Source: a virus
Virus record (IMG/VR): IMGVR_UViG_3300044716_000427
Coordinates: 7,566-71,565 of that record
DNA: 64,000 bases
Strand: one strand, 5' to 3'
The position numbers and the translations under genes are program-made. This document shows positions 1-64,000 of the stretch, piece after piece (positions within the stretch are counted from its first letter, which is position 1; each line of letters opens with the position of its first letter). The notes under the pieces are model-generated. The model was not told the origin of the DNA, did not search any database, and was given only the letters and a program-made list of their open reading frames with translations.

Positions 1-710
1 GTCACCCCTTGGTCATGCAGCTCCCTCTCGATACTGTTGTTGAGCGAGATGAGTTGGTTCTTGCGCTTGGCGGACACTTCGTCCTTGGGGTCGAGGCCGA
101 AACCCTTCTTGAAGATGCCGTTGAGCATGATACGTGCAACGTCCTCGGTCAGCTTCACATCGGCCATGCGGCTGAAGTTGTCCATCAGCCTTTGGTCACC
201 GTTGATGGTCTGCTGGATGGCCCTGACCGCCTGTCGGATGCGCTCTGCTGCGCTCTCGGTGTGTCGGTACTTGGTCATCGCCCCGTCCTTGTAGGCCATG
301 TGGAACGTGTTGATGCACACGGTGTTGATGTTGGTGGAGCCGAACCCGATGGCCGTGCTGCCGTTGTGGCTGTTGAGGCAGGTGATGAAACGCTTGAGCG
401 GGGAGCGACCGATGATAATGTCAGGCAACGATGCTTGCATATACACCTTGCCACCTGCGTCAAACATCCCGCCCTTGCTCGCCTCAATCCCAATTTCAGA
501 ACAGGCGTCGATGATGGTCTCGGCCATCTCGTAGTTTTGGTATGGGACGTAGCGGGTGCCGACCGTGCCAAGGTGGGCGCTGCTGTCGTTGCGGAAGATG
601 CCGTAGCTGTTGGTCTTCTGACCATCGGGGCCGTACAGGGGCAGCTTGTTGACCGTCCAGTTAAGGCCGGTCTTTTCGAGAAGGTCGAAGGTCTGTTCTT
701 GAGTGCTCAT
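1..710 (-). CDS. DUF932/DUF945-family phage protein (3' end runs off the window)
   Basis: Not in the ORF track; read manually from ATG 710: MSTQEQTFDLLEKTGLNWTVNKLPL...FRND...LGTVGTRYVPYQN...GGKVY...LNSHNGS...NTVCINTF, the characteristic DUF932 motifs. Confidence 0.85.
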   Translation of the reverse strand, partial: MSTQEQTFDLLEKTGLNWTVNKLPLYGPDGQKTNSYGIFRNDSSAHLGTVGTRYVPYQNYEMAETIIDACSEIGIEASKGGMFDAGGKVYMQASLPDIIIGRSPLKRFITCLNSHNGSTAIGFGSTNINTVCINTFHMAYKDGAMTKYRHTESAAERIRQAVRAIQQTINGDQRLMDNFSRMADVKLTEDVARIMLNGIFKKGFGLDPKDEVSAKRKNQLISLNNSIERELHDQGV

Positions 711-771
711 AGTACTACAGGTGTTGGTTTATTTGAGCGTTGAGGATGCGCTCCCCCCGTTGAATGAGTTG

Positions 772-779
772 CAAAGGTA
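772..779 (-). promoter_or_regulatory. Bacteroidetes sigma-A -7 element (TACCTTTG) for the DUF932 gene
   Basis: Matches TAnnTTTG in the intergenic gap upstream of ATG 710. Confidence 0.7.
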
Positions 780-819
780 AATGAAAGAAGTGAATCCCGC
801 AAGCAAAAGTTACGAACAA

Positions 820-984
820 TCAGCGATGCCTCTTGCTCATAATGCGCTTGGCCTTGCGACATGATGTGAACTTCTTCTTCTTCTTGCTGACGCCGTAGGT
901 ATGGCGGCGCTTACCGGGGTCGGACTCGGCGTGGATGTCGGGTGCGCTGATGAGCAGGGCGAGGGCGAGGAACAGGTACTTCAT
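820..984 (-). CDS. Small protein (54 aa) with signal peptide and basic tail
   Basis: MKYLFLALALLISAPDIHAESDPGKRRHTYGVSKKKKKF...; A/C-rich leader; below the ORF-track cutoff. Confidence 0.65.
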   Translation of the reverse strand: MKYLFLALALLISAPDIHAESDPGKRRHTYGVSKKKKKFTSCRKAKRIMSKRHR

Positions 985-1005
985 GGTGTTTGGGTTGTTT
1001 GGTTG

Positions 1006-1107
1006 TTATTGTAGCAGGAGGCTGATGGTTATCTTGCAGATGCCGTATGCCACCATGATGGCGGCGAGGGTGAACCCGATGTTGATCAGGCAGCGTTCGT
1101 GTTTCAT
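1006..1107 (-). CDS. 33-aa single-TM peptide
   Basis: MKHERCLINIGFTLAAIMVAYGICKITISLLLQ; fills the gap in the early operon. Confidence 0.5.
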   Translation of the reverse strand: MKHERCLINIGFTLAAIMVAYGICKITISLLLQ

Positions 1108-1117
1108 GGGCTGGTGG

Positions 1118-1543
1118 TCACTCTTTGCCTTGTGGGGCGAGGTCAGGGTGTAGTTCGTACAGCCGCTGGATTTCGAGGTTGTTCAGCACGTTGTCGCGGA
1201 TGGCGATGCGTGCCTCATTCTCGCTCAGGTCATCGATGGCGATGGACTCGTAGCTGTAGCCATCGTGGTAGTATGACATCTCGCCCAGCTCCATGACGAC
1301 ATCCCACTCGATGGTGTTCCGCTCTTCGTCGCAGCTTATCATCTGCTGCACTGCTGTCCCCCACTCGTTGTAGGTGTGGTTGTCGCTCTCTTTGTAGCAG
1401 TCATCGAGCAGGGCCTTGCTCTCTTGCTCACGGGGGCCGTACGATGCCCTGATGGCGATCTTGGTGCGGCCACGGAACAGGCCGCTGCCTTGTGCTTGGT
1501 AGCCGTTGGTGCTGCCGAAGAGGATGTAGGTGGTGTTCTTCAT
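1118..1543 (-). CDS. Hypothetical early protein
   Basis: 141-aa ORF in tandem array with A/C-rich leader. Confidence 0.75.
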   Translation of the reverse strand: MKNTTYILFGSTNGYQAQGSGLFRGRTKIAIRASYGPREQESKALLDDCYKESDNHTYNEWGTAVQQMISCDEERNTIEWDVVMELGEMSYYHDGYSYESIAIDDLSENEARIAIRDNVLNNLEIQRLYELHPDLAPQGKE

Positions 1544-1553
1544 TGTTGTTGGT

Positions 1554-1838
1554 TTAGTGTTGTTCTAAAATCATGTACTCCGTGGCAAGCGAAGGCTTTC
1601 CGCTGAAGGTGGTCCCGACTTGCACGGGTGTAGCCACATACCTACAGTTGTGCTTGTCGCAGATGATCTTGATTGCTTCTGCCGTCTCGGCAGAGCCGTA
1701 GTTCGTTGTCGTAATCGTTGGATAGCAGGGGGTGCCAGCTACGTTGCGCGTTTGCCGCACGGTCCAATGGTGTACGTTGGGGTTAACGGTTGCGGCGATC
1801 TCCAAGGCTGCTTGCATTGTTTTTGTTGCGTGTTCCAT
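1554..1838 (-). CDS. Hypothetical early protein
   Basis: 94-aa ORF in tandem array. Confidence 0.65.
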   Translation of the reverse strand: MEHATKTMQAALEIAATVNPNVHHWTVRQTRNVAGTPCYPTITTTNYGSAETAEAIKIICDKHNCRYVATPVQVGTTFSGKPSLATEYMILEQH

Positions 1839-1850
1839 GATGTTTGGGGT

Positions 1851-2555
1851 TTAGAGTTGTTCGTAGTCGGTAACGATGGCGCAGAGTTCGTCGTATTGGT
1901 CTTCTGTCAACTTGCGCTTGTCTTTGTTCTGCAATTCGCACAGGATGGTCTGCACACGCTCAAGCAGCTCACCCATCACTTGTGCCTGAATTGCACGCCG
2001 GGTCGATAGCTTGGACATGACTATCTCTTGGCGCACTTTGGCAATGTCATCGATGGATGCATACTTGCCGTGTTCAGCTACGCTCTTGGCAATTATGCTG
2101 ACATCCAATACACCATCGACGATGTCTTGTAGACGCTTGATGGCATCATGTTGCATCTCCAGTTTTGAGTCGATGTCTTCAATGGCCGTGACCATCTCCG
2201 TGTCCACGCCATTTAGCCGGTTTACCCTGTCATGCAGTTCGGTGAAGTACAGGTAGTCCGACAGGTCGAGGTCTGTCAAGGCTGACGATATGGAGTCATC
2301 GACGTAGCTCTGCATATCCAACTCGGTACACAGGGCATCGAGACCGTTGCCATTCTTGACGTAGTCGCTCAACTCATTGTTGAAGTCATCTTGCGTGACG
2401 TAGCCATCCAATGCGCCCTTCTCAAGGTAGTCTTCGGGGTCGAACATGACACGGGCATCGGCCAATTCCTGCTCCACATCTGCAAGGCGCAGGGTCAGTT
2501 TGGCTATCTGAACCTTGTTGTCAGATATGAAGATGCGCTTTATCCAATTCTTCAT
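1851..2555 (-). CDS. Acidic coiled-coil hypothetical protein
   Basis: Likely start MKNWIKRIF at 2555 after an A/C-rich leader; the longer track ORF overlaps the upstream gene. Confidence 0.75.
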   Translation of the reverse strand: MKNWIKRIFISDNKVQIAKLTLRLADVEQELADARVMFDPEDYLEKGALDGYVTQDDFNNELSDYVKNGNGLDALCTELDMQSYVDDSISSALTDLDLSDYLYFTELHDRVNRLNGVDTEMVTAIEDIDSKLEMQHDAIKRLQDIVDGVLDVSIIAKSVAEHGKYASIDDIAKVRQEIVMSKLSTRRAIQAQVMGELLERVQTILCELQNKDKRKLTEDQYDELCAIVTDYEQL

Positions 2556-2571
2556 GGTGTTTGGGTGTTTG

Positions 2572-3054
2572 TTACCAGCTTGAGTGATAGTAGTACACTT
2601 CTTCTCCCTCGTCCAAGATGTCGTGAAGCGCATCGTATGTACGCTCAATCTCATCGAGGTAATATTGGTCGTAGTCTTGGCTGCCGAAGAAGCACCCGCT
2701 TTGGGTAGGCAGAATGTCTTCAATGTCTTGGTCGTTGAGTATCTTCCCGTCCTCAACGATGGCCGTCTCAATCACTTCTTTGCACAGGGCCAACAGGCTT
2801 TGAAGTTGGGATGTGTCCACGCGGTACTCCCCGCAGTCATCGTTCCCATCTTGCACGTTGTCAACGAACCACTTGTGTATGCAGTTGACCTTGCGCCATT
2901 CGATCACCTCTTCGATGACGTATGACACCCTCTTGGGGTCTATCCTCCGATACGGCTTGCCGTTCAGTGTGACACTTATTTGAACGTTGTCATCGCCCTT
3001 GTAGTCCCAGTGCTTGACGTAGGTGCGGCGGGTGAGGTACATATCGAGTCCCAT
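2572..3054 (-). CDS. Conserved phage protein (MGLDMY...WRKxNxIHxWF...LPTxxGxFFG...YYxSSW family)
   Basis: Recognisable motif set of a widespread phage family of unknown function; start ATG 3054. Confidence 0.8.
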   Translation of the reverse strand: MGLDMYLTRRTYVKHWDYKGDDNVQISVTLNGKPYRRIDPKRVSYVIEEVIEWRKVNCIHKWFVDNVQDGNDDCGEYRVDTSQLQSLLALCKEVIETAIVEDGKILNDQDIEDILPTQSGCFFGSQDYDQYYLDEIERTYDALHDILDEGEEVYYYHSSW

Positions 3055-3067
3055 GGTCGTGTTGGTT

Positions 3068-3415
3068 TTAGATGGTTTTGTTACAGTTGGCACAGAATGC
3101 GTAGTCCTCCACTTGTTCATTGGTACAGGCAGCAACAGGTCGCCACCCGTTGTTGCTCTTGGTGCTCACTGCATAGGCGAGGTTGTAGAACTCCGACCGT
3201 GCACACTTGCTGCATAGGCATTCGGAGTCGTCCATCCACAGCACAAGGCTGTACCCACCGAATGCCTTGTCAGAGGCACGGATGACAGCTTTGAGGTCCG
3301 CCACGGTGCGTATCTTGTCTGTCCAATACGCCATGTTGCGGCGCACGGGCTTGTCGAAGTTGTTGCTGCGGTACAGGTGACCGTCAACTTCTGATATCCA
3401 AAGTTCGTTGCTCAT
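3068..3415 (-). CDS. Putative Zn-binding phage protein
   Basis: GGY..DDSECLCSKC and C-terminal CANC cysteine pairs. Confidence 0.75.
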   Translation of the reverse strand: MSNELWISEVDGHLYRSNNFDKPVRRNMAYWTDKIRTVADLKAVIRASDKAFGGYSLVLWMDDSECLCSKCARSEFYNLAYAVSTKSNNGWRPVAACTNEQVEDYAFCANCNKTI

Positions 3416-3435
3416 GGTGTTGTTGGTTTTACTTG

Positions 3436-3789
3436 TCAGTACAGTTCCTTTGCCATGCGCTGGAGTTCGTTGTGCAGTCGGAGGCGTTTCTGCGCTACCT
3501 CTTCTTCTTTTAGGCGGGCCTTCTCAAGGATGACAGCAGCCTCTCGGTGCGCTGCGTTAGTAATGCGCTGAGACTCGTCATTCGCGCTCTTACGCACCAC
3601 CATCGCCCACTCTCTTGGTGAGTGTTCGGGGAAGACATCTGAGCGCAGGTCTCGCTCAATATCATATCTGATTGAGTTGAGCCACGGGCGGAGGTAGGTG
3701 TTCTCCGGAAGAGATGCGATGAACGCTTCAAACGCTGCGAGTTCTTCTTGCTTTGTCATGGGTTGCTGAGGTTTCTGAAGGTTAATCAT
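3436..3789 (-). CDS. Hypothetical protein with C-terminal coiled coil
   Basis: Start at ATG 3789 (or the downstream MTKQ), just after a 19-bp palindrome. Confidence 0.7.
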   Translation of the reverse strand: MINLQKPQQPMTKQEELAAFEAFIASLPENTYLRPWLNSIRYDIERDLRSDVFPEHSPREWAMVVRKSANDESQRITNAAHREAAVILEKARLKEEEVAQKRLRLHNELQRMAKELY

Positions 3790-3826
3790 GGTCTGTTTGC
3801 TTAGTTGATTATCCACTAACGGCTGG

Positions 3827-4027
3827 TTACAGATACAGGGAGCTACGCATGTCATCCTGAGCGTCACAGGCGGCGAGGAACAGTTCTTCTTCGTCCATGT
3901 TGGCGAGGTGTCGTCGGGTAATTACCCCGTCTTCACTTGCGATGGTGCGCAGTTCGCAGTTGTACGTGAAGTACAGGTCGAGCACTTCCTTGGCTTCTTT
4001 CGCGGTGGTGATTTCGCTGTTGATCAT
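3827..4027 (-). CDS. Hypothetical early protein
   Basis: 66-aa ORF between two palindrome copies. Confidence 0.7.
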   Translation of the reverse strand: MINSEITTAKEAKEVLDLYFTYNCELRTIASEDGVITRRHLANMDEEELFLAACDAQDDMRSSLYL

Positions 4028-4048
4028 GGGTCGTTAGTTGATTATCCA

Positions 4049-4288
4049 CTAAGCGTTTTGCTTGGGGTTGTGGTGGGTGAATGTGACCGTGCCTGAATCT
4101 TCATCTATCTCCACGGGCATTTTCCCGCTCAACAGGTCAGTGGCGCACTCTTTGGTGAGGCCGTAGCCATCTATGAACAGGTCGAGCATACGCTTGCGGT
4201 CGCTCTTGAACTTGTATCCTTGCTGTGCCCACCGAAGGATGCCGGGGGTATGCATAAGTGAGGTCGAGGTGAGGCGGATGGTTCTCAT
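4049..4288 (-). CDS. Hypothetical early protein
   Basis: 79-aa ORF whose TAG stop lies inside the palindrome at 4034-4052. Confidence 0.7.
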   Translation of the reverse strand: MRTIRLTSTSLMHTPGILRWAQQGYKFKSDRKRMLDLFIDGYGLTKECATDLLSGKMPVEIDEDSGTVTFTHHNPKQNA

Positions 4289-4326
4289 CTTTAGATGGTT
4301 TTGCTTAGTTGATTATCTACTAACGG

Positions 4327-5034
4327 TCAGTCCACCACGAATCCGGTGGTATCTTTCTTGGCTTTGCCCTTGGCATACAGGGCTACGACAACCCCTTGGG
4401 GGTCAAGGTGGCGGATGTCTGTGTCATCCCCATCCACTACGGGCATTCCCATGAAGGTGGTCGGTATCTTGTTCCGATGACGGAACACTACAGCAATGCG
4501 CATCCCATCGGCCATGGCTCTGTCAACAAAGGGCTTGTATTCAGGGACGCCGCTGTAGCTGAAGGTCAGGTCATAGTTGGATGGTACGGTACGGCCCACA
4601 ATTTTCGTGTAGTCGTAGAACTGTACATATGGGAAGGCAGACATGATGTTCGGGTAGTGCATCCCATCCACATCCACAGGGATGGTTTCCCATCTGATGT
4701 CTGATGTCCCGTTAAGCCTGACAAGTGGGGTAGCCCCTGTCTTCTCAGCCTTGCGGATGGCACGGCGCACATCATCCACTACAGTGGACATGAACGGCTT
4801 GCGTTCGGCATAGAACAGTTCGGTCTTTCGCTTCCGTGCAAGCTGGACGTTGCTGAAAGCACCACGGCCTGCTGTATTCAGACAGCCCTCATGGCACTTG
4901 GCTACGTCTGCCATAGGGCATACGTTCCCAACCCCTGCAAACTTCCAAGGAAGCATGTACAGGATGGCGGTGGTGAATCCTTTCTTCTGACCTTTGACGG
5001 TCTTTGCGTTGGTATCGATGCCGAGCAGTTTCAT
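4327..5034 (-). CDS. Gp88-like (radical-SAM-like Cys motif) phage protein
   Basis: NVCPMADVAKCHEGCLNTAGRG, VRLNGTSDIRWE, FYDYTK, DGDDTDIRHLDP, KGKAKKD motifs. Confidence 0.75.
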   Translation of the reverse strand: MKLLGIDTNAKTVKGQKKGFTTAILYMLPWKFAGVGNVCPMADVAKCHEGCLNTAGRGAFSNVQLARKRKTELFYAERKPFMSTVVDDVRRAIRKAEKTGATPLVRLNGTSDIRWETIPVDVDGMHYPNIMSAFPYVQFYDYTKIVGRTVPSNYDLTFSYSGVPEYKPFVDRAMADGMRIAVVFRHRNKIPTTFMGMPVVDGDDTDIRHLDPQGVVVALYAKGKAKKDTTGFVVD

Positions 5035-5077
5035 CTTTAGATGGGGGTGTTAGTTGATTTTCCACTAAGCGAACTTC

Positions 5078-5332
5078 CTAAAGGAAGGCCACACGGAAGC
5101 CGAACTCTCCACGGACGATGAACGACTCCACTCCATGCCTATCACAGACGTGGACAAGGGATCGCAATTCATCGAGATAGAGATCGTACCTTTCGGAGAT
5201 CTCCACATAGCATGCCCCTACGATAGGGTATTCGTCTCCGCCGTCGCAGAGCATGTATCCCCTATGTCCATGCTTACGGATGAGTGTCTCACCAAACTGT
5301 GCTGCTGCATTGAAAGGCTTGCGTTGTTCCAT
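5078..5332 (-). CDS. Hypothetical early protein
   Basis: Start MEQRKPF at 5332, downstream of TATCTTTG (5366-5373). Confidence 0.6.
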   Translation of the reverse strand: MEQRKPFNAAAQFGETLIRKHGHRGYMLCDGGDEYPIVGACYVEISERYDLYLDELRSLVHVCDRHGVESFIVRGEFGFRVAFL

Positions 5333-5365
5333 GTTAACGGTGGGTGTTTCTGTTTGACGGCGATG

Positions 5366-5373
5366 CAAAGATA
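5366..5373 (-). promoter_or_regulatory. -7 promoter element TATCTTTG
   Basis: TAnnTTTG with AT-rich upstream sequence. Confidence 0.7.
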
Positions 5374-5443
5374 CAACGCCAAAAGTTAACTTCCAAATTT
5401 ATTTTTACAGTACGTAGTACTGGGGGGCTTAGTTGATTATCCA

Positions 5444-5719
5444 CTAACGGCATCCCTGATGGATTGCCGTACCCTTCAGATGGCGGGTCATTGCACCGTC
5501 TGATCGGGATGTGCTGCTCATCCCAATGGACACTACGGATGTGTTCGTCTCCGCCCAGCGTCCACAGACAACGCACGTTCCCCTCCAAATTTGTCTGAAC
5601 GTGGAGCCAAAGGGAGCCTTTGCGGCTACCCTGTCCCATCGTAGCATGTGGCCCCTAAGGGCTGCGGTTTCGTTCGCTTCGTCACGCAAGGTGCGCTTCT
5701 TTATAGTGTACTCGCTCAT
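5444..5719 (-). CDS. Hypothetical protein with CxxC
   Basis: 91-aa ORF; TAG stop inside the palindrome at 5429-5447. Confidence 0.55.
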   Translation of the reverse strand: MSEYTIKKRTLRDEANETAALRGHMLRWDRVAAKAPFGSTFRQIWRGTCVVCGRWAETNTSVVSIGMSSTSRSDGAMTRHLKGTAIHQGCR

Positions 5720-6096
5720 AGTCGTAAGTGTTTGAGTGTCAGGCAGTTACAGATGTTGATGCATGCATCGCTCTAAAGAGCGGGGGTGGTGGTGCTTAGT
5801 TGATAATCTACTAAGCGACCTATCCCTAAAGGGATACTGTACGTAATTGGTGGTTCGTTGGCTCCATGCGCTACGCGCTTGTCCATGGGCCACACCTTCA
5901 GTAAGCAAAGAACAATCGCACCCCTCCCTAATGGATAATCCACTAAGGATACACTACTACGTAGTGAGCAGTTAAGCCCTTCGCTGTTCGCTGAGGCCGC
6001 TACTACGTAGGTATGTGATGGGGCTGTAGGCTACCCTACAAACGGCTAAAGCCCGCCCCCCTAAGGGAGCGGGCCGTGAGCCGAAGGCCGTGAGTA

Positions 6097-6651
6097 TTAC
6101 GCCGTGAGCACGGAACCTTTGGTTCGCATGTCGAGATTCGCAGCTTCTTTGCTACGATACTTCTCAACTTGCAAAGCAACGATCTCGAGTTCCTTCGCAG
6201 AAAGCTTCTTAAGAAGCTGTAGTGCGGTCTGTAGGTTAGACAACGCACTGGCCGCACCGGCTGCGGAAAGTTCACCGGACGTCGTTACTACTTTAGTAGT
6301 AGTGGCGTTAGTTGATTTTCCACTAACCGCCGTACCCCCTTTGGGGGTAGATTTTTTCTTCTTGCCCTTGTCCTTACGCTCACCCCGCTGGCTATAGCCA
6401 GCTTCACGGAGGAGGTGGTTCAACAACCAATCGGCCTGAAGATACCCGCAGTCCCTAAGGGACTTCCCACATGTCTTCACGGCTTTGATGATTTCATCAT
6501 CAGACGCACCGATCCCTTTCAGGGATGCAATCCCTTTGGTGATCACCGTAGTGGCTTTGGCGGTGAATTGAGCCTGTAGCTTGTCGCCGACCGTGCTCAG
6601 CTGGTCGTTCATGCTCTTGGTCACATCTGCTACGCTTGCTTGCTTGTTCAT
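6097..6651 (-). CDS. First early gene; basic Lys-rich protein, candidate DNA-binding
   Basis: Start MNKQASV at 6651 downstream of TATATTTG; a KDKGKKKK patch; carries a palindrome copy in its linker. Confidence 0.65.
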   Translation of the reverse strand: MNKQASVADVTKSMNDQLSTVGDKLQAQFTAKATTVITKGIASLKGIGASDDEIIKAVKTCGKSLRDCGYLQADWLLNHLLREAGYSQRGERKDKGKKKKSTPKGGTAVSGKSTNATTTKVVTTSGELSAAGAASALSNLQTALQLLKKLSAKELEIVALQVEKYRSKEAANLDMRTKGSVLTA

Positions 6652-6689
6652 GGGAGAGGATTTTTGGCCGCCATTCGTTCGACGGTCTG

Positions 6690-6697
6690 CAAATATA
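6690..6697 (-). promoter_or_regulatory. -7 promoter element TATATTTG heading the early operon
   Basis: TAnnTTTG with a very AT-rich upstream tract (6720-6780). Confidence 0.72.
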
Positions 6698-6870
6698 TGG
6701 GGCAAAAAATATTGGATGCAAGTTTTGTCTCATGTTTTTATTATTTTCTTTTTAATGAAGTTAAAAAGAAATTAATAAAAAGGCGCGTGCAGCGAGAGCA
6801 TGACAGGCACACATATGTATGCACGTGTGCGTGTAAGTTCGGCAGCTGGTTGTTGGATTGTCAAGTGAAA

Positions 6871-6959
6871 GTTATGAACACTTATAGTGTTCAAGAGATG
6901 TTATGAACACTGATTTTTTGACGAAAAAGCTGACAGAAACCTTGACGAAAAAGCTGACA
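6871..6959. repeat. Short direct repeats and hairpin in the divergent non-coding region
   Basis: GTTATGAACACT x2 (6871, 6900); TTGACGAAAAAGCTGACA x2 (6918, 6942); TGAACACT-tat-AGTGTTCA hairpin (6875-6893). Confidence 0.8.
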
Positions 6960-7430
6960 AAGTGGGTCGGGGTCGCACTGCATGATGCGCTGGGCGCCTA
7001 AGGGTGCGCTCACATGCGCTTAGGCATGCGCTCGGGTCCCTTTTGTGCAGGCGCGTCTGCGCAGGCGAAACCAAACTTCAGTTGCAACAACCCCGGGGGT
7101 ATATTTCGCATAATAGGTCCCCAACCTACCGATTGTTCCGTTCCACGGATTTTGGGCCACGGGGGGATATATAGGGTAACCCCCGAACGTCCAAAATGAT
7201 TCCCCGGCTTCTCCTAGCCTCATCAGGCTATTCCCACCGTGGCCCTGTCAAACAAACCACCACAAATGCTTGACACCCCATAGGGTCCCCTATTCTTGCC
7301 ACCACAAGCTCGTTCTAAGCGACTTTCTCTGTCTGTGTGGTGGTATGGGTAGTTAAGGGTGGAGATAGTGTCTTAAATCGAAGAAAAATAGGTATGGGGG
7401 TTGAAATGTAGGTATACATATATTTGTACC

Positions 7431-7661
7431 ATGAATAACAGGTTGACACGCAGGAGGGAGTCGCTGTACTCCGCGGAAGAGCTTGCCAAGGAGCTTGGGG
7501 TGAGCAAAGAAGACGTTGAGGGGCTTGAGGCTAGCTTCCTTTCAAGGATTCAGAAAGACTACCTGAAGCTGCTCAATTACGAGATAGGATTCTACCCCCA
7601 CAGGAAGAAGAGGCAGAAGAAGATCGCCAACGGGGAAGTGGTAATTGATGGACGGTGTTGA
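7431..7661 (+). CDS. Small HTH-like DNA-binding protein
   Basis: LYSAEELAKELGVSKEDVEG helix-turn-helix pattern; TATATTTG 4 nt before ATG 7431. Confidence 0.65.
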   Translation: MNNRLTRRRESLYSAEELAKELGVSKEDVEGLEASFLSRIQKDYLKLLNYEIGFYPHRKKRQKKIANGEVVIDGRC

Positions 7662-7699
7662 AAACTTTTGTTCGCGGCTCTTCAAATGTTATTTCATCT

Positions 7700-8100
7700 C
7701 TCTTATAGTATAGTATATATATACTAAGTAAGTATATACTAGGTAGGTATTTATTAAGTAGGTATAATCTTCTAGTGGTGGAAACTTTTTGAGTGGAACC
7801 CTCTACATCCCGCGTGGCTCTAAGAAAGTAGGATGTTGCTTGATTTTGCTTTTGGAATGTGCAAACGGCTGCAAGCCCCGTGGCTCTAGTAAGGTAGGCG
7901 TTTTTGGAAGAGCAAAAAAAGCAAACCAAAAGCAAAACGAAAGCAAAGTCTTTCTTCGTGGCATAAAAGAAGGGTAATCTTGCGGTTTTGCTTTTGAAAT
8001 GTGCAAACGGCTGTAGCCCGCGTGGCTCTAGCAAGGTACGTGTTTTTGGAAAAGCAAAAAAAGCAAAACGAAAGCAAAATAAAGCAAAATAAAGCAAACG
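7700..8100. repeat. Origin-like region: AT-rich tract plus two ~105-bp direct repeats with iterated motifs
   Basis: AT-rich 7700-7775; CC(G)CGTGGCTCTA x3 (7809, 7876, 8017); repeat copies ~7844-7947 and ~7986-8098 with tandem AAAGCAAA and inverted TTTTGCTTTT. Confidence 0.7.
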
Positions 8101-8173
8101 CGTTTTACTAAGGGCATTAACATAAAAAAGGGGTGGTATTACCCACCCCAATTCTATTTGTATGGAGAGTAAC

Positions 8174-8431
8174 TTACCCCTTAACAATCTCCGTTGACTG
8201 GGATAGTTCACTCAGCTTACGGAAGATGGTGGCGAAGTCTGAGTCGTTCTCGCTGGACTGTTCTTTGAGTTCTTGGATGGACTGCTCAACCTTGGCCATA
8301 CGAGCCTCTAGCTGGTCCATGAATCCTACTAGCTTCTCTACGCTTTCTGCAAGTGGCTGGACGTAGTTTTCAATGTATGACTCGGCGGTGGTCACCCGGT
8401 CGTTCATCTCGATGAGCTTGTCTTCTGTCAT
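8174..8431 (-). CDS. Coiled-coil protein
   Basis: Heptad pattern; TATCTTTG at 8447-8454 upstream. Confidence 0.75.
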   Translation of the reverse strand: MTEDKLIEMNDRVTTAESYIENYVQPLAESVEKLVGFMDQLEARMAKVEQSIQELKEQSSENDSDFATIFRKLSELSQSTEIVKG

Positions 8432-8495
8432 TGCGTGTTGTTTTCACAAAGATACAAGGAAATTAGAAGTAAAACTTTTTGAGAATGGTGTGCGA

Positions 8496-8678
8496 ATGAG
8501 CGAATATCGCATAGCTTTACCCACTGAGGGTCAGAGGATTAGTGACGTAGGAGAGCTACGGACGGGTTTTGCTTGTACCTCAGTAAACACCTTTGACTTC
8601 TCTTCCATTGTGGAAGACACGACTATATTTGTATCCTTTGAGGCACAGGGCTCTTGGTGGCTATACTGCAACAACTGA
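8496..8678 (+). CDS. Hypothetical 60-aa protein
   Basis: ATG 8496 ORF ending 3 nt before the next gene. Confidence 0.4.
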   Translation: MSEYRIALPTEGQRISDVGELRTGFACTSVNTFDFSSIVEDTTIFVSFEAQGSWWLYCNN

Positions 8679-8681
8679 CCA

Positions 8682-10316
8682 ATGGACGTATACGTCGAAA
8701 GCGACAAGGTTAGAATAGTCAGCGCGGGTAACATCGTTACCGTGGCTGGCGCTGACATCCGTCGCGTATGGCAGGAGTTCCAGCCGAACGTCAACTTCAA
8801 TGGTGGGCTTTACACGGTGTACGTCACCGACACCAACGCCAACACCTTCCCCATCCCCCTTGACAGCGTCACCAACCAAAGGTTCTGGACCAATAACTTC
8901 CAAGGGGCTGTGGAGGCGGTCAAGGACATCTCTGCCATCGCAGGGGTTCTCCCATTTGGTGGCATAACAGCACTTACCGGTGACGTTACCGCCGGTCCCG
9001 GCACGGGGACTCAGCCCGCCACGCTGGCCAACACGTCCGTTACCCCGGGGAGCTACACGAACACCAACATCACCGTTGACTCCAAGGGCAGGGTAACCGC
9101 AGCGGCCAATGGAACGGGTGGAGGGGTTGTGTCTGTCACCGCCACGGCTCCTATTGCGGCAACAAGCGGTGCAAACCCGGTCATTACCCACTTCAACTCT
9201 GGTGTAAGCCCGGGTGTATACACAAATGCAAACATTACCGTTGATGTCAAGGGTCATGTTACGCTGGCATCCAATGGAACGGCATCGTCTGGTGACGTTG
9301 TTGGCCCAGCATCGGCAACAGACAACGCCATAACTAGGTACAACCTCACCACGGGCAAGCTGATCCAGAACAGTACAGTTCTGCTGGACGACAACGGCAA
9401 GCTGGGTCAGGTTGACGCGATAGATTTCAATACCACCCCGGTCACGGCAATAGCTGCAAAGAGGTTGCAGTGGAGTGACGCAGAGGGTTCCTTGCAGCTT
9501 GGGCTAAAGGGCGGGAACGTCCACTCGCACATTAGCGAGGATCTGTTCTTGTACGGCTACAACAACAGCGGTAGCCCGATGACCAAGGGGCAGGTGGTGA
9601 GGATCAACGGGTCAAGTGGCGTCCGTCCGGTTGTGTCGCTGGCGCAGGCGGACTCAGACCCCAACAGCGCAGAGACGGTGGGCGTGGTGGCCGAGACAAT
9701 TGCTAACAACTCTCAGGGGCTTATTCAGGTGCTTGGCATTATGACCAACCTGAACACCAACTCATTCAATGAGGGAGATGTGCTATACCTGTCCCCGACC
9801 GTGGCAGGTCAGTTGGTGAACACAAAGCCAGTGGCCCCCGACCACTTGGTCCGCGTGGCCTATTGTGTAAAGAAGTCAGGGGGAGCCGGTGAGATCTACA
9901 TCTCTCCCCTCAACGGGTTTGAGCTGAATGAGCTGCATGACGTACTCATCACCACCCCAGCGACCAACACCTGTGGCCTGTACTGGAACACTGGGACCAG
10001 CGTGTGGGAGAACCTGACGCCAGCCAATGCCAGAACAGCCCTTGACGTAAGCAAGAAGATACTACAGGTTGGCTCCCTGACGCTTACCACCGCAGGGTGG
10101 TCGCTTGTCGGCGGACTATACGAGCAGGACTTGGCAGAGGCCAACATCACAGCCACTTCCATTGTGGATGTTATTCCAGACAACGCTGATATAGCTACTG
10201 TCATCGCCGCTGGAATCCTGCCGAGGACGGACAGCGCAGCAGGCAGCGTCAAGGTGTACTCCCAGAACCTGCCAACCGCCAACATTGGCGTGACCATTAA
10301 CATCAGCAACCTATGA
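8682..10316 (+). CDS. Tail fibre-like structural protein
   Basis: Repeated PGxYTNxNITVDxKGxVT units, [14 protein letters not shown] motif, G/T/N-rich composition. Confidence 0.8.
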
Positions 10317-11266
10317 GCGTAGGCTCTTTTGCGGTCCCACTTATTGGCTCCCCCGCTAACACGCTGCGTGAGTATACAGCTAGCGACACTTGGAACAAGC
10401 CAACCAACAATAAATTCGTCGGTGCGTTCGTCGTGTGCGTGGGTGCTGGCGCTGGCGGTGCGTGTGGTGACCTTCGCACAGGGATAACGGTGCCTGCGAC
10501 GGGCGGGGCAGGAGGCGGTGGCGGATGGGTGGTATGGGACTTTATTACTGCCGCGTCGCTGGGCGGCACAGAGGCTGTGACGGTGCCTGCCGGAGGGGCA
10601 GGGCAGGCAGGGCGTAACACTGTTGGAGCAGGTATCGCAGGAGCCAACGGAGGCGATGCATCGTTTGGCGCACACGTTGTCGCATTAGGTGGACGAGGAG
10701 GCAATGGCACTGAAGTTGGACGTGACATAACAGGCTGCACGCCACGCAAAGGGTCGAACATCCTGCCCGGACATCCGTCGATGCGTATTGGCAACATTAG
10801 TAATACCGGGGGCTTCTACTGGCCTACAAGTGGCGTGCCTTCATATGCCGCAAGCGGAAGCCGCGCTCTTGGTGGCGCACCCGGAGGCAACGGAGGAAGG
10901 CGTGACGCACCAAGCGGCACGGCTGGTCCGGGTATCGCTGGCGGTGGCGTGTGGAACGGCACCACTCTGACAGGTGGTGGGGCCTTGGGTACGGCTACCA
11001 ACAATGGGGGCAACGGCACAGGCAACATCGTGCTGACGCTACTATCGTCGCATGGCCTGACAACAACCAATGGCGCGGGCGGTGGCGGCGGTGGCGGTGG
11101 TGGAGGGAGTGCAGTCGCTGTGGCTGGCAACGGCGGTAATGGTGCTATCTCCGCAGGAGGCGGTGGAGGAGGCGGTGGAACGGATACCGTCGGCGATGGC
11201 ATAAGCGGCGATGGCGGCAACGGCGGTGCGGGCATAGTGTACGTTTACGAGATTTACAAAATCTAA
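10313..11266 (+). CDS. Glycine-rich fibre/virion protein
   Basis: TWNKP...VGAGAGG...[13 protein letters not shown] glycine-rich domain pattern. Confidence 0.8.
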
Positions 11267-11270
11267 AGGC

Positions 11271-11495
11271 ATGGCACGATACGCAATAATCAAATCGGGA
11301 TACGTCCTCAACGTGGTGGAGTGGGATCCGGTGGCGGCTCCAGACTGGACCTATCCGTTCACACATGATTCGGTCGTGCTGGATGCCAACGGCAACGCGG
11401 GCATCGGCGACTGGTATGAGACTGCGGAAGACATCTTCTATCGACCCATCAATGCACAGCCGCCCGACTGGCCGGACGAATTAAAATCCGAATAA
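11271..11495 (+). CDS. Small fibre-associated protein (possible chaperone)
   Basis: MARYAIIKSGYVLNVVEWD...AGIGDWY pattern typical downstream of Gly-rich fibres. Confidence 0.7.
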   Translation: MARYAIIKSGYVLNVVEWDPVAAPDWTYPFTHDSVVLDANGNAGIGDWYETAEDIFYRPINAQPPDWPDELKSE

Positions 11496-11498
11496 CCA

Positions 11499-11822
11499 AT
11501 GGCAGACCAAGTAAACCTCCGCAAGGAACACAAGAACCCAAAAGGTGGTCTATCCGCCGCCGGTCGGGCCAAGTACAACAAGGAGACGGGAAGCAACCTC
11601 AAGGCACCCGTCAAGGGCGCACCTTCGTCCCCCGAGCAGATGAAGCGCAAGGGTTCATTCTTGGTAAGGATGGGCTCCGCCGCTGGCCCCCTGATGAAGG
11701 ATGGCAAGAAGACGCGACTGAAGCTATCTTTGGAGGCGTGGGGCCACAGCGGGGACAAAGCCTCGGCAGTTGCCAAGGGCCGCAGGATGCTTGCACGATA
11801 CAAGGGTAAAAACAAAGACTGA
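11499..11822 (+). CDS. DUF6321-like basic phage protein
   Basis: KNPKGGLSAAGRAKYNKETGSNLKAP...RKGSFLVRM...SLEAWG. Confidence 0.7.
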   Translation: MADQVNLRKEHKNPKGGLSAAGRAKYNKETGSNLKAPVKGAPSSPEQMKRKGSFLVRMGSAAGPLMKDGKKTRLKLSLEAWGHSGDKASAVAKGRRMLARYKGKNKD

Positions 11823-11824
11823 CC

Positions 11825-12139
11825 ATGCCTACTGAAAAGCAAAACCGAAACAAGCTCAACATACTGATTGAGCAGACCTACAAACACGCCAAGAAGCACA
11901 GCTTGGAGGTGTTCTCCATGTACTCCGGCGACGACGGGGAGCAGATCAAGATGTCGGGTAACTACAGCGTCAATATGGTACGCAACGTGGTCTACCACAT
12001 GCTGGTGAACCACCCCGAAGAGTTCGCGTCGGTAATCGAGACCGTCAACGAGCTCACCAAGCAGAGCGAAGGCGTCACAGAAGAGGTTAAGAAGGAAGTT
12101 GAGGAGGTCGAGGAGCCCAAGGGCATGACCGTGGCCTAA
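11825..12139 (+). CDS. Hypothetical protein
   Basis: 104-aa ORF in operon. Confidence 0.75.
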   Translation: MPTEKQNRNKLNILIEQTYKHAKKHSLEVFSMYSGDDGEQIKMSGNYSVNMVRNVVYHMLVNHPEEFASVIETVNELTKQSEGVTEEVKKEVEEVEEPKGMTVA

Positions 12140-12396
12140 ACCCTCCCGTCTGCTATGTTTATGGCCCTCCGCGTATCATTAACGCGGCGCTTGAGGTCTT
12201 CAAGCAGTGACATCATGTCGTCGATGCGTCGGTTGACGTGCATCCCGTACTTGCTCTCTGCTTCAATCTCAAACCGCGTTATTGCCTTGTCTATCTCGAC
12301 AAGTGCAGAGACAATATCACTCGTGGTGATGTTGCTCCTGTCAATCTTCTCCCTTGCCGATGCGGGGGTCCTGAAGTCTGGGAATACTTGTTTCAT
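12136..12396 (-). CDS. Hypothetical helical protein
   Basis: TAGATTTG 4 nt before ATG. Confidence 0.65.
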   Translation of the reverse strand: MKQVFPDFRTPASAREKIDRSNITTSDIVSALVEIDKAITRFEIEAESKYGMHVNRRIDDMMSLLEDLKRRVNDTRRAINIADGRV

Positions 12397-12408
12397 CCCA
12401 CAAATCTA

Positions 12409-12684
12409 ATGTCCTATCCATGCACCGGATGTGGGGCCTGTTGCCGAAGGGTTCACATGATACCACAGTGGCCATTGGAACTCCTAAAGGAGGACGGGTC
12501 GTGCGTAAACCTACTGGATGACAACTCCTGCGCCATCTATGAGGAGAGGCCGATTATATGCAGGGTGGACGAAATGATGGAACTTATGGGGGCGGACAAG
12601 GACTTCTGGTATAAGACAAATGCAGACTACTGCAACACTTGGATGGACGAGGATGGCGTGGAAGGGAAGAGGGTAGAGCTATAA
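12409..12684 (+). CDS. YkgJ-family CxxCxxCC cysteine-cluster (Zn/Fe-S) protein
   Basis: CTGCGACC...CVNL...CAIYEERPIICR. Confidence 0.85.
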   Translation: MSYPCTGCGACCRRVHMIPQWPLELLKEDGSCVNLLDDNSCAIYEERPIICRVDEMMELMGADKDFWYKTNADYCNTWMDEDGVEGKRVEL

Positions 12685-12685
12685 C

Positions 12686-12714
12686 GCAAGAAGCCCCCTT
12701 CCGGGGGCCTCTGC
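12686..12714. terminator. Hairpin between convergent genes
   Basis: gaagccccc-ttcc-gggggcctc. Confidence 0.55.
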
Positions 12715-12733
12715 ATATATAGAAGGGAATGAA

Positions 12734-13213
12734 TTAGGGAGGGGTGATGTTGCTGCCATCAACGTCGAGCAGCAGATAAGCATCACCTGCGCCAAGGGCG
12801 GTCGCGATGGTGGTGATACCAGCGGCAGATGCGGCAGCGTCTTCCATCTTGAACTTCGTGTACAGCACACCGGTGGGGCTGTAGAAGCCGATGTAAGAAC
12901 CGCCACGACCCAGCGGGAACAGGATGCTACCGGTAGGTCCAACGGGGATAATTTCTTCTCCGTCGTCGTAATCAGCGGTCAGTTGACCTTCCACAGGCTC
13001 GGTTTTGCCGAACAGGTCGGTGTCCGTGGGGGCTCCGCCGTTGGAGTTAGGGCTGTCTCCAAAGTAAGGGCCGGTGTAGCTGTAGTCGCCACTGCCAGCG
13101 TAGGTGGGGTAGGTGATCAGCTTGCTGAACGGACCTACGGTGGCCAGAATTTGCGGGGTAACGAACGCAGTGTTCACCACTTCGCCACTGGCGGTTTGGA
13201 ACTGAATAATCAT
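12734..13213 (-). CDS. Hypothetical, probably virion-associated protein
   Basis: Start MIIQFQ at 13213; TATATTTG at 13235-13242; G/T/P-rich. Confidence 0.75.
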   Translation of the reverse strand: MIIQFQTASGEVVNTAFVTPQILATVGPFSKLITYPTYAGSGDYSYTGPYFGDSPNSNGGAPTDTDLFGKTEPVEGQLTADYDDGEEIIPVGPTGSILFPLGRGGSYIGFYSPTGVLYTKFKMEDAAASAAGITTIATALGAGDAYLLLDVDGSNITPP

Positions 13214-13315
13214 AGTTCTTTGGGTTTGGTGGTACAAATATACTGATAATCAGCAGGTTATGAAAGCAGTGCTAAATTTTTTTACTCACACACGACACCA
13301 ATCTATATTTGTGGC

Positions 13316-13507
13316 ATGAAAAACAAGGCTATCAAGGGCATGATCCTATCGCGTATTGACAAGCTCAATACCCAATGGAGCGAGGTGGTTGACACCGAAG
13401 AAAGGACAACCCCCATGGACTACATGAGGGTTGCTGAGATTCAAGGGGCTATCAACGCCCTGATGGCGCTGATGGTGGAGATTGACTCTATTAAGGCATC
13501 CGAATAG
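13316..13507 (+). CDS. Hypothetical small protein
   Basis: TATATTTG 4 nt before ATG. Confidence 0.65.
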   Translation: MKNKAIKGMILSRIDKLNTQWSEVVDTEERTTPMDYMRVAEIQGAINALMALMVEIDSIKASE

Positions 13508-13958
13508 CCCCGCGAATTGCGACAATGCAGGCGGAGGCTCCGGCACTATCGTTAGTCCAAGTCGCTTGATTGGCAACCTTGCCCATTGGGATGTCCATAA
13601 ACCGCTGGTCATTCAAACGCAGTCGAACAAACCACTGCTGATACCTTGCGGTGCTTTCGGCTATTTGAGTATCACCAGTTGGCCCAAACCCGCTCGGGAA
13701 TGTTGATGCGGGGTCAGGCCAATTGTCTTGCAGCATGGTTGCATCGTTTGCAACATCCCTCCAAGGGTTGGGGACGCTGGTTGGGAGCCAAGCGGCGTCT
13801 CCGTCCGCAAGCCCGTACACCCTCACTTGCTTTACTTGGGCCGTAACGTCCACAACCGTATACAGGTTGATGAGGTATTCGGTTTCGGTGGTGGTGGCAT
13901 TGATAAACTCAATGTCTCCATTGCCCACGTTTACATTAAAGCGATACGGTGCTGGCAT
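13491..13958 (-). CDS. Hypothetical, probably virion-associated protein
   Basis: 155-aa ORF. Confidence 0.7.
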   Translation of the reverse strand: MPAPYRFNVNVGNGDIEFINATTTETEYLINLYTVVDVTAQVKQVRVYGLADGDAAWLPTSVPNPWRDVANDATMLQDNWPDPASTFPSGFGPTGDTQIAESTARYQQWFVRLRLNDQRFMDIPMGKVANQATWTNDSAGASACIVAIRGAIRMP

Positions 13959-14043
13959 CTTTGTAATAGATTACAATCAGTCCATCGCACTGTTCAAGTT
14001 CAATAAGAGCGAACCCGTCACAGCAGACGTCCATGTTGTCCAT
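13936..14043 (-). CDS. 35-aa Cys-containing leader ORF
   Basis: MDNMDVCCDGFALIELEQCDGLIVIYYKDASTVSL; TACATTTG 4 nt before ATG; overlaps the start of the next gene. Confidence 0.45.
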   Translation of the reverse strand: MDNMDVCCDGFALIELEQCDGLIVIYYKDASTVSL

Positions 14044-14100
14044 GCAACAAATGTAACACCGAATTGCTGATACTCAATACTTTGTATCTATTTTTGTGAG

Positions 14101-16479
14101 GTGGAATCAAGAAAGTCGATACAAGAGCATACAGCTGAACTTTTGCTCAGGCTGAGTTCGGAGGGTGTGTCGCTTGCCGTGGAGCACAAGCAGCAGGTAA
14201 GGGCCGCTGGGTTCTCCGAGGAGCTAAGTAAGCAGGAGTCGTCGGCCCGCACCCAGCAGGAGTATGAGGACATTCCAGACAACGGGGAGGCTCACCTTTG
14301 GCTGTACGATGTTCCCGTCATAACAGAGGGGGAGAACGTCGGTAAGTTCCTTGAGGGAAATAGCTACTACAGCAAGATCCCAGATTCATGGATTGAAAAG
14401 TGGAAAGATGTAGAAATTCAAAAGTCCCACTGGAAGCCAGACCGCGCAGAGGACGCAGACAAGGGGTTCAAGGACTTTATCAACTCGCACATCCCACGCT
14501 TTGACTCGCTCACCACATACGAGCCATTCTTTGTTTACATAGAGCAGGCCAAGAGGTGGCTTGACGACAAGAAGACGCTGGCAGACATCGACCCTATCTC
14601 TCGCTTTGAGTGGAAGCGTCAGGAGCTGGCCCGCATCGCAGACAACAAGCTCTACGGCCTGAACAAGTACGTCTCCATCAAGGAGGATGGTTTCATTGGC
14701 GGTCGCCGCCCATACGAGGCATCAACCGCTCAGGCTCTGCTTGCGTTCCTTGTGGACCGTGGGAACAGCTTTGACTTGGTCAAGGGCCGTCAGGCTGCCA
14801 TCACATCCACGATGATGGCTATGGCCGCACTGGAGAGCGTTGTGCGCTCTTCGTTCAGCGGGGTGTTCATGGTACACAAGAAGGACGGAACTGGTAAGAC
14901 CCTGTTCCGCGACAAGTTCCAGTCCACCTTCCAGCACCTGCCCAACTGGATGATCGGCGAGGTGGACGTGAGCAAGGGATTCTCGTCGGAGAGCGCAATC
15001 ATGGACTTTGACCCCGGGGACACCAAGGCACAGAAGGGCCGAGACATCTCCGAGTTCCGCCTGCTCTCCGCCGAGGACAGCATGACGGTCAACGGTCGCA
15101 CACCAACGTGGTCCTTGTTTGACGAGGCTCAGAACATCCCGACATACCAGACCATCAAGAGCGAAATCGACCCGACCATGTACCAGTTCAACAAGGCGAA
15201 GGGTCGCTTTGAACTTGTACGTCAGGCGTTCGCTTGGGGCACCGGCTCGTCCAACAACACAGGGCAGGGCGCATTTGAGAACGACTTCAAGTCACTTCTT
15301 TCCGCTTGGGAGGGAGGTGAGGATACGGGTGGGTGGGTCCCCGTGTTCATGGACTGGACCTGCCGACCGGGTATGACCCGCGAGTTCTACAACAAGCAGA
15401 AGGCCAAGTATCTCCGTGGCCAGACCGAGGAGACCAAGGGCCTGTCGGCCACCGAGCGCCTGTCCTTGTTCTGCGCCCACTACCCAAGCAAGCCGGACGA
15501 TGCCTTTATGACCAGCCACAAGACGCTGGTCCCGATGGAGATGATCGTAAAGCAGCAGAACAGGATCATCAACGAGTGCCACAAGAGGAGCCTAGCCCCC
15601 GCGCCGGGTAGGTTTGAGCCCATCTTCGACGAGTCTGTCAGGCTCACGGAAAGCTACTTCCCATACGCGGTAAAGGGCGCAAGGTGGGTTCCGTCCGCAG
15701 CCGATGACATCGAGGCCCCGGTCAAGATGTTCCTGCCCCCTGTAAACACATGGGCCAACAGGTACTTCCAAGGCACGGACCCAATCCAAAACGACGGAGG
15801 GTTTTCGCGCTTCTCGTCAGCCATCTGGGACACGGCGGCGCGAGAGATAAAGCAGGGGGATAATGCCGTGCTCGTCCCAACGGTTGCCTGCGCCCTGAAC
15901 GCCCGCACTTCGTTCCCATCAGACCTGTTCGCGCAGGGTGTATTGATGGGCATCTACTACCGCAACTACGGGCAGAAGGCTTGCCGGGAACTGGTGGAGA
16001 TAAACGTGGGTCACAGGTACGTTGAGTTCAAGTCATCCCCCGTATTCGGACTGAGGGAGTCCCTCATGCTAAAGAACGAGCTCCTGCCAAAGTATCGCGG
16101 AGGGGCGCACATCTATGGCGTTGACCTTAAGGGCGGGAAGGGGAGCCGAAAGGAGTCCCTATACGGTGACGTGACCGACCTCATCCGCACCTATGGACAC
16201 AATATATGGTACTATGACTTCTGGTCTCAGGTCAGGAACATCTCCGTTGAGTCCAAGCCGGACGGCTCCGTGGTGTGGGGAACAATGAACAAGAACGTCT
16301 ACAACGACGACTTGGTCTACGCCATCGCCTATGCGGAGCTGTGCTCTCGTTGCGTCAATAAGCAGCCGCAAGAGATCTCGGCGGAGACAAAGCAGTACAA
16401 GACAAGGCGGGTGCTAAGGAGGAGCGCGGACCTTATCCCTTACTACATCACTGAAAAAGTTGAAATTAAGTATACATGA
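14101..16479 (+). CDS. terL: Terminase large subunit
   Basis: Walker A-like KGRQAAITS, Walker B SLFDEAQ, nuclease GTDPI and DDLVYA; upstream of portal. Confidence 0.88.
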   Translation: MESRKSIQEHTAELLLRLSSEGVSLAVEHKQQVRAAGFSEELSKQESSARTQQEYEDIPDNGEAHLWLYDVPVITEGENVGKFLEGNSYYSKIPDSWIEKWKDVEIQKSHWKPDRAEDADKGFKDFINSHIPRFDSLTTYEPFFVYIEQAKRWLDDKKTLADIDPISRFEWKRQELARIADNKLYGLNKYVSIKEDGFIGGRRPYEASTAQALLAFLVDRGNSFDLVKGRQAAITSTMMAMAALESVVRSSFSGVFMVHKKDGTGKTLFRDKFQSTFQHLPNWMIGEVDVSKGFSSESAIMDFDPGDTKAQKGRDISEFRLLSAEDSMTVNGRTPTWSLFDEAQNIPTYQTIKSEIDPTMYQFNKAKGRFELVRQAFAWGTGSSNNTGQGAFENDFKSLLSAWEGGEDTGGWVPVFMDWTCRPGMTREFYNKQKAKYLRGQTEETKGLSATERLSLFCAHYPSKPDDAFMTSHKTLVPMEMIVKQQNRIINECHKRSLAPAPGRFEPIFDESVRLTESYFPYAVKGARWVPSAADDIEAPVKMFLPPVNTWANRYFQGTDPIQNDGGFSRFSSAIWDTAAREIKQGDNAVLVPTVACALNARTSFPSDLFAQGVLMGIYYRNYGQKACRELVEINVGHRYVEFKSSPVFGLRESLMLKNELLPKYRGGAHIYGVDLKGGKGSRKESLYGDVTDLIRTYGHNIWYYDFWSQVRNISVESKPDGSVVWGTMNKNVYNDDLVYAIAYAELCSRCVNKQPQEISAETKQYKTRRVLRRSADLIPYYITEKVEIKYT

Positions 16480-17063
16480 GCGAGGAGATAATTGAAAAGA
16501 TGCTTGAGAGGCGGTATCTGATATTCGCCCCCAAGAACGGCAAAGACCTTCGGGTCCAGTACCCGGAGCTTTCAGATTACACAGAATTTCGCCCAGAGGC
16601 CATCAAGAGCCACGACCTTCTGTTCGTCTGGTGGTTCCGCTGCGCTGCGTCTCCCTACTACGACAAGGCAGACCCCGAGAAGATTGAATCGTGCGTAAGG
16701 ATTGCCTATCCAACAGAGCAGCAGAGGGAGTCGAAGCTAAAGGAGTTCAGGGCTGGGTTCCCCGACAACGTTAAATCAGCATTCAAGCGGATGGAGTCCT
16801 TCAACCTTGCCGCCCGTATTGAGAACTATCTTTACACCCAAAGGGTCAGGGACAATTGCAAGGCAATGCTTGCTGTTGATATAAATACAATGGACATCGA
16901 GGAGCAAGACTCTTGGAGCAAACGCGCTCCGGGCATTTGGCGTCTTCTTGAGGAAACCTCTAAAACCCTCGAAAAAGGGGGTTTTGGCGTCATCGAGCAT
17001 GACAATACCATTGTTGATGAACTCGATGGCTCGGTAAAATCATTTAGACAGTCTAGCCGATGA
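16476..17063 (+). CDS. Conserved packaging/head-module protein of unknown function
   Basis: ATGA-coupled to both terminase and portal. Confidence 0.75.
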   Translation: MSEEIIEKMLERRYLIFAPKNGKDLRVQYPELSDYTEFRPEAIKSHDLLFVWWFRCAASPYYDKADPEKIESCVRIAYPTEQQRESKLKEFRAGFPDNVKSAFKRMESFNLAARIENYLYTQRVRDNCKAMLAVDINTMDIEEQDSWSKRAPGIWRLLEETSKTLEKGGFGVIEHDNTIVDELDGSVKSFRQSSR

Positions 17064-19408
17064 TTCCAACAACGACGAACAATCGCGGGTTTTGGACGTG
17101 GATCCCTATTGCCACGCAGATCCCACCGAGCATGACCATTCCCGAAAAGGATAAGGAGAATGAGAGTTATCATGCCCTGTGGACCCGCTACTTCTTGTCT
17201 CGTCAGGTTGGCGCATGGATCGAGTACTACCGTGGCAACTACTCTGCCAACATGGACTACGCCATCGACTCCCGCTGGGGAGAGGAGGAGGACATCCGTA
17301 TGTTCTTAGGAGACGGCCCCTCGCAAACAAGCCGCATCCCGTTCAAGTTCCCCATCGTGTCCCCCATGCTGACCCGCATGGTCGGGGCCGTTGACAACAT
17401 CTCCATCTCTGCAAAGGCCGAATCTGCTACGCAACACTTTGCACAAACAAGAAAAGAGAACGCCCTGCAAAAGGTTCTCCTTATGTCAGACATGGCCAAA
17501 ATCGGGCCAGTCTCCGAGGGAATTATGGCAACGCAGGGAGTTCCTGCTGATACGCAGAAAGCGGTTCAGCTTTTTGATATGTCCTATCAGGACCATATCA
17601 TCCGCAGCGCCAACAGCCTTATGTCAATGATAGCCCAGCGCAGCAATCTTGATGACACCAAGAGGGTTGCTGCTTCCTATATGGCTCTTTCTGGCGTGTC
17701 TTCCGCTCATTGCTTTGTCAATGGCAACAACCTTGAGTGGGAGATGTGCGAACCCCGCGAGGTCGGCTGGGACACGTCGGCAATGCGTCCAGACTTTTCG
17801 GACGGTCAGTTCGTGTACAATTGCCCCCTGATGAACGTGTCCAGCATTGCAGAACGCTGGAACCCAATCAAGGACAAGATCTACGCCCTCGACACTTGGT
17901 CGCGTATCCTTCCCGGTGGCTACAACTTCAACGCCGGTTGGCCGCAGTCCCGCCCCCGTGTCTTTACCATGTACTGGAAAGACATGAAGTACGTTGACCG
18001 GGGCTTTGTTGAAATTGATGGAGAGCCTCAATATGTCACTATCAACGAAGAAGACCCGGATACTGGCGAAATTACTTTTACGGACAAGGACCTTGTAGAG
18101 CCACCAGAAAATAGGTACACACGCGCTTGGGACGCTTCGGAGCTTAGGGCTAAGAAGCAGCGCAGGGCCATTGAGGTTATCCGCTACTGTTCCATGATTC
18201 CTTGGGAGTATTTGCCCGGCGGTTACACCAAGGGTCGTCCATATAGCCCCAACGAAGCCCCTCCAGCAGCTCCCCTAAACAGCAACCTTCCGCAGGTGGG
18301 TGTTGTAGGCGACATGGTGTTGGACTACGGAATGTACCCGTTGCAGGAGGCCGACCCTGATGACGTATATTCTGTCAAGTTCCCGATCAAGTTCTCTGCT
18401 TGGCGCTACTTGGGTGGACATGCTGTCGCCCCCATCACCGCCGCTCGCGACCCGCAGCGTTGGATGAACCAAATCACGTCTGACATCGCTTGGAGGATGC
18501 GTAAGGCCGGTGGCAAGAGCGTCCTATTGGCCAAGGAGGCGCTTGACGGCTCCAACATGGACGAGGATGAGCTGAACCACAAGGTCAAGGAGGGGGACAC
18601 CATCGTTGTCCCCGCTGCCATGCTTGGGGGCTTGCAGAACGCCTCTGGTCAAATCGACGCATCGCCCGGAGCCTCTTTTTACAACATGCTTGGCTTGCTC
18701 CCGCAGATTAAGGGCGTTGCAGAGAGCTCAGTCGGCGTGTATGAGAGCAACTACGGCGCCCCTCAGGGGGGAGGACAGCTTGTAGGAACCCTTCAGCTTC
18801 AGCTTCAGCAGGCGGGCGTTATGCAGCAGCCATTCTACGCTGCCATTGCAGACCTGTACAAGCAGATACACCAGTTCAATGCACAGGCGGGCAAGCAGTT
18901 CTATTCCCAGCGACCTTGGCTACTGAGCCAAATGGTTGGAGAGGACGATATGCCGTATGTGATTTCTTCCGAGGATATGCATTTTGAGCAATTTCGCGTA
19001 AAAATTTCCTTGTCCCCCGACGGCGCACAGCTTCGCGCCATCACCGATCAGCAGCTTATCCCGCAACTTATGCAGATGGGTATGCTTGATCCGACAACCT
19101 CGGCGCAGCTCATGGGTCGCTCTTTGCCGGATGATGTTTACGCTGCGGCCCGTCAGTTCACCAAGCAGGCGGCTGCTGCTGCTCAACAGCAGATGGAAGA
19201 GCAGCAAATGGCAATGGCGGCACAGCAAGTTTCGCAAGAAGAACAAATGCTTGATCAACAAGAAATGGATTTGGCAAAACAAGAATCCAGTCAAGAAGTC
19301 AAGATGGCTCAATTGCAACAAAAGGCAGAGCAACCAGCGCGTCAGGCAGAAAGCGAGTGGATGAAGCCTGATGCTGCCCTTGGCGCAACTGCTTCACCCG
19401 GTCTATAG
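17060..19408 (+). CDS. Portal protein
   Basis: 782 aa, position, ARDPQRWMNQ helix, Q/E-rich C-terminal barrel typical of podoviral portals. Confidence 0.82.
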   Translation: MIPTTTNNRGFWTWIPIATQIPPSMTIPEKDKENESYHALWTRYFLSRQVGAWIEYYRGNYSANMDYAIDSRWGEEEDIRMFLGDGPSQTSRIPFKFPIVSPMLTRMVGAVDNISISAKAESATQHFAQTRKENALQKVLLMSDMAKIGPVSEGIMATQGVPADTQKAVQLFDMSYQDHIIRSANSLMSMIAQRSNLDDTKRVAASYMALSGVSSAHCFVNGNNLEWEMCEPREVGWDTSAMRPDFSDGQFVYNCPLMNVSSIAERWNPIKDKIYALDTWSRILPGGYNFNAGWPQSRPRVFTMYWKDMKYVDRGFVEIDGEPQYVTINEEDPDTGEITFTDKDLVEPPENRYTRAWDASELRAKKQRRAIEVIRYCSMIPWEYLPGGYTKGRPYSPNEAPPAAPLNSNLPQVGVVGDMVLDYGMYPLQEADPDDVYSVKFPIKFSAWRYLGGHAVAPITAARDPQRWMNQITSDIAWRMRKAGGKSVLLAKEALDGSNMDEDELNHKVKEGDTIVVPAAMLGGLQNASGQIDASPGASFYNMLGLLPQIKGVAESSVGVYESNYGAPQGGGQLVGTLQLQLQQAGVMQQPFYAAIADLYKQIHQFNAQAGKQFYSQRPWLLSQMVGEDDMPYVISSEDMHFEQFRVKISLSPDGAQLRAITDQQLIPQLMQMGMLDPTTSAQLMGRSLPDDVYAAARQFTKQAAAAAQQQMEEQQMAMAAQQVSQEEQMLDQQEMDLAKQESSQEVKMAQLQQKAEQPARQAESEWMKPDAALGATASPGL

Positions 19409-19452
19409 GCGCTGAAAAACAAAAACTACAAACACAACATATCTTTGCAAGC

Positions 19453-20619
19453 ATGACTGAAACGACTGACACCCAAAGCCTTAGCGGTGACGCCTTGGCC
19501 CAAATCCTCGGCCCTACGTTGGCCGAGCGAAAGGAATCATATCCCAAGCCCGCTGAACCTGCGCCTGCGGTTGAGCAAAATTCCCAAACCTCTCCTGCTG
19601 TTGCCGAGGTTGAAAAACCCGCTCCAGTAGAGGCTTCCAAGCAATCAGAGCCTGCTGCTCCCGTTGTAAATTCCAGTGGTAATTCCCAACCTACGGACCC
19701 CTATGCAACGCTGCTGAATGACGTGCTTGGCGAACAAAAGCCAGCAGCTATCCAGTGGAGCGACGAGGCGAAGAATTTGTTCAAGCAGACCTACGGAGTT
19801 GATGACCCCGTTGCGTTCAAGGCTGAGATTGATCAGAAGATCGCACAGGCCGATTTGATTAAAAAACAGTACGAAGAGGTTGCCCCGCTCAAGGAAAGCC
19901 TTGACAAGCTACCCCCTTCGATGTACCGCGCACTTCAGCTTGCCTTTGAGGGCAGGGTCGAAGATGCTCAGAACTACATCAAGGAGCTTCCCAAGGTGGC
20001 CCTTGAGAACAAGGAGAGCAAGGACCTTGACGACCGCATCCTTATCGACACCTACCTGCCCGGCAAGATCAAGCCAGAGCAGTGGGCCGCACTGACCGAC
20101 CCGGAGGCTGACGAGGAGATCGTGGATGCCATCGAGGGACGCATCGCCATCCTTCGCGATACCGCTGGCGAGATGCACGACAAGCATCGTAATGAGGCAA
20201 TCGCTCAGGTTGCACAGCAGCGCGAGGCCGAGAAGCAAGCATTTGAGAACTACCAAAACGGTCTGGCGACCAGTATTGCCAGTGCCAAAAACTCTTCCCT
20301 TCGTCTTTTTGTCGATGACAATGTCGTCAACGACATGAAGACGGGTGGATTCCTTGGACAGTTTGTTCAACAGGATGGTGTCACCCCAACGCCGCAAGCA
20401 ACGACCCTGTATCTGAAGGCGCTTCACTTCGATTCCGCAGTGAAGGCAGCAGACGCAAGAGGATTTGAGCGAGGCAGGCAGGAGGCACTCCTAGAGGCAA
20501 CCTCTCGTCAGCCTACGATGTCCAGAATGGCTAACCGAGACGGAGGCGATCAGCCTCGGCCAACCACCGAGCAGGACGCAATTAACCAGATCCTGTTGAA
20601 AGCCCAGCTCACCATCTAA
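19453..20619 (+). CDS. Putative scaffolding protein
   Basis: Acidic, P/E/A-rich N-terminus, helical; between portal and capsid. Confidence 0.65.
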   Translation: MTETTDTQSLSGDALAQILGPTLAERKESYPKPAEPAPAVEQNSQTSPAVAEVEKPAPVEASKQSEPAAPVVNSSGNSQPTDPYATLLNDVLGEQKPAAIQWSDEAKNLFKQTYGVDDPVAFKAEIDQKIAQADLIKKQYEEVAPLKESLDKLPPSMYRALQLAFEGRVEDAQNYIKELPKVALENKESKDLDDRILIDTYLPGKIKPEQWAALTDPEADEEIVDAIEGRIAILRDTAGEMHDKHRNEAIAQVAQQREAEKQAFENYQNGLATSIASAKNSSLRLFVDDNVVNDMKTGGFLGQFVQQDGVTPTPQATTLYLKALHFDSAVKAADARGFERGRQEALLEATSRQPTMSRMANRDGGDQPRPTTEQDAINQILLKAQLTI

Positions 20620-20641
20620 CATTTAACACCAACAAAAACAA

Positions 20642-21979
20642 ATGTCACTTCAGTCCTATACCCAGAATGTGAACAACGCGCCCTTTGGCCTAGCCAATAC
20701 CAACGCGCCCGGTTCGCCCTATGCCGCTGCCTACGGTCGCGGTGTAACGTCTCACCTGATGCTGCCCGTTGCGCCGATCATCTTCGACGCGCAACCCCAG
20801 CAGTTCCTTGACCTTCAGTACCTGATGGCCTTCACCACCGAGGAGGCCCCCGGTGACGAGATCATGTGGCACGAGAACGTGTGGAGCCGTAGCCCCATCG
20901 TGACCGCATCGACCGCAGGCGGTGGTGATATTAGCGCCGTTGCCGCCACTCCCGGCGCTACTGTAACCGACACTTTTGTCGTTACCCCCGACTCCCTGAA
21001 CTACGTTTACGTTGGTCAGAAGATTCACTATACCGATGACACCGGCGTTCCTAACCAAGTAATCGTGTCGAACGTAAACACCGGAACCGGTGCCGTTACT
21101 GTTACCTCGATGGTTGGTGTTGGTATTGGCGCTCTCGTTGCAGGCAACGGTGCCAACCTGACCAACGGCATGACCGCCGGTGGTGATGGCTTCCAGACCT
21201 TCAGCAATCCTGTGCGTACCAAGACCATCCGCCGCACCAACCTCATCGAAAAGGTTGGCCCAGAGCAGATGATCTGGAACCGTCTGGAGCGCATGAAGTG
21301 GAAGAACCAAGCGCAGACCAACTTCATGGAGGTTGACATGCGTAACCTTCTGACCCAACTGAAGGTTTCCATGTGCCAGCGTATTTGGCTGGGCCAATAT
21401 GGCGAGGGTCGCGTTAGCTACACCAACGGCGGCGAGACGGCAATTGCCAAGTTCACCGAAGGTATCGTGCCTAGCATCATCAACAACGGCGGTGCCCTGT
21501 TGAACAGCACGATGTCCACCGTATGGGACGACATGACCACGGGTATCTTCCAGACCAACTTCGGTCCAGTCACCAACGAGCGCGTCATCTTCGGAACCCC
21601 CGAAATGCTCCACGCTTTGAACCTCAAGCAGAAGGCTGAGTTCGTGCGTTACAGCGCAGGTGACAAGATCTGGGATCTGGACTTTGAAGAGTGGCGCTTT
21701 GGTGGTCAGAAGATCACCCTCGTGCCCACGCAGATCTGGAACGACGCGGCCAGCTTCCCCGAGGAGTACGCCCGCCGTCTGGTGGTGCTCCAGAAGAGCA
21801 GCGTGAAACTCGTGACCATGCGTGGCGTGGCCATGATCAGCCAAGAGGCCAAGGTGTCGCAGAGCCGTACCAACACCACTCCGTTTGAGATCTACGATTT
21901 CGAGCGTTACACGGTGGAGGGCATGGTTGGCACCAAGGTGCAGAATGCCGCACAGAACTTTATTATCGACGTGGCCTAA
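20642..21979 (+). CDS. Major capsid protein
   Basis: 445 aa, strongly biased codons, A-rich leader, followed by a terminator; position after scaffold. Confidence 0.82.
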   Translation: MSLQSYTQNVNNAPFGLANTNAPGSPYAAAYGRGVTSHLMLPVAPIIFDAQPQQFLDLQYLMAFTTEEAPGDEIMWHENVWSRSPIVTASTAGGGDISAVAATPGATVTDTFVVTPDSLNYVYVGQKIHYTDDTGVPNQVIVSNVNTGTGAVTVTSMVGVGIGALVAGNGANLTNGMTAGGDGFQTFSNPVRTKTIRRTNLIEKVGPEQMIWNRLERMKWKNQAQTNFMEVDMRNLLTQLKVSMCQRIWLGQYGEGRVSYTNGGETAIAKFTEGIVPSIINNGGALLNSTMSTVWDDMTTGIFQTNFGPVTNERVIFGTPEMLHALNLKQKAEFVRYSAGDKIWDLDFEEWRFGGQKITLVPTQIWNDAASFPEEYARRLVVLQKSSVKLVTMRGVAMISQEAKVSQSRTNTTPFEIYDFERYTVEGMVGTKVQNAAQNFIIDVA

Positions 21980-22000
21980 TCGCCAACAACCCTAAAGCTA

Positions 22001-22030
22001 GACCCCCGGCAGCGATGTCGGGGGTTTTTG
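22001..22030 (+). terminator. Rho-independent terminator after MCP
   Basis: acccccggca-gcga-tgtcgggggt followed by a T run. Confidence 0.85.
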
Positions 22031-22061
22031 CTTACATTTGCTGAAACAAATACCATGCACC

Positions 22062-22853
22062 ATGGCTAACGCTGAAACTGCGCTCAAGGCGCGAATTGCA
22101 AAACTGAAAAAGAAGGCAGACGATCTTGGAGTGTTTTACCAAGACGATGTGGATGAGCAGACACTGAGGACCGCCATCGAAGAGGCCAAGCAGTACACCT
22201 CCGAACCTGCCAACGACGCACCCAGCCAAGCCATGGAGATCGGCAAGGTCATCGCCCAAGAAATGGGCAAGGCCATGCGTCAGGTGGTACGAGACCCCGA
22301 GGAGGATGGTCTGGTTGACGAGCGCGACCTTGACCCAGAGGACGTGACCGAGGAGAAGAGCTACTTCACCCCGCAGTTCTTTTGGATCGTCCCAGCCAAG
22401 CGCATCGGCGGTCAGCTTGTGAAGGCCCCATACAAGAAGATGATCTTCAAGATGAGCCAAGGCGACGCTACCCGAAACGGAGACCAGTGGCAGACCCGCT
22501 ACATCAGCGTGTACGTCACCAACTCCAAGAAGGAGCAGGCGTTCTTGGAGACACACCCCATGTTCAACCGGGTGTTCTTCTCCAACACCACCGACGCAAA
22601 CATCTCCTCCGATCAGGTGGTCTTCGCACAGAAGTTCTCCAAGCACGTTCAGAACCTGAACATGCGTATGGCCCCCGAGCTTTACCGCATGGCCGCACAG
22701 AGCGGCGTGAAGGTGGACAGCAAGATGTCGCTGCCGACCCTCCGCACCAACATCGCAAACGTGCTTGCACAGCGCGAGGTGGAGGCGGACAAGGCCCGCA
22801 TGCACTCCCTGCTCACTTCCTCTGGTCGGGCATCACTTCTTACCCAAGAGTAA
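22062..22853 (+). CDS. Head-module protein of unknown function
   Basis: Start MANAET at 22062; TACATTTG at 22033. Confidence 0.75.
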   Translation: MANAETALKARIAKLKKKADDLGVFYQDDVDEQTLRTAIEEAKQYTSEPANDAPSQAMEIGKVIAQEMGKAMRQVVRDPEEDGLVDERDLDPEDVTEEKSYFTPQFFWIVPAKRIGGQLVKAPYKKMIFKMSQGDATRNGDQWQTRYISVYVTNSKKEQAFLETHPMFNRVFFSNTTDANISSDQVVFAQKFSKHVQNLNMRMAPELYRMAAQSGVKVDSKMSLPTLRTNIANVLAQREVEADKARMHSLLTSSGRASLLTQE

Positions 22854-22856
22854 CCA

Positions 22857-23648
22857 ATGATAACGTACACTGAACTGAAGGGGGTCATGGCAGCAAACCT
22901 CGACGCAGAGGGAAGCGACCGATACCTTGACGTTCAGGACTACGTTCCAGCGATCAACTCTGCCATTTCCCGTGCAATGACAGCCGTTGGCTGGGCCATG
23001 GCTAACAGGAAGGGCAGCGAGGAGGCGCTACGCGACCTCACCTATGTGAGGATATTCCAAACCAATTCGGAGGGCGGGGTTGCAATCAGTAACCCCGCCA
23101 TCCTAAACCTATTGGGACACTCCATCTGGAACGTCCTTGGGGTTTATGCCCAGCCCGATACGGTGCCGCCAGATGCCTCACCCACCGCCCAGCCGGATAA
23201 CGTGTCGCTGTATCGCCCCGATGTGGCGTGGAGTGGCTCGGGTAGCCCCGTGGAGCGCGTGACCCTTGAGGAGGTTCCCGTGCTTCGCAACAACGCATTC
23301 CTGAGCGGAAACGAGGTGCTTGCCAGCGCCCCCAAGAGGAGGACCTTTGCATACTACATCGTTGGCAACGCATCCTCCAACAACTACAACAGTGGCATTG
23401 GTGAGATAAGGGTGCTACCAAAAAGCGTAACCAGTAACTCCCTTGTGGCGATCAGCTACTTGTCACAGCCAACGGAACTGGACGCCAACAACTACCTTAA
23501 CGCGACAATCGAATTTCCGCAGAGCATGAAGCGGACACTGGCCAACTGGGCGTTGCAGTACATTTCTTGGAAGCAGGGGGATGGAACCAACCTGCAAATG
23601 AATGCCATGAAGGACGCTCAGGAACTGTTCCAGCTTACGGTAAACTGA
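22857..23648 (+). CDS. Putative head-tail adaptor/ring protein 1
   Basis: ~260 aa with a C-terminal EFPQSMKRTLANWA helix typical of ring proteins. Confidence 0.6.
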   Translation: MITYTELKGVMAANLDAEGSDRYLDVQDYVPAINSAISRAMTAVGWAMANRKGSEEALRDLTYVRIFQTNSEGGVAISNPAILNLLGHSIWNVLGVYAQPDTVPPDASPTAQPDNVSLYRPDVAWSGSGSPVERVTLEEVPVLRNNAFLSGNEVLASAPKRRTFAYYIVGNASSNNYNSGIGEIRVLPKSVTSNSLVAISYLSQPTELDANNYLNATIEFPQSMKRTLANWALQYISWKQGDGTNLQMNAMKDAQELFQLTVN

Positions 23649-23663
23649 GTATCTTTGTGAACG

Positions 23664-24428
23664 ATGCCCACCTACGACCAGATCACGGACGACATTATGG
23701 TGGCCATGGGTTATACCCATGACGACTCCCTTCGCAATAAGGAGGCGGTACTTTACAACGTAAAGCTTGGCGTAGACAAGCTCAAAAGCCAGCAGCTTCA
23801 GAAGAACAAGGATGTGGGGGACTATCGCCGAAACAGCGACATGGTCTCCACGTTCATTGTCCCCATCACCCACAACGACGTTGAGGACAATGTGATCACG
23901 GACTTTGACGCAAGCTTCTTCGACCTGCCAACGAGCATCTACTCGCTGGACCACGACGGCGGGGTTAGCTTCGTCCGTTATCTACGCAACGAGATTCCAT
24001 TCGGCTGTCCTCCTGCGGTGGCCCTGACCCCGTTCACGGGTGCCACGCTGGCATCCATGCACACGTTCTACCAGAGCGCCTATCAGCGCCCCCAGAGTAA
24101 TCGCCCGTACTTTGCCCGCGCAAGGGCCAAGACTGGTGACACATACAGGGACCGGGTGTATCTGTTCGGCGTATCCACGGAGATCGAGCATCTGCTTGTT
24201 GGCCTGTACGCCGCACCGGACTACACGGAGATCGACCCTGACGAGGAGATCGGACTGCCCCCTCACCTTCTGATGGCCCTCAAGCAGATGGTCATCGACC
24301 TTGAGCGTTGGGCGCTTCAAATCCCGCAGGAGCGATTGAAGAACGATGGCAGAGACTTTGAGCCTAATCAAATTGTTCGTACCGAGCGTCAGATGTCGCT
24401 TAATAACCCCATTCAGCTTGACAATTGA
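23664..24428 (+). CDS. Putative ring protein 2
   Basis: Similar size and layout (N-terminal helix, DLPT, C-terminal LPPHLL helix). Confidence 0.6.
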   Translation: MPTYDQITDDIMVAMGYTHDDSLRNKEAVLYNVKLGVDKLKSQQLQKNKDVGDYRRNSDMVSTFIVPITHNDVEDNVITDFDASFFDLPTSIYSLDHDGGVSFVRYLRNEIPFGCPPAVALTPFTGATLASMHTFYQSAYQRPQSNRPYFARARAKTGDTYRDRVYLFGVSTEIEHLLVGLYAAPDYTEIDPDEEIGLPPHLLMALKQMVIDLERWALQIPQERLKNDGRDFEPNQIVRTERQMSLNNPIQLDN

Positions 24429-24462
24429 TGTCAATGTCGCCAACTAACCACACAGAACTCTA

Positions 24463-25212
24463 ATGCCACTGGGTAATGCGACATTTGACATGGGTGAGAT
24501 CCTCACCGCAGCCTCGCAGGAGTTGCGCGACCCTGAGTTTGGTCGCCTTGGCAAGCCATTCTACGTCTCCGCCTGTCAGCGTGGGCTGACGGAGATGAAC
24601 TCCCACACTAACTTTTACAAGAAGACATGGCAATCGAGCATACCGGAGAACCTGATCTTGGAGCTACCACAGGACCTGACGGAGGCGGACGGGATCTACC
24701 TGTTCAGCGGGAGCGACTGCAACATCCAGACCTCGACCATCCTGTTCATCAAGCCCAATATGTGGCACCAAGGCGGGGAAGGGTATATAGCCAACAACAA
24801 GGGGAAGAACCGGGACGAACTTCAGTGGTCGCTGAAGTGGAACGAGGCACCCCCCAATCACATCTACTTCGCAGGCTTACGCGGCGGTAATCTGTATATG
24901 TCCCCCTCTTGCAGGACCTTTGAGAAGGTGCACGTCGCATACACGGGATTGGGGATGGAATGCTTCGGGGATGACTTCCGCATCCCGCACTGGTGTCGCG
25001 AGGCCATCACAGACTTCGTCATCCACCGCGCTGCATTGGCTATGGAGCGAGAGGACCCACAATTCCTTGCACGGGTCATCCAACGCAAGGAGAACGAACT
25101 GAAGTCACCCAGCGGCTCTTGGTACACTGCCATTGGCCGCTACAAGCGCCTTGACAAGAAGGGCCGCTACGACACCACTGCGTACAACTTCCGCTTCGGC
25201 CACTTCCCATAA
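24463..25212 (+). CDS. Putative ring protein 3
   Basis: LELPQD...RIPHWCREAITDFV pattern. Confidence 0.6.
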   Translation: MPLGNATFDMGEILTAASQELRDPEFGRLGKPFYVSACQRGLTEMNSHTNFYKKTWQSSIPENLILELPQDLTEADGIYLFSGSDCNIQTSTILFIKPNMWHQGGEGYIANNKGKNRDELQWSLKWNEAPPNHIYFAGLRGGNLYMSPSCRTFEKVHVAYTGLGMECFGDDFRIPHWCREAITDFVIHRAALAMEREDPQFLARVIQRKENELKSPSGSWYTAIGRYKRLDKKGRYDTTAYNFRFGHFP

Positions 25213-25225
25213 TCATCATCGCGCT

Positions 25226-25915
25226 ATGAATAAGGCAGAGTCTGAGGGCAACACGCGAACCGCTCCCTATCAGTCTAGGGACTTGAAAGATTATGCGTAC
25301 CGGACGCAAATGTATGCCGATAGCCTTATTATGCACAATTACTACGCACGGCAAGCTAGTCTAATGCGTAGGGACCCGTCAAGGTGGATGAAAGAGTCTG
25401 CTGCGGTCACCGGCCTAATTAAAGATCCTGCTGTTGATGCTGCCGCTACTAGGCTTCAAAGGGCCGGAAGCAAACATTGGGAGGGCGGTCCACTATTAGA
25501 AGGTATATTCAGGACGGATAATGGCATTATTTACATGGGTCAGCCAACTAGTAGGTATCCAACACAAAAAGTTCTGCCTCCCATTGAAGGTGGTCCTACT
25601 AACAGGGCAACACCAGTATATTCAGCACCAACACAACCTGTATCATACAAAAAACTAAACCCCGTCCCTCGAGAAACCCTCCAGCGCATAGAGCCTCGCA
25701 TTCCAATTCCTCCGTCGTCTTTTGCAAGAACACCAATTTCTGTTCCCCAGCCCAGTTATACTCGCCCTAGCTATAGATTTACACCGGGGTTTGTAGACCC
25801 CCGCGTTGCTGCCTCGGCTAGACAATCAGCCGCTGATGGAGAATTGTTAACTCGTGAGCAATTAGAATATAGAAATAGAGTAATGAGAAGGCAAGCAACT
25901 CCAATGACATTCTAA
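25226..25915 (+). CDS. Pro/Arg-rich hypothetical protein inserted in the tail module
   Basis: ATG 25226; more T/A-ending codons than its neighbours. Confidence 0.6.
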   Translation: MNKAESEGNTRTAPYQSRDLKDYAYRTQMYADSLIMHNYYARQASLMRRDPSRWMKESAAVTGLIKDPAVDAAATRLQRAGSKHWEGGPLLEGIFRTDNGIIYMGQPTSRYPTQKVLPPIEGGPTNRATPVYSAPTQPVSYKKLNPVPRETLQRIEPRIPIPPSSFARTPISVPQPSYTRPSYRFTPGFVDPRVAASARQSAADGELLTREQLEYRNRVMRRQATPMTF

Positions 25916-25916
25916 A

Positions 25917-28900
25917 ATGCCAAAACTCCTTCACTTCCCTTGGCTGCGTAGGCTGCTGAACAAGGGCGTCAATACTGACGTCCTCCCAGAGCTCATGCCC
26001 GAGGGTACCGCAAGGGAGGCCATCAACGTCCGCCCCGGCTCCATCACTGGCAATGCCGGTGGCGCGGAGGCTATCAAGGGGGAGGATGTTGTGTACACGG
26101 TGCCCGTTGAGCAGCCGGACCCCACTGGATACGTACTCATCGGTAGCTGTACGTGCAACAACCGTCTTGTGGAATTTTGGGCAAGTGAGAGCTTTGACTT
26201 TGCATCTAGCACATTCGTTCCAATCGTTCGCGTTGATGGCGTCGTTGTGGCCCAGAGCCGCAACATCCCATACGTGTGGAATCGCCCACTGCAAATCGCT
26301 GTGGCGGATGACTTCTTTGGCACATCCATCTCTGCGAATGAAGACGCCAATGGCGTTGTAACGGGTCGTGGCGTAGTTTACCCCGCCGACCACAACTCTG
26401 CCCCACTATACTGGGACATCAGCCAGCTTTTAGCGTTTGCCCAGTCCACCCCGCAGAACCCTGCATACTTTGGCGACAACTACCAAGTTGGATTCAACTC
26501 CGTTGGGCTGTTCAATACCCCAGAGTTTCCCATACACACAAGGAACTTGGAGGTTGCCATCGGACTACCCGTTGGTCAGTATCAGTACGCCCTTCGCTAC
26601 GTAACCCCCGCTGGAGACAGGACCAACATTGGCCCTTGGACCCCGCTAATTACCGTCCCATTAAATCAGTCTGAAATTCGTCCTTGGGAGCAATCTCATT
26701 ACCCAGCAGCAACAACAGTCGGAGGGGTTCCCGAGCAGCCGTCTCCGTATGGCGTTGAAATTAGGTATAGGGTTGACAACATATATGGCTTTTCTGGTAT
26801 TGAGGTTGTACGCAAAAAATATAACACCGCAGACAATATTGGCACTACGGAGGTTGTTAGCATTACCCAAATACAGCCAAATGAAAACTCTGTAATTACG
26901 TTTATTGACCCATCTGATGCTATTTCAGACCCAATAGCGGTTCCGGACGATGAGGCCAACATCAAAATAATTGCTGTAAATAAACCAAAGTCTGTTGAGT
27001 ATTCAGACCGCCGTATTACGTATGCAAACTTTGAAACATTTCCAAAGATTGCAGCCGATGTAGAGTTTATTGAGCGCGACGGAAGGACCATCTTTCCTGT
27101 AACGCAGGGCGTATGTACTCGGTGGTTTGACCCCGACTACAATCCCAATGGTCCGAACCCAAGGGAGAATGAAAGCAACTACACGTATTGGAACGACGGG
27201 TACTCTGACCCAGTAAACAACACCTACCTAAAGAGCTTCATGCGCGGTGAGCGTTATGGCATTGGGGTGATGTTCTGGAACCAGTACACCGAGCAAAGCT
27301 TTGTAAGAGAGGTTCCTCTTGGCTCTGCTTCAGTTACCAATGAAGGATACCAATTCCCCAACAGGAGGGATAAGCGACTTGGAAGAAGCTTCGTTTATAG
27401 CGGTGGATATCAAGGGGTAAGCAATCTAAGCACCGTTCAGGCATCAAATGATTTGACCGGAACTCCCGGCGGAGTTGTGTTCCCGACATTTGAGGCGTTC
27501 TCTCAGGGGAGCGTAAGGAAAAACCGCCCTACTGGAGGCGGCAACGGCCAGCCTTGGAGTGGCTTCGGAGATATAAACAGGCTTATTTTTGACGGGTCAA
27601 CATTTAGTCCATTTGGACCAACTAATCCGGTTGTCAATCCAACTCCAGCCAATAATCAAACGCGCTTATCTCAGTCGCCAAATCGTTTTGGATACACAAC
27701 TGCTGTCGAAAACTCGGGGTCTTATCCTACTATTTCATGGTCCCCGGAATCGGCATACCAAGTTGGCACTGCCTCTGGCCAACAACCACTGACTGGTAAC
27801 ATTTGGGCGCCTCGGCATTATGCACTTGGCGGAATGATTGAGGGGGTTTCTAATATACCTAGCAATACTACCGTTATGTCTGTTATGCGAACAGCCCCTG
27901 CTGGTCGCGTAGTGGCTCAGGGGATTGCTTGCTGGAGAGTTGGTCAAACTGGCAACACGCCAACTAGTTCTGAAAGCTACACAAAAGACCGGAACAGGCT
28001 AAGTGTCCTTATTCCAGATTTTAAGAATGCGGTTGTTAGTCAATCTATTATTGACTTGTTTGAAACAAACCCAAGTTCATTTGGGATTCAGTTTGTAAGC
28101 CCTCTTGGCTTTTACACGGAGCAATACTCCGGAGCTACTCGACTTGGAGGTTTGAGAATTATTCAAAGCGGAGCATCTGATTTTTTGTCTTATGCCGGAG
28201 TACAATGGGACAATGGGCAAGTGGTAAACAATGGTCTTGAGACTGATGCTTACACGGTTCCAAGCTCTGACGCTCAGTATGTTGGGTACGGCGCATGGAG
28301 AAGCGACGCTGGAATAGCTTCAAACGTATGGTCCTCTGAAGGCGGGAATCGAGTTTTTAGCATATCTAATGTTGAATCAATTACAGAAAACCAGTTCACA
28401 AAATGGGATATTACAATAAGTGAAGATATTTACAATTATCAACTTGCTGGTTCAGGAACATCCGTAACGTCCAATTCCTCTTCAGTAAAAAATTGGCATG
28501 AGCCATGGTATGTTGTAAACATCGTCATAGACGAGGCGGTCATTCCAAATGACTCAATTGATAAATACGTTGAGACCGGCTATCACATTAAGACCGAATC
28601 TTGCATTGGTATAACGCCTTCTCAAAACCAGCAAGATGGCATCTATCAGGATTTCCCTCTTCTTAACGAGAGGCGGGGCGATGTTTACGCCAGTTATTCT
28701 TCTGTAATTCAAGCATACCCATCATCTTCCCCCGGGGATGCCGAGCATAACCGATATGTGTATGTGGACAATGGCTTGGGGGTGAAGCCATGGCTTTGCG
28801 TAACGGACAACTTTTACGCAAACGTCAATGCTCTGGGCATTCTTGCCGCACTCTCTACGGACGGATTTTTTACTATGCCGGACGGGGTTGTTATTTATGG

Positions 28901-30728
28901 CGTGTATAGCTTGATTGCGGCAGATGAATGGAGGTCTTCAAGCATGGAGCAATTTGTTGGAACTGTTCGGTTTGGTCAGTGGATTTCTGTTCTTGGCGGG
29001 GCCCCTAGCTTGGATGTGGCGGCTCCTTCAGATGGTTGCAGGATTCTTGTTCGCTACAATAGCTACGAGCCAATTCGATTCTTTGGTGGAGATTGCACCG
29101 TTTCTCCTAGCTTGGATGCTTTGTTTAATAGAAATTTTATGTATGGCGGAGATGGTTCTATATCAGGAAACGACCTCTCTAATTCATTTGCCGTAGATGG
29201 TCTTCCGATGCCATACAGAAGGTGGTCAAAAGCTTCCGGGTATGAAGTTCCTCTTATTTCGGCATTGCCAAGCGGAGAAAACATAGCAATGCCCGATAAC
29301 CTTCTATTTGGCCAAAGCGCAAAAAGGCAGTGGGCTGTTTATTGGGACGCTGAACAACGGTCCGCAATTAGGCACTCTTCAAGTTCGGCAAACGGGCCAT
29401 TTGAGTGGCCGAGAATTGGCTACTTGTTAAAGTGGGCCGGATCATGGAGTACAAACATAAATGATGATCTTTACTCGTACCCAACAGATGTAGATGGGTA
29501 TAACCTGAACGCAATATCAAATTCGGCGCTAGGTGGGTTTACTTTAGGTAGTTCAATCAATCCCAACTACATTAAGCAAGCCCCTGTGACTGGATTTGGT
29601 GTCCCGTTTGTAAGTTCGGGCGGCACCTTTGAGGAAAAGTTCTACTTCCCCACCGGGCTCATCGCTTCTGCCGAGTTCAATCAACTTGTACAGGATTCTC
29701 CAAGCTTGAGGACGTTCACCGAGCTGACCTTGAAGACCATCAGCGAGGAGAACGGGGAGATTAAGACCATCGCCTCTGCGCTGGCTGGCGGTGGCCGAAA
29801 CCTCTACGCATGGACCGACAACGGGGTATCTCGCGTCCTGACCAACAAGAACGTGCTTACGGGGGCCTCCGGAGAGCTTATCTCCACTCAAGCGGTAGAG
29901 AATTACTGGGGCGAGGAAATGTGGATCAGTCGGAACATTGGCATTCCTGATCAGATGTGGCAGGCGTTCGTCAAGGGCTACGCCCCAACTGGAGACGGGT
30001 ATGCGGACAACTTCTTCTGGGCCAACCGCAATAGCCTGTATCGCATGGTGGGTGACAGCATCATCGACATTGGTCGCGAGAAGTTCCTTGCGTATATGCT
30101 ACCAATCCTGCGTAACTATCCCCGTACCTATGTCCCGGGAACCAATGGCTTCTACAACGCCAAGTACAACGAGGCGTGGATGTCATTCAATGAGGTACTT
30201 GACGAGAACAACAAGGCGTCAAGGAAGTTGGTGGTCTTCAACCCCGAAATCAACGCTTGGAACGGGTTGTATACGTATGACTTTGATGGATACACTCAGG
30301 TGGGCAATGACGTGTTCGGTCACCGTGAACTACAAACCTTCAAGCTTGACCAAGGGTGGACCATCAATGACGCTACCCGTGAGGCGTCCATCACCGTGCC
30401 AATGGCCGTGGACAGGAACAACGACATGGACAGCTTTAAGGAGTTCATCCGCTGGCGCGTGGTTGGAAGCAAGCCTGACAAAATGCAGATCCTTGACCCT
30501 GACTTCGTGGTCATGTCCCAGATGCCCAATCCCTTGGTCTTCCCTATCAACCCGCTGTGGGTAAAAGAGTACGACGGATGGGAGGGATGGGCAGACAGGA
30601 CCCTTGCATCATACGATTCCCAAAGGAGACTCCCGCAAAAGCGTTATTTTTACCTTCGATTGATCTGGAACAGGGAGGAGGACGTCAATGCCACTTCTCT
30701 GAGTGGACAACTAAAACCGATAAAATAA
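25917..30728 (+). CDS. Tail nozzle/stabilisation (muzzle) protein
   Basis: 1603 aa; N-terminal KGVNTDVLPELMPEG...A.NVR, YQYALRY, C-terminal beta-propeller-like repeats; position after rings. Confidence 0.72.
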   Translation: MPKLLHFPWLRRLLNKGVNTDVLPELMPEGTAREAINVRPGSITGNAGGAEAIKGEDVVYTVPVEQPDPTGYVLIGSCTCNNRLVEFWASESFDFASSTFVPIVRVDGVVVAQSRNIPYVWNRPLQIAVADDFFGTSISANEDANGVVTGRGVVYPADHNSAPLYWDISQLLAFAQSTPQNPAYFGDNYQVGFNSVGLFNTPEFPIHTRNLEVAIGLPVGQYQYALRYVTPAGDRTNIGPWTPLITVPLNQSEIRPWEQSHYPAATTVGGVPEQPSPYGVEIRYRVDNIYGFSGIEVVRKKYNTADNIGTTEVVSITQIQPNENSVITFIDPSDAISDPIAVPDDEANIKIIAVNKPKSVEYSDRRITYANFETFPKIAADVEFIERDGRTIFPVTQGVCTRWFDPDYNPNGPNPRENESNYTYWNDGYSDPVNNTYLKSFMRGERYGIGVMFWNQYTEQSFVREVPLGSASVTNEGYQFPNRRDKRLGRSFVYSGGYQGVSNLSTVQASNDLTGTPGGVVFPTFEAFSQGSVRKNRPTGGGNGQPWSGFGDINRLIFDGSTFSPFGPTNPVVNPTPANNQTRLSQSPNRFGYTTAVENSGSYPTISWSPESAYQVGTASGQQPLTGNIWAPRHYALGGMIEGVSNIPSNTTVMSVMRTAPAGRVVAQGIACWRVGQTGNTPTSSESYTKDRNRLSVLIPDFKNAVVSQSIIDLFETNPSSFGIQFVSPLGFYTEQYSGATRLGGLRIIQSGASDFLSYAGVQWDNGQVVNNGLETDAYTVPSSDAQYVGYGAWRSDAGIASNVWSSEGGNRVFSISNVESITENQFTKWDITISEDIYNYQLAGSGTSVTSNSSSVKNWHEPWYVVNIVIDEAVIPNDSIDKYVETGYHIKTESCIGITPSQNQQDGIYQDFPLLNERRGDVYASYSSVIQAYPSSSPGDAEHNRYVYVDNGLGVKPWLCVTDNFYANVNALGILAALSTDGFFTMPDGVVIYGVYSLIAADEWRSSSMEQFVGTVRFGQWISVLGGAPSLDVAAPSDGCRILVRYNSYEPIRFFGGDCTVSPSLDALFNRNFMYGGDGSISGNDLSNSFAVDGLPMPYRRWSKASGYEVPLISALPSGENIAMPDNLLFGQSAKRQWAVYWDAEQRSAIRHSSSSANGPFEWPRIGYLLKWAGSWSTNINDDLYSYPTDVDGYNLNAISNSALGGFTLGSSINPNYIKQAPVTGFGVPFVSSGGTFEEKFYFPTGLIASAEFNQLVQDSPSLRTFTELTLKTISEENGEIKTIASALAGGGRNLYAWTDNGVSRVLTNKNVLTGASGELISTQAVENYWGEEMWISRNIGIPDQMWQAFVKGYAPTGDGYADNFFWANRNSLYRMVGDSIIDIGREKFLAYMLPILRNYPRTYVPGTNGFYNAKYNEAWMSFNEVLDENNKASRKLVVFNPEINAWNGLYTYDFDGYTQVGNDVFGHRELQTFKLDQGWTINDATREASITVPMAVDRNNDMDSFKEFIRWRVVGSKPDKMQILDPDFVVMSQMPNPLVFPINPLWVKEYDGWEGWADRTLASYDSQRRLPQKRYFYLRLIWNREEDVNATSLSGQLKPIK

Positions 30729-30729
30729 G

Positions 30730-31290
30730 ATGGCTCTACCGCTTATTCTAATGGGAGCTGCCTTTGCAGCCAATGCCGTCACTGCTGGTGTACGGGCAGG
30801 CAAGGCCAATAAGCTTGACAAGAAGTACGAGCAGATGGAGGCGAACCTCCAGCCCGTAAGTCCAGAGCAGATTGAGTATCTCAATCGCGTAAAGTCCCAA
30901 GAAAGGGCTATGCGAATGGGCACCGACATCAGCTCGGCGGTGGGCAGGCGTGGCATAGATCAATCACTATCGACAACGCAACGCAATCTTATGAAGATGG
31001 GCTCTTCAGGAGTTAGCAATATGCTCAGGGCTCAAACTGGAGCAACTCAAGGATATGCCGATCTTGCCGGGCGATCACAGCAGTCGGCAAATCAATTGTT
31101 CATGTTCCAGCATCCGATCATTGAGGGGATGAGCAAGGCTAGGTACGACCTTGAGCGCAGCAAGTCTCAGCGAGTAATGGCTCAAGGCGCAATGATGCGT
31201 CAGGGCGCTAACGAGGCAATGAGTGCTGCTGTTGGCAGTCTTGCAGCCGGTGCAGACTATGCAACCGGAGGAACCGGCGGACTCGGATAA
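30730..31290 (+). CDS. Small internal virion/ejection protein
   Basis: Hydrophobic Ala/Gly N-terminus then Q/R/A-rich helices. Confidence 0.7.
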   Translation: MALPLILMGAAFAANAVTAGVRAGKANKLDKKYEQMEANLQPVSPEQIEYLNRVKSQERAMRMGTDISSAVGRRGIDQSLSTTQRNLMKMGSSGVSNMLRAQTGATQGYADLAGRSQQSANQLFMFQHPIIEGMSKARYDLERSKSQRVMAQGAMMRQGANEAMSAAVGSLAAGADYATGGTGGLG

Positions 31291-31302
31291 AACTTGAGAA
31301 CA

Positions 31303-33204
31303 ATGGCTTTATTAGATAATATTAGACAAGTCGTCAGGAGTGCAGGCGGTGCAGCCCCTGATCAGTTATTCCCAATAGAAACTGATAATAGGAGGGACGC
31401 GCCCATCATTGATCAAGAGGCGGCGGACCAAGCGGCGGCAGCCCAAGCGGCTGCTGATGAAGCCGCACAAAATCAAGGGTATTCCTATTCTCCCCCACAG
31501 CAACAACAAGTCCAATCCGCCACATATACCAACGAGGACTTCTATCCCGGCCCAGCCGACCCCGCTCAGTTCGCATTTAGGGAAGGATTGCAAGTGGTTG
31601 CTCGTCCCGGACGTATGCCGATGGGAGCAATTGCCAAGGCGGCTGCATCAATCGAGCGAAAAAGGCAGCAGACAAATCAAGCGAAGGATGAAATAGCCGA
31701 CCTTATTAACAGGAGGGTTAATATCAAGGACCCTAATAGGCAGCAGGCTTTTAATGAGTATGCTAGCGGCGTCGTTCAAGAGCAGCTTGAAGGCTTTGCT
31801 GATTCGGAAATACAAGCAGCCGCGCAAGCAGAGAAGGATAAAATACAAAAGAAGGCTGATAAGATTAGAAAAATTCAGACTAAGAGCAGACTTATTGATA
31901 AGATTGGTCTAGGCGAAGTATTTGATCAGGAGGAGAAGAAGAAGAAAATGCTTGTTGATGCTGAGAAAAGGACAGCGCAACTGGTCGGCATGGAAGATGC
32001 CTTGAAAGATGCATTTTTCAAAGACCCAAATAAGGTTAATAAACTATACGCTGAAGTAGCAAAAGACCCAAGGAAGAGGGGGATTTTACTTGAAAAAATG
32101 CGTCAGCTTGAGGCGTATGGCAGGGTGATGGACAAGAACTATGAAGAGGCAAAAAAGTATTATGAGGATTACCGTAATCCTTCAAAGGAATTTGTCCGAG
32201 ACGAGTATCTTCGTTCGCGGGCAGAGCGCATCTTAAATCCCGATTTCTATGGAACGAAAGATGGAGAAATTGTCTATGAGGGTAAAATTGAAGACTTGCT
32301 AGCAGACAATACTGCTTATAATAGGGCAGTAACCCTTAACGACTATTTCCAAAGGCAGGTTTTGAATTCTGCAAATCAAGTCAGTTTTGCCACAAAAACA
32401 TATGACCCAGTATCTAAAGCAGGATACTGGCTTGTTAAGGACGGAAAAGATTGGGAAGATTTCAAAGATGTGCAATCCATTGAGCTTGCAAACAGAGCTC
32501 CTGAAGCACTTCAGGATTATTGGGAAAAGAAAACCGGAGAAAAGATTAGCAATGATGCGGACCTTAAAAAGGCGGCAAAGGACTATTTAGATGGAATGCT
32601 TCCGGCCAAATATGAGCAGAAGATGACCGTAAAGCCTGTTAGCGGCGGGGGCGGTGGAGGTGACAACAAAACCGAGTATGCTACTGGGGGCGTCGCCAAT
32701 ACCGAAACGATTATACCTGATGCAGCTCAAGCATATGGGATGACTCCAATGCAGGGCGGCACTATGAGTATCCTTGCTGTTCCGCTGTCAATGACCACTG
32801 GCGGCAAGGCCGTTACCCCCGAACCGTTAGATTTCCAAAAAGGAAATAAGAATGTTACGATGATTCCGCTGAGGGTCGAGATGAATAAAGCAAACGGTCT
32901 GGCTTACGTGGTTGGACTTGATGCCAATGATGAGACCGTAAATAATATAATAAAAAAGGAAGGAGAGATTGATTCTTGGGAGATGGAAGCATCGGGCCTC
33001 ACGATTAAGACAACAGGTTCTGACGGCAAGGTAACCACTAGAAAAATAACAAGCAAACCAATTGTGTATGTCCCTATCAACGGGTCAGCCCCAGATGCAA
33101 ACTATAACTTGCTTCGATTGCGTGACAACTGGACTGGCGTAGAGGCGTTACTTAGAGAGAATATGGCGGCACCAAACCCTTCAGCCGGACTTCCGGTTCG
33201 GTAA
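31303..33204 (+). CDS. Internal virion/ejection protein
   Basis: Helical, charged, Gly-run linker; in the ejection cluster. Confidence 0.7.
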   Translation: MALLDNIRQVVRSAGGAAPDQLFPIETDNRRDAPIIDQEAADQAAAAQAAADEAAQNQGYSYSPPQQQQVQSATYTNEDFYPGPADPAQFAFREGLQVVARPGRMPMGAIAKAAASIERKRQQTNQAKDEIADLINRRVNIKDPNRQQAFNEYASGVVQEQLEGFADSEIQAAAQAEKDKIQKKADKIRKIQTKSRLIDKIGLGEVFDQEEKKKKMLVDAEKRTAQLVGMEDALKDAFFKDPNKVNKLYAEVAKDPRKRGILLEKMRQLEAYGRVMDKNYEEAKKYYEDYRNPSKEFVRDEYLRSRAERILNPDFYGTKDGEIVYEGKIEDLLADNTAYNRAVTLNDYFQRQVLNSANQVSFATKTYDPVSKAGYWLVKDGKDWEDFKDVQSIELANRAPEALQDYWEKKTGEKISNDADLKKAAKDYLDGMLPAKYEQKMTVKPVSGGGGGGDNKTEYATGGVANTETIIPDAAQAYGMTPMQGGTMSILAVPLSMTTGGKAVTPEPLDFQKGNKNVTMIPLRVEMNKANGLAYVVGLDANDETVNNIIKKEGEIDSWEMEASGLTIKTTGSDGKVTTRKITSKPIVYVPINGSAPDANYNLLRLRDNWTGVEALLRENMAAPNPSAGLPVR

Positions 33205-33216
33205 AAACAAGGCAAA

Positions 33217-36200
33217 ATGAGAAATCAAACCAAGGATGACAGGTACATGATTGTAACCCTGCCCAATGGCAGGCAGATGGAAGTGCCTAAAAACGCGACC
33301 CAAGTACTGGTTGCAAAAGAGGCGATAGCGGCGGGGTACATTTCAGAGGAAGAGATGTACCGGGGCAACAAGCCACTTGCCGATGCAATGGGCTACAAGG
33401 GTCCGCGTCAGCAGACTCCGCAAGTGCAGGGAATTGAAGACCCAACATCTTCCACAGAGCCCTTTAGTGGCCCTTTTGGCTCCGCCCCCTCTTCCGAAAT
33501 GGGGCAAACTTCGTTAAATGGTTTCGAGGGGGAAGAGTCCTTGAAGCCGTCTTCTATTGGCTCGGCAGGTCCTGCGGCTGGTGCTCAAGGGCGCCTTTCT
33601 TTGTCTCCCGATGCTACGCAGTTTCAGCGAGGTCCTTCCGCAGTGGCTGGAACTCCTCCACCAGCCAAACAGCCGCCTCCTCCTGAACGGCCTCAGGGCT
33701 CAGTATTTATTGGACGCGATGGAAGGCGAGTTGAAATACCGCAAGATGGTACTACTCGTTTTGCAATGGGCGGAGGCAGGATGGTGCCAGTTACCCGGCA
33801 AGAAGACCCGTGGACAAAAAGTATAGGAGAGTTTCGGAACAAGTCACCAGAACTTTTGGCAAGGGAGGGGGTGTTTATTCGCGAGTATTTAAGGGGATTG
33901 GAATTTTATAAGGATTTTAATGATCAGTATTTAGAAAGGTCATCAAATCGATCAGATAAGCTAGAGCCAAGGCTACAGGCGCTGTATGATAAAGAAACGG
34001 GTAGGATTGCCGAAGAAACTGTAAAATGGAAAAAATATATTGAAAAATACGAGCCATATATTTCTTCAACAATAAGCCAAGACATAGATAAGTTAGCTTC
34101 TTCAGAAAAGGCGCGAGATTTTTATACTATTGACAAAAATGGAGCTATCGATGTTGACCCTCAAAAGGTTTCCAAATATGTAGACAATGCCTTGGCGGCC
34201 TATGGCGTGAAGGATACTCCGAATTTGGATATGCGAGACATGTGGACAAAGTCCGCAATGGCGTCCATTGAGTCTGTCGAAAGGCAAAAAGCGGGGATGA
34301 AGAAAGTCGAGGAGGCTTATGGCGAGGTTGAAAGCAAGTTGGTAAAGCCCCCTGATATTGATGCGCCGAGGAAGAAAATTGAATCTATAGCAAATAAGTA
34401 CAGCGAAAAAGCCAAGCAAGAAATTGACGCATTTGACAAGGATGTTGTATCCCCTCAGCGGCAGCAACTTGAAAGTGAGTACAATAATGCTTTTAGTTTT
34501 ATTCAAAAAGAAGCGGAAAAAATAGGCTCCATTTACTCTTCTGGTGGGATGAGTAAAGAGCAGTATGATGCAGCATATTCTAAATTAGAATCACAGGCAA
34601 AAGAGACGGAGGGCGCTTACAAGCAGAAGTACTCCGACCTTGTAAAGGCCGTTGAGCAAAGGGTCGCTTCCGTCAATTTTAGGTGGAACCAATCCTATCG
34701 GACAGAAGCTCAGGCCGAGCAAGATGCATACAATGCAAGCATAGATGCATTTAACAAGCAGCTTCAGGCCACATACGAAAGCCCTGAAGTTCGTTTGAAA
34801 ATAAAACAAGCGTACAAAGAAGGATATCAGCAGCAGGCCGAAAAAGAGCTAAGGGCTCAGGAAAGGTCCGACAAGGAGAGGTACGAGAAAGGCATTGATC
34901 CATTTGATATGAGTTCTGGTGTCGCCGCACTGGATAGGTACACCAATCCGTTTGCCACCATGCCCTTTAATCGCCAAATGGCAAGGCTGTCAGAGCGATA
35001 CGTAAAGGGCCTTTCAAGTGCTGTCAAATCCTTTGGCACCGCTCTTGGCTCTACCGACTTGTATGAAGTCGGTCTTGCCGGTGAGAATAAGTGGAATCTT
35101 CCGCAGCTTGAGAACAAGGGGATGAAAGACCTTGGCTCACTGGCTTGGTTTGAGAGGCAGGCGGAGCTTGGTGGGTATATGACGCCCGGTATCGGAGCCA
35201 CTGCCCTTACTGCCGCAGCAACTGCTCCTATGGGCGGCAGCGGGGCTGCTTTGACTGGAAGGTTCTTGCTCTCTGGCTTCTCTGGATGGGTAAGCGAAAC
35301 CGGGCAGATAACAGCGAGCGTTAGGTCCAATGTCCTTGAGGCTACTGGAAGCATTGAGAAGGCCAACAAGGCTGCGGAAAGGGCCTTTGACTCACAAGTT
35401 GCCATCTCTGCTTCGTATCTCCTTGAGGGCGCCCCGTTCATCAAGATACCGTTTCTGAAAGCAGGGAGGGTTATGTCCACTCTTACTGGATTTGGCGCGG
35501 AATACGGACAGGAGTTGTTTTTGCAAGAAGGACCACAGCAAATCGCTGAGAAGCGAATTATGGCAGAAGCCAAGGGCGATATCAAGCTCGGCGAAGGGCT
35601 TATGGCCGCTTACGACAACTTTTATCAAGGGGTTGCGGATATGATGGCCCCCGTAGAGACCATCACCGGCACCAAGCCAAGCGAGTTTGAGCAATTGGCT
35701 GTAGACCTTATCGGTATAGGTGGTATGGGTGCCGTTGGAGGGTACAGGGACGTTGGCGCTCGAAACAGGCAAACGGCCAATGACATAAAGTCATTGCTTG
35801 CCAACGATGTTATTGCAGAAAGAATAAAGAATGGAGACTTCCAATGGATAAATTCAATTGTTGAGTCTAGGGGAGAGGCGTTTGCTAGTTCTCTTGTTGG
35901 CCAGTTCCACGTTGCTGGGCAGATTACCAACGAGCAAAAGGTAAAGTTTGATAGGAACATTGAGTCCGCTGCCATTCTTCAGGATGACGTGCAGAGGCTT
36001 GGTCTGAAGGGTGATGAGGCCCTTGTTTACAAGGCTCTTGCCGGGAGAGCTTCGGCTGCTCTTGAAGTAGCTAAAAGCGAAGAGAAGGACATTATTAAAA
36101 AAGTACACGAGGCCGAGGCTAGGGAGCTTGAGCGTCAGATGGAAAGCATTGCCATGGGCAATGGGTTTACCGGAGCCGTAGTAACTACGCCCAATGGCAA

Positions 36201-37941
36201 GAAGATATTTATGGCCGAAAAAGAATTCAAGGATGCTGTCAATGACACTGAGTTCTTGGGCACAGTTGCAATGCTCGGGTTGCAGAGAAATGGCGGAATT
36301 CAGATAACTAACTATGGCCCCGGATCAGATGTGGCCCTTACTGAATTTTGGGAAAATGTAATTGAGGTGCAGAACGGGATGTCCAGAGACGTTGGCGCTG
36401 TCAATAAAAAATATGGAACCGTTGTTGACTACGTTGTAAACACTTCCAGCCCAGAACAGAGCGGCATAAAGGTCATGGCGGAGGGTCGTCCAGAGGACAA
36501 GGCCAATGCCGAAGCTTTGTTGCACAGGATTGGATATAATGTTATCGGGTACACGCCCCCTGCCAAGGTTGAGCCAATAACCGAAGAGGAGCTTGTAGCG
36601 GAGACCGTTAAATCAACAAAGCCAACTGCTGAAGCTCCTTCAGTTGTTGCAGAAGAAGAATTTACAATTGATGATGCCAAGGAGCTTGTTGGGAAGGTTG
36701 TTGAATATCGCGGGCAAGAGGGGTATCTAGATATTGATGAGGGCGGCAAAACTACGTTCACTGTCGTAGGTGGAGGCAAAATCTACGAGATAGGCACTGA
36801 GGAGGACATGCAAGCATTGGCCAACGTGACCGAGGTGCCCATCGATAACGTGGTCAACGAGGATGGCTCCATTACCATTGGCAACAAAACATTCGTGGCC
36901 GATATTGGAGCAGCAGACATCACCCGGGACAATGATGGAGGGATATACTCAGTTGAGATAGAGACCGATGATGGCGTCAAGACCTTCTATGGCGACTTGG
37001 CTGCGACCATCATTTACGAGAATCAGCTACGCACGGTAAGGCAGGATGAGAACCTTCTTGCTCAAATAGAAACAAACATCACTACAGATGCAGAAATCAA
37101 GTCCCTCATCGAACAAGAGCGAGACAAGCAAAAGCGTCGCCTCGCGAGGAGAAAAGCTAGAAAGGGCGCTAAGGGGCCTGTCTCCCAGCGCGAAACTAAA
37201 GGTACTAGAACTGGCGATGGAAAAGAGCAGGCAGCAGAAGTAGAGGGAGAGGCCAAGGATTGGACCAAGGAAGAGATGGACGAGTTTAATGCTCTGATGG
37301 AGCGGGAAGAACTTGACACCATTGAGAAGAGGATGGCTGATTTTGTGGCTGAGAACAAGAAACACTTCAGCACGACCAAGGGCGGCGTGAACACTATTCG
37401 CATGAAGGCGCCCAAGGCCGTCAAGAAGGCATGGGCCGACATGCAGGACACCCTTGAGTACAAGAAGCTTCGGGAAGCAGAACAAGAACAAACACCAACA
37501 GCAGATGCCGTACAAGAGCGAACAACAGAGGAAGTGGGCGCACAGCCCGTCGGGCCAGAAGTCACTGGGCAAGAAGGGGGTGCAGGAGTGGGACCGAGCG
37601 TCCAAGGGCCTACAGCTCCCCAAGCGGGCGGGCCGCAAGGGCAAGTAGCCCCTACTACCGAACCTGCTGCCGAAGGCCCCGTAAGGCCGGAGGCACCCGC
37701 AGGGCCAGCCCCCGCTACTGCTCCTACGCCCAACAAAAAGACAGTTGCCAAGATGAAGGACCTCGCCAAGGCGGAGAGTGGAACCGAGACCAATAATGAT
37801 AGCCGAAAAGCCAAGGCGCAGAAAAAAGTCGATGCGCTTCTTAATTCAGATGCTAGACTAATGGAAGTAAGAGATAACTTTGACAAAGCCGTTGAGGAAC
37901 TAGAAAAAGCAGGCAAACTTCAGGTAAGCTGCCGCAAGTAA
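33217..37941 (+). CDS. Giant internal virion/ejection protein (1574 aa)
   Basis: Coiled coils, central Gly/Ala hydrophobic segment, ends LQVSCRK. Confidence 0.75.
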   Translation: MRNQTKDDRYMIVTLPNGRQMEVPKNATQVLVAKEAIAAGYISEEEMYRGNKPLADAMGYKGPRQQTPQVQGIEDPTSSTEPFSGPFGSAPSSEMGQTSLNGFEGEESLKPSSIGSAGPAAGAQGRLSLSPDATQFQRGPSAVAGTPPPAKQPPPPERPQGSVFIGRDGRRVEIPQDGTTRFAMGGGRMVPVTRQEDPWTKSIGEFRNKSPELLAREGVFIREYLRGLEFYKDFNDQYLERSSNRSDKLEPRLQALYDKETGRIAEETVKWKKYIEKYEPYISSTISQDIDKLASSEKARDFYTIDKNGAIDVDPQKVSKYVDNALAAYGVKDTPNLDMRDMWTKSAMASIESVERQKAGMKKVEEAYGEVESKLVKPPDIDAPRKKIESIANKYSEKAKQEIDAFDKDVVSPQRQQLESEYNNAFSFIQKEAEKIGSIYSSGGMSKEQYDAAYSKLESQAKETEGAYKQKYSDLVKAVEQRVASVNFRWNQSYRTEAQAEQDAYNASIDAFNKQLQATYESPEVRLKIKQAYKEGYQQQAEKELRAQERSDKERYEKGIDPFDMSSGVAALDRYTNPFATMPFNRQMARLSERYVKGLSSAVKSFGTALGSTDLYEVGLAGENKWNLPQLENKGMKDLGSLAWFERQAELGGYMTPGIGATALTAAATAPMGGSGAALTGRFLLSGFSGWVSETGQITASVRSNVLEATGSIEKANKAAERAFDSQVAISASYLLEGAPFIKIPFLKAGRVMSTLTGFGAEYGQELFLQEGPQQIAEKRIMAEAKGDIKLGEGLMAAYDNFYQGVADMMAPVETITGTKPSEFEQLAVDLIGIGGMGAVGGYRDVGARNRQTANDIKSLLANDVIAERIKNGDFQWINSIVESRGEAFASSLVGQFHVAGQITNEQKVKFDRNIESAAILQDDVQRLGLKGDEALVYKALAGRASAALEVAKSEEKDIIKKVHEAEARELERQMESIAMGNGFTGAVVTTPNGKKIFMAEKEFKDAVNDTEFLGTVAMLGLQRNGGIQITNYGPGSDVALTEFWENVIEVQNGMSRDVGAVNKKYGTVVDYVVNTSSPEQSGIKVMAEGRPEDKANAEALLHRIGYNVIGYTPPAKVEPITEEELVAETVKSTKPTAEAPSVVAEEEFTIDDAKELVGKVVEYRGQEGYLDIDEGGKTTFTVVGGGKIYEIGTEEDMQALANVTEVPIDNVVNEDGSITIGNKTFVADIGAADITRDNDGGIYSVEIETDDGVKTFYGDLAATIIYENQLRTVRQDENLLAQIETNITTDAEIKSLIEQERDKQKRRLARRKARKGAKGPVSQRETKGTRTGDGKEQAAEVEGEAKDWTKEEMDEFNALMEREELDTIEKRMADFVAENKKHFSTTKGGVNTIRMKAPKAVKKAWADMQDTLEYKKLREAEQEQTPTADAVQERTTEEVGAQPVGPEVTGQEGGAGVGPSVQGPTAPQAGGPQGQVAPTTEPAAEGPVRPEAPAGPAPATAPTPNKKTVAKMKDLAKAESGTETNNDSRKAKAQKKVDALLNSDARLMEVRDNFDKAVEELEKAGKLQVSCRK
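37088..37243 (+). CDS. Overprinted 51-aa ORF in the +1 frame
   Basis: MQKSSPSSNKSETSKSVASRGEKLERALRGLSPSAKLKVLELAMEKSRQQK; A-rich leader. Confidence 0.45.
   Translation: MQKSSPSSNKSETSKSVASRGEKLERALRGLSPSAKLKVLELAMEKSRQQK
37505..37648 (+). CDS. Overprinted 47-aa basic protein in the +1 frame
   Basis: MPYKSEQQRKWAHSPSGQKSLGKKGVQEWDRASKGLQLPKRAGRKGK resembles small phage MP(F/Y)KS..Q...W....KG..LP proteins; A/C-rich leader. Confidence 0.7.
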   Translation: MPYKSEQQRKWAHSPSGQKSLGKKGVQEWDRASKGLQLPKRAGRKGK

Positions 37942-37953
37942 ACTTTAAGTACA

Positions 37954-38460
37954 ATGCCCGTAAAAACACCCAAAACACTCGATAAGCTGGTCGTATCCAA
38001 ACTCCTTGAGCGTCTCAAGGACGAGTACGATGCCATGTACTTTTACACCTCCGTAGCCAACTGGTGCCAAGGGAAGGGGTATGAGGAGGCTGCAAAGTTC
38101 TTCCTCAAGGAGGCGGATAATGAGAAGGGCCACGCCAACAAGATTGAGAAGTACGTCACCGACTGGAACGTGTTCTTTGAGCTCCCAACCATCGACCAGC
38201 CCAACAAGGAGTACCGTGGCTTGATCGACGTGGTGGAGCAAGCCTACGACATTGAGTACGCCCTGTACGAAGCCTACGAGGAGACATCCAAGGAGATGTT
38301 CTCCCTTGACCTGTGTGTGTTCGACTTCCTCACCCCGCTGCGTCTTGGTCAGAATGAGAGCGTGATCGAGTACAGCGACATGCTCAACGAGCTTCAGACC
38401 ATCGCTGCTGACGTAAATAGTTTCGCCCTCTACTACTGGCAAAAAGAGAAGTTTAAGTAA
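37954..38460 (+). CDS. Non-haem ferritin-like protein
   Basis: E24, Y31, E57, H60, E101, Q133 line up with FtnA ferroxidase ligands; four-helix length. Confidence 0.88.
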   Translation: MPVKTPKTLDKLVVSKLLERLKDEYDAMYFYTSVANWCQGKGYEEAAKFFLKEADNEKGHANKIEKYVTDWNVFFELPTIDQPNKEYRGLIDVVEQAYDIEYALYEAYEETSKEMFSLDLCVFDFLTPLRLGQNESVIEYSDMLNELQTIAADVNSFALYYWQKEKFK

Positions 38461-41400
38461 TGGCTTTGAACTGCAAAATCAACGAGCGCATCTTTACCTT
38501 TGAAGGTAAGGACTACAACTACAACGAGTTCCGTGCTTTGATGTACGATGGACTCCTTGAGCGCATCCCTGAACTTACTGCCGAGACCAAGGAGGCTCTC
38601 AAGACTGAGGAGGGGAAGGAGAAGGTCAAGAAGGAGGTTAGTCGCCGGGATGAGCTTAGCGGGCTAAAGAGGGGCGGGAAAAAGCCAAGCATAAATAAAA
38701 TGAAGTCTCCGCGTGAAGAAAAGGCGGAGAATGAGAATAAGATGGCCAAGACCGGCTCCAATAGGATGTCTGCTCACGGGGCCAAAAGATTGCTTGGGCT
38801 GATCAAGCCCAAGCTCAAGGTGGTTGAGTTTGCTGAGAACGAGGTTGATAAGTTCAACGAAACTTTTAAGCGCCTTAGCGGGAATACGGAGATTGTGGCC
38901 AGCAAGGAGTACGATGGCTTTTACGACTCTTCGGGCGATGGCACTGTGTATTTGATTGCAAAGCCCGGCCAACAGCGCGTACTTGCTCACGAGGTGATGC
39001 ACCCTGTGTTCAACGTATTGTTCAAGGGCAACCCTAAGCTGATGGATGACTTCTACGCCCAGATCAAGGCGGATGAGCGGCTCAAGAAGTACATTGAGTT
39101 CGGCGCCCGGTATGAGCCGGGAATGACCGAGAAGATGGAGGCCATCACTGATTTCCTTGGTGCTGTTGCCGACGGAGAGCTTGATGAGATATTCAAGAAA
39201 GACCCTTCGCTCAAGCAGATGGTCATCGACTTCATCAAGAAGTTGCTTGGGTACGTAGGGTTGTCCAAGGATGTTGAGATATCGGGGGACATGGACATGA
39301 TGACCCTTGCGGGTCTTATCAATGACGCAGTAAGGTACAATGCCCGCTTGCGAGTGGAGAACATCTCTGCCGAGCCGGAAAGCGGGGTATACACGCACAT
39401 CTTTGGCCCTACCGGCAAGCTGACCACTCAGGAGCGCGATGGCTTGGCTGCTGCTATGGCAGCGCATCAGAACGGGGCTACGCAGGAGGAGACCAAGAAG
39501 TTGAATGGCTGGTTCATTGGCCCAGACGGCAAATGGAGGAAGTACTCTGAGCCATTCCAAGCAAAGCTTATTGGCAGCCCCTCTGACCCTGACTGGATTA
39601 TTCCATTTGCATTTGACAAAGATGGAAATACCCTTCCCGGAACTGTGTTAGAAGACATTTATGACTTTCCTGAACTATATAAAAAATACCCATCCTTAAA
39701 ATACATCCCAGTAGAACTTAAGAATCTTACTGGTGACAATGAATTAGCCGCTGGACTTTTTACCGGCTTAAACATTGTGTTAAATAAAAAATATATAAAC
39801 AACGCAAACTCTTTATTAGAAACTATTGCTCACGAGGTCCAGCATGCTATCCAGCAAGAAGAAGGATTTGTTCTCGGCGCACAAAAAAAATATGCGTTGT
39901 ATTTGCTTAATAAAGAACAAAGAAAAACTTATGTAAATTATGTAAAAAATATACTTGATGCGGCTGAAAAGGAGTTAAATGATTACGGCAAATTAAACAA
40001 TTTTTTATCTCAAAAAAATAACAAAAAAGAATTAGTAGAAACATTTAACAAAATTGAGTACGCAGCTATTCAGATGGACTCTGGTCTGTGGGAAGAGGCT
40101 ATTGATGAATTGATTGAAAAGGCTTACGGGAAAGATTTTCAAAAAAAAGATATTTCAAAATATAGTGATATTAGGGCTGAAATTGAAAAAACAATAGAAG
40201 AAATACTTGAAAATGGCGCGACTGGTCAGGAGGTGATTGACTTAATGGCAAAGTCGTTTGGAAGAGGAATTATTGGAAATGTACAAGTAGCAAAACAATT
40301 CATAGAATTAGCAGAAAAAGACATTTACTCAAATACTCCAAAGTCAGTTGACTATCTTTTGGAAATTGAAAAAATTGCAAAAGACCATGTTGCGCAGATT
40401 GATTTAGATTATTTAGCTTATTATATGTCTTATGGGGAGGCGGAGGCAAGGCTTGCCGGTAGGAGGGTTGTTTCAGAAAAATCATCACAAAAAGAAGGGG
40501 AGACTATTTCACCGATTGAAAAATCCAAAAATTCTACAACCGAAGCTGGCAAAAAAATATTTGGTCAGCTATCCGTATATGCAGAATCCGATGTAAAAAT
40601 AGCCAATCAGCTTAGCAAATCAAAGGGCAAATCTTTTGTTGCTAGTATGGCGCTAGGAGCCGAGGGTGAGTTGTTCTTTGCAAAGAAGGCTCCGTCGGAG
40701 AAGAAGTTCATCCCGCAAGAGGAGCTTGACAATGCAATTGAGTCGGCCATCACTGAAGATGAGAATTGGTCGGCAATGAGCCAAGAAGAAAAAGCCAAAA
40801 TCGCATATGATGCGGCAAAAGCTTCGCTCAAAGAGGACTCTAACTGGTATCAAAAGCTTGATCTTGATGGGAAAAGAACTGCTTTGAAGGAGCTTCGCTC
40901 TGACATCTATTCATACCTTGGCGCAAAGATGCCGACCAAGGAGGAGGCAAGGGCAGAGAAAGAGGGGCGCAGGAAAGGTGTTGCCGAGGGTCGTGCAGAG
41001 GGAAGGGCCGAAGAGAAGAAGGCAAGCGAGAAGAAGCTGGAGCGAGAGAAGGAACTTCGCAAGGAGCAAAGGATTGAGCTCAAGGAGCAGATCAAGACCA
41101 TGCGCCAGCGCATGAACGAGCTCTTTGACAAGGTATATGAGGCGTCTAAAAAGGGCGCTATTGCTGGAGAAATCCATGGTCGTCGCGAAGAGCGCAAGAG
41201 GGCGGAGGCAGAATTGAGCAAGAAGCTTAATGCCGCCGAAGTAGAGAAGAACAAGCTGGCCCAAAAGCGCCTTATGCAGGGGTACGCCCAAGGCATTGCC
41301 GATGGAACGCTAGGAGGAGAAATAATTGGCACTCGTCGTGGCCGGAAGCAAGCGAGGCAGGAGATGTCCAAGGAAAGGAAGCAGTTCTCTGAACTGGTGA

Positions 41401-44400
41401 GGGAGTTGTTCTGGGACATAAATACCGGCAAGATGCTTTTGCGCGGCACTGTTGGTCGATTGCAGGCGTACTCCATTGGCAGGGCTGCTGCAATGGTTGA
41501 CCCGGGCAACCCCAAGCACATCGTCAAGTTCAAGGATATGGTCATTCGTATTCTTGAGAATGCCAACTATGCAGCAGACCTATCTGATGCCAAGAAGGCG
41601 AACCGAAAGGCACGGAAGCTATCGAAGTCCAAGGCGCTCCCACTAAACCACAGGGAGGCGCTTGCTGCACTTGCTGCGGTGGACGTTAGCATGATATCCG
41701 ACCCAAGGGAGTATGCTGACCGCGTTGTTGAGTACTTCGACATTGCTGTAAGCGTAAAGAAAGACCAGTACGAACAGCGTAACTCTTCTGAAATGGAAGA
41801 CTTCGCTGAGAAGCTTGTTCAGGAGAATATCGAGCAGTACAGGAAGCTCCTTATGGATGAGTACGGCTTGGACGACATTGGATATGTTGACCCGAAAGAA
41901 CTATATGACGCTTTGGAGAGCGGCGTATTTGATGCGGGCTACAAGGACATGTCTCAGGAGAAGAGGGAGGCGGTCAGGAGGAAGGTCAAGACCTCTGCCG
42001 AGTACGCCAAAATAGCCCTCGATGAGTGGATCAAGGACGCAAGGCTTCAGGGCGTTGTCGTTGGCCAAGAGCTTAGCCCGACGCAGAGCAGGATAGTGGA
42101 CAGGTTGGCGAAGGCTGATTTTGACAACATGGGCCTTCGTCAGATGATGCAGTACATCAAGGTTGTTGATAACATCGTGATGAACGACTCGTTCGACAAC
42201 GCTGAGAGGGCTGCTATTTTGGCCGACATATCTGCGAATCTCGAGGATGCGTTCAATAGCATCAGCCCTTCCACGGTAAAGGCGCTGAAGGGCATAAGGA
42301 TGCAGACCATGTCCATCGCCGACCTTAACCGGTATTTCTGGGGCCTTGATGGCATTTTCTCAGCCGTGCAAGAGAAGCTTGGCGTTGGCAGGTACATCAA
42401 CGCAAAAGAAAATTACAACAAAGCGATGAATGAAGTCGGTCAAAAGGTGACCGAGTTCTATCGAGGGCTATACAAAAAGGACCCTAACGCATTCTCAAAA
42501 TCTAGCATGGCGCTAGAGGGGGCCGTTGCGTATGTAATTCAGTCCATGCCCGGAATGTCGGCCATGAACGGATTTGAGGCTCGTAAAAAAATCCTGCTGG
42601 AGAACATCGCTGAGCTGTTAAAGCGCAACGACGCCAAGTACAGGGAGCAGGCGGAACTGCTTCAGAAGGCATACGATGAAGTAATTAAGGACGCAAAACT
42701 TCCCAACGAGCTACTTGGCAAATTGCAAGGCGCAAACCCTGCGATTTACGAATCCATTGAGTTCTTGATCAATGTGACCAAGCCGTACAAGGAAGCTATT
42801 CGCGAAAACTCCAGAACTCTTTGGGACGAAGGCGGAAATAGGGAGAGTGGAACTTGGGATGACCCTCACTATATACCTATCGCCTACACCAAGATAGCTG
42901 AACGAGCTACTGAGACCATTAACGAAGAAGATGTTCCGAAGGCAACTAAGACGATGCTCAAGACGCTTCCTCAGAAGCTTAAAGAAAGGGTTAGGTACAA
43001 TCAGCTTCCGGAGAACAAATTGATTGATCTGAACCCGAGGGGCGTGACTTTGTCATCGCTGAACAAAAACTTGTTCGATGCGATCGTTGGAGAGTCATTG
43101 ACCTATATCGCTGAGTTTATGGACACCCCGGGCGTTGCGGAAAACGTCTTTGGCGGCAATGACAACAAGGAATACTATCGCGAGAATTTGCACAGATGGG
43201 TTGCCAAGTATTATCAATCAGAGCGTCAGGATCAGGCGGGCAAGGTTATTAACAGGGCAATAAATGGAATGCGCGAAATGGCGGTTGCCGTTCGTCTTGG
43301 AACTGTTCTTCAGCCAATTAAGCAGATGCCAGAGGCCCTTATTCAGTCTGTTATCTTGACTGGCAATTTTGATGGGTTTAGCAATATGTTCAAGCTTGGC
43401 GGACCCATGAAAGAAAATGGGGCCATAGAGCTGATGTCAAAATATGCTATTGGCGATAGGGGCTCAACAATTGCCGGAAATGAGTGGGAGGGCATAATGT
43501 CCAAGCACTATCGCGATGTTGAAAGAGCCCTGCTTGCAAAGGGAGGCTCTGTGCCGGAAAAAACCTATAGATGGCTGCGCGGTGCCCTAATGAAGCCGTT
43601 GTCTGCGTCCGATGGCCTTGTGGCAAAGGCTGCATGGATGGCGCATTACGAATACCAAAGGAACAAGCAAGGGTTCAAGGTAAAGAGTTGGGATACTGAG
43701 GCTAATCAACACGACAGCGATACTCTTCGTCAGCAAGCGGCCATATACGCGGAGACCATGGTTGACTACACCATGGTATCCAGCGACCCGACAAAGGCAT
43801 CTGTATTTGCAACAAAGGGCAAGAGCTGGGGAGGGAATCTTGCTAAGGCTATGTTCTTTATGTTCTCTGGATTTTCTATTCAGTCTGCCTCAAGGTTGGG
43901 TTTGGACATGTCTGATCTATTCAGATATACAACTCAAAAGGCATCTGGAAATCCAAATGCAGATAAAATTGCTGCTGGAAGGTCATTTGCTTCGTTGGCC
44001 GCTCGGACCAGTGGGGCTGCTGTGTATTGGTCTACTGTTTCTTATTTGGTTCCAATGCTGGTCCAAGGCATGGCTAATATTTGGGTGGCCCTAGCAGAGC
44101 AAATGGATGATGACGATGACGATGACAAGACGTTTGAGTTCATCGTTACTGCTGCGATTGCAATGCGTTATGCTGGAATGCTCTATGGTGACGTTGAGCA
44201 GAGCATCACGCTTGCAGCGCAAGAAAAGTCCAAGAAAACGATTGAGAAGAAGCAAGAGATGCTTGTAACCGCCATTACTGGTGACAGTGGCAAGTACAAG
44301 GAGGCTATGGCTGGCGCGAAGGAGAAGGAGCTGTCCCAAAAGGCGCTGGACAAGTGGAATAGGTGGAAGGTGGGGTTCTTCTCCAGCTTGATTGGTGCAG

Positions 44401-44858
44401 ACGTGCAGATGACGCTGAATGCTGGAATTATTGATGGTATCAACTACGTCTCTTACGTCATGCACACGCAGGCGAAGGACCCGTCCACTATCGACAAGAA
44501 GGGCGGCACCAAGTCATTTGAAAGCTGGATCAAGGACCAAGAGAACCCTGTGTTCTATCGATACGAGTACAAGTATGGCAAAACCGTCATGGATGAGCAG
44601 AACATGGGTCTACTTGACATCGTATTTGGCATTTTGCCAGAGGCCAAGCGTAAGCTAGACAAGACTCTTGATATGTTTGATAAGGCCGAAGGGAACGAAT
44701 GGGACATTTTGCCCGGAGAGTCGGGGGAGGCGTATAAAAAGAGAATTTCGGAATACGCAAGGGAAAAAAGGGATGAGCAGCGAGGCGAGACGCGGAAGCC
44801 CAAAAAGACGGAAGGGGGTGGGCGATTTAAGTATTCTTCTTTTATACCAACGGAGTAG
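38460..44858 (+). CDS. Large polyvalent/ejection protein (2132 aa) with zincin-like and LPD23-like domains
   Basis: AHEVMH, GWFIGPDGKWR, AHEVQHAIQ..EGF, GEAEAR; GxxxG repeats; C-terminal hydrophobic segment. Confidence 0.8.
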   Translation: MALNCKINERIFTFEGKDYNYNEFRALMYDGLLERIPELTAETKEALKTEEGKEKVKKEVSRRDELSGLKRGGKKPSINKMKSPREEKAENENKMAKTGSNRMSAHGAKRLLGLIKPKLKVVEFAENEVDKFNETFKRLSGNTEIVASKEYDGFYDSSGDGTVYLIAKPGQQRVLAHEVMHPVFNVLFKGNPKLMDDFYAQIKADERLKKYIEFGARYEPGMTEKMEAITDFLGAVADGELDEIFKKDPSLKQMVIDFIKKLLGYVGLSKDVEISGDMDMMTLAGLINDAVRYNARLRVENISAEPESGVYTHIFGPTGKLTTQERDGLAAAMAAHQNGATQEETKKLNGWFIGPDGKWRKYSEPFQAKLIGSPSDPDWIIPFAFDKDGNTLPGTVLEDIYDFPELYKKYPSLKYIPVELKNLTGDNELAAGLFTGLNIVLNKKYINNANSLLETIAHEVQHAIQQEEGFVLGAQKKYALYLLNKEQRKTYVNYVKNILDAAEKELNDYGKLNNFLSQKNNKKELVETFNKIEYAAIQMDSGLWEEAIDELIEKAYGKDFQKKDISKYSDIRAEIEKTIEEILENGATGQEVIDLMAKSFGRGIIGNVQVAKQFIELAEKDIYSNTPKSVDYLLEIEKIAKDHVAQIDLDYLAYYMSYGEAEARLAGRRVVSEKSSQKEGETISPIEKSKNSTTEAGKKIFGQLSVYAESDVKIANQLSKSKGKSFVASMALGAEGELFFAKKAPSEKKFIPQEELDNAIESAITEDENWSAMSQEEKAKIAYDAAKASLKEDSNWYQKLDLDGKRTALKELRSDIYSYLGAKMPTKEEARAEKEGRRKGVAEGRAEGRAEEKKASEKKLEREKELRKEQRIELKEQIKTMRQRMNELFDKVYEASKKGAIAGEIHGRREERKRAEAELSKKLNAAEVEKNKLAQKRLMQGYAQGIADGTLGGEIIGTRRGRKQARQEMSKERKQFSELVRELFWDINTGKMLLRGTVGRLQAYSIGRAAAMVDPGNPKHIVKFKDMVIRILENANYAADLSDAKKANRKARKLSKSKALPLNHREALAALAAVDVSMISDPREYADRVVEYFDIAVSVKKDQYEQRNSSEMEDFAEKLVQENIEQYRKLLMDEYGLDDIGYVDPKELYDALESGVFDAGYKDMSQEKREAVRRKVKTSAEYAKIALDEWIKDARLQGVVVGQELSPTQSRIVDRLAKADFDNMGLRQMMQYIKVVDNIVMNDSFDNAERAAILADISANLEDAFNSISPSTVKALKGIRMQTMSIADLNRYFWGLDGIFSAVQEKLGVGRYINAKENYNKAMNEVGQKVTEFYRGLYKKDPNAFSKSSMALEGAVAYVIQSMPGMSAMNGFEARKKILLENIAELLKRNDAKYREQAELLQKAYDEVIKDAKLPNELLGKLQGANPAIYESIEFLINVTKPYKEAIRENSRTLWDEGGNRESGTWDDPHYIPIAYTKIAERATETINEEDVPKATKTMLKTLPQKLKERVRYNQLPENKLIDLNPRGVTLSSLNKNLFDAIVGESLTYIAEFMDTPGVAENVFGGNDNKEYYRENLHRWVAKYYQSERQDQAGKVINRAINGMREMAVAVRLGTVLQPIKQMPEALIQSVILTGNFDGFSNMFKLGGPMKENGAIELMSKYAIGDRGSTIAGNEWEGIMSKHYRDVERALLAKGGSVPEKTYRWLRGALMKPLSASDGLVAKAAWMAHYEYQRNKQGFKVKSWDTEANQHDSDTLRQQAAIYAETMVDYTMVSSDPTKASVFATKGKSWGGNLAKAMFFMFSGFSIQSASRLGLDMSDLFRYTTQKASGNPNADKIAAGRSFASLAARTSGAAVYWSTVSYLVPMLVQGMANIWVALAEQMDDDDDDDKTFEFIVTAAIAMRYAGMLYGDVEQSITLAAQEKSKKTIEKKQEMLVTAITGDSGKYKEAMAGAKEKELSQKALDKWNRWKVGFFSSLIGADVQMTLNAGIIDGINYVSYVMHTQAKDPSTIDKKGGTKSFESWIKDQENPVFYRYEYKYGKTVMDEQNMGLLDIVFGILPEAKRKLDKTLDMFDKAEGNEWDILPGESGEAYKKRISEYAREKRDEQRGETRKPKKTEGGGRFKYSSFIPTE

Positions 44859-44919
44859 CGGCATCCTAAAATGAATCGCAACCTCCTGACGCACACAGAA
44901 TTACGCTTATATTTGCCCC

Positions 44920-45480
44920 ATGCTCCAGATCCAAGGCCGTGTTTGCGAGGGGTGCGACCGGTTCAGCTACGTTGACACCACTGGTCAGTACGATGCAACG
45001 ACCAATCCTACTGGATATGGTCCCGCGAATATCATCGAAGGACCCCTTGACTTTGACACCTACACCCTTGACGTGTGGTTCCCCGGGAGTGACGTGAACG
45101 GCCCAGCCGACTATACGTACAACCTACAGACCAGCGTCCCCACGCCGGACGCCAACGACTATTACAATTGGGTTATCACCAAGTCAATGCTTGGTGTGAG
45201 CCGGTTGATCAGCGGGGTGTGGAACATGAGGGCAACTGGTGTAAGGCTTGGCATCACCTACTACGCTGACGTTGAGTGCATCTTCACCGAAGACCTTGCA
45301 TCGCAGGTGGACAGGAAGATGCTCACCTACGACCCAATGTGCCCCTGCAAGAAGGGGTGCGAGAACCCGCCCGAACTGTCCATGCAGTTGCTGACCATCA
45401 AGTGTGGCGGCATCTGCGACTCTGAGAAGGCACAGGGGGCTATCTCCAACTTATACACACGAGTTAAAAACTGCTGCTGA
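44920..45480 (+). CDS. Cys-rich tail structural protein
   Basis: DTTGQYDATTNPTGYG motif, CPC..GC, ends CC; TATATTTG 4 nt before ATG. Confidence 0.7.
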   Translation: MLQIQGRVCEGCDRFSYVDTTGQYDATTNPTGYGPANIIEGPLDFDTYTLDVWFPGSDVNGPADYTYNLQTSVPTPDANDYYNWVITKSMLGVSRLISGVWNMRATGVRLGITYYADVECIFTEDLASQVDRKMLTYDPMCPCKKGCENPPELSMQLLTIKCGGICDSEKAQGAISNLYTRVKNCC

Positions 45481-46757
45481 TGTCCTGCGGATGTTCCTCT
45501 TCTCCCTGCGGTTGCAATACACCCAACATTCCCCGTGGGCCGAGGGGGTTCCAAGGGCCAGCCGGACCTGCCCCCAATATCACCATTGGCGATGTCGAGA
45601 CGGGGTCAGCGGCTGCTACCATCACCGGCACCAGCCCTAACCTTACGCTTGACCTGACCATCCCTCCGGGCACCCCCGGCACACCCGGCGCACCCGGAGC
45701 CCCGGGAGCCAATGGAATACCAGCATTCGCCAGCTTGGCGGCTGGGTTCACACAGCCAACGATTGGGTTCTCTGTTGGCATCCAGACCGACGATTCGTTT
45801 CAGTGGGCTGTCATTGGTGAGCCTATCTTCATCGCCGGTGGTGGTAAGTACACGGTAACTGCAACCCCGACACCACCATACAACATACTCGGCGTCACTA
45901 ACGACGGTGGACCGGGCAACGCGCCCGCGACTAGTTTTATAGCAGCCACGGGTGCTCCAGCGCAGGTGACCCCAACTGGGCGTGACGGACAGGTCGGAAA
46001 CCCCGGCCTGCCCGGAGCCCCCGGAACCCCCGGCCCTGCTGGCATAATCGAAGTGGTCAACACCATCCCGGTTGCAGCACCACTGCCCAACAAGACCTTC
46101 GTCATCTACACCGACAGTACGCTCACCCCAACGGTCATCACTGGGTATAGCTGGAACGGAGTAAGCTGGGTGGCTACGGCGAACCTGACACCCGCCGCTG
46201 GCAGCCAGATCTTCTCGACCGTTGGCATCCCCGGTAGTGGAACTGGCAACAACGGAGACTGGGCCTTTGACTCCGTGAGCCTTGAGGTCTACTACAAGGT
46301 GGCAGGGAGTTGGACGAACCCGTTCACGCTGGCTGCGACCTTCACACAGGTGGCTACTAATAGCGGTGGTGACATGGGACCAGTTCCCGTCCGCACTCCC
46401 AGCGTGGTGGGCTTTGACCCACTAGCTGTAAACTTTACCGTTGGCCCGGGCACATACACGCTCGACCTTCAGTACCAAGGGTTTGCCATTTCGGCGGACA
46501 AGAACATTGATCTGGCTTGGAGCGACACATCGTTCAACTACCACGGGGTGTGGGAGGTTCAGATTGAGAACGTGGACGGGGCGTCGAGCATCGACATCGA
46601 CATTGTCGCTGGCGCTTGGGCAGAGAACGCATCCTTGGGACTGACCTTCCCAATCACCTTGGCCGCTAGCGACATTCAAGTGTTCGTGCTTCGCAAGCCC
46701 ATGACCGGAGCCCGCATGATCATTGAAAATACTTACTTGTTAAGCAACCTCCCGTAA
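45480..46757 (+). CDS. Collagen-like fibre protein
   Basis: GPRGFQGPAG and GTPGAPGAPG triplets; N-terminal CGC..PCGC. Confidence 0.8.
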   Translation: MSCGCSSSPCGCNTPNIPRGPRGFQGPAGPAPNITIGDVETGSAAATITGTSPNLTLDLTIPPGTPGTPGAPGAPGANGIPAFASLAAGFTQPTIGFSVGIQTDDSFQWAVIGEPIFIAGGGKYTVTATPTPPYNILGVTNDGGPGNAPATSFIAATGAPAQVTPTGRDGQVGNPGLPGAPGTPGPAGIIEVVNTIPVAAPLPNKTFVIYTDSTLTPTVITGYSWNGVSWVATANLTPAAGSQIFSTVGIPGSGTGNNGDWAFDSVSLEVYYKVAGSWTNPFTLAATFTQVATNSGGDMGPVPVRTPSVVGFDPLAVNFTVGPGTYTLDLQYQGFAISADKNIDLAWSDTSFNYHGVWEVQIENVDGASSIDIDIVAGAWAENASLGLTFPITLAASDIQVFVLRKPMTGARMIIENTYLLSNLP

Positions 46758-47647
46758 TGCAGATTACCGACGAGGTCATCGAGATACGCAGGATTAACTA
46801 CGTCTGTTGCGCCATGTCCTACATGAGCAAGTATTTGGACGGCCTGAAGTATGGAGACGCATCGTGCAGTAATAACCGCAACCTGTGGCTGTATATGCTG
46901 TGGGCCAAGAGCGTAGCAGACCGAACCCCACTGTCAACCGAGGACGAGGGGTGTGTCAGCTACGAAACGGCTGAGGCTGTGTTTGAAAAAGCCGACTGCT
47001 TGTGTTCTTCTTGCGGGTGTCCTCCAGAGGATGGGACCAGCGACTTCCCACCCACCGACTCCTGTGAGCCTGTCATTGACTTCAACGTCCTTGCAGCGGT
47101 GGATGTAAGCCAGAGGGTTGCCATCGAGGCTGCTGGCCCCATCATTGGCGACCGGTACATTGTGGTCAACGACACGGGAGGAACCGGTTGGGTGATAAAT
47201 ACCATCGTTGTGTGGAACGGGACCGGATGGACCCAGACCAGCATTGTCAACGGCCAAATCGCCCAGACGGCCATTGGAGACCTTTGGACAACCCTTGATG
47301 GCATTCAGCCCGGGCTGTTGTACCCCACGGTCACCATGACCTTCTTTGCCCCCGGCCAGTACATCTTCCAGAGCGACTACCCGCAGGTGTCTCAGTTCGC
47401 TGGCCGTACTGCGATGGTGGAGATCCTGACCCCCGGAGGATGGGTGATGCTCTTCCAAGGCCCGGAGGCAGCCCTTGCATCCCCGCAGGTGTACAGCATG
47501 AGCGGGTTCAGCTTTACTTCCGTAAGGGTAACTTATGTGCTCGGCGACTGCTCTTGGACCAGCGAGAATGGAAACATCGAGCCACCGGGCTGCGTGTTCC
47601 CCGGCGCCCATGACTGTGATGCACACGATATTGACTCTCATTTCTAG
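46757..47647 (+). CDS. Cys-rich tail structural protein
   Basis: CC, CLCSSCGC; GDRYIV...WNGTGW motif. Confidence 0.7.
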   Translation: MQITDEVIEIRRINYVCCAMSYMSKYLDGLKYGDASCSNNRNLWLYMLWAKSVADRTPLSTEDEGCVSYETAEAVFEKADCLCSSCGCPPEDGTSDFPPTDSCEPVIDFNVLAAVDVSQRVAIEAAGPIIGDRYIVVNDTGGTGWVINTIVVWNGTGWTQTSIVNGQIAQTAIGDLWTTLDGIQPGLLYPTVTMTFFAPGQYIFQSDYPQVSQFAGRTAMVEILTPGGWVMLFQGPEAALASPQVYSMSGFSFTSVRVTYVLGDCSWTSENGNIEPPGCVFPGAHDCDAHDIDSHF

Positions 47648-47650
47648 GCC

Positions 47651-50017
47651 ATGCCAACATACAACGACCAACTCAACAACGTGAACGCTCTGACCAACTC
47701 GTTGGTCTTTGAGAACAACACCCGCGCCATCACCGGCACCAACCACAACCTTCAGGAGCTGGGCCAAAACCAGTCCTGCTATGACAACCTCGTAGCCTAC
47801 GACAACTACGCTTACAAGGTGGTGCGTACCTACGCCACGGATGCAGAGAACGGCCAGTCGTTGCGGGATGCTTACGCGGATGCCATCACCCAGACCCCGG
47901 GAGGCAACCCGCTGTCCGCAACCAATCGCTTTGCCCTGCTCATCCCACCCGGCACCTACGCCCTTGGCGCTACGGGTCTCGATGTGAATACGGAGTTCGT
48001 TGACCTCATTGGCCTTGGCAAGCCGGAGGAGACGATCATCACCTCGGTGAGCAACACGGCCACCGGCCTTGGAACCATCATCCAGACCGCTGATGACGTC
48101 CGGTACAAGAACATTCAGATCCAGAACACGGCCATCACTTACGTGGTCGGCGACGACTCCGACGACAGCGGGTATGCCCCACAGGGCACATTCGCCAACA
48201 CGGTGATGGAGGACGTGATCTTCTTGAACCCCGAAGACTTGGTGACCTTTGTGGGGGCGCCATTTATGCGACCCCTTCAGAGCTATGCCGGAACCTACGT
48301 GCGCTGCAAGGGCATTGACGTCAATGGCGTCAGTGTGATGTTTGGCGGAGCACAGGGAAAGTTCGTTGACTGCGAAGCCGAGTCGGTTTCTGGCTTTGGC
48401 GTTGGTCTTCCCGCCACCGGCACATTCATTAACTGTAGCGCGGTATCTGGGTTTGGTTTGGGAGGAGACGCAACGGGAACCTTTACGCGGTGCAGTGTTA
48501 TTAGCAGTGGCTTTGGTAGTGGCACAGGGCTTAACGTAAGCGGGACCTTTAGGGACTGCATCTCTATTGGGGCTCAGTCCTTTGGATACGGAAGCACTGC
48601 AACTGGCGAGTTCTACAACTGTCGCTCTGGCGCCCTTTCGTTTGGAAGCTCTTCATCTGCTGCGGTGTATGAGAACTGCGTTGCAGGTCTGCAAAGTTTT
48701 AGCTTTCTTACCGGGGCAACCCTTGCTGGAACTTACAACAACTGCACCGCTGGCAACCAATCCTTTGGCGGTGCTGACGGCTCCGTACTTAGCGGAACTT
48801 TCAACAACTGCAATGCTGGAAGCAATTCATTCGGCTTTACTACTGTTTTTGAGGGCGCAGGCGTGATTCTTAGCGGAGCGTTCAATCACTGCACCGCTGG
48901 TGTTGGCAGCTTTGGAAACGGCGACCTCCTTCAGCTTAGTGGAACATTCAACTTCTGTGAGGCTGGAGACAGCAGCTTTGGAAGCATTGTCCCGTCTGCG
49001 GTGGTGGGCGTAACATCGACCGGCCCCTCTATGAGCGGCACATTCAATAGCTGTATTGCTGGTATCCGCAGCTTCGGGTCATCCGTTGATAGCCGCGCAA
49101 TCGTAGATATGACTGGCAAGTTCTATCATTGCACCGCTGGAGACAATAGCTATGGTCACATTTCTCGGATGTTGGCGGGCGCTGAGTTCTATGACTGCGT
49201 GGGTGGTGATGGTTCGTGGCGGGCGCAGAAGCAGTTTGGTCAGGCCAGTGGATTGTACGTCAACTGCACCGGCGGTAGTTCGGCTTTTAATATGCAGACC
49301 GCGCCCACTGCAAAGTTCATCAACTGCAACGGCGGCATTAGAAGCTTCTGTGATGGCATGAACACCGGGGAGCCGTTGACCCTCTCTGGAACATACATTA
49401 ACTGCACCGCCGGTGACGACAGCTTTGGCAAGGTTCCATCCGGGCCAGCAGAAACCATTACACTTAACGGCATCTGGGAAAACTGCACCGCTGGTAATAG
49501 GTCGTTTGGATCATCAACTGGTAACCTAACGGAGGTGCTGTGTTCTGGCACGTTCATCAACTGCTCTGCCGGGGACGACAGCTTCGCAAGCAATGGACCG
49601 AGCGGTGGTGCTGCGCGGGCCGACGCATCGGGGTACTTTGAGAACTGCCGCGCTGGGTTCCGTTCATTCGGCGGAACTGCATTCGGTAAAAAGTCCGGGC
49701 GCTTTGTACGCTGCACACTCGTAGACCGTGACGGCACAATCGGCGCGGAGTCAGACCTCGGCCCCCTTGTTGACGGAGGCATCATGCAGGATTGCACTTG
49801 GATTATGAGGGACGCCTCGTCCAACGCTCTGATTGTTGAGACAGGAGCCAAGGTGTTCGGTGGCATATACAAGGCCGGAGCATCAGCAACCGAGTCAATT
49901 GTTTCTGTCGGAGCGGCAACGGTTTCCATTGCCAACATCCTGACCAACGTTGCTCTAGCTGGCACCATCACCAACAACATCACCTCACCCAACGTAATCG
50001 TTGATTCCGACATCTGA
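47651..50017 (+). CDS. Beta-helical tailspike-like protein with Cys-ladder repeats
   Basis: LLIPPGTY start of a beta-helix; many (S)GTFxNCxAGxxSFG repeats. Confidence 0.8.
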   Translation: MPTYNDQLNNVNALTNSLVFENNTRAITGTNHNLQELGQNQSCYDNLVAYDNYAYKVVRTYATDAENGQSLRDAYADAITQTPGGNPLSATNRFALLIPPGTYALGATGLDVNTEFVDLIGLGKPEETIITSVSNTATGLGTIIQTADDVRYKNIQIQNTAITYVVGDDSDDSGYAPQGTFANTVMEDVIFLNPEDLVTFVGAPFMRPLQSYAGTYVRCKGIDVNGVSVMFGGAQGKFVDCEAESVSGFGVGLPATGTFINCSAVSGFGLGGDATGTFTRCSVISSGFGSGTGLNVSGTFRDCISIGAQSFGYGSTATGEFYNCRSGALSFGSSSSAAVYENCVAGLQSFSFLTGATLAGTYNNCTAGNQSFGGADGSVLSGTFNNCNAGSNSFGFTTVFEGAGVILSGAFNHCTAGVGSFGNGDLLQLSGTFNFCEAGDSSFGSIVPSAVVGVTSTGPSMSGTFNSCIAGIRSFGSSVDSRAIVDMTGKFYHCTAGDNSYGHISRMLAGAEFYDCVGGDGSWRAQKQFGQASGLYVNCTGGSSAFNMQTAPTAKFINCNGGIRSFCDGMNTGEPLTLSGTYINCTAGDDSFGKVPSGPAETITLNGIWENCTAGNRSFGSSTGNLTEVLCSGTFINCSAGDDSFASNGPSGGAARADASGYFENCRAGFRSFGGTAFGKKSGRFVRCTLVDRDGTIGAESDLGPLVDGGIMQDCTWIMRDASSNALIVETGAKVFGGIYKAGASATESIVSVGAATVSIANILTNVALAGTITNNITSPNVIVDSDI

Positions 50018-50226
50018 TGAGCGCGCGTTTTGAAGACCTTATCGAACTTGCTGGACTGAACGTGGCCAGTGGACTGTTCATGCTTGCCACCTTCCGGTGG
50101 GATGTGCTCATCCCGCCCCCCGAAAGGCTGGTGGAGTGGGCCGTTGGCCTGACCGTTGGACTGACCATTATCATCTTGAACATTGCCAAGTTGATTAAGC
50201 TATACGTAGACACTAGACGCAAGTAA
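50017..50226 (+). CDS. Putative holin
   Basis: Two hydrophobic segments, basic C-terminus, upstream of the amidase. Confidence 0.55.
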   Translation: MSARFEDLIELAGLNVASGLFMLATFRWDVLIPPPERLVEWAVGLTVGLTIIILNIAKLIKLYVDTRRK

Positions 50227-50357
50227 TGGAGAGCATCAAGGAGTTTTGGTTCTGGCACAAGGAGAACATCCTCCTTACGATGGCCGCTGGGGTTGTGTTT
50301 GCAATTGCTTACGAGGTTACGGCCATCGCCATCAGGCGTATATTTGGTAAGAAATGA
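50226..50357 (+). CDS. 43-aa single-TM protein (holin/antiholin candidate)
   Basis: MESIKEFWFWHKENILLTMAAGVVFAIAYEVTAIAIRRIFGKK; coupled on both sides. Confidence 0.55.
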   Translation: MESIKEFWFWHKENILLTMAAGVVFAIAYEVTAIAIRRIFGKK

Positions 50358-50920
50358 GCATCATGCCTCTGGTCAGGGGGGCGGCATTCCGCTTCATGTT
50401 GCGACCGGCGGCGGTGATGACCAGCGTTGGCTCCTTTGGGTCCTATGGCTCGGAGATGCACGACCTGAGAGGGAAGCTACCCATCCACTCAACGAAAGTG
50501 TACCCCACACGGGACATCAGCGAAGTGAAGGGGATTGTATTCCACCACACTGCAACAAGGGCGCAGACCCTAAAGAGCATCAGTGACTTCCATGTCAATG
50601 GCCGTGGATGGCCAGCCATCGCCTACCACATAGCCATTGGCTACGACGGGAAGGTTTACCTGCTGCACGACCTTACAACCGCATCGTATCACACCGCTGG
50701 CCGCAACAGGGGAAATATTGGGATAGCCCTTGTGGGTAACTACCAAGACAGGGAGATGACCCCCGAGATGAAGGCGTCGGTACTGATGGTGCTGGAGTGG
50801 ATCGAGTCCGACATTAACATACAACACATTTGGCTGCACAGGGACGCTGGGAAAACCGAATGCCCCGGCAGGTATGCAATCGAATATCTGGAGCCACTTC
50901 AATTCGGACCTAACCCCTGA
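50354..50920 (+). CDS. Endolysin, N-acetylmuramoyl-L-alanine amidase (Amidase_2)
   Basis: VFHHTA, IAYH, YHT, IGIALVGNY, HRD, TECPG zinc-amidase motifs. Confidence 0.9.
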   Translation: MSIMPLVRGAAFRFMLRPAAVMTSVGSFGSYGSEMHDLRGKLPIHSTKVYPTRDISEVKGIVFHHTATRAQTLKSISDFHVNGRGWPAIAYHIAIGYDGKVYLLHDLTTASYHTAGRNRGNIGIALVGNYQDREMTPEMKASVLMVLEWIESDINIQHIWLHRDAGKTECPGRYAIEYLEPLQFGPNP

Positions 50921-50924
50921 TCAG

Positions 50925-51932
50925 ATGAAAAGCAGGCAGACGTTGGCTGGGAAGATAGTGGTGGAGATGCTGAAGGAGCATCCAGATAAGCCGCTAATGA
51001 CGCTGGCAAAGCTGGCTCAAAAGCTTCACCCTGAAATGTTTCTGAGCTTGGAGGCCACGCGAAAGATGTTCAGGACGTATGCAGGGAGCGCAGGAATCAA
51101 CAGGGTGAATGCTGATAGGCATGGGACCCGTCGCGAAAAGGGCGTCTCTGGCAAAGACCCTTGGTCTGCCCTCATGCCTGAATCGTGGATGGATGGCCCC
51201 AAGGACTGGAAGATGCCGTTGTCCATACGCAAGGTCTTGGTGCTGTCGGACATCCACGTCCCGTACCACGACATCTCTGCGCTGAAGATGGCCATCACCC
51301 ATGGCATCGAGCAGAAGCCTGACGCCATCCTGCTCAACGGGGACACGCTGGACTTCTACTCCATATCCGACCACCAGAAAGACCCACGCAAGGTGGACTG
51401 GCCCGGGGAGATAGAGGCGGGGAAGCAGTTAATGAAGATGATGCGTAAGGCGTTCCCCAACGTGCCCATCTACTTCAAGAGCGGCAACCATGAATACCGA
51501 CTGGAGCGACACCTGATGAAGTACGCCGAGCTTCTGCTTGGCATGAAGGAGTTTGAGCTCCCCACGCTGATGGGCTTCGGGGAGTTTGGCGTTGAGCACA
51601 TTGCCAACAAGACCAACATCATCGCTGGCAAGCTGAACATCATCCACGGGGATGAGTACCGTGGCTCCGGTGGGGTTAACCCAGCACGATGGCTGTCGCT
51701 CAGGACAGGGGAGCCAACAATGTGCGGACACTTCCACAGGACATCCACCCACCTTGACCGCACCATCCGCAACCAAGTGAGGGGGTGGTGGTCTACCGGC
51801 TGTCTGTCTGAGCTGTCCCCAGAGTACCTGCCATACAACCAGTGGAACCACGGGTTCGCAATGGTTTATATCAACCCCGACGATACATTTGAGGTGGAGA
51901 ATTTAACCATCGTAGACGGGGCGGTTCGGTAG
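50925..51932 (+). CDS. Calcineurin-like metallophosphoesterase
   Basis: SDIH, NGD..D, GNHE, HG, GHFH motifs. Confidence 0.9.
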   Translation: MKSRQTLAGKIVVEMLKEHPDKPLMTLAKLAQKLHPEMFLSLEATRKMFRTYAGSAGINRVNADRHGTRREKGVSGKDPWSALMPESWMDGPKDWKMPLSIRKVLVLSDIHVPYHDISALKMAITHGIEQKPDAILLNGDTLDFYSISDHQKDPRKVDWPGEIEAGKQLMKMMRKAFPNVPIYFKSGNHEYRLERHLMKYAELLLGMKEFELPTLMGFGEFGVEHIANKTNIIAGKLNIIHGDEYRGSGGVNPARWLSLRTGEPTMCGHFHRTSTHLDRTIRNQVRGWWSTGCLSELSPEYLPYNQWNHGFAMVYINPDDTFEVENLTIVDGAVR

Positions 51933-51947
51933 TAAATTAGCAGCGCG

Positions 51948-52175
51948 ATGATCCAAGTTCTAGAGGAAAGCAAGATCATCTTCGTCCGTGGGGTTCGCTC
52001 CATGGCTGCAATTGAACAGGCGGTCCTTGAGGCCACTGGAAAGAAAAGGTGGATCAGCAGGGGCGAGTGGAATATCGTAGGATTGGCAGACGAGTCAAGT
52101 CATGGGTTGTCAACTGGTATGCCCTACTCACCGGTTGATGACGGTAGGCCAGTAGTAGGATTCAAAAGAAAATGA
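51948..52175 (+). CDS. Hypothetical protein
   Basis: 75-aa ORF in operon. Confidence 0.55.
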   Translation: MIQVLEESKIIFVRGVRSMAAIEQAVLEATGKKRWISRGEWNIVGLADESSHGLSTGMPYSPVDDGRPVVGFKRK

Positions 52176-52402
52176 CAGACCGACCATTCAGACCCGGAGA
52201 GCGAGTAACTGCGTTGGTGAACGGAGAACACGCTCACCTTGTGTTCTCGCTGGAGACCGAAGAAAAGGGGGACCGCAGGGACCACTGCTGGAGATACGAC
52301 CTACCGAACTTCCCGATCGTCCCCAAGAGCTACAGGGTGGAGCCCATTGAGATAGTAAAACTAAAGAGCAGGTCACCAGACCCAGCAACACTGACCAAAT
52401 GA
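52172..52402 (+). CDS. Hypothetical protein
   Basis: ATGA-coupled 76-aa ORF. Confidence 0.6.
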   Translation: MTDRPFRPGERVTALVNGEHAHLVFSLETEEKGDRRDHCWRYDLPNFPIVPKSYRVEPIEIVKLKSRSPDPATLTK

Positions 52403-52707
52403 ACAAGAAGACCATTATCTATGTAGGCATCTGCGCTGCCATGCTCTGCGCTGGCATTGTCATTGGGTATCTCATCCACCCCAAGCCTGACCCAAGCATT
52501 GACTTGCAGCACGAGGAGGAGAAGCGCGTCCTGCGCGAAGAGGCACAGGCGTGGATGGACATCGCCAACCAGCACAACGTGCGCGTTGACACCATCGTTG
52601 TCGAGCGCGAGAAACTCAAAACCATTAAACAATATGAAAAGGGTCTTGTTAATGCTTCTATTGATAGCATCCAGCAGTTGCTCCTTACTCGGCCAACAGT
52701 CGAGTAG
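52399..52707 (+). CDS. Putative i-spanin-like protein
   Basis: N-terminal TM followed by coiled coil. Confidence 0.55.
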   Translation: MNKKTIIYVGICAAMLCAGIVIGYLIHPKPDPSIDLQHEEEKRVLREEAQAWMDIANQHNVRVDTIVVEREKLKTIKQYEKGLVNASIDSIQQLLLTRPTVE

Positions 52708-53083
52708 TGTAGACGTCCGCTGGAGGCTTATTGGCGATAACGCCCTTGTCCCCGTAAGGGACCTGATCACCATTGCCGCCCATCGTCTCTATCTGGAGGA
52801 CAGGGCCGGGTCGTTCAAGGCGGAGGCTATTGAGCGCGGGAAGGAGAGCTTCGCCCTGCGGCAGATCATTGACAAGAAAAATGACGAGGTCAAGCTCCTT
52901 GACGAGCAGCTCACTCGCTTGAGGGGAGAGCTTAGTATGATGGACGACATGCTTGTAGCTTGCGAGGAGAGGGAGAGCAAGCTTCGCCCTTGGTCCACGA
53001 TCGGAAAGGTCGGAACGGTTACGGTGTCGCTGGCGGTCCTTGGAATTGTGGCCGAACGAATCATCAACTCGGCAAATCCATGA
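52634..53083 (+). CDS. Putative spanin: lipoprotein-like signal, coiled coil, C-terminal TM
   Basis: MKRVLLMLLLIASSSC...coiled coil...VTVSLAVLGIVA; overlaps the upstream gene. Confidence 0.55.
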   Translation: MKRVLLMLLLIASSSCSLLGQQSSSVDVRWRLIGDNALVPVRDLITIAAHRLYLEDRAGSFKAEAIERGKESFALRQIIDKKNDEVKLLDEQLTRLRGELSMMDDMLVACEERESKLRPWSTIGKVGTVTVSLAVLGIVAERIINSANP

Positions 53084-53262
53084 GGCCGTTTCTGAACTTG
53101 TGGCTTGCCATCGCATACGCTTTGATCATGCTGTCACCGCCACTGCTTGTATCGGTGATAGAGAGGCCCGAGAACAACTACTCACGCTGGTGGTACTTGA
53201 GTATTTTTGTAGTAGCGATCTACGTCACGCTCTTGCGATACATCCAATACAATAGAAAATGA
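53080..53262 (+). CDS. Small two-TM membrane protein
   Basis: MRPFLNLWLAIAYALIML...WWYLSIFVVAIYVTLL. Confidence 0.6.
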   Translation: MRPFLNLWLAIAYALIMLSPPLLVSVIERPENNYSRWWYLSIFVVAIYVTLLRYIQYNRK

Positions 53263-53690
53263 TCATCTCCATCATACTTATCATCTTGTACGCACTGTGG
53301 GAATCGAAGCGCGACTTTGATGACATCGAGGCGGACGTTACGATAAACAAGGTGGAACGGTGGTCAGGCAGGGCGCTTGTCGGCGGGGCGATAGGTCTTG
53401 TGCTTTGGGGTCCGTTACGGCTTATTGTCGTGGCGTTCCTTTTCTCTCTCGTGCATCGCTACGACCTGAACCGACGCAGGGGCAGGAGCCCCTTCTACGT
53501 TGCCCCGTGGAGCAGCTTCTACGACCGGGCGTTCTATTCCATGACCAGCGGACGCTGGATCAGTAAGGAGGAGGCGCTTTTGATCCGAAGGAATTACATC
53601 CTTGGGGAATGCACGGAAGAAATCTACGAGGCGGGAAAGGCTGCATACGTAGTAGAATTAGCGACCATTTTACTTGTATCGGCGATTTGA
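53259..53690 (+). CDS. Membrane protein
   Basis: Several hydrophobic segments. Confidence 0.65.
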   Translation: MIISIILIILYALWESKRDFDDIEADVTINKVERWSGRALVGGAIGLVLWGPLRLIVVAFLFSLVHRYDLNRRRGRSPFYVAPWSSFYDRAFYSMTSGRWISKEEALLIRRNYILGECTEEIYEAGKAAYVVELATILLVSAI

Positions 53691-53705
53691 AGATAACTTT
53701 GCACC

Positions 53706-56108
53706 ATGACGCGGAATAACCAGATGTATTACAACATCCTTGAGGAGTACACGACTCCCTTGGGTGCTCAATTTGACTGGAGGATCGGCAACGACACCCT
53801 GACTGACGCTGGGTTCAGCCAAGCCCAAGCACAGGCAGCCTTCCAGTACTTCTGGGCAAGGTGGCAGGCCATCGGTGGGAACATCACCACCTTCATGGGC
53901 CTCACTTGTATGACCGCTGCCATCAGCGATGCCATCTGGTCTGGCCACGCTGCTGCTTACACGGCTACGTGTCAGAGCCGCGTGAACATCAACATCCCCG
54001 CCGGTCGTTACGAGATCAACTACCCACTCCCTCTTGCCTTCGGTATTTACACCGGTCAGGGGTCCAGCGAGTTCTTCACCAACGGCCCCGACTTCGGTGG
54101 CACGTTCGGTCAGGGCTCCACGTCCCTCCATCTGGATCAGGCTCGCTGGCTTGGATCCAATGATGACGCCATCTGGCAGAGCGGGACTTGGGGTGACGAG
54201 AACCTGTTCGGCTACAACGAGGCGTTCCAGTTGCTCAATATGCGCTTGGTGGGTAACAAGGCGTCTAACGTCTACAACCCACTGCTTCTGAAGTGCGGCG
54301 TACAGGTGTGGGACATGGGCAGCAATGCCTTCATCCACAACGTGTTCGCCGATGACTTTGAAGGGGCTGGATTCCACTTCGTTCGTGGTACTTACGTCAA
54401 CGTGGGCCAGATCGCTTCCTTCAACAACAACCTCTGCGCCATCTGGCTTGAGGGTGGAGGACAGCACGTCTTCAACAGCGTGGAGAGCGACGAGTGCCCC
54501 GCTGTGTTCCGCGTGGAGGATGGCTATGGCCGTGTTGGCTCCACCAGCCTCCACTGCTCTTGGCTAAAGATTGAGACCGGTCCCGCCCCCAACCGACCCA
54601 TTGGAAAGGGTACGATGGTGATGGACGCTCAGGCGTGGGTGCAGGCGCACTTCGATACCATTCAGTACGCTGCTGTCAACGGTGCCCCGCACTGTATGTT
54701 CCGCATCAACGCCGACTTCAACAACACAGGTACGCTGTCGAACTCCTGTCAGGTGAGCGTGAGCCAGTTTAACCTGTTTGGTCCCTGCTATGGCTTGCTG
54801 CACGACGTGTTCAACCGCAAGATGTGGATCAATGACGCGCTGTCCGGCCAGTTCAACAAGAACGGGTACTTCCGCACCCGCGTCAAGAACTTCCGCTGGA
54901 CCAGTGAGCTTGGTGGCGCACTGATCTCGGACTTCTTCCAGCCCGTGCTGGTGACCAACATGGCCACCGGTCGTCTGGGTACGCTGGCTGTGGACAACAA
55001 CACCGGTGCGTTCATCGGCGCATGGGACAACCAAGCTGGCACCCCTCCCTACACGATCGCTCCCCCAGCAGGAGAGGGCTCTGTCCCTCCCCCACCACCC
55101 CCCCCTCCGCCCATTGGCATCCCCACGAACATCGTGGTGTCGCTGAACCCGACCACTGTGGTGCTGGGGCAGACCTCTCAGGCGTCTGTTGTTGTGACCG
55201 ACCAGTTCGGCAACACCATCACCCCCGCCGGTACGTGGAGCATCGTCTCTGGCTCTGCTACCATCACCGGGGCAGGTGTAGTGACGGCACTGTCTGCCGG
55301 TGGCATCCTCGTGCAGTACTCTCAGGGCGCGGTAAGCGGCAGCAATACACTCACTGCAAACAACCCAGCCCCACAGCCCCCTGTTCCCACGACCATCAAC
55401 GTGACGCTGTCAAGCAACACCATTCCATTCGGTGGAACGGTTCAGGCAACTGCGGTGGTGTTCGACCAGAACGGGGTCCCGATGTCGGCCAGCGGTACGT
55501 GGAGCATTGCCTCCGGACCCGCTACCATCTCGGGCACAGGTCTGGTGACCACTACGGCCCCCGGAAGTGTGGTGGTTCGGTACACGGTGAACGCCATCGT
55601 GGGGACTGCGAACCTGCTCGTGCAGAACACCCAGCCTCCTCCGCCTCCCCCGCCTCCCACTTCCCTGTACACCATTGACTTCACCGGCCAGAACGTGGTC
55701 GCGCTCCCCGGATGCGTGAACCTTGCCAGTGAGCCTTGGAAGGCAGGTCGGATCAATGGAGATGTTTACTCTACTGCCTTCACCGGCGGCACAGCCCTGA
55801 ACACCATCCAGACCTTCGCCCCTGCCATCTTGGGTGTGAGGCGGATCGTGCTGAAGAACGCTGTGATCAGGGAGAACGTAGCGTTCCGATACTTGAACAG
55901 CGCGGTTCGCACCAACTCAACTCGTCAGTTCGTCCTTGCGTCCAACCAGAACACTGTGGTCGGCAGCTTCTCTGTCAATGCGGCGGCTACCGACATCACC
56001 ATTGTGCTGCCATCTGCGGTCAACATAACGACGCTGTTCGGCGCAGGTGGTCAGGTGTTCAATACGCTGAATCTGACGTGTGAGGGGGTGGAGCTTTACG
56101 CCTTGTGA
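53706..56108 (+). CDS. Pectin-lyase-like beta-helix protein with two Ig-like (Big_2-like) domains
   Basis: INIPAGRY beta-helix start; duplicated VxDQxG...GTWSIxSGxATIxGxGxVT units; poly-Pro linkers. Confidence 0.75.
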   Translation: MTRNNQMYYNILEEYTTPLGAQFDWRIGNDTLTDAGFSQAQAQAAFQYFWARWQAIGGNITTFMGLTCMTAAISDAIWSGHAAAYTATCQSRVNINIPAGRYEINYPLPLAFGIYTGQGSSEFFTNGPDFGGTFGQGSTSLHLDQARWLGSNDDAIWQSGTWGDENLFGYNEAFQLLNMRLVGNKASNVYNPLLLKCGVQVWDMGSNAFIHNVFADDFEGAGFHFVRGTYVNVGQIASFNNNLCAIWLEGGGQHVFNSVESDECPAVFRVEDGYGRVGSTSLHCSWLKIETGPAPNRPIGKGTMVMDAQAWVQAHFDTIQYAAVNGAPHCMFRINADFNNTGTLSNSCQVSVSQFNLFGPCYGLLHDVFNRKMWINDALSGQFNKNGYFRTRVKNFRWTSELGGALISDFFQPVLVTNMATGRLGTLAVDNNTGAFIGAWDNQAGTPPYTIAPPAGEGSVPPPPPPPPPIGIPTNIVVSLNPTTVVLGQTSQASVVVTDQFGNTITPAGTWSIVSGSATITGAGVVTALSAGGILVQYSQGAVSGSNTLTANNPAPQPPVPTTINVTLSSNTIPFGGTVQATAVVFDQNGVPMSASGTWSIASGPATISGTGLVTTTAPGSVVVRYTVNAIVGTANLLVQNTQPPPPPPPPTSLYTIDFTGQNVVALPGCVNLASEPWKAGRINGDVYSTAFTGGTALNTIQTFAPAILGVRRIVLKNAVIRENVAFRYLNSAVRTNSTRQFVLASNQNTVVGSFSVNAAATDITIVLPSAVNITTLFGAGGQVFNTLNLTCEGVELYAL

Positions 56109-56554
56109 GCGGGGTAAACTTCATCCCAGAGGTTGTCGTACCTCTTGAAGAAGCCCCTCCACTTCTTTGACTCGCGCATCTCGCTCCCGTAGTTATGCCA
56201 ACGGGAGTGGCAGTCCCCGCACTGCAAGACGATGTTGCGTTCGTCCAGCCTGTACTCTGGGTACTTGCCCTTGGGTAGCAGGTGGGAGAAGTTGATGGCC
56301 TTCCCCTCGTGGATATGCACACCACAGGTCAGGCACTTGGCGTTACCGTCAGCGGCATCCCATATCCTGCGGAACACTTCCTTCTCTCCTGTGGGCTTGC
56401 GCTTGGCAGGGAGGGTAGACGCCTTCCTTACCAGCCCCTTCTCCTTGAGCCTGTCAATGATGGCCGAGTCATCTCCTTTTATGATATCCAGTAGCTTATT
56501 GGACTTCTTCTTCAGCTTGGTCTTGCTCTTCAGTGGTGTCTTGCGTTTCAGCAT
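56096..56554 (-). CDS. NinG/HNH-like endonuclease
   Basis: CLTC, FSHLLPKG, DERNIVLQCGDCH. Confidence 0.75.
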   Translation of the reverse strand: MLKRKTPLKSKTKLKKKSNKLLDIIKGDDSAIIDRLKEKGLVRKASTLPAKRKPTGEKEVFRRIWDAADGNAKCLTCGVHIHEGKAINFSHLLPKGKYPEYRLDERNIVLQCGDCHSRWHNYGSEMRESKKWRGFFKRYDNLWDEVYPAHKA

Positions 56555-56967
56555 ATTTTCTTAAACTCACTTGTTGGTATGTCCACGACAGGCTCCACGT
56601 CCTGCCAATCTCCTCTGTCTACCCTCCCTCCCATTCGTATGCTGTGAACCTTCTTGACCTTGTGCCAGCCTACCATGTCGTTCCACTCCACGACCACAAG
56701 GAACGGCTTATCTGTGGCCCGCGCAAGTTCCATCCCGTGGATTATCTTGTTCAGCGACAGCATTAGGGTGGGGTACTTGTCTTTGTTGTTGTACCTCCGC
56801 TTACACTCGCACCACGCCACCACACCACCACGGAGCAACGCCCAGTCCACCCGATACTGTATGGGCAGCTTGACGTAGGTGGACTTCCATACCTCGGCTG
56901 CCTTTCGGATGGTCTGCTCCTCTGCCTTAAGGGAGTCGGGGTTCTCATAGGTTGGCCGCATCTGCAA
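56548..56967 (-). CDS. PD-(D/E)xK nuclease-like protein
   Basis: YRVDW...WCECKRR. Confidence 0.7.
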   Translation of the reverse strand: MQMRPTYENPDSLKAEEQTIRKAAEVWKSTYVKLPIQYRVDWALLRGGVVAWCECKRRYNNKDKYPTLMLSLNKIIHGMELARATDKPFLVVVEWNDMVGWHKVKKVHSIRMGGRVDRGDWQDVEPVVDIPTSEFKKIC

Positions 56968-57241
56968 TGGCTTCTAGGCTTTCCGGCTTCATCCCAAAGA
57001 CCCCATATCCTCCAAGAAATGGAAGCTCGTCATTGAACTTGGCACATGTCATCGTTACGCTTCCATCTTTTTGCTCATCGTATTGTTGCGGGATGTAGTA
57101 GTTGCCCAGTGTGGGGTCTTGGTCCTTCAACCGATACTTGCGATTGGGTGGAAACGCCTCGGCAACCTTGCGTACATTCTCTGGGCGCTCCGCGAGCCAT
57201 TCGGCCCACATTTTATTTTGCTCTTCGGTCCAGTCGTTCAT
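56945..57241 (-). CDS. Hypothetical protein
   Basis: Start MNDWTEEQ at 57241. Confidence 0.7.
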   Translation of the reverse strand: MNDWTEEQNKMWAEWLAERPENVRKVAEAFPPNRKYRLKDQDPTLGNYYIPQQYDEQKDGSVTMTCAKFNDELPFLGGYGVFGMKPESLEAIADAANL

Positions 57242-57321
57242 GTTCTTGTTGAAATGCACGGCCTTCGGCAGTGCTTGGTACGTTGGTGGTAATGCGAAAA
57301 CTACCGACTAAGTTCCAGATG

Positions 57322-57483
57322 TTAAAGCATCAAGTATCCAAGGCATAGCGCACCCAATATCACAGACGCTCCGCGCATAAGAGCCTTAGCCGTCTTTGAT
57401 TCAATAAGATTGGCGCACTCCCAAATGGCTCCGCACGCGAATGCGAGCCATAATACTTCGTTCGTGTGATTCATCTCAATCAT
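57322..57483 (-). CDS. 53-aa membrane peptide
   Basis: MIEMNHTNEVLWLAFACGAIWEC...VILGALCLGYLML; A-rich leader. Confidence 0.45.
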   Translation of the reverse strand: MIEMNHTNEVLWLAFACGAIWECANLIESKTAKALMRGASVILGALCLGYLML

Positions 57484-57578
57484 TGCTTTTGGTTTTTAGG
57501 AGTTAGTGAACGGCTGGCCGCATCTGTTTGCTGTCGTTTGCTTTCGGATAGTTGCGTATATCCTACGTTGTACGCAAT

Positions 57579-57800
57579 CTAATCCTCCATGCAATGAAGG
57601 ATCATGTCTTCTTCAGACACTCGCCAGAATGAACCCGGATAGTTGTTCAGCGAGATGAAGCACTCGCCCTTGTACCTGTACCCGGCCCAGAAGCAGTCTT
57701 TAACATGCCCGCCAGTGCCTTCAAGCACGCCATTCAGCATCACATCAAGGCCCTCTTCTTGACTAATGCATTTGCCGTGTTCGCCTGTGAACTTTTCCAT
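57579..57800 (-). CDS. Hypothetical protein
   Basis: Start MEKFTGE after an aaaaactaacacac leader. Confidence 0.6.
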   Translation of the reverse strand: MEKFTGEHGKCISQEEGLDVMLNGVLEGTGGHVKDCFWAGYRYKGECFISLNNYPGSFWRVSEEDMILHCMED

Positions 57801-57834
57801 GTGTGTTAGTTTTTGAAAGTGAAAGACCGCGTAC

Positions 57835-57961
57835 AATCCCGAAACGACCACAACCTGCGGACCGTTGTATGCAGGCGAAAAACTTTTGTAACACATTTGT
57901 CATCGAATGTGTTACAAAAGTTTGTTGCTGCATGAACCAAATCCCGAAACGACCACAACCT
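57835..57961. repeat. 22-bp direct repeat enclosing an 18-bp perfect hairpin
   Basis: AATCCCGAAACGACCACAACCT at 57835 and 57940; AAACTTTTGTAACACATT-8nt-AATGTGTTACAAAAGTTT at 57880-57923. Confidence 0.85.
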
Positions 57962-58339
57962 TCACCACGCACCTAGGCTATCAACATCTCGTATGACGAT
58001 GACGGTCTTCTCGTCCTTGATGGTCTTGACCTTGTGCTGGAAGACCACGAGGGATGTGACGCAGTTGGGGTTGTCATCGGGAATAATCCCAGCTTCACGC
58101 ATGGCATCGAGTGGTAGCTTACAGGCGGCGTAGACGTTGTCCAAGTCCATCGGCTGCTTGCAGTAGTAGCGGTTGAACTCCATCATGCAGGGGATGGGAG
58201 CCTTCAGCCCAACGCCAGCTTTCTTCATCCACCATATCCACTTCTCCTTCTCTTTCTTGTACTCGGAGAAGTGCATACGGATGAGGCCCTTGGAGCCATT
58301 GAGGCCGGGAGCCATGCGAGGGATTTCAATTGTTATCAT
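57962..58339 (-). CDS. RusA-like Holliday junction resolvase
   Basis: MDLDNVYAACKLPLDAMREAGIIPDDN. Confidence 0.8.
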   Translation of the reverse strand: MITIEIPRMAPGLNGSKGLIRMHFSEYKKEKEKWIWWMKKAGVGLKAPIPCMMEFNRYYCKQPMDLDNVYAACKLPLDAMREAGIIPDDNPNCVTSLVVFQHKVKTIKDEKTVIVIRDVDSLGAW

Positions 58340-58341
58340 GG

Positions 58342-58551
58342 TTAATCTTCTTTGGGTTCTTCAAATGTGAAGTACTCGTCAATCTCATCAATCACGGCAA
58401 CGTCGATGAAGTTCTTGATAGTGTTCCCGTGCTTGTCAAGCCAGATTTTGACCGAATCTGGAATGTCAAGGTTATCTAACGTAATGGCCCACCCTCTGTG
58501 GACCCCCTTCTCCACGCAATCGGAAAGAACCAGATACTCGTTGGCTTTCAT
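58342..58551 (-). CDS. Hypothetical protein
   Basis: Start MKANEY, ATGA-coupled. Confidence 0.65.
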   Translation of the reverse strand: MKANEYLVLSDCVEKGVHRGWAITLDNLDIPDSVKIWLDKHGNTIKNFIDVAVIDEIDEYFTFEEPKED

Positions 58552-58874
58552 GGCTTGTAGTTTATGGCTTTCCAAAGGTCCTTCAAGGTCTTCATTGGCT
58601 GCATCTTGTCGTTCAGCTTCTTGTGGGTCCAGCCAGCGGTCTTGCTCCGACCACGGTCTGTCTCCCACAGCCAGTACTCTATCCAGTCACCATCGTCGCC
58701 GACGGCTTCCTTTAGCATTTCAATGTACGCCCTGACCATGGGCCAGCCGAAGGAGACGGATGGCTTGTAACAGTCCGCAGCCAACTCTGCGTGGATGAAG
58801 TCAGCCACGCGGTCTTGAGAGTCGAAGAACTCGTGGAGCACTTTCATGCGCTCCTTGAAGGTTTTGAAGTTCAT
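58548..58874 (-). CDS. Hypothetical protein
   Basis: DWIEYWLWE...TLKDLW motif seen in phage proteins. Confidence 0.7.
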   Translation of the reverse strand: MNFKTFKERMKVLHEFFDSQDRVADFIHAELAADCYKPSVSFGWPMVRAYIEMLKEAVGDDGDWIEYWLWETDRGRSKTAGWTHKKLNDKMQPMKTLKDLWKAINYKP

Positions 58875-59122
58875 GGTTTTGAAGGTTGCGTTAGCGCACT
58901 AATTACGGCGTTCCATTCTTGGGTGTCGCACTCCCATTCTCCGGGCTTCCCGCCCCATTTTTCTTCGTACTCATTGATTTCCTTCACGATGAGATCCTTG
59001 GTCTGCTGGCTCAACGTGTTGCGCTTGGATATCACGTACTGCGCGACCTGTCCTACTGCGTAGCTGCGCCTTCCAAGAGCATAGCGGAACGCATAGAATA
59101 TGATGCTCTCTTCGTCGCTCAT
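58871..59122 (-). CDS. Conserved small phage protein
   Basis: YAFRYALGRRSY...CD...W motif. Confidence 0.75.
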   Translation of the reverse strand: MSDEESIIFYAFRYALGRRSYAVGQVAQYVISKRNTLSQQTKDLIVKEINEYEEKWGGKPGEWECDTQEWNAVISALTQPSKP

Positions 59123-59301
59123 TTGCTAATATTGGTTATACAGTTAATATACGTAAATAATAGTATTGCTAAACCTGCACCAAACTGTCCTCCTTTCGGA
59201 CAGCACTCGGTTTCTCTTACAATTGCATCGATGATTAGAACAATTGCAATCACGCAAAAGCAGATCGTTGTCATTAGGTTGATATTGCGGTGGAGCTTCA
59301 T
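59119..59301 (-). CDS. Small membrane protein
   Basis: Two TMs, AT-rich, coupled on both sides. Confidence 0.55.
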   Translation of the reverse strand: MKLHRNINLMTTICFCVIAIVLIIDAIVRETECCPKGGQFGAGLAILLFTYINCITNISK

Positions 59302-59588
59302 GGTTCGGTTGGTTTGAACCCGGCAGCTTCGGCGGCGTCATTTGCCGCCATCCAAGAGGCACGATGCGAATGCCAATGTGAACGCCTTACATCGTTTTCA
59401 ATGAAAGGTTCGTTCACTTCTATCAGTGCAGCCATTGCATTTCCCTCGTGGATTAGGCGCTGTATCAGTTCGGCGTCCTTGGCGCGGGCGTCTTCGTAGA
59501 TGTCTCTGACTTGTTCAGGAGTATGCGTATCCTTAACATATCCAAGATCGGCATCACTCAGCAGCGGCTCTCGTTTCGTGTTGCTCAT
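59298..59588 (-). CDS. Hypothetical protein
   Basis: 96-aa coupled ORF. Confidence 0.65.
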   Translation of the reverse strand: MSNTKREPLLSDADLGYVKDTHTPEQVRDIYEDARAKDAELIQRLIHEGNAMAALIEVNEPFIENDVRRSHWHSHRASWMAANDAAEAAGFKPTEP

Positions 59589-59821
59589 CGTATCTCACCC
59601 GTGTAATCGCGATGCGACTGCCATACCAACACCGTCTCGATGGCTCCGACCATTGCCACGGCTACCCATCCACCATCGGCACCGGTATCCCCTGCGATTA
59701 ACAGGGCGATGCACGCGGCTTGGATTATTCCGAACACGGGCCATGACGTGAGGCCGAATCCATTCGGGCGGGTCAGGTATTGAAAGAAGGTTTCGCGCTT
59801 GGGTTGTGGTTGTTTGCTCAT
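59585..59821 (-). CDS. Two-TM membrane protein, paralog A
   Basis: MSKQPQPKRETFFQYLTRPNGFG... Confidence 0.75.
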   Translation of the reverse strand: MSKQPQPKRETFFQYLTRPNGFGLTSWPVFGIIQAACIALLIAGDTGADGGWVAVAMVGAIETVLVWQSHRDYTGEIR

Positions 59822-60456
59822 GTTTTTAAGGATTGAAAATGTGCTGCGCCAATCATTTCAGCGCACAGTGCGTGCGGAATCTTGCTACGGTCGTGCGCTC
59901 CCTTCAGCCCCTGCGTACCTGTCCTTGCTCCGCGTGGTGCGGATTCATGGCATGGGTCTCCGTTCTTGCACATAGGCCGTGGCACCCACTCCGTGCAATT
60001 GGTCCAAATGTCCGTGGGCTTCATCCGTGTGTCGCCGTACTGGCAGTAGGTGACCGTGTGGCGGATTGGCAGCTTCTGCATCTCTGGCATCTTTCGCATT
60101 AGTCCGCGAGGATTCTCGATGTACCAGACTTTTGGAGTACACGCTTCGATAATCTCCAGCGTCCTGTGCATCAGCGCCAAGCCTATCAACGCACCTTGCG
60201 TCTTTGGGATGTATGCGCCCTTACCCCCTGTCCAATGGTGCCCGATGCTGGCAACGCTAAAGGATGTGCAAGGCGGAGATGCGTGGATAATGTCCGGAGC
60301 CATTGCCACCCAGTAGTCAATCGGGATGGCGAGGATGTTGCCGACCGTGTCAATGCGTCCAAAGTCTATCAGGTCTGTGGAGTGGACATCCATACCCTGC
60401 TCCTCCGCTGCCCTGCCCATTGACCTACTTCCTGCAAACAGTTCAAGTAGATTCAT
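59818..60456 (-). CDS. C5-cytosine DNA methyltransferase-like protein (short form)
   Basis: LELFAG (motif I), ASPPCTSFS (IV), IENPRG (VI); start ATG 60456. Confidence 0.82.
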   Translation of the reverse strand: MNLLELFAGSRSMGRAAEEQGMDVHSTDLIDFGRIDTVGNILAIPIDYWVAMAPDIIHASPPCTSFSVASIGHHWTGGKGAYIPKTQGALIGLALMHRTLEIIEACTPKVWYIENPRGLMRKMPEMQKLPIRHTVTYCQYGDTRMKPTDIWTNCTEWVPRPMCKNGDPCHESAPRGARTGTQGLKGAHDRSKIPHALCAEMIGAAHFQSLKT

Positions 60457-60689
60457 CGCGTCTGCTTGTAGTTGCGGTAAGACATCCCGACCAGCACCGC
60501 CTGAATCGCTGCCGCCATGATGAACGCCACCCATCCAGCTTCGTTGATGGTCGCCACTCCTGCTGATACCATAGCAATCACCATTGACTGAATCAAAGCG
60601 AACGCCACCCATGACATGCCACCGAATCCAGTCGGGCGGGTCAGGTACTGGAAGAATGTTTCGCGCTTGGGTTGTGGTTGTTTGCTCAT
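60453..60689 (-). CDS. Two-TM membrane protein, paralog B
   Basis: MSKQPQPKRETFFQYLTRPTGFG...; TACTTTTG 4 nt before ATG. Confidence 0.75.
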   Translation of the reverse strand: MSKQPQPKRETFFQYLTRPTGFGGMSWVAFALIQSMVIAMVSAGVATINEAGWVAFIMAAAIQAVLVGMSYRNYKQTR

Positions 60690-60773
60690 CGCACAAAAGT
60701 ACGAACTATTTCTTACCAATATGCTACATAGTGGTATAAAATTATTCGCACACCACGCAACGACCGGCTAGGG

Positions 60774-61139
60774 CTAGTACTCCAAGTACTTCTCAATGCC
60801 CACCTTCTTGGGCTTGATGAAGGTCACGCTACCCAGCGGCAGCCTCTTCTCAAAGATGACCTTCTCCATGAAGGTGTACTTCGCTGAGATGTGTATCCAC
60901 TCCCCGTGCAGCCAGACCGTGTCCATCCAGTAGTAGATCAGGTAGTCGCCCGGCAGCAAGTACGTGGTGGTTGACACCCTGAACACATGGCTTACGGACT
61001 TGCTCCAATTGTCGATGTTGCGGACGGTCAGGGTGCACCTCTTGGCGGAGTCCCCTTGTATGATCCTGCTACGCAAAAGACCCTGACAATTAGCTGTCAA
61101 TGACAGGGCAAACGCCGTGAGTATCAATAGGTTACGCAC
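60774..61139 (-). CDS. Signal-peptide-bearing beta-rich protein
   Basis: MRNLLILTAFALSLTANCQ; TACCTTTG 4 nt before GTG. Confidence 0.65.
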   Translation of the reverse strand: MRNLLILTAFALSLTANCQGLLRSRIIQGDSAKRCTLTVRNIDNWSKSVSHVFRVSTTTYLLPGDYLIYYWMDTVWLHGEWIHISAKYTFMEKVIFEKRLPLGSVTFIKPKKVGIEKYLEY

Positions 61140-61174
61140 CTCGCAAAGGTACGACCAATAGGCTGCTGAATCAT

Positions 61175-61372
61175 CTACGAACCCGCAATTGGTTCGGGAA
61201 GATTACACCTGTCGCATGGAACGTATCCGTTGTTCTTTACAGGCTTGCCGAACGGACCAGACTCTATGGGCCTACGCATCCCACACCTCCAATACGACTC
61301 GTATAGGCCGTGACCGTAGCAGTAGACGCACTTACTCGATCTTCGTTTGGTTCGGGTCTTTGTGGGGGTCAT
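61175..61372 (-). CDS. Small zinc-finger protein
   Basis: CVYC...CDRC. Confidence 0.55.
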   Translation of the reverse strand: MTPTKTRTKRRSSKCVYCYGHGLYESYWRCGMRRPIESGPFGKPVKNNGYVPCDRCNLPEPIAGS

Positions 61373-61580
61373 ACTTGGTCTTCTTTTTCTTCTTGCCGAT
61401 GGCATCTATCTCGCCCATGGCGCCCTCGATGTCCTTTGACATCAGAACGATCCTCTGGAGGTCCTTGGCGGTCTTCTTGCCCTCAACAATGGAGATGATT
61501 CCCTTGGACATCCATGCTTCCATGTGTCCGTCCTGTCCCTGCCAGATGTTGTAGCCGAGGTAGTTGGTGATGTACTTCAT
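61332..61580 (-). CDS. Hypothetical protein
   Basis: ATGA-coupled to the primase-like gene. Confidence 0.65.
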   Translation of the reverse strand: MKYITNYLGYNIWQGQDGHMEAWMSKGIISIVEGKKTAKDLQRIVLMSKDIEGAMGEIDAIGKKKKKTKYDPHKDPNQTKIE

Positions 61581-62617
61581 TTTCTTGCTGGTCCTATGAT
61601 TGCGTTCTCCATGTCCAAGTCAAACAGTTCAATGCAGGTGGCTACCACTGGCAGCGCCAAGAACCTGTCAAGGTCTGTCTCCTTCTCTTCTTCTACCGCC
61701 TGCGGCTCTGTCACGGCCACGGGCGGGGGGAATATATCCACGTTCATCTCTTTGATGACGTTGACGGGCAGAAGCAGGTCTGCTATGTCCTCTCCCTTTG
61801 GTGCCCCCAAGCACTCGATGATGTCCGAGACGTGGCAACTCTTAGCCACGATGTCGATGTTCATGGCATAGGAACACCAGTCCTCGTAACACCCGCTGTC
61901 GGGGAACAGGGTCACATCCCTACCGGCCAGCACTTGACTGCGCTCTGCGCTGATCATGTTGGCACCGCCCGTGGCAATCCATACGTGGGACGGGTACAGC
62001 ACAGAGCAGATGAGCGCGGACTTCTCGCTCTCCACGATGGCAACGGGGTCGTTGGGCCTCTTGCCTAAAAGATGGGTTCCGAAGTAGACCTGAGCGCACC
62101 CTATCTCTTCCATTGGCTTTTTGGTGACCACCGTGTGCATCCACATGGCCTTGAGCTCCTTCACCCGCTTGCCATCCTCTCCGTACTGGATGACCTTGCC
62201 GCTACGCTCAACGCCATCAGACCCAACCTGCCAGTAGACCATAGCCCCACCGTACTGTGGGTAGTTCTCACCCTTGGGAAATGTTCCGCATCGGTACTCA
62301 CGCAGCGCGTCAGTACCACCAAGCAGGGACTTGAACCAGTGTGCAAACCTGTTGCCCTTGCTGTGCTTGGTCGCCTCCACGACCCTCGACGGGCATCGCC
62401 AGTCGGTCCTGCGTGGGGGCGGGGGTGGGGTGTATCTCGTCTCTTGGCGTTCCATTCGTGGGTATCTGAAGTAGTTGCAGTTGTTGCGGCGGTCGCATAT
62501 CCCATATTCGCTCGGGGCTGGGTTACCCTCCTCGTCCATGTAGCCACGGAACACCTTGCCGTGTCCACAGGAGGGGCAGGTGGTCTTCTTGCCCCTGTGG
62601 TCAAGGAAATACTTCAT
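61577..62617 (-). CDS. DUF6371-type primase-like protein (Zn finger + TOPRIM)
   Basis: CPSCG...GICDRRNNCNY, IVESEKSA, WIATGG, LFPD, GEDIAD. Confidence 0.8.
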   Translation of the reverse strand: MKYFLDHRGKKTTCPSCGHGKVFRGYMDEEGNPAPSEYGICDRRNNCNYFRYPRMERQETRYTPPPPPRRTDWRCPSRVVEATKHSKGNRFAHWFKSLLGGTDALREYRCGTFPKGENYPQYGGAMVYWQVGSDGVERSGKVIQYGEDGKRVKELKAMWMHTVVTKKPMEEIGCAQVYFGTHLLGKRPNDPVAIVESEKSALICSVLYPSHVWIATGGANMISAERSQVLAGRDVTLFPDSGCYEDWCSYAMNIDIVAKSCHVSDIIECLGAPKGEDIADLLLPVNVIKEMNVDIFPPPVAVTEPQAVEEEKETDLDRFLALPVVATCIELFDLDMENAIIGPARK

Positions 62618-62656
62618 TGCGTATCTGTCGTTCGCTGAGTTCGACGGTGTAGGTCT

Positions 62657-62833
62657 TCATAGCTTGTACAGGATGTACAGGGCGGCAACCGCCACCGCTG
62701 CGTTGATGATAGAGATCTCTGCCTTGCCACGCCCCTTGTAGATGACGATGGCCATGTTAAGGCACTGGAGGAAGAACACAAGGCCGGTGATGGCAGCCAA
62801 GGTCCACAGGATGATGTTGATCAGGGTCTCCAT
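62657..62833 (-). CDS. 58-aa two-TM membrane protein
   Basis: METLINIILWTLAAITGLVFFLQCL...AVAVAALYILYKL; not in the ORF track. Confidence 0.6.
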   Translation of the reverse strand: METLINIILWTLAAITGLVFFLQCLNMAIVIYKGRGKAEISIINAAVAVAALYILYKL

Positions 62834-63033
62834 TGGTTGTTGCTTTCAAGGTGTTTCTTTTTGCGGAGTTTAGCAAGCCTTTTCTCCGCAACGGCTTCGT
62901 TGTCTGCGTGGGTGAACAGGATCAGCTGCAACAACTGCGCACAGTCCACCTTCTCGCACAGCGGGATCCCTTGTATGTCCATGTCGGGGGTAAGGCTCTT
63001 GGTGGCTTCATTGCCACAGATGTAGCAGTTCAT
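62821..63033 (-). CDS. Small zinc-binding protein
   Basis: CYIC...CEKVDC. Confidence 0.6.
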   Translation of the reverse strand: MNCYICGNEATKSLTPDMDIQGIPLCEKVDCAQLLQLILFTHADNEAVAEKRLAKLRKKKHLESNNQWRP

Positions 63034-63578
63034 TACTTACAGGTGTAAACTTGGTTCATGGCCCTGAGGTCGGTGGGCCAGTCGTTATTGGTAAAACTTT
63101 CTTCGATGAAGAGGAGTTCATTGGTGGGCACGATGACAAGCAGGTTGTTTTCGGTGCGGATGAACATGAACTCCTTGCTCTGTTCGGGGTAGTCGCTGAA
63201 CCCGTCCCCAAAGGGAATGGCCGTGAAAAGGTACAGACCGTTGGAGTTGTCTGCAAGAATTACCTGAAGCCCGCTCAAGTAGTCGTAGCAGTGCAGGGAG
63301 AACTGCCTCCCATAGCAGTTCCATACCTGTGCATCGGTGACGAACCACCCGTCTTCGGGAATGATGGGGTCAGGACTGAACGCAATGGCGTTGGGTGGCA
63401 GGTTGCGGTACACCGCCCCGCACTCAAGCATTACGTGGCATCCCCATGCCCTGCCCGGGTGGGAGTTGAGTCCGAACCATACCGCTCGTTCAAAGCCCTT
63501 TGCTTCGTTGCGGATGTAGGAGGAGTCCACCCATACGTACTGGTGGGTCGGCAACGACCCGCTTGCTGTGTAGATCAT
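63033..63578 (-). CDS. Conserved hypothetical phage protein
   Basis: 181 aa, coupled to neighbours. Confidence 0.75.
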   Translation of the reverse strand: MIYTASGSLPTHQYVWVDSSYIRNEAKGFERAVWFGLNSHPGRAWGCHVMLECGAVYRNLPPNAIAFSPDPIIPEDGWFVTDAQVWNCYGRQFSLHCYDYLSGLQVILADNSNGLYLFTAIPFGDGFSDYPEQSKEFMFIRTENNLLVIVPTNELLFIEESFTNNDWPTDLRAMNQVYTCK

Positions 63579-63769
63579 GTTGGTCTTTGGATGTTTTTGA
63601 GGTTTGAGAGTCCATTGTCAGGCTCCGGCTCTTCCATGAGGAGTTCAATGATCCTGTTCGCTGTCTTCTTGCGGACGATCCTTTGGTCTATGAGCCTGAA
63701 GATGTATCCTATCTGGGCGTCAGACGCCTCCTCGTTGGGGTCACCCCTGTACATTGGGCGAAGATACAA
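63575..63769 (-). CDS. Hypothetical protein
   Basis: Coupled ORF. Confidence 0.5.
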   Translation of the reverse strand: MYLRPMYRGDPNEEASDAQIGYIFRLIDQRIVRKKTANRIIELLMEEPEPDNGLSNLKNIQRPT

Positions 63770-63780
63770 ACTTCTTTTTA

Positions 63781-64000
63781 CTAAAATGGATTTTCTTCCC
63801 CGCTGCTACGCGTTGCTTTGAACCCCGCGTGTGAGATGCGCTGCGTGGGTCCATGCAGGGTCAGGGGTTCGCAGAAGAACCTGCCCTTTCTGTTCTTCAC
63901 CGCCTCGCAGATGATGGTCTTCTCAGGTGAGTAGATGTCGTCGGTCTGCTGCGGGGTGATGATGACCACCGTGTGTGCGTCATGGCCTATCTGCCCGGAG
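63781..64000 (-). CDS. DnaB-like replicative helicase, C-terminal end
   Basis: SGQIGHDAHTVVII...KNRKG match DnaB motif H4 and the arginine finger. Confidence 0.75.
   Translation of the reverse strand, partial: SGQIGHDAHTVVIITPQQTDDIYSPEKTIICEAVKNRKGRFFCEPLTLHGPTQRISHAGFKATRSSGEENPF

Follow-up and report, generated by a model that had tools for sequence, protein, structure and literature searches.

T4-like phages and mycobacteriophages are known to carry short repeats between early ORFan genes, with a function proven in only some cases. One such repeat, the stoperator, is an asymmetric 13-mer that occurs genome-wide and is recognised by an immunity repressor in monomeric form. Short hairpins before or between early genes are also found in lytic podoviruses, namely, the promoters of the N4 virion RNA polymerase and the RNase III sites of T7. 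The N4-type promoter, which belongs to a virion-packaged single-subunit RNA polymerase, has, ahead of the transcription start, a 5–7 bp stem closed by a 3-nt loop, and the hairpins at T7 RNase III sites far exceed in length those described below.

The promoter-early stem-loops (PeSLs) of T4-like phages are short composite repeats, with a conserved part and a stem-loop, concentrated in a hypervariable region, where they flank ORFans singly and coincide with indels or replacements between close relatives (PMC2839356, PMC4122927). Within about 100 bp, PeSLs combine a clear host sigma-70 promoter with a stem-loop terminator, and they are associated with mini-circles. The SAS and ESAS repeats of Cluster K mycobacteriophages, to which a putative function is ascribed, lie a few nt upstream of some non-structural gene starts in one orientation, with the upstream stop codon sometimes inside the repeat (PMC3203893, PMC12699233). 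The SAS sequence, GGGATAGGAGCCC, is asymmetric, 13 nt long and built around a Shine-Dalgarno core, and ESAS are imperfect inverted repeats (arms of 17 bp, spacers of 4–13 bp) whose consensus differs by subcluster and whose departures do not support RNA pairing. Stoperators have been described in Cluster A mycobacteriophages (PMC9283540).

The locus reported here belongs to an uncultured freshwater phage (IMG/VR record IMGVR_UViG_3300044716_000427), with Bacteroidota-style promoters, a crAss-type muzzle protein and no lysogeny genes in evidence. The window, that is, the whole stretch of DNA analysed, comprises 64,000 nucleotides (positions 7,566 to 71,565 of the record). The phage is carried by 24 DNA sequencing runs, whose labels mostly name lake water or another environmental metagenome, and by no RNA run among those listed. 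The proteins of the variable region (about 1150–7270) are mostly without family, tblastx against five relatives yields only isolated gene matches there, and no annotated phage was found to resemble it or the unrelated phage L340 discussed below.

The 19-base palindrome TTAGTKGATWWTCYACTAA, or TTAGTGGATAATCAACTAA on the sense (minus) strand, is present in eight copies within 3801–6326 of the window (Table 1). Scanning the window with up to 2 mismatches returned 16 matches, corresponding to 8 sites read on both strands, and 100 shuffles returned none. In the whole 71,565-bp genome, up to 4 mismatches gave the same eight sites, all within 2.5 kb. The number agrees with the eight copies of the first-pass annotation, which was also right in giving seven of them a common asymmetry, the copy at 5928 being divergent and inverted, and in placing five at gene junctions, the genes of the region lying on the minus strand. 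Two others fall in a 375-nt non-coding stretch and one within an ORF. The stop codons that it had located in the copies at 4034 and 5429 are indeed the TAGs of genes 4049..4288 and 5444..5719. A start codon 6–16 nt after four copies (3801, 4034, 4305 and 5050) is borne out by distances of 11, 6, 16 and 15 nt, with the reservation that the leader of copy 3801 may measure 41 nt, as the orthologue in sister phage G003 begins at the second ATG (3759).

The flanks of the palindrome carry perfect mini-hairpins, defined by a stem of at least 4, a loop of 3–4 and a gap of 5–7 nt, on 8 of the 16 copy sides, including all eight hairpins named earlier. Expectation was 0.3–0.7: random positions in the same region gave a mean of 0.74, with eight reached in none of 5000 draws, and 300 flank shuffles averaged 0.30 and never exceeded 2. 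The gap profile has its maximum at 6 nt. By simple count, the proposed C-loop-G closure is kept in 8/8 flanking hairpins vs 8/19 other listed hairpins of the region. The idea of a conserved structure with free stem sequence holds for these hairpins, two of which keep their stems through compensatory changes relative to the syntenic relative L159: the outer pair of hairpin 5821..5836 is altered on both sides (sense CATCCC/GGGATG), and a C-G pair of hairpin 6333..6349 has become A-T.

Table 1. Palindrome copies, flanking hairpins, genes and transcription signals (window coordinates).
Feature	Position	Strand	Remarks
Palindrome copy	3801..3819	-	TTAGTGGATAATCAACTAA; 7 nt past stop of gene 3827..4027; 11 nt ahead of ATG 3789
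Palindrome copy	4034..4052	-	TAG stop of gene 4049..4288 inside; ATG 4027 6 nt on
Palindrome copy	4305..4323	-	TTAGTAGATAATCAACTAA; 3 nt past GP88 gene stop; 16 nt to ATG 4288
Palindrome copy	5050..5068	-	TTAGTGGAAAATCAACTAA; 15 nt to GP88 gene ATG; hairpin on each side
Palindrome copy	5429..5447	-	TAG stop of gene 5444..5719 inside; then hairpin, then Bacteroidota-type promoter
Palindrome copy	5796..5814	-	TTAGTAGATTATCAACTAA; non-coding DNA; ATG 5719 76 nt on
Palindrome copy, divergent, inverted type	5928..5946	-	TTAGTGGATTATCCATTAG; surrounding non-coding stretch otherwise 97–100% conserved
Palindrome copy	6308..6326	-	in frame within ORF 6097..6651; encodes VSGKSTN
Hairpin CATC-TTTA-GATG	4286..4297		7 nt from copy 4305; start codon 4288 within
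Hairpin CATC-TTTA-GATG	5032..5043		6 nt from copy 5050; start codon 5034 within
Hairpin CTTCC-TAAA-GGAAG	5074..5087		5 nt from copy 5050; contains stop of gene 5078..5332
Hairpin CAGTAC-GTA-GTACTG	5408..5422		6 nt from copy 5429
Hairpin TATCCC-TAAA-GGGATA	5821..5836		6 nt from copy 5796
Hairpin CACTAC-TAC-GTAGTG	5952..5966		5 nt from copy 5928
Hairpin TACTAC-TTTA-GTAGTA	6286..6301		6 nt from copy 6308, within ORF
Hairpin TACCCCC-TTT-GGGGGTA	6333..6349		6 nt from copy 6308, within ORF
GP88-family gene	4327..5034	-	PF17338, 1.7e-41; between copies 5050 and 4305
91-aa CxxC protein gene	5444..5719	-	weak candidate for cognate factor
184-aa first early protein gene	6097..6651	-	basic linker; second weak candidate factor
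Bacteroidota-type promoter TTTG-N20-TATCTTTG	5366..5397	-	ahead of gene 5078..5332; 100% conserved in L159
G+C-rich hairpin, then TTTAGCCGTTTG	6050..6075	-	after gene 6097..6651; by-eye reading, unlisted in terminator scan

The first-pass annotation had seen in this element a candidate for an undescribed system, a view that is not supported, since PeSLs, SAS/ESAS and stoperators are known analogues. With PeSLs it shares the composite build, the concentration in a hypervariable region and the single flanking of ORFans, and possibly the coincidence with indels and replacements between close relatives. Unlike in PeSLs, the conserved part is a dyad of 19 bp that lacks a host-type promoter, and the hairpins are sequence-variable, set at a fixed gap of 5–7 nt and devoid of T runs. 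A weak back-joint of depth 2 is the sole candidate counterpart to the mini-circles. The position a few nt before gene starts, the single orientation and the occasional enclosure of the upstream stop recall SAS/ESAS, and the traits of ESAS given above invite the same comparison. Here, however, the repeat is a 19-bp dyad without Shine-Dalgarno core, the host phylum differs, and mini-hairpins stand at a fixed distance, a feature that SAS/ESAS are not known to have.

Like stoperators, the sites are numerous, phage-specific and placed in one orientation in short intergenic spaces of transcription units, binding being putative here; unlike them, the dyad is confined to 2.5 kb, no repressor is recognised among the 54 proteins scanned, and the phage shows no lysogeny genes. 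Integron attC sites are conserved in structure, variable in sequence and adjacent to a tyrosine-recombinase integrase, whereas here the site is sequence-conserved within the genome and no integrase was found among the 54 proteins scanned.

Related and unrelated phages help to define the element. Exact-pattern scans gave 39 loci in viral contigs, 54 in genome contigs and 87 in metagenome contigs; these were single chance sites, except for L159, the one true relative, recognised via tblastx, and L013, an unrelated tandem duplication. A looser core pattern gave single sites only among the matches listed in viral contigs, none of five portal-related records contains the palindrome at up to 3 mismatches, and no relatives were found in viral contigs via the 184-aa protein. 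The studied phage and L159 share the core TTAGTnGA-N3-TCnACTAA, with free centre and position 6/14: in all 13 copies the centre is fixed at 3 nt and varies in its letters, and position 6/14 is G.A in five and A.A in two copies of the studied phage, and G-C, G-C, G.T, G.T and G.A in L159. The sequence of the arms is itself conserved, beyond mere pairing.

Some sister phages have palindromes of their own at the same kind of place, and others have none. These dyads are confined to the variable region, with five copies of TTAGTGAATAATCACTAA in G003, six of CTTATTTCA-N3-TGAAATAAG in G001, where the gene-proximal arm is the better conserved, and four of TTAACTA..TAGTTAA in G002. A distinct dyad per relative in the same variable region is, by analogy, the pattern of heteroimmune operator sets. 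The GP88 gene is also flanked by palindromes of their own in the unrelated phages L340 and L341, and is bounded by palindromes in three unrelated lineages.

Strains differ by gene gain or loss beside the junctions. One contig of run X7 joins 3422 to 3797 (3423–3796 missing) and lacks exactly gene 3436..3789; one end of the deletion lies 4 nt from copy 3801 and the other at no copy, with 3 nt of microhomology. Identity to L159 rises from about 55% to 97–100% at about 5090, in the upstream hairpin of copy 5050. Further, an orthologous cassette starts at a palindrome in both the studied phage and G003, in differing contexts. The palindromes do delimit one-gene units of variable content among strains and relatives, as had been suggested; their coincidence with breakpoints stands for the L159 step and for one end of the X7 deletion, but not for its other end.

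That the element is an expression signal travelling with exchangeable gene cassettes is the most likely reading, in line with the early-expression role initially considered. In its fuller form we favour it tentatively: a lineage-specific cis-regulatory junction palindrome with a putative phage factor as reader, hairpins acting on the transcript and exchange as a by-product. The palindrome would mark the 5' boundary of early-gene cassettes, whose expression a putative phage-encoded factor, possibly dimeric, would control by binding the double-stranded dyad TTAGTnGA-N3-TCnACTAA. The bound protein may act on transcription through or from the junction, with the site as operator, 'stoperator'-like roadblock or activator site, while the variable hairpins may act on the transcript as end-protecting or insulating stem-loops of individual cassettes. 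Short-homology recombination could shuffle cassettes, because every cassette has the same junction of roughly 25 bp.

The confinement of the copies to the early region, seven of eight in one orientation, the lineage-specific dyads of the relatives, the enrichment of hairpins at their gap, their compensatory changes, the X7 deletion, the L159 step and the cassette common to G003 all argue for this regulatory palindrome. The putative factor is slightly more likely to bind double-stranded DNA than an RNA stem-loop. A 3-nt centre of fixed length and variable letters and an unconstrained position 6/14 are not hairpin requirements and thus point to a DNA dyad, as do the sequence-conserved arms and the weak RNA fold of the palindrome alone (-3.4 to -4.6 kcal/mol, z about 0). 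At 2541 and 2020 in G001, 60034 in G002 and 2546 in L340, the palindrome comes directly after an intrinsic terminator, an arrangement that ties the site to events after termination.

Against a DNA dyad, a Pfam scan of 54 proteins, 18 of which were also compared with PHROGs, recognised no DNA-binding regulator or repressor, many small ORFs lying outside the scan. The 91-aa CxxC protein is a weak candidate for the cognate factor: its family is found in four of five palindrome-bearing relatives, and its absence from G003, despite the palindromes there, also speaks against this reading. Its structural model has a pLDDT of 68 and matches nothing in the PDB at E up to 0.001. A second weak candidate is the 184-aa first early protein, with a model too poor for use (pLDDT 45) and a 24% hhalign probability between its family and the first early protein of G003.

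The alternative that survives best, possible but rather unlikely, places the element at the RNA level: the transcribed palindrome would be a 5' UTR or intercistronic stem-loop through which a phage factor or nuclease controls translation, processing or stability, with the flanking hairpins protecting the new 3' and 5' ends. In four phages, many start codons follow a palindrome by 0–16 nt. The order in L340 and L341 is a TTGACA-N17-TACAAT sigma-70-type promoter, a 5' hairpin, the palindrome and an AGGAG Shine-Dalgarno sequence, so the palindrome is transcribed. This order counts against the DNA dyad, as does the copy in coding sequence. Spacer length varies within single genomes (4 or 5 nt in L341, 2 or 5 in G002, 3 or 4 in G001), which argues against a rigid dimer and would be tolerated by a hairpin. 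The compensatory changes in the flanking hairpins argue for structure in a single-stranded nucleic acid, and the folded composites have z values of -4.45 (6308) and -4.80 (5796). On the sense strand, wobble pairing could accommodate four mismatches (two each in copy 5928 and L159), again at the expense of the DNA dyad.

At the same junctions, G003, which also has palindromes, and G006 carry tRNA-like minihelices, a classic kind of processing signal; ARAGORN called no tRNA at those of G003, and Rfam, for window 1–9000 and the G003 region at E up to 1, gave nothing fitting. An RNA element is, however, at odds with the marginal hairpin that the palindrome forms by itself, with its commonest mismatch (G.A or A.A at 6/14), never compensated within the studied phage, and with two mismatches of the L159 copy at 6308 that fit the antisense strand only. 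Moreover, with a terminator directly before the palindrome, little transcript would include it.

A bolder scheme, which we consider improbable, takes the early region as one-gene cassettes with interchangeable 'punctuation modules', namely, palindrome plus guard hairpins, a tRNA-like acceptor/T-arm minihelix, or both as in G003. The palindrome module would be read by a putative phage enzyme, either a hairpin-dependent transcription initiator or a site-specific endoribonuclease, to give near-leaderless single-gene messages from a polycistronic early region, and ORFan cassettes such as GP88 would move between unrelated phages.

Less probable still is a hairpin-type or phage-specific promoter, at which the palindrome would start a phage-directed RNA polymerase and yield early or delayed-early mRNAs, leaderless or with short leaders. 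Its geometry would resemble that of N4 early promoters. The 8-nt arms and 3-nt centre fit, whereas the stem in the studied phage has a conserved mismatch and a weak fold, and neither an N4- nor a crAss-type RNA polymerase was found. At the four sites with an upstream terminator, terminator, palindrome and ATG follow one another without a host-type promoter between them. In the studied phage, the palindromes and their immediate surroundings are free of TAnnTTTG boxes, apart from the separate promoter at 5366–5397, assigned by the Bacteroidota consensus, and none lies ahead of genes 5034 to 3068; a sigma-70 scan of the minus strand over 3000–8500 found no site. A host-type -7 box is present at 6690–6697 ahead of ORF 6097..6651, and elsewhere in the phage -7 boxes lie 4–7 nt ahead of ATGs, so a near-leaderless design is habitual. 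The ATG 0–5 nt past the palindrome at four G001/G002 sites and the conserved orientation would also suit a promoter.

This promoter reading is opposed by leaders spanning 0 to 97 nt, by the position of the L340 palindrome after a strong host promoter and by the host-type promoter that follows copy 5429. No RNA polymerase, including the virion type, was found in the large proteins by family or motif, a very divergent enzyme being possible, and no ORF of at least 150 aa has a DFDxD-like motif. In Pfam, PHROGs and PDB sequence searches the giant proteins instead match the crAss muzzle protein and, weakly, zincin (metallopeptidase) and LPD23; their Atlas look-alikes have LPD (large polyvalent protein) domains. 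The G+C-rich hairpin after gene 6097..6651 is read by eye as its terminator, and the terminator scan called no hairpin, flanking ones included, on the minus strand over 3800–6350.

Least probable is a dedicated DNA-transaction site, be it for integron-like or PeSL mini-circle-like recombination or nicking, a small mobile palindromic element, or a priming or DNA-entry signal: the X7 deletion beside copy 3801, the L159 step, the bounding of GP88 in three lineages, the extended junction CCATCTAAAGATGA common to copies 4305 and 5050 and one weak back-joint (6370 to 870, run X8, depth 2, the only one seen) would accord with it, but the recombination or nicking site first proposed is not supported and is opposed by the absence of any integrase or recombinase among the 54 Pfam-scanned proteins (no transposase or relaxase was seen either, a weak HNH match and a PDDEXK nuclease distant from the region being the only such hits), by a deletion with a palindrome at one end and 3 nt of microhomology, by the lack of spread to other genomes in three collections except the true relative L159, and by the copy in ORF 6097..6651, which is not an insertion because its GKSTN peptide is invariant in 7/7 homologues.

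Among junction repeats of early ORFans, this one, from an uncultured freshwater phage, is a clean case and stands out by the regularity of its three-part anatomy. Its sister phages, and even unrelated phages with the same cassette gene, form a natural 'allelic series', which makes it a good system for asking how early cassettes are expressed and why gene exchange coincides with their junctions. Finding the factor that reads the palindrome would provide a new pair of site and factor specificity for the biology of Bacteroidota phages.

The finding of palindromes at the early-gene junctions of this phage is real, statistically solid and family-wide. All eight copies of the 19-bp element reported by the first-pass annotation (window 3801-6326) were recovered, against an expectation of 0, and a motif scan of the full genome returned the same eight sites only, even at 4 mismatches. 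The genes of this region lie on the minus strand, where the sequence of the motif is (c)g(c)TTAGTGGATAATCAACTAA(g/c)(c). With regard to placement, the upstream gene does end, as had been claimed, with a TAG inside two of the copies, named here by their start position in the window (4034 and 5429), and the distance from copies 3801, 4034, 4305 and 5050 to the following ATG is 11, 6, 16 and 15 nt, respectively. After copy 5429 come first a hairpin and then a host-type promoter, TTTG-N20-TATCTTTG; copies 5796 and 5928 fall within non-coding DNA. Copy 6308 is in frame within ORF 6097..6651, coding for a 184-aa protein. Since the palindrome-encoded peptide GKSTN is kept in all seven aligned homologues of this protein, down to 60% identity, and since substitutions over 6472-6589 in X7, a sequencing run in which this phage occurs, are spaced by multiples of 3 and fall at third codon positions (arithmetic by hand), the ORF looks like a real gene, and a recent insertion of copy 6308 is ruled out. 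The same coding sequence harbours seven perfect mini-hairpins (stem of at least 5) in about 150 nt (window 6380-6535).

The mini-hairpins described beside the palindromes (perfect, stem of at least 4, loop of 3-4) also withstood scrutiny: 8 of the 16 sides bear one at 5-7 nt, a number reached in 0 of 5000 draws of random positions from the same region (mean 0.74) and exceeding the maximum of 2 in flank shuffles (mean 0.30). The most frequent gap is 6 nt, and the stretch 4435-8435 is hairpin-rich throughout, with 19 and 13 per 2 kb versus an average of about 5.8. As RNA, the palindrome alone folds weakly (-3.4 to -4.6 kcal/mol, z from -1.0 to +0.3); full composites reach z -4.45 (copy 6308) and z -4.80 (copy 5796). 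The closest comparator is L159, a 2661-bp metagenome contig first taken for a chance pattern match, which tblastx revealed to be syntenic with window 4845-7650. Its five palindromes narrow the core to TTAGTnGA-N3-TCnACTAA, in which neither the 3-nt centre nor position 6/14 is constrained, the latter being G-C, G-C, G.T, G.T and G.A in L159, and G.A five times, A.A twice and G-C once in this phage. Two flanking hairpins preserve their stems by two-sided changes relative to L159, namely, ACCCCC/GGGGGT to ACCACC/GGTGGT, within coding sequence, and TATCCC/GGGATA to CATCCC/GGGATG, in agreement with the proposed free stem sequence and kept structure. From the core variation, the two-sided stem changes and the fold scores, it follows that conservation acts on the sequence of the centre piece and on the structure of the flanks.

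The non-coding stretch at window positions 5830-6075 is 97-100% identical to L159, versus 70-85% for neighbouring genes, its sole variable patch (68-72%) lying around copy 5928; it has no Rfam match and may represent a small structured RNA. Window positions 7165-7281 are an indel hot spot: about 7160-7275 is absent from L159, and 23 other letters replace 7166-7280 in a contig of run X7. Window positions 6700-8170 form a large non-coding control region that looks like a replication origin, with GCTTT-rich runs, an A+T-rich block, a repeat of about 45 nt in three copies (TAGAGCCACG..CAAAAGCAAAA) and a duplicated GTCAGCTTTTTCGTCAA; similar TAAAAGCAAAA repeats are found in the related phage G003.

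A portal search yielded 25 loci, and five long records were taken whole for comparison. The motif of this phage (G000) is absent from all five, and window positions of about 1150-7270 are hypervariable between it and them (tblastx). Three of the five (G001, G002 and G003) each have a different palindrome, restricted to the corresponding region and 0 to 78 nt from the next ATG; an intrinsic terminator stands directly 5' of two copies in G001 and, as read by eye, of one in G002. No repeated palindrome is present in G004, G005 or the parts of G006 and G007 read. Junctions of G003 and G006 harbour tRNA-like minihelices, instead of or besides palindromes, composed of a 7-bp acceptor-like stem and a 6-bp stem with a TTCGAnT loop, some with an extra small hairpin. 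They sit 20-30 nt 5' of the start codons of small early genes, compensatory changes distinguish the paralogues, and neither ARAGORN nor Rfam calls them; they may serve as RNase P/Z-type processing signals. No candidate reader of the palindrome was established, the 91-aa CxxC family (5444..5719) having been considered. This family occurs in four of the five palindrome-bearing genomes (G000, L159, G001 and G002, not G003), is absent from G004 and G005 too in an HMM search over G000-G005, and attracts no G006 ORF in BLAST clustering that included the G006 part. Its predicted structure, a helix followed by strands, has no PDB match.

Homologues of the GP88 gene (4327..5034, minus strand, bounded by copies 5050 and 4305), at about 52% identity, are likewise palindrome-bounded in the unrelated viral contigs L340 and L341. 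There, the palindrome follows a TTGACA-N17-TACAAT promoter and its 5' hairpin and precedes the AGGAG ribosome-binding site, and one palindrome lies directly 3' of a terminator. Both contigs follow a sigma-70/Shine-Dalgarno grammar and have the cassette in common, repeated in its entirety (promoter, 5' hairpin, palindrome and ribosome-binding site), with a palindrome spacer of 2 nt in L340 versus 4-5 nt in L341.

Features located in this phage (window positions) and in the compared genomes
Feature	Genome	Position	Sequence	Copies or remark
Palindrome	G003		TTAGTGAATAATCACTAA	5
Palindrome	G001		CTTATTTCA-N3-TGAAATAAG	5, plus one 20-nt variant
Palindrome	G002		(T)TAACTA..TAGTTA(A)	4
Palindrome	L340		CCCTAACGCGTTAGGG	8
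Palindrome	L341		ACCTAAC-N4/5-GTTAGGT	5
Repeated early cassette	L340	1454-5774		
Repeated early cassette	L341	1535-4738		
tRNA-like minihelices	L127 (G003)	17250-17317, 17816-17860, 18218-18263		
tRNA-like minihelices	L230 (G006)	~3030-3100, 3385-3430, 3697-3742, 4849-4894		
Promoter-type boxes	G000	7419, 13304, 19440, 23650, 44908, 50339, 53694 and others	TAnnTTTG	+ strand; structural genes included
ATGs behind boxes, opening long ORFs	G000	7431, 13316, 19453, 23664, 44920, 50354, 53706	ATG	7 of 10
GCTTT-rich runs	G000	~8050-8100, 7905-7945		control region
A+T-rich block	G000	7700-7745		control region
2132-aa virion-module protein	G000	38460-44858		HExxH at residues 177 and 458

In strains and relatives, the cassettes behave as follows. 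A contig of run X7 (95-99% alike) joins 3422 to 3797, so that gene 3436..3789 is exactly missing and copy 3801 stands ahead of gene 3068..3415; the joint shows 3 nt of microhomology and a palindrome beside only one of its ends. Run X6 departs from the window at 3421. Identity between this phage and L159, about 55% on one side of the upstream hairpin of copy 5050 (at about 5090), is 97-100% on the other, and the promoter stretch 5354-5413 is 100% identical in both. The orthologue of gene 3436..3789 in G003 has a different context, and homology again starts at the palindrome. In run X8, a weak back-joint from 6370 to 870 (depth 2, 9 letters between) could stem from rearrangement in a strain, from a circle formed as a by-product or from faulty assembly.

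The single virus record comprises 71,565 bp, the window being its bases 7566-71565. Encoded in the window are a portal (PHROG 6547, 1.7e-17), a 1603-aa protein matching the Crassvirus muzzle protein (PF25731, 7.5e-14), and two other giant proteins whose nearest Atlas clusters bear 'large polyvalent protein' (LPD) domains; a DnaB-type helicase, a DUF932 protein, a primase-like DUF6371 protein and a methylase-like protein are also encoded. The 2132-aa protein, with two HExxH motifs and weak zincin/LPD23 matches, forms with the 1574-aa LPD-like and the 1603-aa muzzle-like proteins a crAss-style block without the crAss RNA-polymerase motif. A DFDxD-type motif is absent from every ORF of at least 150 aa, and family searches of the large proteins returned no RNA-polymerase match. 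In Bacteroidota promoters, the -7 box is the octamer TAnnTTTG. Its 35 matches here do not amount to an overall enrichment (26.9 in shuffles), but in 10 of the 22 contexts inspected it lies 4-7 nt 5' of an ATG, and we infer that the host belongs to the Bacteroidota and that the messages are largely leaderless. Among the 24 listed runs in which this phage occurs, none is on record as RNA; 12 are labelled lake-water metagenome, and the other 12 aquatic, freshwater, soil, wetland, sediment or plain 'metagenome'.

Most likely, the palindrome regulates in cis, as a lineage-specific site that borders every early cassette on its 5' side and is recognised by a phage factor. We tentatively place first a protein that would bind the DNA dyad, which would serve as operator, roadblock or activator site: the spacing is fixed and the centre sequence free, no constraint is seen at position 6/14, mismatches affect one side and always go uncompensated, the palindrome folds poorly as RNA, and related phages have different dyads, like heteroimmune operator sets. 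Somewhat less likely is a stem-loop in the transcript, within the leader or between cistrons; in its favour, spacer length varies within the genomes of L341, G002 and G001, the palindrome has a 5' UTR location in L340 and L341, the adjoining hairpins are conserved in structure and tRNA-like elements take the same place in sister phages. That the palindrome is a phage-specific promoter, possibly hairpin-type, appears improbable; terminators directly 5' of it at four sites in three lineages and the absence of a host-type promoter for genes 5034 to 3068 would suit this role, but no polymerase was found and leaders are anywhere from 0 to 97 nt long. A dedicated DNA-transaction site is the least probable of the four readings, which together leave a small share of the probability unassigned, and the undescribed recombination system hoped for in the first-pass annotation was not borne out overall.

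Among known elements, stoperators (PMC9283540) are asymmetric and genome-wide, unlike the palindrome here. An intergenic, oriented distribution is common to both. The PeSLs of T4-like phages have the cassette logic in common with the palindrome, but possess a host promoter (PMC2839356), which was looked for at these palindromes and not found. SAS/ESAS resemble it in being associated with start codons, in keeping to one orientation, in enclosing stop codons and in forming inverted repeats that differ between lineages, but are unlike it in sequence and dimensions, and their function is still unverified (PMC3203893, PMC12699233). In the crAss-like phage phi14:2, no common upstream motif was found for early transcripts (10.1101/2020.03.07.982082). 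We file the palindrome element with the early-gene junction repeats, a kind already known.

Follow-up and report, generated by a model that had tools for sequence, protein, structure and literature searches.

A short open reading frame (ORF) at positions 37505-37648 of the 64,000-nucleotide window of viral DNA analysed here is, with good confidence, a true gene that codes for protein and is contained, in the +1 frame, within a giant cargo-like gene of a crAss-like phage (Table 1). The candidate gene belongs to a very large family of small basic proteins, most of whose members are encoded by independent genes, and the pattern of substitutions across the overlap shows purifying selection acting on the small frame and not on the host frame. 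A sequence-only reading of this DNA had proposed a true nested gene at this position; its homologs and the purifying selection on its frame bear that proposal out.

The nested reading frame and its giant host

Translation of the window places the ATG of the nested ORF at 37505 and its TAG at 37646-37648, and returns a peptide identical to the one originally claimed. The ORF lies wholly within an ORF of 1574 amino acids, on the same strand and in a different frame; since the two starts are 4288 nucleotides apart (37505-33217), a distance of the form 3n+1, it occupies the +1 frame of its host. An alternative upstream in-frame start, TTG 37454, would yield a 64-amino-acid version of the protein. 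The 47-residue product (P0001) is strongly basic (net charge of about +10), is devoid of Cys, and lacks a signal peptide, a lipobox and a hydrophobic N-terminal stretch; its AF2 model (pLDDT 79) displays helices at residues 6-12 and 15-33. Alternative-frame ORFs of 30-64 amino acids are common around the nested gene and, given the existence of one of 51 amino acids at 37088-37243, the length of the nested ORF is unremarkable by itself; it is the homology and the substitution pattern presented below that set it beyond chance.

Table 1. Coordinates of the nested gene, its host and neighbouring features (positions in the window)
Feature	Coordinates	Strand	Description
crAss muzzle-like gene	25917..30728	+	Pfam PF25731 crAss_MUZ, E 7.5e-14, 51.2 bits (cut-off 27)
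Host giant ORF (P0002)	33217..37941	+	1574 aa; reads the nested gene in the -1 register; cargo-like/ejection-like by position only
Nested-gene leader	37476..37504	+	A/C-rich, G/T-poor; inside the host coding sequence; likely Shine-Dalgarno-independent initiation region
Host-frame passenger/linker	37504..37752	+	Host residues about 1430-1512; first 48 codons set by the nested gene, then a Pro/Ala-rich linker
Nested small gene (probable)	37505..37648	+	47 codons plus TAG; predicted basic two-helix protein of the 'MPYKS...EWD..SKG..LP' family
Conserved helical C-terminal host module	37753..37941	+	Same frame as the host N-terminal part; helices in the AF2 model
Ferritin-like gene	37954..38460	+	Pfam PF00210, E 2e-18
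Second giant ORF	38460..44858	+	2132 aa; L087, L088 and L089 carry the nested gene inside its orthologs

The context for calling the phage crAss-like is the muzzle-like gene found 2.5 kb upstream of the host giant ORF, and the host itself can be described as a crAss-like virion cargo or ejection protein by position only. No Pfam or PHROG family matched the 1574-aa host protein. Its homologs in L091 and L090 are 22-46% identical where alignable, and its C-terminal module matches the ends of the counterpart genes of L084, L086, L090, L091 and L089 at 39-57% identity. When viral contigs were searched for close relatives of this protein, a single-protein query retrieved none, and a two-sequence alignment re-found the two L002/L003 contigs only. 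Judged by eye only, the giant hosts in the relatives contain a zincin-like HExxH motif as well as a segment resembling ParB. Downstream, the ferritin-like gene is 77-88% identical to those of relatives by blastn (81-93% at the amino acid level), and the giant gene directly 3' of it, whose N-terminal 36 amino acids are 56-61% identical to those of relatives, gave weak, sub-threshold hits to eCIS-core and LPD23.

In the host frame, the nested gene reads as DAVQERTTEEVGAQPVGPEV... and is followed by a Gly/Pro/Gln/Ala-rich stretch. Over the overlap, the host-frame peptide of nested forms has a net charge of -2, no Cys and a content of 74% G/P/Q/E/S/T/A, and this tuned composition (no Cys, net charge -2) is seen in nested forms only. 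A single-sequence AF2 model of host residues 1330-1574 renders the overlap and linker as coil with a pLDDT of 43-51. Both the composition and the model agree with the earlier suggestion that the host frame here degenerates to a disordered linker. The host register is free of stops in 19/19 nested sequences (18/18 plus L090) versus only 4 of 75 free-standing relatives (mean of 4.03 stops) and 0 of the 34 with a GC content below 0.45.

The position of the nested gene varies among relatives. L087 and L089 carry it inside the neighbouring giant gene rather than in the counterpart of the 1574-aa ORF, and in other close relatives its place within the giant gene differs. The gene together with its leader would behave as a cassette. 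Between 3 and 5 lineages show nesting, with the register identical every time; the family tree, built on 45 columns, is poorly resolved.

The MPYKS family and selection in the overlap

The family to which the nested protein belongs, referred to as MPYKS and defined here by alignments A1 and A2, consists of proteins of about 45-65 amino acids with an N-terminal M-P-Y-K-S, Q8, H13, E28-(W/F/Y)-D30, S33-K34-G35, L38-P39 and a Lys/Arg-rich tail; the invariance of Met1 and of 'MPYKS' is in part a matter of ascertainment, the database patterns and regular expressions used having demanded them. P0001 carries all of the invariant columns of both alignments, which also establish as real the MP(Y/F)KSxxQ...W...KGxxLP pattern that the sequence-only reading had ascribed to free-standing phage genes. 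When run against the phage genome, the A2 profile matched the nested protein at E 6e-24, and all nine candidates of 47-66 amino acids proved homologous to it (E 3e-21 to 1e-4). At E<=1e-3, profile searches collected 324 family representatives and, among 5,548 candidates, 3,795 small-protein clusters of 24-147 amino acids, most of them from phage-sized contigs. Confirmed family loci number 308 in viral contigs and 354 in metagenome contigs. In 146 of the 160 fetched loci the profile hit begins at Met1 with no more than 135 amino acids to the stop, and most relatives in the fetched contigs are free-standing genes. Stand-alone homologs, whose absence was to count against the nested gene, thus exist in large numbers. 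The same module is found in frame within 337 proteins of 148-2000 amino acids (E<=1e-5), where it adjoins DUF5661, DUF6321, GP88, NUDIX+VTC or GNAT and where Lys or another residue precedes the Pro; one natural variant, P0012, joins the zincin-like N-terminal part of a giant host to module residues 12-47.

This very large family has no name in any source, and no Pfam, PHROG or PDB entry. Neither the 47-aa nor the 64-aa version of the nested protein hit Pfam or PHROGs, 46 family members produced noise only against the same two collections, and a PDB profile search with the family returned 0 hits, as did a Foldseek search against the PDB. A fold search of BFVD yielded nothing significant (best E 0.27). 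Searches of 50,697 deposited phage records by tblastn (three family members) and blastn (2 kb) were without a match, low-complexity filtering and the short queries being limiting, and a literature search found no paper on the MPYKS family or on its nested arrangement. Judged by language-model features, the named cluster closest to the family is DUF3008 (PF11450) (0.89; DUF3008 is present in 37% of the cluster's members, all viral), which also annotates one weak BFVD fold hit (rank 15, E 6), but the nested peptide has no match to the DUF3008 HMM at E<=10 (gathering score 24 bits), nor do the 46 family members at E<=1 or the phage genome at E<=10; the link is only a lead. We note that P0041, a 2,953-aa protein credited with '21 stretches' in the profile search, was dropped as a false positive, being a low-complexity repeat protein. 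Because standard gene callers skip genes lying wholly inside others, the MPYKS gene is absent from annotation exactly where it is nested.

Simple Nei-Gojobori counts were used to compare the two frames of the overlap. Among the seven close relatives of clade A (21 pairs, 41 codons), the small frame has a pN/pS of 0.054/0.411 = 0.13, against 0.164/0.032 = 5.1 for the host frame. The seven low-GC sequences of clade B give 0.12 versus 1.89, with differences distributed 97/74/331 over the three small-frame codon positions. The window and L003 differ at 17 sites, which fall 4/1/12 by small-frame codon position, and Ser5 is encoded by AGC in the window and by TCG in L084, the two peptides being identical. 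Two natural variants within the ORF in an RNA-library contig (GGC>GGG and TAG>TAA) change nothing in the small-frame translation, and each alters the host-frame residue. The small frame is intact in 8/8 aligned close sequences, the window included, so that the stops in close relatives named beforehand as a ground for rejection are not found. The blastn conservation islands shared with relatives comprise only the small ORF with its leader, whose island coincides with the boundaries of the nested ORF, and the ferritin-like gene. In the overlap, the constraint lies in the small frame. Both frames are nonetheless maintained, the small one at the amino acid level and the host one as a stop-free frame of tuned composition.

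Proposed initiation of the nested gene and competing explanations

The A/C-rich leader quoted in the sequence-only reading, aacaagaacaaacaccaaca, is present at 37481-37500, and the blastn islands common to the relatives begin at 37476-37503. It had been likened to the leader of the MCP; the 445-aa ORF at 20642 does have the most A/C-rich leader of the window, but its identification as MCP was not recovered (0 families). The nested ATG has an unpaired probability of 0.766, ranking first among the 256 ATGs of the two giant genes (the least structured leader), and by leader composition it ranks 42 of 883 ATGs, a good score that is not unique. With reference gene starts taken as simple longest-ORF calls, none of 29 leaders of the phage's genes contains a Shine-Dalgarno-like motif; two high-GC loci, L036 and L007, do have GGAG motifs of this type upstream of their nested ATG. 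A scan of 36800-38600 for internal promoters and terminators revealed nothing above shuffles. Short contigs from three RNA sequencing runs cover parts of 36900-38200, including 37460-37613 and 37554-37828; these are assembled contigs that give neither strand nor transcript ends and may reflect DNA carry-over.

We propose that the internal ATG is a separate entry point for ribosomes on the mRNA of the giant gene, presumably via the unusually unstructured A/C-rich leader and free of any Shine-Dalgarno motif, like the other genes of the phage. The giant protein would be made in parallel, the same 144 nucleotides being read as an acidic to neutral Gly/Pro/Gln linker between folded parts; the giant frame across the overlap is kept open and compositionally harmless. 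In this register, the synonymous third positions of the small gene fall on first positions of host codons, such that Lys, Gly and Glu codons can be read as Glu/Gln/Gly/Pro and not as stops, Cys or an Arg-rich run.

Independent initiation has to be weighed against the possibility that the module is reached only by programmed +1 frameshifting of ribosomes translating the giant frame, which would produce a truncated giant protein ending in the module. The frequency of in-frame fusions of the module to larger proteins, and P0012 in particular, make such an arrangement conceivable, yet we hold it to be very unlikely. The ATG is retained in 19/19 nested sequences, unlike in the fused forms (a count partly ascertained by the search patterns, which required Met1), and small-frame stops located 4 codons (L003) and 3 codons (L047) upstream of it leave almost no space for a shift site. 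Moreover, the leader differs between clades, that of the window has no slippery site of the X-XXY-YYZ type by eye, and GGAG motifs precede the ATG of L036 and L007.

An equally improbable explanation is that the giant ORF really comprises two genes, with the small gene free-standing between them and the open host frame incidental. An in-frame ATG at 37753 could indeed start a 62-aa C-terminal module, a gene caller divided the host ORF of a relative in the same manner (P0281 inside P0282), and the host frame is under no amino-acid-level constraint in the overlap. Against this stand the stop-free register of the nested sequences and its rarity among free-standing relatives, the tuned composition peculiar to nested forms, the approximately 330 further same-frame host codons that follow the nested gene in L003/L091 and the approximately 2,000 in L087 and L089, and a conserved 40-aa host N-terminus upstream of the nested gene in clade B. 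That the ORF arose by chance and has no product is less credible still, and next to negligible. While the abundance of alternative-frame ORFs of similar size and the silence of Pfam and PHROGs would fit such a view, it is already contradicted by homology and selection, namely by thousands of homologs that are mostly independent genes, by low small-frame pN/pS values in two clades and by a conservation island matching the ORF boundaries. An embedded gene translated from its own ATG accordingly is the reading we prefer.

Possible roles and relation to known systems

In phage lambda, the spanin gene Rz1 is embedded in the +1 frame of Rz, and the lipoprotein it encodes sits in the outer membrane and cooperates with Rz in lysis. 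The present arrangement is comparable in that a longer gene of a tailed phage contains, on its own strand and in its +1 frame, the whole of a shorter one, both presumably being read from one mRNA. The nested protein differs from Rz1 in having no Cys, signal peptide or lipobox; its host, moreover, is a giant cargo-like protein, and the module is found elsewhere too, both in thousands of free genes and as a domain read in frame. Small viruses are known to have overprinted genes, as exemplified by the internal genes of phiX174, with which the nested gene shares dual coding, asymmetric selection and a short, basic product of low complexity. Here, however, strong conservation falls to the embedded member of the pair, which is widely found un-nested and seems to move between hosts, and these properties favour the capture of an existing gene over de novo birth. 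A bolder reading would have the family born by overprinting in the linkers of giant proteins and escaping later as free genes.

The polyvalent proteins known from phages and conjugative elements (Iyer et al. 2017, PMC5512222) offer another parallel, in that the MPYKS module likewise stands in frame in long multi-module phage proteins; the motifs noted by eye in the relatives' hosts and the weak hits of the 2132-aa ORF may add to this likeness. No Pfam LPD family matches the module in the nested peptide or the 46 family members, and a term search of that paper gave nothing relevant on nested or overlapping genes ('overlapping' and 'frameshift' occur 0 times, and 'nested' twice, for a protein hairpin fold). 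In PhicrAss001, the genes that follow the muzzle gene encode proteins that become packaged within the capsid or tail and are ejected (PMC10172136), and the gene order there, a muzzle gene followed by medium and giant genes, resembles that of the window. No sequence family, however, joins the 1574-aa host to gp45-gp50, and the passages of PMC10172136 on these cargo proteins make no mention of a nested gene.

Clues to function come from the fused and free copies. The neighbours of free-standing copies include portal, terminase and adaptor genes, an association with packaging modules that rests on a minority of copies, most neighbours having no annotation. Given the in-frame fusions in virion-packaged multi-module proteins and the tendency of free copies toward packaging and head modules, we tentatively suggest that the nested protein might be made with, and act beside, proteins of this kind. 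It would then be a virion-delivered partner of cargo proteins, whose most likely activity would be to bind nucleic acid, a packaging partner or a cargo partner. The DNA-condensing role raised in the sequence-only reading would be a speculative one, its single direct support being the net charge of about +10.

It is also possible, though we regard it as rather doubtful, that phages encode a 45-residue module interchangeably in three forms, namely a gene of its own, a bead read in frame within giant multi-module virion proteins and an out-of-frame gene hidden inside those giants, the last being a relocating cassette of leader plus ORF restricted to the +1 register. Such a cassette could move within the same giant gene or to the neighbouring one with its register fixed, and would survive only in the +1 register because in no other could the host read a basic peptide rich in Lys and Gly as a harmless acidic Gly/Pro/Gln linker. 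If so, nesting would release the factor as a separate polypeptide and yet keep it genetically welded to its cargo gene.

A family of thousands of clusters has thus gone nameless in Pfam, PHROGs and the PDB, and its nesting in at least three lineages in one fixed register is a natural experiment on the tolerance of dual coding. The arrangement lends itself to clean genetics, as changing the ATG to ACG would destroy the nested start while keeping the host Asp codon, and hence without altering the host protein. The proteins that host the nested gene belong to the most poorly understood class in crAss-like and other phages, giants that are presumably packaged or ejected, and the nested gene may provide a handle on a factor that probably acts with them early in infection or during packaging.

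Identity of the nested ORF and its family

A 47-residue basic protein had been proposed from sequence to be overprinted within a giant ejection protein. This proposal was confirmed and extended by our analysis: the nested gene is real and belongs to a large unrecognised family of small phage proteins (the MPYKS family). The peptide originally read is the letter-for-letter translation of the small ORF, the leader quoted for it was found at 37481-37500, and the host frame across the overlap indeed reads DAVQERTTEEVGAQPVGPEV... before entering a Gly/Pro/Gln/Ala-rich run. The small ORF begins at position 2 of a host codon, which places it in the +1 frame relative to its host; this frame is open upstream to a TTG at 37454, from which it spans 64 aa. 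Another alternative-frame ORF (51 aa, 37088-37243) lies nearby; ORFs of this size are ordinary here and the case therefore rests on comparative evidence. Phage genes that enclose a whole short gene in their +1 frame are a known kind of arrangement, as exemplified by Rz1 in Rz of lambda and the internal genes of phiX174. The small protein differs from Rz1, however, in having neither Cys nor a signal sequence. A term search of the polyvalent-protein paper PMC5512222 returned nothing relevant on nested or overlapping genes.

Coordinates of the nested ORF and surrounding features in the window
Feature	Coordinates	Strand	Description
crAss muzzle-family match	25917-30728		PF25731, E 7.5e-14, above cut-off
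Host ORF	33217-37941	+	Uninterrupted, 1574 codons, encloses the small ORF
Nested small ORF	37505-37648	+	ATG to TAG, 47 residues
Ferritin-like gene	37954-38460		168 aa, PF00210, E 2e-18; between two giant cargo-like genes
Second giant ORF	38460-44858	+	2132 aa

The peptide matched nothing in Pfam or PHROGs even at E<=10. In a 5.8-billion-protein collection, the single peptide matched nine of nine candidates of 47-66 aa (E 3e-21 to 1e-4; closest match 94% identical), and an exhaustive scan of 50%-identity representatives yielded 324 proteins at E<=1e-3. A 46-member profile then retrieved 3,795 clusters at E<=1e-3 among 5,548 candidate small proteins (24-147 aa), with no name or Pfam domain among the 120 clusters listed, and 337 longer proteins (148-2000 aa) at E<=1e-5 among 8,000 scored. 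Confirmed loci numbered 308 in viral contigs and 354 in metagenome contigs. Eighty loci were examined from each of the two contig scans, and 146 of these 160 profile matches start at profile Met1 and stop within 135 aa, bearing out the statement in the sequence-only reading that free-standing genes of this kind exist. The remaining 14 lie in frame within longer ORFs, as N-terminal or internal domains. Within longer proteins, the module neighbours DUF5661, DUF6321, GP88, NUDIX+VTC or GNAT domains, with weak matches to 2'-5' RNA ligase-like, GNAT and kinase-like domains also adjoining it.

Conserved positions of the family are M1-P2-Y3-K4-S5, Q8, H13, E28, D30, K34-G35 and L38-P39, the invariance of MPYKS partly reflecting scan patterns that themselves included this motif. 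One candidate member, protein P0041, was rejected as a low-complexity false positive. No copy was found by tblastn in 50,697 deposited phage genomes, the profile matched nothing in the PDB, and a literature search found no description of the family or of the nested arrangement. The nearest named cluster by language-model features was DUF3008 (0.89), a lead only, without confirmation in HMM tests.

Selection and reading register in the overlap

Substitutions in the two frames were compared among close relatives. Over 41 codons of the seven clade A sequences (the window, L084-L087, L089 and L091; 21 pairs), pN/pS was 0.054/0.411 = 0.13 in the small frame and 0.164/0.032 = 5.1 in the host frame; in seven sequences of a second clade, B (GC 0.33-0.35), the ratios were 0.12 and 1.89, with pairwise differences of 97/74/331 over small-frame codon positions 1/2/3. 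The 17 differences between the window and locus L003 fall 4/1/12 over these positions. Nested peptides of seven close relatives are 83-100% identical over 47 residues, and that of L091 shows 92% identity over residues 1-36; the window encodes Ser5 with AGC and L084 with TCG, although their peptides are identical. An RNA-library contig carries two variants within the ORF (GGC>GGG and TAG>TAA), each of which leaves the small-frame product unchanged and alters an amino acid in the host frame.

When nine relatives were compared with the window by blastn, only two conserved islands emerged, namely the ferritin-like gene and the small ORF with 2-29 nt of its leader (starts at 37476-37504, ends at 37609-37698). 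Host-gene matches beyond these islands were limited to two in L090 (~68% over 762 columns and 73% over 86) and, in L085, 72 columns in the Pro/Ala linker directly 3' of the small ORF. Host-protein identity ranges from ~22% (L091) to 46% (L090). In an alignment of eight close nested sequences, window included, conservation collapses right after the stop codon, which is TAG or TAA and unchanged in position in seven of the eight.

Of the 93 distinct small-ORF sequences captured by pattern, 18 lie in a frame that stays open for 250 codons or more and were taken as nested. The host frame reaches at least 662 codons in the 16 loci not cut short by contig ends, those of L092 (381) and L151 (400) running off the contig; L090, missed by the pattern, is also nested (1,230 open codons). 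All 19 share one register, with a host codon beginning 1 nt before the ATG and zero stops; the other register is stop-free in 3/18. Among 75 free-standing sequences, the nested register is stop-free in four (mean 4.03 stops) and the other in 24; for the 34 with GC below 0.45, the counts are zero and eight. We take the shared register to be the outcome of a filter. In the nested register, the synonymous third positions of the small gene are host first codon positions, so that AAR, GAR and GGN codons can be read by the host as Glu, Gln, Gly or Arg and not as stops. The host-frame peptide across the overlap of nested forms has a net charge of -2, no Cys and 74% G/P/Q/E/S/T/A; the other register would read +15 with ~2 Cys.

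Hundreds to thousands of open host codons surround the nested gene on both sides: ~880 before and ~330 after it in L003/L091, ~320 before and ~2,000 after it in L087 and L089. A conserved 40-aa host N-terminus precedes it in clade B; in the window, it is followed by the Pro/Ala linker and a helical C-terminal module 39-57% identical in relatives. Host residues 1330-1574 were modelled by AF2 from a single sequence; the model, of low confidence overall (mean pLDDT 54), renders the overlap and linker as coil flanked on both sides by helices.

Probable translation start and genomic setting

The ATG is kept in 19/19 nested forms, with the caveat that the search patterns required Met1; fused in-frame forms carry Lys or another residue ahead of Pro. 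In-frame stops four (L003) and three (L047) codons upstream leave almost no room for an N-terminal extension or frameshift entry. The mean unpaired probability of positions -20 to +5 at the window ATG is 0.766, ranking first of 256 ATGs in 33300-44800 (mean 0.42, SD 0.105) and exceeding all 23 reference gene starts; its leader composition ranks 42/883. AGGA, GGAG or GAGG motifs occur in none of the 29 leaders of long ORFs starting within 8000-57000, the nested one included. These leaders are A-rich and G-poor, which presumably fits a host with Shine-Dalgarno-independent initiation of the Bacteroidota type. At the high-GC loci L036 and L007, a GGAG-type motif lies ahead of the nested ATG. Free-standing members in Shine-Dalgarno-using phages (L040-L044, L074 and others) have strong AGGAGG-type leaders, and the leader conserved among nested members of low-GC clade B is A/T-rich ('aagatttatcaaaattaaaacc...'); the type of leader thus follows the translation system presumed for the host. 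Near the nested gene, neither promoter-like nor terminator-like signals rose above shuffles, so that it is most likely read from the mRNA of the giant gene. Elsewhere, in-frame ATGs at 38700 and 42426 in the second giant ORF and 37753 in the host ORF rank 3rd, 2nd and 8th of the 256 for lack of leader structure, and may be internal starts giving shorter isoforms.

The virus record (71,565 bp) has a CheckV completeness of 100%. Downstream of the muzzle-like gene lie, in order, ORFs of 186, 636, 1574 (host), 168 (ferritin-like) and 2132 aa. According to passages of PMC10172136, genes past the muzzle gene of PhicrAss001 encode packaged cargo and RNA-polymerase-associated giants. As the 1574-aa protein matched no Pfam or PHROG family, only synteny speaks for labelling the host an 'ejection protein'. 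The second giant ORF has sub-threshold matches to the eCIS core (zincin-like) and LPD23 families near residues 320-470, and relatives have an HEVMH motif in the N-terminal part, a pattern that would fit a polyvalent-protein-like giant. The ferritin/Dps-like protein is 81-93% identical among relatives while the flanking giant genes have diverged almost past blastn detection. Parts of 36900-38200, including 37460-37613 and 37554-37828, are matched at 90-99% identity by short contigs from three metatranscriptome libraries that come from different studies, and DNA runs containing this region are labelled lake or fresh water.

Recurrence, mobility and possible role

Inside giant phage genes the nested gene recurs, always in the same register, and it switches host genes among close relatives. 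On a poorly resolved tree of 45 columns, the nested/free label requires five changes, at least three of them forced by well-supported branches, a pattern matched by 0/500 shuffles. Nested lineages comprise clade A with L092, clade B, and the high-GC loci L007, L036 and L151. Within clade A the position of the cassette is not fixed: in the window it starts at residue 1430 of the 1574-residue host; in L091, directly after the segment aligning with window residue 1065; and in L087, L088 and L089, ~320 codons into the ortholog of the second giant gene, this ortholog being called by its N-terminal 36 aa (56-61% identity) and its place directly after the ferritin-like gene. The first giant gene of L089 ends with the usual C-terminal module, and its last ~800 codons contain no copy.

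Two further sequences are of mixed make-up. P0012, a protein clustering with P0282 (the L085 host ORF), is a natural deletion variant in which the zincin-like N-terminal 289 aa of a giant host protein is joined in frame to small-protein residues 12-47; this joint could reflect either true recombination or faulty assembly. L085 itself (2,467 nt) has ferritin-like sequence at both ends and a hybrid 662-codon ORF that starts like the 2132-aa gene, ends like the 1574-aa gene and carries the nested gene mid-way; visual inspection also points to a ParB-like segment in this host. Chimeric misassembly, or recombination of the genome, may account for the contig.

An AF2 model of the small protein from 46 sequences (pLDDT 79) shows helices at 6-12 and 15-33 and a disordered Lys/Arg tail, with no significant fold match; its net charge, counted from sequence, is about +10. 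The genes immediately beside free-standing copies are mostly unannotated, the annotated ones being chiefly packaging and head genes. Upstream (59 scanned) are portal PHROGs with three, three and two members, possibly overlapping, P22_portal (three) and SU10_portal (two) by Pfam, several large-terminase PHROGs, HNH endonucleases and one structural-protein PHROG (three members); downstream (60 scanned) are several small-terminase PHROGs (one member each), portal (two), adaptor and tail proteins. Because of these neighbours, the in-frame occurrence of the module in multi-module proteins and the nesting in cargo-like giants, we tentatively favour a small protein that is produced together with packaged or ejected proteins and works next to them. 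Its activity would be binding, either of nucleic acid or of a partner among the packaging or cargo proteins, and the putative DNA-condensing role raised in the sequence-only reading is compatible with such a function.
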